Below, piece by piece: positions 1 to 29,646 of a stretch of DNA of 29,646 nucleotides. How positions within the stretch are numbered: the first letter of the stretch is position 1; each line of letters begins with the position of its first letter. The DNA lies in contig NW_006159661.1 of the NCBI RefSeq assembly GCF_000334495.1, positions 808,147 through 837,792 of the forward strand, in the 5' to 3' direction. Made by a program: the position numbers and the translations under genes. The notes below the pieces were generated by a model. That model made no database searches. It saw only the letters and a list, made by a program, of their open reading frames with translations, and was not told the origin of the DNA. The DNA comes from Tupaia chinensis. Taxonomy: Eukaryota.

Positions 1-310
1 GGAGTGGAGAGCCCAGAGGAGGGCGAGGAGCTCTAGGAAAACTGGGAGGAAACGCAGGGCCTTTGGGGAGAGGAGGAGGGGGAGGAGGCGCTCCATGAAA
101 AGGAACAGCAGGACCCTGCTGGAGTGGAGAGTCCAGAGGAGGAAAACTGGAAGGAAACATAACACCTCCTGGGAGAGGAGGAGGAGGAGGAGGGGGAAGC
201 GCTCCACAAAAACCAACAAGAGGAATCTGCTGAAGTGGAGAGTCCAGCTCAAGGGAGGTGTCAGCACTACAAAAGTCCAAAACGTCCTCCTCAGGTTTGT
301 GTGGATCAAG
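1..310 (-). CDS. Candidate minus-strand proline-rich repeat coding segment (…LDSPLQQIPLVGFCGALPPPPPPPLPGGVMFPSSFPPLDSPLQQGPAVPFHGAPPPPPPLPKGPAFPPSFPRAPRPPLGSPL…), truncated by window start
   Basis: Open minus-strand frame across the whole ~115-bp tandem repeat, with acceptor-like tatgtgtctctgaacag|CTT at about 311. Pyrimidine-rich strands are naturally stop-poor, so coding status is uncertain. Confidence 0.2.
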
Positions 311-340
311 CTGTTCAGAGACACATAACTTCAGGGATTT
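1..340. repeat. Tandem repeat, about 115-120 bp unit, 2.8 copies (motif CTGGAGTGGAGAGYCCAGAGGAGG...), purine-rich on the plus strand
   Basis: Units start at 1, 121 and 235. A relic of the motif (ctgagtggagagcccaagcc) lies at 625-645, on the far side of the SINE at 368-606. Confidence 0.7.
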
Positions 341-367
341 CATACCACAGGCAAATTCAAAAGATGG

Positions 368-606
368 GTCTGGGGGGCTAGAGGGTGACATAGCGGTTAT
401 GGCGCTGGACTCCCACGTGGCCAACTGTGGTTCAAGTTCCAGACCCTGTGGCTTGAAACTCACGCTAGGCGTGCGTGCGTGCGTGCCCAAAATCCCGGGA
501 GAAGAACAGAGAAGGAATTGTCTTCTCACTTGCTGTGCCTCTGGCTCTCTCTCTGTGTCGCTGGCCAGTGCATCTGCCCTAGGGCAAACATCTTTATGAA
601 AAACAG
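368..606 (+). mobile_element. tRNA-derived SINE, long subtype
   Basis: tRNA-like head (ctggactcccacgtggccaactgtggttcaagt), a central domain (gtgcgtgcccaaaatcccgggagaagaa) and a CT-rich tail with an A-run. Confidence 0.75.
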
Positions 607-1276
607 GTGGGTCCTGGGGAGACGTTCTGAGTGGAGAGCCCAAGCCAATGGAAATGTTGGTACTATTGGCAATCTCAAAAAAGCCAGACTGCTGGGGACC
701 CGGATGAGAACCAAAAAGAGAGCTATGAAGAGGTAAGGGGGGAGCACCCAGGGGAGCTGAATACCCAAGGCCAGCAGCCGAGAAAGGGCGAGAACCAGCT
801 GCTCCAGCCCCAAAAGAGAAGTTGGCAGCAGATGCCATTTTTGGTTGCATGGCTTTCATCAATGGTTTTGGAAGTTCTTTCTTTGTAAAGGAAGCAGTCT
901 GCTTCAAACCTAACGGTCCGTCCATCCCTGCTTGTCGGAGTGCTGGCTGTGAAGGAAGGCTGTGCCATTCAGCACATACAGGAACTGCTGGCTTAGAGGA
1001 TTTCGTTTTCCTTTTAGCCATGCCCTTCCGTTTGAATAAACCCAATCCTTCATTCCATTCAGGGGATGCTAAAAGAGGCTGCTGAGAAAAAAAAAATTAT
1101 TAGTGTAAGGAAAAGACAGAATAAAATGAACAAACATTCTTCCGAGTAGTCGACTTCCCAGCAGTCAAGCTTTTTTTTTAATCCCAGAGCATAATTCCCA
1201 GAATCAGAAACAACAGAGTCAGAGACACTGAAAATAATAAGAGCTATTCTATTCGGGATCATTTAAGGACAAGGTC

Positions 1277-1459
1277 CTAGGGGCAGGTAGGTGGCGTGGT
1301 GGTTAGGGGCGCTGGACCCACGTGGCCGACCGTGGTTCGAGTCCTGGACCTGGTGGCTTGCTTTCTCACTTTCTCTCTCTCTCCCTCTCTCTCGTGCACG
1401 CGCGCGCACACGTGCTCTTATTCTGTCCCTCTCTGGTCAAATTAAAATAAATAAATAAG
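1277..1459 (+). mobile_element. tRNA-derived SINE, short subtype
   Basis: Head is ggtggcgtggtggttaggggcgctggacccacgtggccgaccgtggttcgagtcctggacc. Tail is ctctctc...ctggtcaaattaaaataaataaat. Confidence 0.8.
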
Positions 1460-1460
1460 T

Positions 1461-1725
1461 GGGACCAGCAATTAGCGTAATGGCTATGTTGCTGAACTCC
1501 CATGTAGTCGACCGCGGTTCAAGTCCTGGACCCGGTGGCTTAAACTCACGCTGGTCACATGTGCATGCGTGCCCTAGATCCTGAGAGGAGAATGGAAGAG
1601 AAGGGATTGCGGCATGGCCATCCCCCCTGGGGGGTGATTTCTCACTTTCTATCTCTCTGTCTTTCTCTCTCTTTCTGGCGAGTGCACATGCCCTGTAGCA
1701 AAAACCTCTCAAAAAAAAAAAAAAA
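1461..1725 (+). mobile_element. tRNA-derived SINE, long subtype
   Basis: Full-length copy with an A15 tail. Confidence 0.85.
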
Positions 1726-1751
1726 TGTAAGCAACTTTACTTGTGTGTAAA

Positions 1752-1753
1752 GT

Positions 1754-1789
<36 letters not shown>
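1752..1789. repeat. (GT)n microsatellite, 19 units
   Basis: Sequence is gtgtgtgt... between SINE copies. Confidence 0.9.
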
Positions 1790-1790
<1 letters not shown>

Positions 1791-1970
1791 CCAAAATTCT
1801 GAGAGGAGAATGGAGGAGGGTAGCCACTCCTCGTGAGGGAACCACAGTCGGCCATGTGAGAGTCCTGCATCCCTAACCACCACACCACCAGCCAGCCCCA
1901 AAATAAAATAATTATTTAGAAAAAAAAGGGACGAGGCCCTCATTTTTAAAGCTTTTTGGTTTTGTTTTTG

Positions 1971-2192
1971 TCACAGGGTATACATTCACCAGAGAGAGAC
2001 AGAGAGGGAGTAGGTGAGAAAGCCCCTCCCAGGGGAGATGGCCACTCTGCAATTCCTTGTCTTCCATTCTCCTCTCAGGATATTGGGCACACATGCACCC
2101 AGTGTGTTTTCAGGCTGCTGGGTCTGGGACTCAAACTGCGGAATCGATCACATAGGATCCAGAGCCTTAAGTTCCATGCCACCTACTGGCCC
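1971..2192 (-). mobile_element. tRNA-derived SINE, long subtype
   Basis: Reverse complement of the family consensus. Confidence 0.75.
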
Positions 2193-2496
2193 CAGGGTCC
2201 TCATTTTATAGCTATGGAGGCTGAGACCTGGAGAGAATACCAGCAATCAATACATCAAAGACCTTTTTCTTTTGTCTTCGAATTACAAAATATTAAATAC
2301 CCCTTATCTTACATATATGGAAACTGAAAATCACAGAGGTGACTTGCCCAAGATTTTACAATGACCAGCATCCAGTGTACAAATTAGCATTAAAATAAGA
2401 CAATAATTTGAAAACAGTCTAGTCTTTTAGACTGTTTTCCAGTAACTTAAAGACAATAAAAAATTTGTTTTTCAAAAGTTTTAGAATAAATGAAGA

Positions 2497-2712
2497 CAAG
2501 CTGGTGGCATGGTGGTTAAGGTGGCTAGACCCCACATGGCTGAATGAACGGCTCAAGTCCTAGACCCAGTCAGTGGCTTGCAAAACATGCCAGGTGCGTA
2601 TGTGTAGTATCCAAAATCCCAAGAGGAGAATGGAAGAGAAGGGAATGTGGCATGGTCATCCCCCTCAGGGATGTCTCTCTCTGGCGAGTGCATGCACCCT
2701 ACAGCAAAAACC
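2497..2712 (+). mobile_element. tRNA-derived SINE, long subtype
   Basis: Family head, central domain and tail. Confidence 0.75.
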
Positions 2713-2715
2713 TAT

Positions 2716-2956
2716 GGGGCCAGTCAGTGGCATTGTGCTTAAGGTGACTGAATCCACATAACTGACTGTGGAGTTTGAGTTCTAGACCCAGCAGCTTGGA
2801 AAACATACTGAACACATGTGTGTGTGTGAGCCCAAAATTCTGAGAGGAGAGTGGAGGAGGATAGCCATTCCCCCTGAGGGGAGTGGTTTCTCTCTCTCTC
2901 TCTCTGTATCACTCCAGAGAGTACATATGCCCTATAGCAAATTAAAAAGAAAAAAG
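2716..2956 (+). mobile_element. tRNA-derived SINE, long subtype
   Basis: Lies immediately tandem to the previous copy. Confidence 0.75.
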
Positions 2957-3131
2957 AAGTAATAGTGTATGAATTTAAAATTTTCTTGCACCAAAATAAA
3001 CTCACACTTTAATTCCATTTTTTCTATGAACATTTTGAAGGTTTCTTGTATGAACAAATGTTTTAAACATTAGAAAAGCAAACTGAAAAAGTAGTGATGA
3101 ACTAGACCTATTTGATATTAAAGACTTTTAT

Positions 3132-3302
3132 GGGGCCGGCAGGTGGCATGGTGGTTAAGGGTACTAGACTCCCACATGGCTGACTGCGGTTCGAGTCCTG
3201 GACCTGGCGGCTTGCTTTCTCACTTTCATTCTCTCTCTCTCTGTCCTTCTCTGGTCAAATTAAAATAAATAAATGAATAAATAAAGTTAAATAAATAAAA
3301 TA
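3132..3302 (+). mobile_element. tRNA-derived SINE, short subtype
   Basis: Head plus a ctctctc...ctggtcaaattaaaataaataaatgaataaataaa tail. Confidence 0.85.
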
Positions 3303-3430
3303 ATTCTTTTTAAAAAAAGACTTTTATAAAAATACAATACTTATAAAAGAAGGCTCAATGAACCAAAGTAGATAGTCTTGCAATAAATCCTAAAACATGG
3401 AGTTTAACAGATGATCAAGATGAAATTTCA

Positions 3431-3676
3431 GGGGCCAGCAGGTGGTGTGGTAGTTAAGGTGATGAATTTCCACATGGTTGACCATGGTTCATGTCCCAGA
3501 CCTAGCAGCCTGAGGATCATGCTGGGCATATGTAAAGTGTGCCCAAGATCCCAAGAGAAGAATGAAGGGGAAGGGATTGTGATGTGGCAGTCACTTCCTA
3601 GGGGGTGATTTCTCACTGTCCCTCTCACTGTCTCTGTCTCTCTCCAGCGAACACATGTGCCCTATGGTAAAAACCT
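3431..3676 (+). mobile_element. tRNA-derived SINE, long subtype
   Basis: Family structure. Confidence 0.75.
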
Positions 3677-3780
3677 TAAAAATAAGAATAACCATGAAAA
3701 CATGAAACTATTTAAAGAAATGAAGGGAAAATTTTAAAGTATAATCTCTGAATAGGAAAGGTATTTATTTTATTTTTAAA

Positions 3781-4014
3781 TTTTGCCAGAGGGTGCATGA
3801 GCTTACCAGAGAGAGAGAAGGAGGAAGAAAACACTCTTCCATGGGACATAGTCATGCCACAATTCCTTTTCCTCCATTTCTCCATTGCATAGGATTCTCA
3901 GCATGCATGCACATGTGTGCAGTGTGTTTTTCAAGTCTATGAGGACAGGATTTGAACTATGTGGCTGGCCATGTAGAATCCAGCTCCCTTAATCACTAGA
4001 CCACGGGGCCAGCC
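3781..4014 (-). mobile_element. tRNA-derived SINE, long subtype
   Basis: Reverse complement of the family. Confidence 0.75.
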
Positions 4015-4254
4015 TAATGTTAGTTTTTCAATATAGTTTGGTTCATTTATTCCTCAGCTCATTCCCAGAAGGATGGCAATAGCTGGGTATGCTGTATTAA
4101 CTCCTCTGCCTAGTCTATGGGAGAAGGGCTGATCAGGAGCCCAGACAGGAAATGGGAGCATGGTTTTCTGAAGTTATTATCTCCCCAACTATAAAACCAA
4201 AGTACTTTGCGAAGGGTTGAGAAAATATGTTTTCTTTTTAAAAAGTTTACTTCT

Positions 4255-4506
4255 TGGGACCAGCACATGGTGTAGTGGTTATGTCACTGGACTCCCACAT
4301 GGGCGACTGCGGTTCAATTCCTGGACTTAGTGACTTGAAACTTACACCAGGCACATGTGCATGTGGGCCCAAGATCCCAGGAGGAGAATGGAGGAGAAGG
4401 GATTGTGACGTGGCCACCCCATCTTCGGGGTGATGTCTCACTTTCCCTTTCACTGTCTCTCTTGGGTGAGCGCACACACCCTAAGGCAAAAATCTCTTTA
4501 AAAAAA
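4255..4506 (+). mobile_element. tRNA-derived SINE, long subtype
   Basis: Family structure. Confidence 0.8.
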
Positions 4507-4514
4507 TTTACTTC

Positions 4515-4715
4515 TTTATTTCTCCCATAACAGACACAGAGAGATGGACACTCCCTATAAGGCCTTGATGCCACAACCCACTTCCAGTCCCAGCCAGTCC
4601 AGGCACACATGTGCATGTCAGGCAAGCTTGGGGAGGCCTTGGGACTCAAACGAGGGACCCTTCCCTCGCAGGTCCAGCTGCACGATCAGTCACCACCACC
4701 TCAACTAAGAAACAT
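4515..4715 (-). mobile_element. Divergent SINE-derived segment
   Basis: Resembles the family in reverse orientation but is highly diverged. Confidence 0.4.
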
Positions 4716-4872
4716 TCTTTACCTCTCTCTCTGCCTCCCTCCTTCTCTTTCTTTTGTTACTTGCCATCTCAAAACATATCAAACATGATTTTATGAAGAA
4801 AGCAGGTGATATCTAATATGCTTTTATATATGTATTTTTTAATGTAGTGAATTTTTTAATAATTATTTTATT

Positions 4873-5012
4873 TAACTTTATTTATTTTAATATGACCAGA
4901 GAGAGAGAGAGAAAGAGAGAGGGAAAGTGAGAAATCAAGACTCCAGGTCCAGGACTCGAACCACAGTCGGCCATGTGGGAGTCCAGAGCCCTTAACCACC
5001 ATGCCATCTGGT
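4873..5012 (-). mobile_element. tRNA-derived SINE, short subtype
   Basis: Reverse complement of the short subtype. Confidence 0.75.
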
Positions 5013-5377
5013 GATCCCAATGCTTTTATGTCCTTAACTAATACAATCACTTTAAAAATACCAAAGGAAATGAGTATTGCATACATTTTATTTTCTCAAA
5101 ATTTCTCTCCTCACAACTATTTTCTTCCTAAGATTCTAAATCCTTAAATTTGGGAGCTTGTACTTCTCTACCCTTGGTGCTGAAGAATCTTATTAGCACT
5201 GTTTTGTTCCTTTCACTTTGAAGATGGTTTCCAATTTCTAAGTCACATTTCTCAATTTTTATTATATTTCTGGTTATAAGGGCCACATAATAAAGCATTG
5301 TAAACTTAAGAAATATTGACAGTGATTTTAGATGACTAGGATAGGAATTTTATCATTAATTTAATGCAAATCTATTG

Positions 5378-5440
5378 GGTCATCCCAAAAGTCATGACGC
5401 GTTTTTGTATAGAAAAATACGTCATGACTTCCTGATGACC
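5378..5440. mobile_element. Palindromic mariner-type MITE (MADE1-like)
   Basis: Arms gggtcatcccaaaagtcatgacgcgttttt and aaaaatacgtcatgacttcctgatgacc are inverted repeats. They resemble the Hsmar1 ITR TTAGGTTGGTGCAAAAGTAATTGCGGTTTTTG. Confidence 0.5.
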
Positions 5441-5585
5441 TATTATATTACCTAAACGACTTTAGTTTTCAGTTTATTTGTACTTGAGTGAAGCATACCA
5501 CAGCAGTTTTCTTTTTGTACTTTGCAAATACATTTATATTAATACATGGTGACTATCTCAGTAATGCTTTTTTGTAAGTAGCACT

Positions 5586-5832
5586 TTTTTTTGAGAGAGA
5601 GATTTTTTACTATAGGGTGCATGTGCTTGCTGGAAAGCAGAGACAGACAGAAAGTGAGAAATCACCTCCCCCCCCACCGCTAGGGGGTATGACCATGCCA
5701 AAATCCCTTCTCCATTCTCCTCTCAGGATCTTGGGCATGCATGCACACATGCCCAGTGTGAGTTTTAAGCCACAAGGTGCAGGACTTGAACTGTGGTGGG
5801 CTATCTGGGAGTCCAGCGACACATGGCCCTTC
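5586..5832 (-). mobile_element. tRNA-derived SINE, long subtype
   Basis: Reverse complement of the family, with a poly-T at the left end. Confidence 0.8.
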
Positions 5833-5923
5833 CTTATGGTTCTACACCACATTTTTATAAATGTATGAATATTTTCATCAAGGAGACAATTGCTTTTCTT
5901 TTTTAAAAAATTTATTTGCCAAG

Positions 5924-6182
5924 ACCAGTAGTTAGCGTAATGGCTATGTTGCTGGAGTCCCATGTAGTCAACCATGGTTCGAGTCCTGGATCCAGCGGCT
6001 TAAACTCATGCCAGGCACATGTGCGTGCGTGCCCAAGATCCCAACAGGAGAATGGAGGAGAAGGGATTGTGGCGTGGCCATCCCCCCTGGGGGTGATTTC
6101 TCGCTTTCTGTCTGTCTCTCTCTGTCTTTCTGGTGAGTGCATGTGCCCTATAGCAAAAACCTCTCCAAAAAAAAAAAAAAAG
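5924..6182 (+). mobile_element. tRNA-derived SINE, long subtype, with about 17-bp TSD (aaaaatttatttgccaa)
   Basis: The direct repeat flanks the element at about 5907-5923 and 6183-6199. It inserted into the tail end of the neighbouring minus-orientation copy. Confidence 0.8.
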
Positions 6183-6192
6183 AAAAAAATTT

Positions 6193-6225
6193 ATTTGCCA
6201 AAGGTGCATATGCAGAGAGTCGGAG

Positions 6226-6262
<37 letters not shown>

Positions 6263-6441
6263 GCACTCTTCAAAGAGGGGTGGTCATGCCATAATCCCTT
6301 TTCCTCCAGTTCTCCATCTTGTCGGAATTGCGAGCATCCACCTACATCTGGCATGTTTTTCAACTCTGTGGAGCAGGATTTGAAGCACACTGTCTGCCAT
6401 GCGGAATCCAGTTCTCCAACCACTAGATCATGGAGCTGACC
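6193..6441 (-). mobile_element. tRNA-derived SINE, long subtype, with internal (GA)n
   Basis: Reverse complement of the family. Includes a (GA)15 tract at 6229-6259. Confidence 0.75.
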
Positions 6442-6548
6442 TAGGAGGTGACCATTTCTACATGTACACCTAGTAAGAGGTGTCCGTTTATTTTTAGCAG
6501 CGTTCCTCTCATGAAAATATAAAAGTGCGAAATCACTTCATCCAGTAA

Positions 6549-6668
6549 TTAACATTACCTGTGAAACACCGGGGTCTGGCTGCTCCTCCGGCCAGCTGAT
6601 ATATGGCAAGAAGTCCACATCTTCTTGGGCGATAAGGTCCGAAATATTTGGAATGTCACGAAAAGACT
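6549..6668 (-). CDS. Candidate VWA5-family exon (DDNESFRDIPNISDLIAQEDVDFLPYISWPEEQPDPGVSQ)
   Basis: Donor TTTCACAG|gtaatg is strong and the acceptor caatacag|GAT is moderate. 120 nt, open in phase 0, GC-rich and coding-like. No homology anchor. Confidence 0.4.
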
Positions 6669-7514
6669 CATTATCATCCTGTATTGAATCACAATTGGGT
6701 TAAGTCAAAAGAGATATTATTGAGTGATTACTACACTTTCTAAAGCTTTGTGGATGTTGGGTTTGGAATATGTTTGATTGGATGGTGTGTCCCTGTCATG
6801 AGTGTGACAGAAAGATGGGGAGTAGACAGATCCGTGCAGTTGGGTGGCTTTACTGTTCATGGAGCACTCACTGGGTGCTGAGCGCTGTGCTAAGTACATT
6901 TAAGATTTTCTTTTTCAACTTAACGAAGAAAAAGAGCCTCTCAAAACATAAAGAAAATCCAGGTCTTTCCAATTTTTTGAGGGTCTTGGATTAATACATG
7001 ATAAGTGCCAAATAGGTAACAAACTTGTTATAGCTTAAAAGTATAATTATAACTAATTAATAATGGTAAGATTAAAAATGATAATGTATGCAATTCATCT
7101 GGAGAGATTGTGGGAAGCCCTCATGCTGAGGGTCATCACAAATGGAGGCCCTGGCTCATGAGGCCTGTGTCTCTTTCCACCTCACCTTGTGTCATAGGCC
7201 ATTGGCATGGCATTGTCATTAACAATCAGAGCAGAAATAACTTTAAGTTTCTTTCTCCTTCAAAGAGAGAACCAGGCACTCCTTAAAGGGTCTTCAGGAC
7301 ACCATCCGCCCCAATCTCAGCCATGCCTGGCTCAAGGGCACACATGTACCCAACACATTCAGAGAGCTCTCTGGATGGGAACCCATAACCCTCGCAAATG
7401 TGTCAGTGTCACAGTGCTGTGTTACTACTGTGCTAATGCCCAACCCCCTACGTGTAACTTCTTTAATGTGTCAATAGAAATAAAATAATTTAACCATGAA
7501 TTAACAATACATAC

Positions 7515-7610
7515 CCTTTTCTCAACCGCTATGAAGCTTGTAAATTGTGTTATGAGAGAGTTTTCTTTACTGAGTTTAATAATCAGAGATTTCAAGATTT
7601 CTTTCTTCAT
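7515..7610 (-). CDS. VWA5-family gene exon (MKKEILKSLIIKLSKENSLITQFTSFIAVEKR)
   Basis: Acceptor ttttgttttattctatcctag|ATG and donor AAAAGG|gtatgt. 96 nt. Aligns to VWA5A DKKDALNLSLESGVISSFTAFIAINKE. Confidence 0.75.
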
Positions 7611-7694
7611 CTAGGATAGAATAAAACAAAATCATGTCCTGTTTTATTTACTTCAAGTCCTTTGTATGTGACCAATTAAGAGTGTATTAAATCA

Positions 7695-7938
7695 GAACCA
7701 GCAGACGGTGTAATGGTTGCGTTGCTGGACTCCCATAGTTGACCATGGTTTAAGTCCTGGACCCAGCAGTTTAAAATTCATGCTGGGCATGTGTGCGTGT
7801 GTGCCCAAGAGGAGACTAAAGGAGAAGGGATTGTGGCATGGCCATCTCCCCTGGGAGTGATTTCTTGCTTTCTGTCTCTGTCTCTCTGGTGACCACATGT
7901 GCTCTATAACAAAAATCTCTCTTAAAAAAAGAAAAAAA
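7695..7938 (+). mobile_element. tRNA-derived SINE, long subtype, with 16-bp TSD (agagtgtattaaatca)
   Basis: Flanking direct repeats at 7678-7693 and 7938-7953. Confidence 0.85.
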
Positions 7939-8689
7939 GAGTGTATTAAATCATCTAAAAAAGTATTTCACTAGGACAAGTAAATCACTTAAAAATTAGT
8001 ATTTCAAACTAAATATTGAACCAGCATCTTGCCTAAACATTTTATGTAGGTGACTCAGTGTTGCCTGCAAAATGGCATTAACCGATTTAGCTAAAACAAT
8101 AATTTGTGTTTATACAGCTCTCCTGGTTTACAAGGAGCACTGACGTGCGTGAGCTTCCTTATCCTTTCACAGTCTGGGGTCCCCATTTAATGCCAAGGAG
8201 TTGGAGAGGCAGAGTGACTTGTTCAGGATTGTTTGAGTCAGGGCTAGTCAGGTACTCCTCCTGCCCCCGCCTCACCCCAAGATAAAAAGGCCTTGAGCAA
8301 AACAACATGAAGGCTGCTAATGCAAGGGCTGTCGAGGCAGTGAGAGCACAAGATCACTTGTCACCTGCTGTGACTGTGAGGACACCAGGCTGCTGTGCGG
8401 CACACTGGACCTTCTTTAGGGAATGGCATTGGTAATGAGAGACCCGCTGGACCCTCGTGGTGGGCTGACTGAGCAGAATCCCCCGCCAGGATCCTTCTCA
8501 GCACAGGGGAGGGGGAGCAAGGCGGGTTTTGGCTCTACTCGTGTCCTCAAGCAGGACGCCACTGTCCTCACCTGAGCTTCTGCATCAGGAGATGGGAACA
8601 CTAGCATGACAGCATGGGAGAGCCAAGACTAGTCTCCCACGAGCACTTAGCGAGTGTTCTCTGAGCCCTCCTCCAACTTTGTTCCATGG

Positions 8690-8800
8690 GCAACATTATC
8701 ACAGAATTCTAGGGAAATCCCTGACATCTGTTCTTGATTCATTCAACAACCATTTATTGAGCTCTACCCCCCAAACACATACGTCACAGACATGGTGATG
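8690..8800 (-). mobile_element. MIR 3'-end fragment
   Basis: ttgattcattcaacaaccatttattgagc is the reverse complement of the MIR GCTCAATAAATG...TTGAATGAATCAA motif. Confidence 0.45.
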
Positions 8801-9350
8801 GTGCTCTTCAGGCAGGAGAAAGAAATGGGAGTGGGTAAGGGGGCTGGAGCATCTGCCCATGTAGCCGGATAGAGAAACCCATCAGGGTGGAAAAATTCCC
8901 CACCCAAGGTGATATAAGCAGATTAATGGGGGGATGTCCAGCTGATTAAGCCACATCTGATAGAGCCCGTGAGACTGAGCACAATCAGTGGGCCCAACCA
9001 ATGGTCAACCAACGCTACTTAGATTAAAAATTATAAATCTCACAGAATGTAGCTGCTGGGGCCTTCTGAGCCATTCTTTCTCTATCCGCTCAGGTCCACT
9101 CCTACCTCCTGGGAATGTACTTTCACTTTTACTTAATAAACTACCTTTTCCTTTTGATATTGGCTTGTTTTGTTCACTTTTTGGTTCAAAACAGCAGGAA
9201 CATGGATATCATCGCCAAAGCCATCTGGCAGCACTCTGACACCGCAATCTTCTCTATCCAGCTATTCTCAGGTTACATTTCCATAAATAAATTCATTTAA
9301 GAATGATCGAGAACAATGTATAATAGTTCTTTTTTATGTATAGAACTAAC

Positions 9351-9431
9351 CTCATGATTTGTTGCATTTTCATGGAGAATGCCATCTTCGTAATCTCTGA
9401 TTAGAGCTCGTGCTGTTAGTTTGTGAATCAT
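9351..9431 (-). CDS. VWA5-family gene exon (MIHKLTARALIRDYEDGILHENATNHE)
   Basis: Acceptor ttttttctcctttgctacttcaacacag|ATG and donor CATGAG|gttagt. 81 nt, phase 0. Aligns to VWA5A TIHRLAAKSLLQTKDMGLRE. Confidence 0.7.
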
Positions 9432-9491
9432 CTGTGTTGAAGTAGCAAAGGAGAAAAAATTACAGTGACTTCTAAGTAAAGACTTATGTAG

Positions 9492-9762
9492 GGAACAAGC
9501 AGTTAGCATAATGGCTATGTCGCTGGACTCCCACGTAGCCAACCGCGGTTCGCGTCCCGGACCAGGTGGCTTAAAACTCACGCTGGGCGTGTGTGCGTGC
9601 GTGCCCAAGATCCCGAGAGGAGAATGGAAGAGAAGGGATTGCGGCGTGACCATCCCCCCTGGGCGGTGATTTCTCGCTTTCTGTCTCTGTCTCTCTCTGT
9701 CTGTCTGGCGAGCACACGTGCCCTATAGTGAAAATCTCTCTCAAAAAAAAAAAAAAAAAAAA
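9492..9762 (+). mobile_element. tRNA-derived SINE, long subtype, with 13-bp TSD (aagacttatgtag)
   Basis: Near-consensus copy with an A21 tail. TSD at 9479-9491 and 9762-9774. Confidence 0.9.
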
Positions 9763-9837
9763 AGACTTATGTAGACCATTTTAAAATTGAGATATAATTT
9801 GCATATAATAGAATTCACCCTTTTCTTTTTTTAAATA

Positions 9838-10112
9838 GCCACAGGGCATTATATGTTTGCCAAAGAGACAGGGAGAAAATACCAACCCCCATGGGATGTG
9901 CTCATAACACAATCCCTTTTCCATTTTTCCATCCTGTCAGGGATGGAATGATGTGCGTGCGTGCCCAAGATCCTGAAAGGAGAACGGAGGATAAGGGATT
10001 GCAGCGTGGTCATCCCTCCTGGGGGTGATTTCTTGCTTTCTGTGTGTCTTTCTCTGTCTGTCTGGTGAGTGCTTGTGCCTTATAACAAAAAAAATCCAAA
10101 AAAAAAAAAAAA
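9838..10112. mobile_element. Two partial long-subtype SINEs in head-to-head inverted arrangement (9838-9950 minus, 9951-10112 plus)
   Basis: The minus-orientation 3' part abuts the plus-orientation central and tail part. Confidence 0.6.
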
Positions 10113-10378
10113 GAATTTTTGTCTTTTCTTGAGCTGCCGATAGGTTCATGTACCTACTATTTGAACAGAATCCCAACCTGTTTCCTGGCTTTAAGTTTCA
10201 AGCATATTTCCTTAGCATTTCTTTGATTTATTAAAGTTTAATCTGCTTTTCTTGAAATTAAAAAATATAGTAAAAAATACATTAAAAAAGATATTATCAT
10301 ATATATTATCACCAATAGATTGAAAAATGCTTCTCCTTTTTTTCTCCTCATCCCCTTATTTTAAGTTTTGAATCTTAC

Positions 10379-10459
10379 TGTTCCAGTTGTCTTCTGAAGC
10401 TCAGTAGTTGACACCATGGTACAAAATTCTTTCTCTTGAATTAATGCACGTAGGGTTGC
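10379..10459 (-). CDS. Candidate VWA5-family exon (ATLRALIQEKEFCTMVSTTELQKTTGT)
   Basis: Excellent acceptor cactttttcccatttcag|GCA and donor AACA|gtaaga. 81 nt, open in phase 0 and phase-compatible with neighbours. No clear homology anchor. Confidence 0.4.
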
Positions 10460-10699
10460 CTGAAATGGGAAAAAGTGAATTCCTAATTAGCTTTCTACTT
10501 CACGGTGTCTTGGTTAACTTAACAGCATTTTTTTCAGTGATTTCCTCTCCTCTTTCAATGGGAGTTAGAAGATTCCCCAGTGGCCCTGCTGTTTTCTCAG
10601 GAGAAAATCTGCCAATGAGAGAGAGGAAAGAACAAAAGGAAAACTATTAGGAAAATACATTGGTCTTCCCAACGTAGAAAAAGCTTTGCTGCTTCTTAC

Positions 10700-10870
10700 C
10701 TGGGTACAATGAGGAATAAATCCATAGACAAGGAGTCGATCGTTGTGGAATAAGGACTGCACCTGGGCTGGGGCCTGCAGGGGCTCCTGGGCATTTGCAC
10801 TGAATTGTTGCCACTTGACGGAGACAGAGTGGCAACTTGGAGAACGAACCCTGGTCATTTGGTCTTCTAT
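10700..10870 (-). CDS. VWA5-family gene exon (IEDQMTRVRSPSCHSVSVKWQQFSANAQEPLQAPAQVQSLFHNDRLLVYGFIPHCTQ)
   Basis: Donor CCCAG|gtaaga is strong. The acceptor was chosen as ctctctataaatag|ATA to keep phase 0 and is less certain. 171 nt. Aligns to VWA5A ...LKRSLQPVVEDVSLSWHLPPGLSAKMLSPEQTVIFRGQRLISYAQL. Confidence 0.6.
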
Positions 10871-11039
10871 CTATTTATAGAGAGAGAATTATTTCTCTTT
10901 TAATGTTATATCCAGATAATAGTTAGTTAGCACTTGAAGCACAGATTCTATCCTTTGGGAGATTTTTATAGCCTTTGGTTTGTTCCCTCCTTCCTGCTAC
11001 AGCTTATTAAAAGAGAAAGATTATAATTATTATTGTTAT

Positions 11040-11278
11040 TGCCAGAGGGGGGATGCACTTTCCAGATGGAAAGAGAGAGGGGAAGAAAGCAGCCCTGAAT
11101 ACAGTGAGTAGAATACATGCCGCAGTCCCTTCTCCCTCATTTTTCTATCCTGTTGGGATTTGGGGCACATGGGTACATGAGTCTGGTGTGTTTTTTAAGC
11201 TGCCACATCCATGATTTGAACCCACAAGGTTGGCCACATGGGATCCAGCTCTCTTACCCATCAGGCCATGGGCAGACC
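11040..11278 (-). mobile_element. tRNA-derived SINE, long subtype
   Basis: Reverse complement of the family. Confidence 0.75.
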
Positions 11279-11475
11279 TTCCAAAAATTACTAGCACTAT
11301 CATATCATTTAAATTTACAGAGGATCCTAAAATTGTCCCATTAGCTAATTACTAATATGCAACTTTGATATGTATAGGTTTTAATTCTGAAAATTAATAC
11401 TACAAAAGACTTGAATATGCATTTTCCCAAGAAGACATACAACTAGCCAATAAGCACAAGAAAAGATGCTCACCA

Positions 11476-11722
11476 GGGGCCAGAAGGTGACATGGTGGTT
11501 AAGGTGCTAGACTCCCACATGGCCAACTGCAGTCTGAGTTCTGGGCCTGGCGGCTTGACATCATGCTGGGGGTGTGTGTGTGCGTGAGTGCCTAAAGTCC
11601 CAAGAGGAGAGTGGAAGAGAAGGGATTGTGGTGTGGCCATTCCCCCCGGAGACTGATTTCTCATTCTCCTTCTCACTGTATCTCTTGGTGAGCACACATA
11701 CCCTCTAGCAAAATTTAAAAAT
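11476..11722 (+). mobile_element. tRNA-derived SINE, long subtype
   Basis: Family structure. Confidence 0.8.
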
Positions 11723-11898
11723 TAGAAAAGTTCTGAAGATAAATGGTGGTGATGTTTGTAGAACATCGTGACTGTACTTAATGTCACTGAACCATACATA
11801 CACTTAAACATGGTTAAAATGGTAAATTTGATGTATGTTTTACCACAATAAAAAAATTAATCCCTGCGAAACATATATAATACTTTAGTATAAAAAGC

Positions 11899-12045
11899 TG
11901 GGGCCAGCAGATGGCATGCTGGTTAAGGTGCTGGACTCCCACATGGCTGACTACAGTTCAAGTCCCGGACCTGGCAACTTGCTTTGTCACTTTCCTTCTC
12001 TCTCTCTGTCTCTCTCTGAGCAAATAAAGAAATAGTAAATACAAT
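11899..12045 (+). mobile_element. tRNA-derived SINE, short subtype
   Basis: Head plus a CT-rich tail. Confidence 0.75.
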
Positions 12046-12336
12046 TCAATAATTATTTTTTTAAAAATAGAATTATATTTTTAAAAGTTAATCCATGACA
12101 GTTTATGAGACAGAAACCAAACTGTTAAGTAGAAGAATGACCTGATCAAATATTCACTGAGTCCCTGCCAGGTGCCAGGAGAACACTAGCTAAGGGTGGG
12201 GGGGGTCATGCCTTTGGCAGTTTTATGCCTCCCTTTTCCATTCCAGAAAACACAGAAGTTACTGTCACTTAGACTTGTAAGATAGTATTTCTACATGTTA
12301 ACACAAAACTAGAAAGAAGATGTTTAAAAGACTTAC

Positions 12337-12436
12337 CTGTTTTTTCCAACTATGTGTGGATTTTGAGTTAAAATACTCGAATACTCCGGCACCACATTGG
12401 GACAAAGTCCTTAAGACATGGCGATTTGCTGTAGAA
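12337..12436 (-). CDS. VWA5-family gene exon ((G)STANRHVLRTLSQCGAGVFEYFNSKSTHSWKKQ)
   Basis: Acceptor gtgatcag|T and perfect donor CAG|gtaagt. 100 nt (1 + 33 codons) completes the GG left by the TDG exon. QCGAGVFEYF aligns to VWA5A ASGGTSEFI. Confidence 0.7.
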
Positions 12437-12971
12437 CTGATCACAATTCACATGTTTTAATTTTCAAGAAATATTAGAAACATTTGTGAAGTACACGTTA
12501 ACAACGTTGGGAAGCTCAAAACTCAACAGAAGATTGAAGAGACATCTCATGAAGAAGAATTTAGTCTTCTGTGGCTGAGGTTGAATATAAAACTGATAAC
12601 ACACAGAAAGCAACTCCAGGATTTTTGCTTAATTTAATCTTACACAAATCCAAGGACCTCTTTATCTTTCACAACAGAAAAAAAAGTAGAAATGCTTGAT
12701 TTCTAGATTATTTTAGGAGGAAGTCGATGGTTTTTTAAAAAGCCCCAGAAATATTAGAATACTAGTAAAGATATCAACCTATTTTCGGTGAATGTCAAAG
12801 TTATCTGAATCTGAGCCCCGAGGTCAAGATTGCACAGAGTTAAAGTCTTTGTCTTAACATATGATATATATTTACATAGTAAAAGGTATAAAAAAGTGAC
12901 TCTCTAACATAGAACATGTCTGATATTTAAATAAGTATCGCAGTATTTCTCATTAACAATTGTACAATTAC

Positions 12972-13211
12972 TTTTTTTTTAGAGGTTTTTGCTATAAGGC
13001 ACGTGTGCTCTCCAGAAAGAGAGACAGATACAGAAAGCGAGAAATCACCCCCCAGTGGGGATGGCCATCCTGCAATCCCTTCTCCTCCATTCTCTCGAGA
13101 TCTTGGGCACGCATGCACATGCACCTGGTGTGAGTTTAAGTCTGGGACTCGAACCATGGTCAACTACACGGGAGTCCAGCGACATAGCCATTATGCTATC
13201 TGCTGGTCCTC
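12972..13211 (-). mobile_element. tRNA-derived SINE, long subtype, with about 18-bp TSD (aacaattgtacaattact)
   Basis: TSD at 12954-12971 and 13213-13230. Confidence 0.85.
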
Positions 13212-13340
13212 AACAATTGTACAATTACTAAAAACTCTTTTCTTAGAGGGAATCCTACTAAAATATTAAAGAAACAAGTGAAAAAAGCTCTTTCAAAAAA
13301 AGAGCTTAAAAAAGAGAACGAGAGCGAGCTTAAGGGCGGC

Positions 13341-13560
13341 CTCCATGGCCTGGTTATTAAGGTAGTTGGATCCCACATGACTGATCATATGCTTTGAATC
13401 CTGGCTCCAGTTGCTTGAAAACCATACTAGGCATGTGTACCCCAAATCCTGACGGGGTGGAGAAGTGGAGGAGAAGGGCCTGTGGCATGACCGTGTCCCA
13501 TTGGGGAGTGCTTTCTCTCTCTGGCAGCATGCACTCACTCCGGCAAATTAAAAAAAAAGA
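13341..13560 (+). mobile_element. Divergent long-subtype SINE
   Basis: Older copy with the family architecture. Confidence 0.55.
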
Positions 13561-13602
13561 AAGAGAGAGAGTTTAAGGAAATTATTCTTAAAAACGTTTT
13601 AG

Positions 13603-13912
13603 CAGGACCAGCAGTTAGTGTAATGGCTATGTCGCTGGACTCCCACGTAGTGGACTGTGATTTGAGTCCCGGACCTGGTGGCTTAAACTTACACCGGGCA
13701 CATGTGCGTGCATGCCCAAGATCCCGAGAGGAGAATGGAGGAGAAGGGATTGCAGTGTGGCCATCCCCCCTGGGGGGGTGATTTCTCGCTTTCTGTCTCT
13801 CTGTCTCTGTCTCTGTCTGTCTGGCGAGCGCACGTGCCCTATAGTAAAAAAACAAAAACAAAAACAAAAAAACAAACAAACAAAAAAAACACAACTCTCC
13901 AAAAAAAAAAAA
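13603..13912 (+). mobile_element. tRNA-derived SINE, long subtype, with extended A-rich (CAAAA)n tail
   Basis: Near-consensus copy. The left breakpoint of the tandem duplication lies at about 13780 inside it. Confidence 0.85.
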
Positions 13913-13944
13913 CCGAATTCACCATTATTTAAAAATTTTTAAAA

Positions 13945-14200
13945 ATTCTTTCTTATTCATGACAGAGCATGTGCACACACCCTTGAGAGTAAAACAGAGA
14001 GAGAGAGAGATAAGTACCCTCCACAGAATCTGGTCATGACAAGAGCCTCTTCTTCCAGTCCTCCATACTGTAGACCTTGGGCACTTGAACATGTACCAGG
14101 TGTTTCAGGCTGACTGGCCAGGAATTCAAACCTCAGTTGCCACATGGGGTCCAGCTTCTATCGAGTAGCACATTACTGCTACGCCACAGAGCCATCCCCA
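13945..14200 (-). mobile_element. tRNA-derived SINE, long subtype (duplicated at 16337-16592)
   Basis: Reverse complement of the family. Confidence 0.75.
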
Positions 14201-14339
14201 GATTTGTTTTTATCCTGAAAATTAACTGGCTCTGATTATAACATTGACCAGACACTGCTTTAGACAGAGTTGGCATTTTATGGATGAGTGAGCAAAGCTT
14301 ATGGGAATTTCTTTGGGATCCTGGCTGTGGTTGCCCAAA

Positions 14340-14455
14340 GTCACAGCTAGTGAAAATGGAATTGAAGTATACAGTTTATTTTGGTGCAAAAAAAATTGAA
14401 ATCCATGCATGATTTTTTATAATAGGCATTTTCCATGAATGTTCTACAGATCCCT
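14340..14455. mobile_element. Tc1/mariner-like DNA transposon fragment (duplicated at 16732-16847)
   Basis: ITR-like tattttggtgcaaaaaaaattgaaatccatgcatgattttttataataggcattttccatgaa. Relatives at 15150-15215, 15880-15935, 20640-20745 and 22895-22965. Confidence 0.4.
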
Positions 14456-14552
14456 TATATCAGCTTTGAACCTTTCAAAAGTCCTGTGCAGACCAGCGAA
14501 GAGACCAACTAGCGGGCTCTCCATATCTGTGCGACCAGATTGCGGGACTTAC

Positions 14553-14740
14553 CCGACACCGCAGGTGAACAGCCTGGTGTGATGGGCATTTTTTTTCACG
14601 AGCTGCAAGGTCAGGCTCTCGTCCTGGAGGTGCCCATCAGATACAAGGAGAATGTTCCGCAACCCTTCCGAAGGGTACAGTAAACCTAAATATCGCAGTG
14701 TTTTCCAGAAGTCTGTGTTCCCCATGCTAGGGGTAGCAGA
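14553..14740 (-). CDS. VWA5-family gene exon, vWA TDG...GIG segment, duplicate copy 1
   Basis: Acceptor ttccttcatttccttcag|TCT and donor GG|gtaagt. 188 nt (62 codons + 2). Aligns to VWA5A ...GGTEILAPLQNIYRGPSIPGHPLQLFVFTDGEVTDTFSVIKEVRINRQKHRCFSFGIGEG. Contains an A8 homopolymer (gtgaaaaaaaatgcc). Confidence 0.8.
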
Positions 14741-14845
14741 CTGAAGGAAATGAAGGAAAAGGTTATTTACTTCTTTTTGAGTATACATGCCACTGACTGC
14801 AGTAATTTACTGAAGCATTTCTTCTGCTGTTTTTTACATTTTCAA

Positions 14846-15061
14846 AGGTTTTTACCATAGGGTGCACGCACTCACCAGAGAGAGACAGAGACAGTGAAAT
14901 GGAAAGTGAGAAATCAACCTCAGAGGTGGCAGAGGGATGCGACGTTGCAATCCCTTCTCCTCCATTCTCCTTTTCAGATTTTGGGCACACGTGAATGATT
15001 AAATTACAGTCTTCCATGTAGAAGTCTAGTGCCTTAACCACTATGCCAAGTACTGGCCCCC
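14846..15061 (-). mobile_element. tRNA-derived SINE, long subtype, internally shortened (duplicated at 17238-17453)
   Basis: Reverse complement of the family. Confidence 0.65.
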
Positions 15062-15376
15062 ATGAAGCATGTTTTCTAGTGAGGGTTAGGTATATACCGC
15101 CATTGAAAAGAAGGATTTTTCTTTTTTTTTCAAATTATACATTTGTGGAAAAATTATACATGGGTCTTCAAAAAGTCCAAGGAAAATGCATAATTATGAA
15201 AAAAAATCTATACATTAATTTCATTTTTCCACAAATATTTTGAAGCCCCCTGTACTATATTATTTTATTTTAGTACATGTTACAGAGTAATTATAATATC
15301 ATTACTTGGAGCTTATTTGCTTATTTAGTTTTTTTTTTTAAGGATCATTTGTTTAATTTAATTCATTAATTTTTTA

Positions 15377-15612
15377 GAGAGGTTTTTGCTATAGGGCACA
15401 TGTGCTTGTCAGAGAGACAGAGACAGAAAGCGAGAAATCATCTCCCTTGGGGGACAGTAGGCTGCAATCCTTTCTTTTCCATTCTCCTCTCAGGATTTTG
15501 GGCATGCACACACACACACGTGTTGAGTTTTAAGTCACTGGGTCCAGGACTTGAACCATGGTTGAGTACATGGGAGTTCAGTGCATAACCATTATGCCAT
15601 CTGCTGGTCACT
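15377..15612 (-). mobile_element. tRNA-derived SINE, long subtype (duplicated at 17769-18004)
   Basis: Reverse complement of the family. Confidence 0.8.
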
Positions 15613-15642
15613 TAATTTTATTTTTTATTATTGTTTTTAAAT

Positions 15643-15787
15643 TTGCTATAGGATACACATGCTCACCAGAGACAGACACACACAGAGAGAGGGAAAGTGA
15701 GAAAGCAAGCTTCCAGGTCCAAGAACTGAACTGCAGTTGGCCACATGAGAGTCCAGCACCTCAACCACTATGCCAACTGCTGGACCT
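15643..15787 (-). mobile_element. tRNA-derived SINE, short subtype (duplicated at 18035-18179)
   Basis: Reverse complement of the short subtype. Confidence 0.75.
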
Positions 15788-16171
15788 GTGCTTTTTTAGT
15801 TTTCAAAGAATCATGAGGAGACTTCAAGAAGTTTGTGAGAAAAGTATAATTAATAAATGAATTTTAGTGCCAAAATATTTTTTTTTTTTCACAGCATGCA
15901 TTGTCCACAAACTTTTTGAAGATCCCCACATTTTATACTTATAGGAAGAAGTGTCCCATCAAAGCATCCCTGGGTTTGCCAGGCTGGACTGTGGGGGTGC
16001 CTGGTCATACCCAACTTGCTCTATTTTGAGAGGTAAAAAAGAAGGGACAGAAGAAAACTTTCCAAAACTGTTAATGGTACTTGCATTTGGGTGGTAGGGG
16101 TATGGATGATCTTTATCTCTATAGTTTTAAATTTCTAATTCTCCTTTAGTGAGTTTATATCACTTTTATGA

Positions 16172-18583
16172 GATTTCTCGCTTTCTGTCTCTCTGTCTCT
16201 GTCTCTGTCTGTCTGGCGAGCGCACGTGCCCTATAGTAAAAAAACAAAAACAAAAACAAAAAAACAAACAAACAAAAAAAACACAACTCTCCAAAAAAAA
16301 AAAACCGAATTCACCATTATTTAAAAATTTTTAAAAATTCTTTCTTATTCATGACAGAGCATGTGCACACACCCTTGAGAGTAAAACAGAGAGAGAGAGA
16401 GATAAGTACCCTCCACAGAATCTGGTCATGACAAGAGCCTCTTCTTCCAGTCCTCCATACTGTAGACCTTGGGCACTTGAACATGTACCAGGTGTTTCAG
16501 GCTGACTGGCCAGGAATTCAAACCTCAGTTGCCACATGGGGTCCAGCTTCTATCGAGTAGCACATTACTGCTACGCCACAGAGCCATCCCCAGATTTGTT
16601 TTTATCCTGAAAATTAACTGGCTCTGATTATAACATTGACCAGACACTGCTTTAGACAGAGTTGGCATTTTATGGATGAGTGAGCAAAGCTTATGGGAAT
16701 TTCTTTGGGATCCTGGCTGTGGTTGCCCAAAGTCACAGCTAGTGAAAATGGAATTGAAGTATACAGTTTATTTTGGTGCAAAAAAAATTGAAATCCATGC
16801 ATGATTTTTTATAATAGGCATTTTCCATGAATGTTCTACAGATCCCTTATATCAGCTTTGAACCTTTCAAAAGTCCTGTGCAGACCAGCGAAGAGACCAA
16901 CTAGCGGGCTCTCCATATCTGTGCGACCAGATTGCGGGACTTACCCGACACCGCAGGTGAACAGCCTGGTGTGATGGGCATTTTTTTTCACGAGCTGCAA
17001 GGTCAGGCTCTCGTCCTGGAGGTGCCCATCAGATACAAGGAGAATGTTCCGCAACCCTTCCGAAGGGTACAGTAAACCTAAATATCGCAGTGTTTTCCAG
17101 AAGTCTGTGTTCCCCATGCTAGGGGTAGCAGACTGAAGGAAATGAAGGAAAAGGTTATTTACTTCTTTTTGAGTATACATGCCACTGACTGCAGTAATTT
17201 ACTGAAGCATTTCTTCTGCTGTTTTTTACATTTTCAAAGGTTTTTACCATAGGGTGCACGCACTCACCAGAGAGAGACAGAGACAGTGAAATGGAAAGTG
17301 AGAAATCAACCTCAGAGGTGGCAGAGGGATGCGACGTTGCAATCCCTTCTCCTCCATTCTCCTTTTCAGATTTTGGGCACACGTGAATGATTAAATTACA
17401 GTCTTCCATGTAGAAGTCTAGTGCCTTAACCACTATGCCAAGTACTGGCCCCCATGAAGCATGTTTTCTAGTGAGGGTTAGGTATATACCGCCATTGAAA
17501 AGAAGGATTTTTCTTTTTTTTTCAAATTATACATTTGTGGAAAAATTATACATGGGTCTTCAAAAAGTCCAAGGAAAATGCATAATTATGAAAAAAAATC
17601 TATACATTAATTTCATTTTTCCACAAATATTTTGAAGCCCCCTGTACTATATTATTTTATTTTAGTACATGTTACAGAGTAATTATAATATCATTACTTG
17701 GAGCTTATTTGCTTATTTAGTTTTTTTTTTTAAGGATCATTTGTTTAATTTAATTCATTAATTTTTTAGAGAGGTTTTTGCTATAGGGCACATGTGCTTG
17801 TCAGAGAGACAGAGACAGAAAGCGAGAAATCATCTCCCTTGGGGGACAGTAGGCTGCAATCCTTTCTTTTCCATTCTCCTCTCAGGATTTTGGGCATGCA
17901 CACACACACACGTGTTGAGTTTTAAGTCACTGGGTCCAGGACTTGAACCATGGTTGAGTACATGGGAGTTCAGTGCATAACCATTATGCCATCTGCTGGT
18001 CACTTAATTTTATTTTTTATTATTGTTTTTAAATTTGCTATAGGATACACATGCTCACCAGAGACAGACACACACAGAGAGAGGGAAAGTGAGAAAGCAA
18101 GCTTCCAGGTCCAAGAACTGAACTGCAGTTGGCCACATGAGAGTCCAGCACCTCAACCACTATGCCAACTGCTGGACCTGTGCTTTTTTAGTTTTCAAAG
18201 AATCATGAGGAGACTTCAAGAAGTTTGTGAGAAAAGTATAATTAATAAATGAATTTTAGTGCCAAAATATGTTGAAATGTATGCATAGTTTTTTTTTTTT
18301 TCACAGCATGCATTGTCCACAAACTTTTTGAAGATCCCCACATTTTATACTTATAGGAAGAAGTGTCCCATCAAAGCATCCCTGGGTTTGCCAGGCTGGA
18401 CTGTGGGGGTGCCTGGTCATACCCAACTTGCTCTATTTTGAGAGGTAAAAAAGAAGGGACAGAAGAAAACTTTCCAAAACTGTTAATGGTACTTGCATTT
18501 GGGTGGTAGGGGTATGGATGATCTTTATCTCTATAGTTTTAAATTTCTAATTCTCCTTTAGTGAGTTTATATCACTTTTATGA
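16172..18583. repeat. Tandem segmental duplication, unit 2 (about 2.41 kb)
   Basis: Near-identical to unit 1, except an 18-bp indel (gttgaaatgtatgcatag at about 18270, missing from unit 1 at about 15878). It ends at ...cacttttatga|atcatataaag. Confidence 0.9.
16945..17132 (-). CDS. VWA5-family gene exon, vWA TDG...GIG segment, duplicate copy 2 (SATPSMGNTDFWKTLRYLGLLYPSEGLRNILLVSDGHLQDESLTLQLVKKNAHHTRLFTCGVG)
   Basis: Identical to 14553-14740, offset +2392, inside tandem duplication unit 2. Same acceptor ttccttcatttccttcag|TCT and donor GG|gtaagt. 188 nt, phase 0 to +2. Confidence 0.7.
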
Positions 18584-18698
18584 ATCATATAAAGAGCCCA
18601 TCAACCTACAAAAACCCAAATGGAAGTTAAGTCCTGGACAGAATTACAAAAGCTTGATAGAAAAAGATTGAGAGATGGAAGAAGTTTCTTTTACTCAC

Positions 18699-18766
18699 CA
18701 TAATGAACTCTGTTGGTGTGTCATTGTTTGTGATATACTTAGGGTATGAAAATAACTCCTTGTAAC
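18699..18766 (-). CDS. VWA5-family gene exon (G)YKELFSYPKYITNNDTPTEFIM
   Basis: Acceptor tctatcttattacacag|GT and donor ATTATG|gtgagt. 68 nt (2 + 22 codons) restores the frame between the MIDAS exon (+1) and the TDG exon (phase 0). Similar to VWA5A SYEACFPESVKYTQQTMEEAL. Confidence 0.6.
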
Positions 18767-18884
18767 CTGTGTAATAAGATAGACTGTCATGAAATATGCA
18801 CTTGATTAGCCACCAACAAACAACATGCTACTTCATACCACCACTGCTATCAAGTATTTATACCTCACCCGCTACGGAAGAGGC

Positions 18885-19095
18885 ACCGGTTTAAATCCTT
18901 TGTATACATTAGCTTGGTCCTCACAACAGCACCGTGAGGTAGGGACTATACCTCTCAGGTGACACAGGAAACTGAGGCACGCAAAGTTCAAGCAGCCCTC
19001 CCAAGGGCAACACACAGAGCTTGTGGGCAGCACAGTTGTGGCTCTAGAGTTCTTGTTCTGAAGCTTCCCACGGGGCTACCTCTCACTCCACAGGT
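18885..19095 (+). mobile_element. MIR (mammalian-wide interspersed repeat) fragment
   Basis: Contains the MIR core ...caggtgacacaggaaactgaggcacgcaaagttcaagcagccctcccaagggcaacacacag... Confidence 0.7.
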
Positions 19096-19175
19096 CAGGG
19101 CGGGCCTCAGCAGTCACATAGAGCATGCTCATTTGAAGAAGAAATCGCGCCTAGGGCTGGAGCCACAGTGCTCAC

Positions 19176-19371
19176 CTGTGCCAAACTGGACAAGGTTCAC
19201 TCTTTGCTTCTCACCCACCAACGACAGCGCGTATAAGGCGATTTTCTTGGCCTGCATGAATGTCACACCCTCCATGGAATTGGAGCAGTCGAGGCAAATA
19301 ATCACTTCACTGCTGTTGGCTAGCTCAGGGAGGGCAAGGTCAAGATCAGGTTGAAAGACAAGCATGCAAGC
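19176..19371 (-). CDS. VWA5-family gene exon, start of vWA domain with MIDAS motif (ACMLVFQPDLDLALPELANSSEVIICLDCSNSMEGVTFMQAKKIALYALSLVGEKQRVNLVQFGTG)
   Basis: Acceptor tttcatttttctcctttcag|GCT and donor ACAG|gtgagc. 196 nt, phase 0 to +1. Contains D-C-S-N-S-M (DxSxS MIDAS motif). Aligns to VWA5A ...MVSFYPNIPEDQPSNTCGEFIFLMDRSGSM...NIYGFG. Confidence 0.8.
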
Positions 19372-19789
19372 CTGAAAGGAGAAAAATGAAACTTATCAGA
19401 ACTTAAACTGGAAAATATCTACTTGCAGAATTCTAAAACTTTCTAGTAAGGTAAACTAATGCTGTAAAAACAAAAAGAATAAGACAGCCTACGAGTTCAA
19501 ACAACAAGATAGGCTACTAGCTCAAATAAAAAGTAGAGAGTCAGAGCTGGGGTTTCCAGTGTGTAGGACATAAATTCTAGAAAGGTCAAGAATTAACATA
19601 GAATTAATTCTGAAAAATCATATAGCATCAACGTTGCCTGTAGAATGAGTAAATAATGTCACACACCTATACACACTATTCCTTAATGAATGCTGTTATG
19701 CTAACACATACCTTGGTTTTATTAATTAACTGATAGTTAAAGTATAACTACTATCAAGTAAGTTTTAGTTTATTTATTTATTTAATTTG

Positions 19790-20320
19790 CCAGAGAGCAT
19801 ATACACTCACTAGAGAGAGACAGAGAGATATAGAGAGAAGGAGCAGGGAAAAGTACCCCGCCAGTGGGGTGCGGTCACACTGCAATTGCTTCTCCACCAT
19901 TTCTGCATCCTAGACAGATTTGGGGCGTTCATGCACATGTACCCAGTGGTTTTTTTCTTTTTCTTTTTTTAAAGATTTTTTGCCATAGGGCACATGTGCT
20001 CCCAGAAAGAGACAAAGAGAGAAACATTAAGAAGTCCCCTCCTTCTCACCCACTACCCCCCATGGGGGATAACTACACCACAATCCTTCTTTTCTGTTCT
20101 CCTCTCAGGTTTTTGGCATGCATGCTCACATGACCAGTGTGTTTTTCAGGCTGCCAGGTCTAGGACTCGAACCACAGAGTTGGCCATGTGGGATCCAGCA
20201 CCTTAACCATCACCACGCCACCTGCTGGCCTGCCCAGTGTGTTTTCCAAGTTGCTACGTCCAAGACTCAAAACACACAGTTGATCATGTGGGATCGGGCA
20301 CTCTTAACCACTAGGTAACC
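19790..20320 (-). mobile_element. Cluster of long-subtype SINE copies (partial 19790-19950, full 19978-20230, plus a partial tandem copy of the tRNA head at 20231-20320)
   Basis: Reverse complement of the family. The head segment is repeated twice in tandem. Confidence 0.7.
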
Positions 20321-20443
20321 TCGATTTTTATTTTATTTTAAGAAGCAATGCTCTGTTGCTGTCACACAAAATGGTCTTACGGCCATAAATATTCTTTATT
20401 TGTTTTTCCAGTACCAATATTTTTAAAGTCTAAGAATTCTATA

Positions 20444-20623
20444 GGCCCAGCTGTGGTGGTAGCACACTACTGTGACACTATACTGGGGTCACATGAGGTC
20501 TGGGTTTGATTCCTGATCCAACCCATAAGCTAGGTGTGACAGCATGTCTATCATTTTTAGCAACTAAGGAGGCTGAGGCAGGATAACTATGTATGACAGG
20601 GAGACCCTGTTAAAAAAAAAAAA
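20444..20623 (+). mobile_element. 7SL-derived (B1/Alu-like) SINE
   Basis: Contains ggcccagctgtggtggtagcacac...ggaggctgaggcagga...gagaccctgtt followed by an A-run. Confidence 0.6.
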
Positions 20624-21025
20624 GTTCAAGATAAATGGAATTCATTGAAATATCACTTCATATTAGTGAAAAAATACTGCAATCTGTCCATAGCTTTTCA
20701 TAATATGCATTTTTCGTGAACTTTTTGAAGACATCTTGTACAAACCAATATAATGTCTGATTTTCTTTTTGGTGGGAATGAAAATAATAACTATAGTTTT
20801 TATAGGAATATAGGCCACAGGGTTTTGCTTGTTTGTTTGTTTTTTAAAACCTCAGAAGTTTGTCATGCTTGATATAAGTATTTTTAATTACATAAGTATA
20901 TTTTAAATACATTACATTTAGTAAATGCTAGTTTTTCAAGACAATAATATCTAAATTTAAATAACCTATTTATTCTGAAACAGTTTTCTAACACCTCCTA
21001 GTTCTAAGTAAGAAGGAGTATATAC

Positions 21026-21163
21026 CTCACTTTCTTTTTCTGGATGTTTTTCAACCCACATTCTTGGGAGATAAGCATCAGACAAACTGATGTGGAGAGA
21101 GAATCCACTGCTGTCCAGGGAGCTGCCTTCCACGGTGCTGATCACAGCTCTGCAGTCTGTGCT
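21026..21163 (-). CDS. VWA5-family gene exon (STDCRAVISTVEGSSLDSSGFSLHISLSDAYLPRMWVEKHPEKESE)
   Basis: Acceptor cctttgtttcgcag|AGC and donor AGTGAG|gtatat. 138 nt, 46 codons, no stops, phase 0 to 0. Loose similarity to the VWA5A linker CPLSPTEYLGEDKTSAQVSLAAG...NEVHTP. Phase-compatible with the next exon. Confidence 0.55.
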
Positions 21164-21360
21164 CTGCGAAACAAAGGACCATACGAAAGTGTAAGTAATG
21201 GGGCAATACCATATTACTCACTTGCACTTACCTGCCAAGGAGCAAACCCTTGCATAATTTATGTAACTCTAAGAATCGACGATGTTGTAATAAATTCTAA
21301 AATTATGAAATGTCAGCTTTTAAAAAAAATTTTATTTAACTGTATTATTATTATTATTTT

Positions 21361-21494
21361 CCAGTTTGATCAGAAAGAGAGAGAGAAAGATAGAGAGGGA
21401 AAGTGAGAAAGCAAGCTCTAGGTGCAGGACTCGAACCATGTCGGCCATGTGGGAGTCCAGTGCCTCCAACCACCACATCACCTGCTGGTCCCCC
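21361..21494 (-). mobile_element. tRNA-derived SINE, short subtype
   Basis: Reverse complement of the short subtype. Confidence 0.75.
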
Positions 21495-22360
21495 TGAAAT
21501 GTCAGTTTTAGAAGACCATTATCATAGCAGGTATCCTTCTGAAATTCTAAAGTTGATTTACATAGTCAAATTTAAGTAAGTCGAAGACAATCTCATTCTC
21601 TGGATCCAAAGATTGTAGATCCATGTATTCAGTTAGAGTTATCTGGAGACAGGAAAGGACAGCAAATAATCACAGGATTATTTTAACATCAATTTTATTT
21701 ATCAGACAATACATTCACATGGTTTAAGAGTGAAATAATGGTATCAGCAACCTCTAGTAAGAAGGTCTGTCCCGACCCTTAGATCTCCTCATACCACTTG
21801 CCAGAGATAGCAAATCACTTTGAATATTCGAGCTATTTCTCTGGCAATGCCTCCAAAGTTTCAAATAATAATTTTCTTTGGGTTGCTTTCTTTCTTTCTT
21901 TTAAAAGTTTTCTTTCTTTCTAAAAGTTTTCTTTCTTTCTTTTTTTTTTTTTAAGTTTATCTATGTATTTCCTTCTTGAGGAAGAAAGGGGGAGAGAAAG
22001 AGAGATAACCTTAACAGAATCTTCACACTATAATCCTGTACTGTTTGATAATAAAATTCATGTTAAAATAAAAGATCTTAAGAAGTCAGAGATTCACTAA
22101 CCTTTTGTTTCAGTTTGTGTGTATCACTGGAAATGGATTCAATCACATATGGCATCTCTATAGACATAGTCAAGGAGAAGCTACCAAAAATGAAGAAAAG
22201 TTAGCCTAATATGTTAAGTTTCTATCTCAAGTTGTTTCAAATAATTTAAAATGAATATTTAAACCATAAAATAAAACTAATGTCCATTGAATGATTGACA
22301 AGTTTTTGTAAATTACAGCGCTTGTGTTACAAGTTTGTTGAGTGTTGTGTATTTTTTTTT

Positions 22361-22377
22361 GGGGGGGGGGGGGGGGG
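22361..22377. repeat. G17 homopolymer
   Basis: Run of 17 G preceded by T9, abutting the poly-A side of a minus-orientation SINE. Confidence 0.9.
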
Positions 22378-22600
22378 AGAGATTTTTTGCTAGGGTGCAT
22401 ATGCTTGCCAGAGACACAGAGAGAGAAAGTGAGAAATCAGCCCTCAGGAGGATGGCTATGCCACAATCTCTTCTCCTTCACACTCCTCTTGGGATTTTGG
22501 GTACACAAACACACATGCTTGGTGTGAGTTTCAAGTCCCTGGAACTGGGATTCAACCATATGGGAGTTCAGGGCCTTAACCACTATACCACCTGCTGGCC
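22378..22600 (-). mobile_element. tRNA-derived SINE, long subtype
   Basis: Reverse complement of the family. A G17 homopolymer abuts its left end. Confidence 0.75.
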
Positions 22601-23331
22601 TCATGATCGACAAGTTTTAAATTTACTAACCTTTGCTTTGTTCCTATTTCCTTTATACAAATCTTCTCTACTGTATCCTGTTAAAAGAAAAAAAATATAT
22701 ATATATACATGACTGACTATTAGTTTCAGAATGAGACTCTAAACTGAACATCATCTTAGCAAGGCCACAACTGACAGCAGCCATAAAACAGCTGGTTTCA
22801 CTTCTACGCAGTGGAATACACACATACTATACACATTGTATATGGGGGACTTCAGAGAGTTTGTGGGAAAATGGAATTTTAGTACAAGCTTATTTTAGAA
22901 CAATAAATTGAAATCCATACATTATTTTTTTGTAATATGCATTTTTCATGACCTTTTTGAAAACTATATATGTGTGTGTGTATGTGTGTGTATTTACACA
23001 GCAAGTAGTCTGGAAGGACATAAACTAAAGCGTTCATCAGTGGCTCTTTCTGGGCAATGGAATTAAGGATAATTTAATTTTCTTCTTCTTTTGGCTTATT
23101 TGTACATGATGAACATGTAGTACAGATATACAATTTTTTGAATGACCAGACAGAATAAAAGGTTGAACATGTAAGTATCTTTTATTCTTTTAATTTTATA
23201 GCCATCATTTACATGTGTATAAATGCATAAATGCCAATAGAACTGACTTTCTGCCACAGACATTAGATCTCTTTTCTTCCCTATGCATACAGACCCACCT
23301 AAGTGCTTCTTCCAATCTGAAGCATACAAAC

Positions 23332-23496
23332 CTGAAGGTTTTCATTCAAAGCCTTGTTCTGTTGCCAGGGTGCCACGGTGGCGGGCATGAAGAAGACAGC
23401 AACGGAGCCTTGGATGCTGAGTTCTGTGATGTAGGTAATTTTGATGAGAACTTTAGCCTTAGGGGGCAAGTTTCCAACACTTACAGTAAAAACATC
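23332..23496 (-). CDS. VWA5-family gene exon, VIT domain part (DVFTVSVGNLPPKAKVLIKITYITELSIQGSVAVFFMPATVAPWQQNKALNENLQ)
   Basis: Minus-strand acceptor tttctgtttcag|GAT and donor CAG|gtttgt. 165 nt, phase 0 to 0. The peptide aligns with the remembered VWA5A VIT segment RDVFSCNVGNLQPGSKAAVTLKYVQELPLEADGALRFVLPAVLNPRYQ. Confidence 0.75.
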
Positions 23497-23620
23497 CTGA
23501 AACAGAAACATATGACTTGCTCACATCCCCAAATCATATCCTTTCTTTGCAAGTTAACCACTCAGTATTCTTTACACAACTTGAACCATAATCTGCAAGT
23601 TCTTCAGGAAATGATAATCG

Positions 23621-23815
23621 GGCCAGGTGGTGATACAGCAGTGATGCAACTGGACCCTCATGGGAAGAAAAGTCCTAGGTTTGTGTCCCAGGATCTCCCT
23701 GAGCATGCCCGTGATCTAGGCCAGCTGAAGCTGGGGTTGGATTGCAATATGAAGACCTTGGTGGGATGCCTGTTGTTTTTCTCTTTCTCTCTAAATGAAT
23801 GAATGAATGAATAAA
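23621..23815 (+). mobile_element. SINE, variant subtype with (GAAT)n tail
   Basis: tRNA-like head gggccaggtggtgatacagcagtgatgcaactggaccctcatggg, ending in aatgaatgaatgaatgaataaaa. Confidence 0.6.
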
Positions 23816-23823
23816 AGTCCTTA

Positions 23824-24090
23824 TAATAGTGGTTGAGCACGGTGCAGAGGAAGCTGGATTCCATATTGCCAACCAGGGTTTCAGTTCCAGCCCTGGCAGT
23901 TTACATGCTGAGCAAATGTATGTGTGTCCAGGATCCTGACAGGGTGGAGACTTGGAGAAAAAATTATTGTGGTCTGACCAGGCCCTGCTGTGGGGGAAGG
24001 GAGAGGGGAGGTGGTGCTTTCTCTTACTTCCTCTCTTCTCCTCTTTTCTCTCTTCTCTGTATGTGCACATGCCCTCTGGCATTTTTTTAA
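23824..24090 (+). mobile_element. Divergent long-subtype SINE
   Basis: Family architecture, diverged. Confidence 0.55.
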
Positions 24091-24097
24091 AAGGTTG

Positions 24098-24255
24098 GGG
24101 TGGCAGGTGGTGTGGTGGTTAAGATGCTGGACTCCCACATGGTCAACCATGGTTCGAGTCCCAGACATGGTGGGTTGCTTTCTCACTTTCCCTTTCTCTC
24201 TCTCTGTCTCTACCTGGTCAAATTAGTAATAATAATAATAACAATAATGATAATA
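24098..24255 (+). mobile_element. tRNA-derived SINE, short subtype, with (TAA)n-like tail
   Basis: Head plus a CT-rich tail and aataataataataacaataatgataatag. Confidence 0.8.
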
Positions 24256-24599
24256 GAACCACAAGACACATTTTAGGTGCTAAAGGAGAATCCTGGAGCC
24301 ATCCACAGTGGTGGGGATGGGGTGATGTCTGCAGGAGATGCAGGGAGAGGAGGCCTGTTGGCAGCTGAACTGAGGACTATCACCCCACGGACTCCGCACC
24401 AGTGGCCTCACATACAGTGGTTCTGTAGCACAGACGGCCTCCACACATCCCCTTTCTTGAAGCACCTGTGGCCTCCCAGCCTTCACAGCATCCAGCTCCA
24501 GTTCCACCAGCAGCTGTAGAACTAGAGCTGCTTTCGCTAAGTGGATGCTCACTTAGCTATTTTACCCTATAGTAAATGTATCTTTTTATTTATTTATTT

Positions 24600-25128
24600 T
24601 TAAGTTTGCTATAAGGCATGTGCACCTGCTGGGGGAGGAGGGGAAGAGAGAGAGAGAGATTGAGAAAGTGAGAAATCAACCCCTAGGGGGAATGGCTACA
24701 CCATGATCCCTTCTCTTTTGTTCTGTTGGGATTTTGGGCATGCATACACATACGTCTGTTATGTTTTTCTTTTTTTTCTTTTGGAGAGGTTTTTGCTATA
24801 GGGTGTGTGTGCTCATCAGAAATACAGAGAGAAACAGAGAGACAGAAAGTGAGAAATCACCCACCAGTGGGATGGCCACGCCGCAATGCCTTCTCCTCCA
24901 TTCTCCTCTTGGGATCTTGGGCATGCACCACGCGCATGGGCCTGGCTTGAATTTAAGCCACTGGGTCTGGGACTTGAACCGCGGGCGACTACATGGGAGT
25001 CCAGCAACATTACGGCAATTGCTGATCCCGTGCCTGTTGTGTTTTTCAAGCTGCAAGGTCTGGGACTTGAACCACAGTCAGCCATATGGGATCGAGCTGC
25101 CTTAGCCATCATGCCATTGGTGGGCTCA
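24600..25128 (-). mobile_element. Cluster of long-subtype SINEs (partial 24600-24762, full 24783-25028, partial head copy 25029-25128)
   Basis: Reverse complement of the family. The head segment recurs in tandem. Confidence 0.7.
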
Positions 25129-25309
25129 TATCCTTTTTTTTTTTTTTTTTTTTAAGTTATTTAGTTTTCTTTTAACGGAGTATTGATAATTACCATAATG
25201 TGACTAGCTAAGGCAGAAAAAAAGAGGTTGAATGTATCTTTTTGCTGATACCTACATTTTTGAGACCCTCAAAAATCCCTGACTATGCTCATCATTTCAG
25301 CCCTTTTTT

Positions 25310-25451
25310 TTTTTAGAGAGAGGTTTTTGCTATAGGGTACATGTGCTCACCAGAAAGACAGAGACCGAGAGATATAAAGTGAGAAATCCCCCTCCCCCCG
25401 GAGGATGGCCACGCCACAATCCCTTCTCTTCCACTCTCCTCTTGGGATCTT

Positions 25452-25492
<41 letters not shown>

Positions 25493-25590
25493 TGCACCCG
25501 GCGTGAGTTTAAGCCACTGGGTCGACTTGAACCACAGTCGACCACATGGGAGTCTAGTGACATAGCCATTACGCCAATTGCTGGTCCCCA
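25310..25590 (-). mobile_element. tRNA-derived SINE, long subtype, with internal (CA)17
   Basis: Reverse complement of the family. A (CA)n tract lies at 25454-25488. Confidence 0.8.
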
Positions 25591-25768
25591 TTTCAGTCAA
25601 TTTTGCTAGCATGAAAATTCAGTGTTTTTAGATTAAGTTTGCAGAATGTTAATGATTAATATAGGCTTAAAGTTTATTACTTTTGACACTAAAGATATCC
25701 ATTTGCAGAATAGAAAGAAATAATAAATGACTAATAGTGCTAGCCTTTATTTATTTTTAGTTTATACA

Positions 25769-26003
25769 TTAGAGTGCACCTGGATTCACCAGAGTGACAG
25801 ACGGAGGGAGAGCAAGAAAGCATCCCTCAATGGGGCATGGTCATACCACAATCCCTTCTCCTCCAGTTCTCCATCCTGACAGGATTTTGTGTATACACAT
25901 ACATGTTTCCAGAATGTTTTTCAAGCCTCTGGGACCAGGATTCAAATTGTGGTCGACCATGTGGACTCTAACTCCCCTAAGCACTAGGCTAGGAGACTGG
26001 TCC
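25769..26003 (-). mobile_element. tRNA-derived SINE, long subtype
   Basis: Reverse complement of the family. Confidence 0.7.
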
Positions 26004-27139
26004 AATAATGCTAGCTTTTTTTCTTTAAAGTATGTCAAAAAGCCTGGGGTTCATTTGAGGGACTACAACTGAATACTGTGAAGTAATCTGGGTAGGTTAT
26101 AGGTAAGATGACGTCTCTTCTGTTATAATGCATTGGATAGTCTATAAAACCATAACTCGTCTTGAACTTAGAAACAAGTGAACTGAATTCCAAAGAGTGA
26201 CAAACCCCTTTGAGGACAAACAGGATGCAGGACCTGTATGAATTCCTACAGGCTCAGGGCAGACTAGTTTATTGCTTTAGAATAACTGGGACCCCCCCCA
26301 AGTCAAGAGAAGCTCGCATTACCTCATAAGCTTTTCTCCATGGCTTCCATTGGGCCCACTAGAAAGACTGGAACAGGGCAGGGCACCAAAACAAGCACCT
26401 CAAAACTGAACAGATGTGGAGGTGGTGCTGACAGGGCAGATGTGCAGTGGGGGCAGGCGTGAAGGTGGTAGCTGATGAGGGGGGTGTGCAGGAGGTGGTG
26501 GCTGCTGCTAGGGGACAGGCATGGAACATGACTCACTACCCTGGATCCCTTCTTCATAAGAAGCAAAGGCCTTAAAGTTGCTGGGAGAGGGGCAGCAAAC
26601 TCACTTCTAGGGCCATTGGGAAAGAGGCAGGATCAAATCAGGGTAAGAGACCTTCGTTACTATGTCCAGTGACCAGGTAAAGCACCATTGTTCAGACAGA
26701 AGGCAGAGCAAGAACTATCTCCTCACAGGGGAGGGGATAAACCCCTCTGGATTCAGAACCCTGCATTAGTACAAAGCAGGGATTTGTTGCCACTGGAGGA
26801 AAGGCTGACCCTCAGACAACTCTCATGACATAGGGTAGGAGAATGTGCAGAAACGAGAAGATCCCTACGTGCGGAGCACGGGTCCTGCCTAACGCTGAGG
26901 CTGAACAGGGGGACACCCCCACCCGGCACAAGCCTCGTACCAAGTACCAAGTAATCGCAGGCTGCCAATGAGGGGAGAGGAAGAGTGCACTATAGCCACC
27001 TCTGAGGGTCAGAGTGAGGGTTGCTGAAAACCGAGGGTAGAGCGCGAACCTAAGGAAACCCTCTGCACTCCAGGACCCACAATATACCAGGTGCCAGCAG
27101 CCCGCTGTCGGAGGGGTTGAAGACCTGGCACTGCCGGTA

Positions 27140-27500
27140 ATGGTAAGAATGGTAAAAGCCAAACCCAGGTCAACCCTTCAGTCCCCACATGAACATCCTG
27201 AAGAAACAGAAGTGGTCATTTTGGGGCATACATACCATTTATTTCAGTCTCTACTTTTCTCCTACACCCCATACCCAGCATTCAATCTCAAATTTCAAAA
27301 TACACACAGAAAAAAAAAAAGCCAGAAAAAAAATGACCCAATGTTCCAAAGATAAAGCACGTAACAGGACCAAAGACAACCAGGATGCCAGATCAAATAG
27401 ATGAGGTGATGATTAACATATAAATATATAAAAGATCTATAGGAAAGGTGAGACCCATGTATGAACAGAAGAAAAGTTTCATTAGAGAGATGGAAATTAT
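27140..27500 (+). mobile_element. Possible LINE-1 fragment (5'UTR/ORF1-start-like)
   Basis: A-rich sequence with basic N-terminal-like text (KKKARKKMTQCSKDKARNRTKDN) and vocabulary typical of L1 ORF1. Similar material continues at 29290-29540, after the SINE cluster. Confidence 0.25.
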
Positions 27501-27773
27501 TTAAAAAAAAAAAAAAGGCAAAGATGCTAGAAACAGCCCAGTGCTGGTAGTGTGCACTGGATGATGCAGCTACTTGGAAGGCTGAGGCCTCCTGGGAGGA
27601 TTGGGTTCAATTTTCAGTCCAGTTAGGCATGAAGGTGCATGCTTTAGACCTGGCGACTCAGAAGGCTAAGGCAAGAGGATTGCAAACGTGTGGCCAGTGT
27701 TCGTAACAGAGGAAGACCTGTCTGAAAGAGTCAGGCATGATGGTATAGTCTTAGAATTTCAGCTACTTGGGGG

Positions 27774-28207
27774 ATCAGCAGATGATGTAATGATTACTCA
27801 CATGTAGTAAACTGTGGTTTGAGTCCTGGACCTGGCAGCTTAAACTCACACCAGGCGCATTTATGTGTGTGCCCAAAATTTCAAGAGGATGGGGCTAGCA
27901 GTTGGTGTGGTGGTTAAGGGCACTGGACTCCCACATGACCAACCATGGTTCGAGTCCCGGACCTGGTGGGTTGCTTTCTCACTCTCTATCTTACTCTGTT
28001 TCTCCCTGGTCAAATTAAAATAAATAAATAAATAAACATTAAAAATTAAAAAAAAAAAAAAGTTCAAGAGGAGAATGGAGAAAAAAGGGATTGCAGTGTG
28101 GCCATCCCCTCTGTGGGGTTATTTCTTGCTTCCTGTGACTCTGTCTCTCCAGATAGCACACGTGCCCTATAGCAAAAATATCTCTCTCAAAAAAAAAAAA
28201 AAAAAAA
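27774..28207 (+). mobile_element. Long-subtype SINE nested in the 7SL-derived element, itself carrying a nested short-subtype SINE
   Basis: Head at 27774-27889, central domain and tail at 28062-28207. Possible TSD cagctacttgg and cagatacttgg. Confidence 0.7.
27891..28061 (+). mobile_element. Short-subtype SINE nested inside a long-subtype SINE, TSD ttcaagagga
   Basis: Direct repeat at 27880-27889 and 28063-28072. Tail (aaat)n followed by A13. Confidence 0.85.
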
Positions 28208-28335
28208 GGAATTGCAGATACTTGGAAAAATGAGGCAAGAATATTGGATGTACTGAGACCAAGTCTTTAAAAAAAAAAGTAGAAACAAACACATTTTCAT
28301 AGTTGATGAATATTTTTAAAAGTAGGGGGGTGGGG

Positions 28336-28597
28336 AACCAGCAGTTAGCGTAATGGCTATGTTTCTGGACTCCCACGTAGTCGACCGCGGTTCGTGTCCC
28401 AGACCCGGTGGCTTAAAACTCACGCCAGGCGCGTGTGCGTGCGTGCCCAAGATCCCGAGAGGAGAATGGAGGAGAAGGGATTGCGGTGTGACCATCCCCC
28501 CTGGGGGTGATTTCTCGCTTTCTGTCTCTATGTCTCTCTCTGTCTGTCTGGCAAGCGCACGCGCCCTACAGTGAAAATCTCTCCAAAAAAAAAAAAA
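28336..28597 (+). mobile_element. tRNA-derived SINE, long subtype, near consensus
   Basis: Sequence is ccagcagttagcgtaatggctatg...gcgccctacagtgaaaatctctcc followed by A14. Confidence 0.85.
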
Positions 28598-28599
28598 AG

Positions 28600-29095
28600 T
28601 AGGGGGGGGGATGTGTGCTCACTAGAGAGACAAAGAGAAAGAGAGAAAGAAAGAAAACACCCCCAGTGGGGCATGGTCAAGCCACAATCCCATCTCTTTA
28701 CTTCTCCTCCCCATCAGGATCCTGGGCATGCACACACACCTGCCTGGCATGTTTTCAAGATGCAAGGGCCAGGAACCAGCAGTTAGCGTAATGGCTATGT
28801 CGCGGGACTCCCACGTAGTCGACCGCGGTTCACGTCCCGGACCCAGTGGCTTAAAACTCACGCCGGGCGCGTGTGCGTGCGTGCCAAGATCCCGAGAGGA
28901 GAATGGAGGAGAAGAGATTGCAGCGTGACCATCCCCCCTGGGGGGTGATTTCTCGCTTTCTGTCTCTGTCTCTCTGTCTGTCTGGAGAGCACACGCACCC
29001 TATAGCAAAAACCTCTCAAAAAAAAATTAAATAAATAAAAAGATGCAAGGGCCGAGATTCAGACTACAAATGGCCACGTGGGATCCAGGTTTTTT
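28600..29095 (-). mobile_element. Long-subtype SINE (minus) split by a nested insertion (28600-28770 and 29054-29095)
   Basis: 3' part at 28600-28770. The head part resumes at 29054 (gagattcagactacaaatggccacgtgggatccagg). Confidence 0.65.
28771..29040 (+). mobile_element. Long-subtype SINE, near consensus, nested in the previous element with 14-bp TSD (aagatgcaagggcc)
   Basis: TSD at 28757-28770 and 29040-29053. Confidence 0.9.
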
Positions 29096-29230
29096 TGGAC
29101 ACAAGACTTCAATGCCTGTATTATAAGCCCAGCCCCAGAGCTGAAGAGTTTGTCAAACGTATCAGTAGACTCGACATATCTGAGGAAAGAATTAATTAAC
29201 TTGATATAGGTCAATAGAAATTATTCAAAA

Positions 29231-29299
29231 TATTGGGTTGTTGGGAAAATCATAATGCATTTTTGCAGAGAAAATATGCCATGACTTTCCTGACAACCT
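29231..29299. mobile_element. Palindromic mariner-type MITE (MADE1-like), second copy
   Basis: Arms ttgggttgttgggaaaatcataatgcattttt and aaaatatgccatgactttcctgacaaccta. Confidence 0.5.
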
Positions 29300-29646
29300 A
29301 ATAAAATGGAACAAGAAACAAAACTGAAAAACCAGAGCTCCAAAAGCAGTGAGACAATATAAAATCATGTAAGTAATACAATATAGATATAGTTGAAGTC
29401 TTTAAGACACGGAGAATGAAGCAGAAGAAAAATTTCAAGAGATAAGGACCAAGGCTGTTCCAAAGTGAATGTGAGACAATCCAAGCTCAGAGAACCCTAA
29501 GCAAAATGAATAGTAATTTAAAAAAAAAAAAATCACGATCCTGAGATGGCTACTGAACTTGAGCTGTAAAATATTGCTTTCAGGGACTAAAAATGAAGAT
29601 ATTCTGCTGAAACTTCTCCCTGCAGATCCACTTCTAGTGGGTGGGG

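Follow-up and report, generated by a model that had tools for sequence, protein, structure and literature searches.

The window analysed here, a 29,646-nt stretch of Tupaia chinensis DNA, contains on its minus strand a chain of 14 exons that we assign, with a probability of about 96%, to an internal stretch of the PARP4 (vault PARP) gene of a placental mammal. Two further features were identified at the locus: a perfect tandem duplication that includes one of the vWA exons, and a SINE copy located within the reading frame of the last exon.

Exon structure of the minus-strand gene

A preliminary description of this DNA had proposed eleven minus-strand exons with AG/GT borders and compatible phases. 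The minus strand was searched exhaustively for AG...GT segments of the proposed lengths using an open-frame filter, which left one phase-consistent eleven-exon chain; all eleven exons were thus found, and their concatenated sequence of 1404 nt is open (468 aa). However, the proposed junction between the first two exons is not real: two exons of 47 and 79 nt lie between them and are present in a spliced RNA contig. Because their combined length of 126 nt leaves the frame intact, they were missed; a frame-preserving exon pair escaping a phase check is a pitfall of reconstruction by eye. The corrected chain comprises 14 exons with AG acceptors in all of them, GT in 13 of the 13 available donors and agreeing phases, and it encodes an open product of 870 aa.

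The RNA support comes from one contig, L001 from the Logan collection (SRR31578205, 2731 nt), and covers exons 1-5 only. It is identical to the spliced exons at 623 of 625 nt, both differences being synonymous, and it continues past the exon 5 donor into the intron, up to position 18838. The contig comes from the organism of the window or from a very close relative, and the divergence between window and contig is about 0.2%.

All exons are given here on the minus strand. Exon 1 (23332..23496; 165 nt, phase 0) supplies the C-terminal portion of the VIT domain (DVFTVSVGNLPPKAKVLIKITY...); its human counterpart is PARP4 residues 712-766, with 51 of 55 residues identical. It has AG/GT borders, an open frame and a match to L001. 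Exon 2 (22631..22677; 47 nt, phase 0 in and 2 out) encodes DTVEKICIKEIGTKQ, identical to human at 15 of 15 residues, and is supported by AG/GT borders, by tblastn with the proteins P0008 and P0050, and by blastn with L001. Exon 3 (22102..22180; 79 nt, phase 2 in and 0 out) encodes SFSLTMSIEMPYVIESISSDTHKLKQK, with 24 of 27 residues identical to human and both tblastn and L001 blastn support. As spliced, exons 2 and 3 match L001 base for base. Exon 4 (21026..21163; 138 nt), the second exon of the preliminary description, is an open AG/GT segment that likewise matches L001. The vWA domain starts in exon 5 (19176..19371; 196 nt) and continues through exon 6 (18699..18766; 68 nt, phase 1; 17 of 23 residues identical to human) and exon 7, for which the upstream copy (16945..17132; 188 nt) is taken here, with 51 of 62 residues identical to human. 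The remaining complete exons are exon 8 (12337..12436; 100 nt, phase 2), exon 9 (10700..10870; 171 nt), exon 10 (10379..10459; 81 nt), exon 11 (9351..9431; 81 nt), exon 12 (7515..7610; 96 nt) and exon 13 (6559..6678; 120 nt), which closes the ITIH-like region (...EDVDFLPYISW...) and ends at 6559 and not, as previously given, at 6549. In addition to their splice borders and open frames, exons 8-13 have tblastn support.

The gene extends beyond both edges of the window, as had been supposed, although one further downstream exon within it (from 1081 to the edge) had been overlooked. A sensitive tblastn search of 23497-29646 with residues 400-545 of P0008, the protein encoded by the ORF of L001, detected no upstream exon and returned only noise; the exon preceding 23496 lies beyond 29646. 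At the other end, the 3' part of the gene runs off window position 1. Rfam and ARAGORN gave no match anywhere in the window.

PARP4 identity and the VIT-vWA region

In a PDB sequence search, residues 1-503 of the corrected product matched residues 712-1215 of human PARP4 (1724 aa; entries 11jf, 9bw6 and 9bw7) with an E-value of 6.7e-289 and a single one-residue gap. The two sequences are colinear without rearrangement and identical at 429 of 504 positions (85%; 70-100% per exon). In a search of 5.8 billion proteins, the named matches that identify a gene were all PARP4, the remainder having generic labels (top E-value 3.3e-173). The ORF of the RNA contig encodes, upstream and in the same frame, the PARP catalytic domain PF00644 (2.1e-41), PARP_reg and the full VIT domain (3.7e-41). 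The window itself lacks the PARP catalytic, BRCT and MVP-interaction domains, whose tie to its exons consists of this one contig and orthology. Gene identity, exon structure and four splice junctions are established by the analysis. This segment represents the ITIH-like core of known PARP4, a well-described and ordinary gene, and therefore this main finding is already known and adds nothing new.

The preliminary description had labelled the gene as VWA5A/VWA5B-like, a paralogue or diverged orthologue with VIT and vWA domains and no PARP domain. A VIT tail and a MIDAS-bearing vWA domain are indeed encoded in the window, and the VIT + vWA (ITIH-like) region is common to PARP4, VWA5A (BCSC-1) and VWA5B1/VWA5B2, with a similar fold reported for it and structural similarity between the VWA5A and PARP4 regions (PMC10450202). 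The perceived resemblance to VWA5A was therefore justified, and “paralogue of VWA5A” is loosely true because the two proteins share this region; the gene itself, however, is PARP4. None of the 51 protein matches at E <= 1e-20 is named VWA5A, the identity to human PARP4 is high and unrearranged, and the ORF of the RNA contig combines the exons with a PARP catalytic domain, which VWA5A and VWA5B1/VWA5B2 do not possess; these paralogues were not among the significant sequence matches. On the names of the matches, the identity to human PARP4 and the catalytic domain in the transcript, a gene of the VWA5A/VWA5B type was rejected, and its probability is negligible. It was the domain architecture that had led to the paralogue VWA5A rather than to the true gene. 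The gene could instead be an unprocessed, duplicated PARP4 pseudogene copy and not the functional locus, as may be suggested by the doubled 188-nt exon, which breaks the frame if both copies are used, by the SINE within the last exon, and by fragmentary primate matches (Pan PARP4-like and the unnamed human hCG1793351). This is very improbable, considering that every one of the 13 complete exons has an open frame and canonical splice sites, that the contig is spliced at these very sites with two synonymous differences in 625 nt, and that identity to human is uniformly high from exon to exon, without frameshifts or stops.

The inter-alpha-trypsin inhibitor heavy chains ITIH1-6 likewise combine a VIT domain with a downstream, MIDAS-bearing vWA domain, and the crystal structure of ITIH1 (6FPY) superposes on the central region of PARP4 (PMC10450202). 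In contrast to PARP4, they are secreted plasma proteins with a different downstream sequence, and they were found neither among the protein matches at E <= 1e-20 nor in the PDB sequence search.

As an internal part of PARP4, the 13 complete exons (23496 to 6559) encode the C-terminal portion of the VIT domain, a vWA domain whose MIDAS is complete, and the rest of the ITIH-like region. A Pfam search with the concatenated eleven-exon product detected a significant vWA match (VWA, E 1.2e-15) and a VIT tail, its first 22 residues corresponding to the final 22 VIT model positions; the corrected window product gave a VWA match at 3.8e-15. The VIT segment and vWA domain of a minus-strand multi-exon gene, as originally described, are thus present. 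The predicted metal-binding MIDAS consists of DCSNS (in-window residues 171-175), the Thr of GNTD (238-241) and the Asp of SDG within VSDGH (264-268). The DxSxS element is encoded by exon 5 (19290-19276) and the Thr and Asp by exon 7. All of these residues align with their equivalents in human PARP4 and in the bacterial vWA protein 8s05, for which a structure has been solved. Human PARP4 has the same VIT tail and the same vWA DxSxS/T/D MIDAS, in which DCSSS takes the place of DCSNS, and it has in common the conserved segments IHKL(A/T)ARALIRDYEDGILHEN and SF(V/I)AVEKRD. Among the motifs reported earlier, DCSNSM (19290-19273), IHKLTARALI in exon 11 (9428-9399) and SFIAVEK in exon 12 (7538-7518) were located where they had been placed, and GVG is present and is split between the 188-nt exon and the 100-nt exon, whereas the reported TDG reads SDG.

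PARP4, the vault poly(ADP-ribose) polymerase, is a mono-ADP-ribosyltransferase, and the window holds an inner part of its gene. The central ITIH-like region of PARP4 is composed of VIT and vWA, followed downstream by a disordered linker and the MVPID (PMC10450202), and vault docking was described to occur via the MINT (PMC12280208). Full-length PARP4 transfers ADP-ribose through its N-terminal PARP1-like part and docks inside the vault cage through its C-terminal MINT/MVPID. The VIT-vWA block may serve as a protein-protein interaction module, a function proposed in the literature.

A tandem duplication of the 188-nt exon in the assembly

Exon 7 is present twice in the window: in addition to the upstream copy, an identical 188-nt copy with the same splice sites is located at 14553..14740 on the minus strand. 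The preliminary description contained a single exon of this length and missed both the second copy and the perfect duplication in which it lies (13780..18583). The duplication consists of unit A (13780-16171, 2392 bp) and unit B (16172-18583, 2412 bp), which show zero substitutions over 2393 aligned bp; their sole difference is a 20-bp indel, GTTGAAATGTATGCATAGTT, found in unit B only and adjoining a T run. At the unit junction between positions 16171 and 16172 the sequence reads ...CACTTTTATGA / GATTTCTCGC..., exactly head to tail and with no spacer. Bird PARP4 matches both exon copies equally in tblastn. Splicing in both copies would shift the frame and lead to a stop at in-window residue 312. 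The extra exon copy distinguishes this assembly from human PARP4.

We lean slightly towards an assembly artefact as the explanation of the 2.4-kb duplication, for example two haplotypes differing by the 20-bp indel that were placed one after the other, or an overlap that was joined incorrectly. The absence of substitutions in 2393 aligned bp, with a lone indel beside a homopolymer, the exact spacer-free junction and the fully functional appearance of the remainder of the PARP4 gene point in this direction; on the other hand, the window has no N gap, the breakpoints are simply arranged as L-U-U-R, the pattern of a genuine tandem duplication, and haplotypes about 0.2% apart, as are the window and the RNA contig, should give a few substitutions in 2.4 kb. 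If the duplication is an artefact, the gene would have one 188-nt exon copy and therefore an intron 7 of 2.1 kb. A rather doubtful alternative is that both a very young 2.4-kb duplication doubling a vWA exon and the retroposition of a SINE into exon 14 are real biology and not assembly noise. Should the duplication be real, PARP4 transcripts would use one 188-nt copy only or become frameshifted, and the use of both copies would make this a naturally occurring allele of PARP4 that has lost function or is polymorphic. The duplicated frame-breaking exon and the in-frame SINE could matter for PARP4 evolution or for genome assembly quality.

SINE-mediated unequal crossing-over was also considered as the origin of the duplication and was rejected because its flanks share no homology. 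Three window ORFs, one of them spanning the unit junction, were looked up by exact product, with no record found, and the 25-mer ending each repeat unit is absent from JGI metagenome contigs.

A probable fourteenth exon and its SINE

The probable exon 14 (1..1081, minus strand, phase 0) follows a long pyrimidine tract and begins at a NAGNAG acceptor, with 1081 or 1078 as its first position. Its frame is open for 360 codons up to the window edge, and the encoded sequence has a high content of Pro (18%), Ser and Leu. By position and composition, it is probably the counterpart of human exon 30, which is the largest PARP4 exon (about 360 aa), is disordered and of variable length, and evolves under positive selection (PMC4038475). 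A large, Pro/Ser-rich and poorly conserved exon at this position would be common to both genes. The long disordered linker preceding the C-terminal vault-binding domain would begin with exon 14.

The first 68 residues of exon 14 show weak similarity, at 43% identity, to Pan PARP4-like (QPLLVSSEWQEL...), and we infer its 3' extent because nothing beyond its start matches significantly. The word-indexed search of 5.8 billion proteins gave no homologue of the exon 14 translation, and the PDB gave no match even at E 10, although human PARP4 is in the PDB set. An exhaustive HMMER search against 1.84 billion representatives retrieved short ORFs that match residues 149-257 only, and the SINE-derived codons (at exon residues of about 153-236) fall in this interval. 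As a separate observation, primate genomes carry copies labelled “PARP4-like”.

The SINE copy (365..619, plus strand) is antisense to PARP4 and lies within the exon 14 reading frame. It is flanked by the target-site duplications TGGGTCTGGGG (365-375) and TGGGTCCTGGGG (608-619), whose spacing of 243 nt equals 81 codons and is stop-free. This stretch of about 81 codons and a 35-residue proline-rich repeat are differences from human exon 30. If true, the insertion adds about 81 in-frame codons, a transposon-driven length change in a segment subject to a host-virus “arms race”.

The 35-residue proline-rich unit of exon 14 is tandemly repeated. Ten of the 19 SINE-ORF matches were looked up, and their clusters are unnamed and derive from ENA metagenomes. 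A literature search for k-mers of the SINE and for the run accession SRR31578205 found no paper. The SINE family is non-Alu and covers 27% of the window; in agreement with the earlier remark that the ORF track is mostly SINE-encoded, of the 30 ORFs that are 90 aa or longer, 21 overlap with SINE-like DNA.

Reconstruction of the exon chain

A preliminary description had proposed eleven minus-strand exons, with AG/GT borders and compatible phases, encoding a VIT segment and a vWA domain. All minus-strand segments bounded by AG and GT, having one of the eleven proposed lengths and at least one open frame, were enumerated and then filtered by phase. A single consistent chain was recovered: 23496-23332 (165 nt), 21163-21026 (138 nt), 19371-19176 (196 nt), 18766-18699 (68 nt), 17132-16945 (188 nt), 12436-12337 (100 nt), 10870-10700 (171 nt), 10459-10379 (81 nt), 9431-9351 (81 nt), 7610-7515 (96 nt), and 6678-6559 (120 nt). 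The joined exons (1404 nt) are open and encode 468 amino acids, in which Pfam finds the vWA domain (E 1.2e-15) and, in residues 1-22, a match to the final 22 positions of the VIT model; the three long peptides quoted earlier lie at their expected places. The reconstruction is therefore real, far beyond chance. The proposed lower limit, 6549, overshoots the last of these exons, which ends at 6559, by 10 nt, and the supposed TDG motif reads SDG (VSDGH).

The exon set was nevertheless incomplete, lacking two exons between the first and the second as well as a probable downstream exon. The former pair came to light through P0008, an ORF carried by Logan contig L001 (2731 nt, run SRR31578205) and containing 42 extra residues at this point. 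They are encoded by minus-strand exons 2 (22677-22631, 47 nt) and 3 (22180-22102, 79 nt), both with AG/GT borders and both present in the contig; as they sum to 126 nt and keep the frame, their omission was invisible to a phase check. No upstream exon was found in 23497-29646. The corrected model comprises 14 exons in the window with an open 870-aa product, in which all elements of the MIDAS motif are present (DCSNS, GNTD, SDG), suggesting metal-dependent ligand binding. Perfect or near-perfect dinucleotide microsatellites occupy introns of the gene: (GT)17 at 1755-1789, (AG)15 at 6230-6259, and (AC)19 at 25454-25492.

Assignment of the gene to PARP4

In a search of 5.8 billion proteins, the window product gave 51 matches at E <= 1e-20; all those with gene-identifying names are poly(ADP-ribose) polymerase 4 (PARP4), the remainder bear generic labels, and VWA5A is absent among them. 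Against the PDB sequence library, which holds full-length human PARP4 (1724 aa; entries 11jf, 9bw6, and 9bw7), the corrected product aligns to human residues 712-1215 with E 6.7e-289 and one one-residue gap, at 85% identity (429/504; 70% to 100% per exon). P0008, matched in the protein search, is identical to the window across several exons, and its contig aligns in five blocks with introns between, so that it represents spliced RNA; the spliced exons 1-5 (625 nt) agree with contig positions 1761-2385 at 623 of 625 bases, both differences being synonymous. Upstream, the same ORF encodes PARP_reg as well as the catalytic PARP domain (PF00644, 2.1e-41) and the entire VIT domain (3.7e-41), which places the exons in a PARP-domain protein. 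By sequence, the gene is thus the orthologue of PARP4. Together, the PARP4-only named matches, the human identity, and the PARP domain rule out the VWA5A/VWA5B-like assignment made earlier; VWA5A is a paralogue sharing the ITIH-like VIT and vWA region (PMC10450202), which explains the resemblance noted earlier.

The contig also runs past the exon 5 donor into 338 nt of intronic sequence (contig 2188-2731, window 19373-18838), a retained intron or pre-mRNA. The intronic part differs from the window by one 8-nt indel, suggestive of a different individual or haplotype.

PARP4 is the sole enzymatic minor component of vaults, and its N-terminal PARP1-like part (BRCT, WGR, HD-ART) has ADP-ribosyltransferase activity (PMC10450202; PMC12280208). 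In the central ITIH-like block, VIT and vWA are packed together, resembling ITIH1 and integrin, with a proposed role in protein-protein or cargo interactions (PMC10450202). Between this block and the helical MINT/MVPID domain at the C-terminus, through which the protein binds MVP in the vault interior, runs a long disordered linker (PMC10450202; PMC12280208). The linker exon has been suggested as a point of contact with pathogen factors (PMC4038475). The window encodes the second half of the ITIH-like block and probably the linker start. As the orthologue of a known gene, the locus is of low interest, and follow-up is worthwhile only for a duplicated exon and an in-frame SINE.

An assembled tandem repeat containing exon 7

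Positions 13780-16171 (2392 bp) and 16172-18583 (2412 bp) are head-to-tail copies with zero substitutions across 2393 aligned bases. They differ solely by a 20-bp indel: the sequence GTTGAAATGTATGCATAGTT occurs beside a T run in the second unit (18271-18290) and is missing from the first. Each unit contains a minus-strand copy of the 188-nt exon 7 (17132-16945 and 14740-14553) with identical splice sites, and bird PARP4 matches both copies equally. The exon length of 188 nt is not divisible by 3, so that inclusion of both copies shifts the frame and brings in a stop codon at in-window residue 312; the frame is likewise lost when both are skipped. We lean slightly, at a little over even odds, toward an assembly artefact, for example two haplotypes differing by the indel and placed in tandem, because elsewhere the gene seems to be intact and expressed. 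The copies could instead represent a very young, real tandem duplication. SINE-mediated unequal crossing-over was rejected as its origin, since the flanks have no shared homology. Exact look-ups of three window ORFs and a 25-mer comparison with JGI metagenome contigs found no independent sequence, genomic or RNA, for the stretch.

The probable large last exon and its SINE

The frame from 1081 to the window edge is probably exon 14 of PARP4 and, by its position, the counterpart of human exon 30, its 3' extent being inferred. A long pyrimidine tract precedes a CAGCAG acceptor at 1081 (alternatively 1078), and the frame, in phase 0, is open for 360 codons as far as position 1. This tandem NAGNAG acceptor (1078-1086) could add or drop one glutamine. 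The first 68 residues are 43% identical to a Pan PARP4-like protein (QPLLVSSEWQEL...), and the product is 18% proline. Its translation had no PARP4 homologue in three large searches (5.8 billion proteins, PDB, and 1.84 billion representatives), as accounted for by an exon of the kind described by Daugherty et al., whose human exon 30, the largest, is ~360 aa, disordered, positively selected, and length-variable (PMC4038475).

Copies of one non-Alu SINE family, ~280 bp long with a CT-rich segment preceding the A tail, make up ~27% of the window in 39 intervals (e.g., 5880-6215, 13560-13900, 9470-9770, and 28300-28620). Of the 30 ORFs of >=90 aa, 21 are attributable to this family, to which neither Rfam nor ARAGORN gave a match in the window. 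Together with the 85% identity to human PARP4, the non-Alu SINE suggests a placental mammal. A nearly full-length plus-strand copy (~375-607), antisense to PARP4, lies inside the exon 14 frame between TGGGTCTGGGG (365-375) and TGGGTCCTGGGG (608-619), plausible target-site duplications spaced by 243 nt, or 81 codons without an in-frame stop. Among the 1.84 billion representatives, the exon translation matches only short ORFs, at exon residues 149-257, which overlap the SINE-derived stretch (about 153-236). The same antisense frame is open in another copy (e.g., ORF 9297-9653), and the pyrimidine-rich region has few stop codons, so that openness by itself argues weakly for translation of the SINE, which may instead be spliced out. 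Downstream of it, positions 35-247 contain two tandem ~105-nt units, 77% identical, encoding 35-residue proline-rich repeats (LDSPLQQ...PPPPPP...), an array that may extend past the window edge.

Follow-up and report, generated by a model that had tools for sequence, protein, structure and literature searches.

A tree-shrew SINE family with LINE-1-type insertion sites that probably accumulated over a long period in PARP4 introns

The window (the whole stretch of 29,646 nucleotides of Tupaia chinensis DNA analysed here) is very probably best explained by a lineage-specific, non-autonomous SINE, the tree-shrew Tu-III/TUS, that was mobilised by L1 and left about 40 insertions in PARP4 introns over a long period. 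BLAST of the focal copy (9479-9774) against the window returned about 50 related segments on both strands, and with long and short consensuses derived from the window the family covers 8,808 bp, i.e. 29.7% of the window, in 49 blocks. These blocks include five inside an exact tandem duplication, which are non-independent, and a few halves split by nested insertions, so that approximately 40 independent insertions are left once duplicated and split blocks are discounted. The units are dispersed, multi-copy and non-coding, with sizes of about 150-170 bp (short subtype) and 250-270 bp (long subtype). An earlier note on this DNA had proposed a dispersed SINE family, and this is borne out by the A and B boxes of a Pol III promoter, tails rich in A, target-site duplications (TSDs) and LINE-1-type insertion sites. 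That Pol III transcribes the elements, that LINE-1 drives them and that they are identical with Tu-III/TUS is inferred.

The focal interval consists of a 251-bp repeat body followed by 21 A and is flanked by a perfect 14-bp direct repeat, with the following parts:

9478-9491, plus strand: 5' TSD of the focal copy, AAAGACTTATGTAG
9492-9742, plus strand: body of the focal copy, a long-subtype SINE of 251 bp with 18 CpG retained
9504-9514, plus strand: Pol III A box, TAGCATAATGG (consensus TRGCNNAGTGG)
9547-9557, plus strand: Pol III B box, GGTTCGCGTCC
9573-9669, plus strand: central domain of about 97 bp, missing from the short subtype
9670-9708, plus strand: CT-rich (polypyrimidine) module, also present in the short subtype
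9709-9742, plus strand: 3' box CGAGCACACGTGCCCTATAG, missing from the short subtype, then pre-tail TGAAAATCTCTCTC
9743-9763, plus strand: pure poly(A) of 21 A, the final 3 A lying within the TSD
9761-9774, plus strand: 3' TSD of the focal copy, AAAGACTTATGTAG

Direct repeats were sought by a script that took the best repeat whose first unit ends at most 3 bp from the 5' end of the element and whose second unit follows the body within 60 bp. Among random pseudo-elements (n=1500) a score of at least 13 occurred once and a score of at least 14 never, and family members without a TSD scored 2-8 on the same measure, which together show that the TSDs are real. They were present on all six copies listed in the earlier note (the first six lines below), at lengths of 14-18 bp, five perfect and one with 14 of 15 positions matching, just as that note had claimed, and on three further copies:

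5923-6183, plus strand (5905-6201 with TSD): long copy; TSD of 5924-6182 AAAAAATTTATTTGCCAA, 18/18; tail A15 then GA
7695-7938, plus strand (7678-7953 with TSD): long copy of an older subfamily; TSD AAGAGTGTATTAAATCA, 17/17; tail A7GA5
9492-9762, plus strand: focal copy; TSD 14/14; tail 21 A
12972-13211, minus strand (12955-13229 with TSD): long copy; TSD AGTAATTGTACAATTGTT, 18/18; tail only 8-9 A
27891-28057, plus strand (27875-28072 with TSD): short-subtype copy, 13% from the short consensus; TSD of 27891-28061 AAAATTTCAAGAGGA versus AAAAGTTCAAGAGGA, 14/15; tail AT-rich, of AATAAA type
28771-29040, plus strand (28757-29053 with TSD): young long copy; TSD AAGATGCAAGGGCC, 14/14; tail A9TTAAATAAATAAA
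28334-28598, plus strand (28318-28607 with TSD): young long copy, unlisted in the earlier note; TSD 13/13; tail 10-14 A
4256-4500, plus strand (4240-4516 with TSD): old long copy, about 20% diverged; TSD 15/16
24764-25035, minus strand (24756-25047 with TSD): long copy; TSD 13/14

Tails of the long subtype range from A8 to A21, and those of the short subtype are AT-rich and end in A-runs. The long pure A-tails once ascribed to these copies are thus confirmed in part.

The LINE-1 endonuclease prefers to nick at 5'-TT/AAAA, a preference known from L1 target-primed reverse transcription, and the insertion sites fit this motif: TT stands directly 5' of the TSD at seven of nine sites, T at eight of nine, and the TSD begins with A in eight of nine. 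At the focal copy, the sequence directly 5' of the TSD reads ...taaGT, which gives a nick site of GT/AAAG. The insertion signature, together with the literature, points to LINE-1 as the partner. L1 accounts for 18.5% of the tree-shrew genome according to the literature, and tblastn with human L1 ORF1p and ORF2p found no L1 coding remnant in the window.

The same observations bear on the reading that the repeats spread by segmental or tandem DNA duplication rather than retroposition, with the flanking direct repeats being incidental. One exact tandem duplication is indeed present and has copied five SINE fragments. Outside this block, however, the flanks are unique and each TSD directly abuts the 5' end and the A-tail of its own copy, the sites of insertion conform to the nick motif of L1, and the copies lie in both orientations with widely different divergences, so that we regard this reading as highly improbable. 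In retroposition by LINE-1, which we prefer, Pol III would transcribe master copies from their internal A and B boxes, LINE-1 ORF2p would capture the poly(A) end of the SINE RNA and nick genomic TT/AAAA sites, and the RNA would be reverse-transcribed in place (target-primed reverse transcription), leaving TSDs of 13-18 bp. Insertions would have gathered in the window over a long period, with younger copies sometimes nested in older ones.

The promoter elements are arranged much as in a tRNA gene. Most TSD-bearing copies have their A box at about position 11-16 and their B box at about position 53-59, a tRNA-like spacing. The A box reads TGGCGTGGTGG or TAGCGTAATGG, and the long consensus has the latter at about position 13. 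The B box stands at about position 56 and is a perfect GGTTCGAGTCC in the short and older long consensuses, which in the older copies perfectly matches GGTTCGANNCC, and GGTTCGCGTCC in the youngest subfamily. The label "tRNA-derived" would follow from the two boxes, their spacing and the literature. The head might instead stem from another Pol III template or from a promoter-like sequence that arose de novo. Such an origin would agree with the blank results of ARAGORN, which at default settings reported no tRNA in the window or the long consensus, and of the Rfam tRNA model, which failed to match a 1-kb stretch with three copies even when E values of up to 10 were allowed. On the other hand, an A box and a perfect B box stand at tRNA-like spacing, relaxed ARAGORN (80% stringency) folds positions 6-80 of the short consensus into a degenerate 75-nt cloverleaf with an abnormal anticodon loop, there is no 7SL or 5S match, and the dominant tupaia SINE is classed as tRNA-derived in the literature. 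We therefore consider a non-tRNA head unlikely and retain the tRNA-type label.

The two subtypes differ in more than one module. The long consensus has five modules. Its head (about 80 nt) is followed by the central domain (about 95 nt), then by a CT-rich stretch, the 19-nt 3' box GAGCGCACGTGCCCTATAG plus CAAAAACCTCTC, and poly(A). The short consensus, built from eight copies, has a related head and the CT-rich stretch followed by GGTCAAATTAAAATAAATAAATA..., without central domain and 3' box. According to the earlier note the long subtype equals the short one plus an inserted central domain. The central domain is indeed extra, but so are the 19-bp 3' box and the pure poly(A) tail, which stands where the short form has an AT-rich AATAAA tail, and the heads are only 85% identical (68 of 80 positions). 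Moreover, the extra central segment measures about 94-97 bp and not 68 bp; the 68-bp string given before maps to 9597-9665. An intermediate variant (15621-15787, minus strand) combines a short-type head and a 3' box with an AT-rich tail and has no central domain, so that the two forms differ by at least two indels as well as by head substitutions. The heads of the older long copies 11476, 19975, 3431 and 374 are closer to the short consensus. AATAAA repeats occur in all short copies, and some tails (3132, 11900, 21335) contain T-runs that are inconsistently aligned. SINEs of the T+ class carry an AATAAA signal plus a Pol III terminator in the tail.

Comparison of the SINE consensus with MIR revealed no similarity beyond the 14-nt B box, and thus no central domain of the CORE-SINE (MIR) type. 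The first 50 nt or so of the central domain align with the reverse complement of the CT-rich module plus 3' box at a score of 15, against 7.8 +/- 1.4 in dinucleotide shuffles with a maximum of 14 in 1000. The predicted fold of the young consensus (-110.6 kcal/mol, z = -4.2) pairs the start of the central domain with the 3' module, and when 18 copies were folded jointly with RNAalifold, the stem that joins the 3' box to the beginning of the central domain was retained in part, with a covariation term of only -0.97; covariation is expected to be nearly absent as the copies are decaying pseudogenes. It is conceivable, though we consider it doubtful, that the central domain of the long subtype is an inverted partial copy of its own 3' module, which would form an imperfect RNA hairpin of about 60 bp and might have aided amplification.

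Nesting was examined by removing the insert and one TSD, which restored a continuous alignment to the consensus for both hosts. The host of the short copy 27891 is an old long copy (about 27771-28207), whose halves (27771-27889 and 28073-28207) are 74% identical to the consensus, and 28771 sits in an old antisense long copy (28607-28770 and 29054 to about 29110, 71% identical). The earlier note had described several of its copies as nested in older family members; this holds for these two, but the other four lie outside family members. A further copy not listed there, 1461-1725, is located in the tail of the short copy 1280-1458. That the short copy 27891 was inserted in an older long copy implies that the two forms overlapped in their periods of activity.

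Against a CpG-corrected consensus built from window copies and containing 22 CpG, individual long copies stand as follows (divergence, CpG retained):

28771: 5.3%, 19/22
28334: 5.6%, 18/22
9492 (focal copy): 6.5%, 18/22
13604: 6.7%, 10/22
1461: 9.2%, 9/22
5924: 9.8%, 7/22
12972: 10.4%, 7/22
24790 (copy 24764-25035): 12.3%, 9/22
25318: 13.2%, 8/22
7695: 18.1%, 3/22

Older copies are 17-25% diverged, and the overall span in the window is from 3.6% to more than 25%. The three youngest copies (9492, 28334, 28771) belong to a young subfamily marked by GGAACC, CTTAAAACTC, GTGACC and the B box GGTTCGCGTCC. Its consensus was made from five sequences, these three and two external copies (L001 and L002), and the divergences from it (28334, 3.6%; 28771, 4.5%; 9492, 4.8%) are biased low given that each copy contributes to the consensus. 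Outside CpG transitions the three are 1.2-2.4% diverged. If a neutral rate of 2-4 x 10^-9 per site per year is assumed, the most recent insertions probably date back a few million years.

These values bear on the choice between accumulation over a long period and the view that the SINEs and the LINE mobilising them were still moving very recently, or are moving even now, with TSD-bearing copies being near-identical and possibly polymorphic. Features in favour of recent activity are confined to the youngest copies, i.e. the 18-19 of about 22-24 CpGs kept by the three, their low divergence from the young consensus and in non-CpG positions, and the pure 21-A tail of 9492. However, the six copies that the earlier note called near-consensus and near-identical are only 69-91% identical in pairs, exceeding 90% only for 9492 versus 28771, and lie about 5-18% from the window or short consensus, four of them at 10-18%. 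That note had itself named divergence of more than 10% between copies as evidence against its reading, and 14 of the 15 pairs differ by more than this. None of the approximately 40 copies is less than 3.6% diverged even from the young-subfamily consensus, which was built partly from the copies themselves. Nor do the perfect AT-rich TSDs of 14-18 bp prove a very recent insertion, as they are expected at a neutral divergence of 4-5% (the chance of zero mismatches in an 18-bp TSD pair is then about 0.24), and a single 30-kb window cannot prove that a family is still active. The window thus offers no sign that the family was active very recently or still is; we regard such activity as rather unlikely and prefer accumulation over a long period.

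The family is almost certainly the already described tree-shrew tRNA-derived Tu-III/TUS, a match made by host, abundance and head type. In the T. belangeri genome no lineage-specific elements are more abundant than TUS and Tu-III (Tu-SINE2/3), which account for 21% of it (PMC4408798). The family studied here likewise has a tRNA-type Pol III head, is the most abundant SINE (29.7% of the window versus 15-21% genome-wide in the literature), occurs in two main forms (short and long) where the literature names two (TUS and Tu-III), and comes from the same host lineage, its peptide being found in two T. chinensis proteins. Work on Tu-III/TUS is reportedly that of Nishihara 2002 and Fan et al. 2013, 2019. 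A literature search with distinctive 13-24-mers of the SINE gave no match.

The two T. chinensis proteins are a ferritin light chain-like and a GLTSCR2 protein (P0097, P0101), in which an aberrant segment corresponds to the translated SINE (head plus start of the central domain), with 38 of 54 and 27 of 34 residues matched, respectively; in both models it probably reflects a Tu-III copy that was exonised or mis-annotated. Megabat, mole, pangolin, pika and xenarthrans had also been considered as hosts of the SINE and were set aside in view of these two proteins. When the antisense SINE translation was used as a protein query, it retrieved 65 ORFs, all on contigs shorter than 1 kb from ENA metagenome assemblies, and a second search with other reading frames returned mostly ENA contigs and two Tupaia chinensis proteins, giving about 90 contig ORFs in total. 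The two contigs that were looked up, k141_74161 and k141_13059 of ERZ27259875 (L001 and L002), contain SINE copies 94% identical to the consensus. The SINE contigs of ERZ27259875 are presumably host-DNA contamination from a tree-shrew sample. L002 starts with a Nextera adaptor remnant, TATAAGAGACAG.

A comparison beyond the host comes from another mammal (L003, Logan run SRR28250801), whose orthologous PARP4 intron is only 73-77% identical, too distant for a close relative, and does not hold the copy 22376-22600: window positions 22306-22603 correspond to L003 982-997, with roughly 300 bp missing in L003. This empty site is consistent with a lineage-specific insertion of 22376-22600.

BLAST comparison of the window with 17 repeat consensuses (Alu, B1, B2, ID, CAN, AfroSINE, rabbit C, VES, SOR, ERI, MAR1, PRE-1, ERE, DAS, CHR-2, MIR and MADE1) detected none of 15 other mammalian SINE families there; all that came back was a single MIR remnant and matches to low-complexity CT sequence. 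The closest parallels in layout are the rabbit C repeat and the carnivore CAN SINE, which share the modular order of tRNA head, internal region, CT-rich stretch and A- or AT-rich tail and are also L1-mobilised, as the tupaia family appears to be. Their CT-rich stretch and AATAAA-type tail are 76-77% identical to the short subtype over 60 nt of low-complexity sequence, whereas heads and central regions of the consensuses have no significant similarity and the host orders differ. Primate Alu and rodent B1/B2 share the inferred mechanism, in which a Pol III transcript with poly(A) undergoes target-primed reverse transcription by ORF2p at TT/AAAA, and also the 13-18 bp TSDs, the decaying CpG-rich young copies and the genic enrichment. 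In contrast, Alu and B1 derive from 7SL RNA, while the tupaia family carries boxes of the tRNA type and does not resemble 7SL.

Judged from its reading frames, the window lies inside the PARP4 (vault PARP) gene, with the SINEs in PARP4 introns. The candidate exons are:

23302-23520, minus strand: PARP4 VIT domain frame
19132-19392 and 14552-14806, minus strand: PARP4 VWA domain frames
10568-10870, about 9300-9432 and about 7428-7610, minus strand: further PARP4 exons

By eye these frames are about 80-93% identical to the human PARP4 sequence. A protein search with the PARP4 exons found only distant matches, the best from a mammal being a Panthera onca PARP4-like protein at 70% identity. The focal SINE runs antisense to PARP4, with about 59 bp between its 5' end and, downstream of it in PARP4, a 3' splice site (window 9421-9491) that reads cacag/ATGATTCACAAA on the minus strand, with the exon starting at 9432 and an ORF at 9297-9653. 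This distance places the focal insertion close to the branch-point region.

The tandem duplication mentioned above is exact and head-to-tail, with a unit of about 2.39 kb (13780-16170 equals 16172-18582, with no mismatches and one 20-bp indel). It starts inside the SINE copy 13607-13872 and holds the VWA exon 14552-14806, the second copy of which is at 16944-17198. Either the segment was duplicated very recently or the assembly is at fault here.

Outside the SINE family, only one MIR remnant and one mariner-MITE-like hairpin were found as repeats in the window. The degraded MIR remnant (18918-19014) is 70% identical over 103 nt to a MIR consensus and overlaps an ORF-rich stretch beside the PARP4 exon 19132-19392. 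The 73-nt hairpin at 29231-29303 matches the mir-548 model weakly (35.7 bits, against a gathering threshold of 90) and is probably a mariner-type MITE; the mir-548 family derives from MADE1. Rfam microRNA "hits" in the window were dismissed, being merely inverted SINE pairs or low-complexity sequence. Two dinucleotide tracts look like SINE-seeded microsatellites, namely (AC)19.5 at 25454-25492, expanded from a GTGTGCGTGCGTG motif within the SINE copy 25304-25588, and (GT)17.5 at 1755-1789 at the boundary of a SINE fragment.

The copies 9492, 28334 and 28771 are possible presence/absence markers within Scandentia, and the intermediate variant 15621-15787, along with the nesting of a short in a long copy, informs the relationships among subfamilies. 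Beyond annotation the result adds little and amounts to ordinary repeat biology: the window is tree-shrew genic DNA saturated with SINEs.
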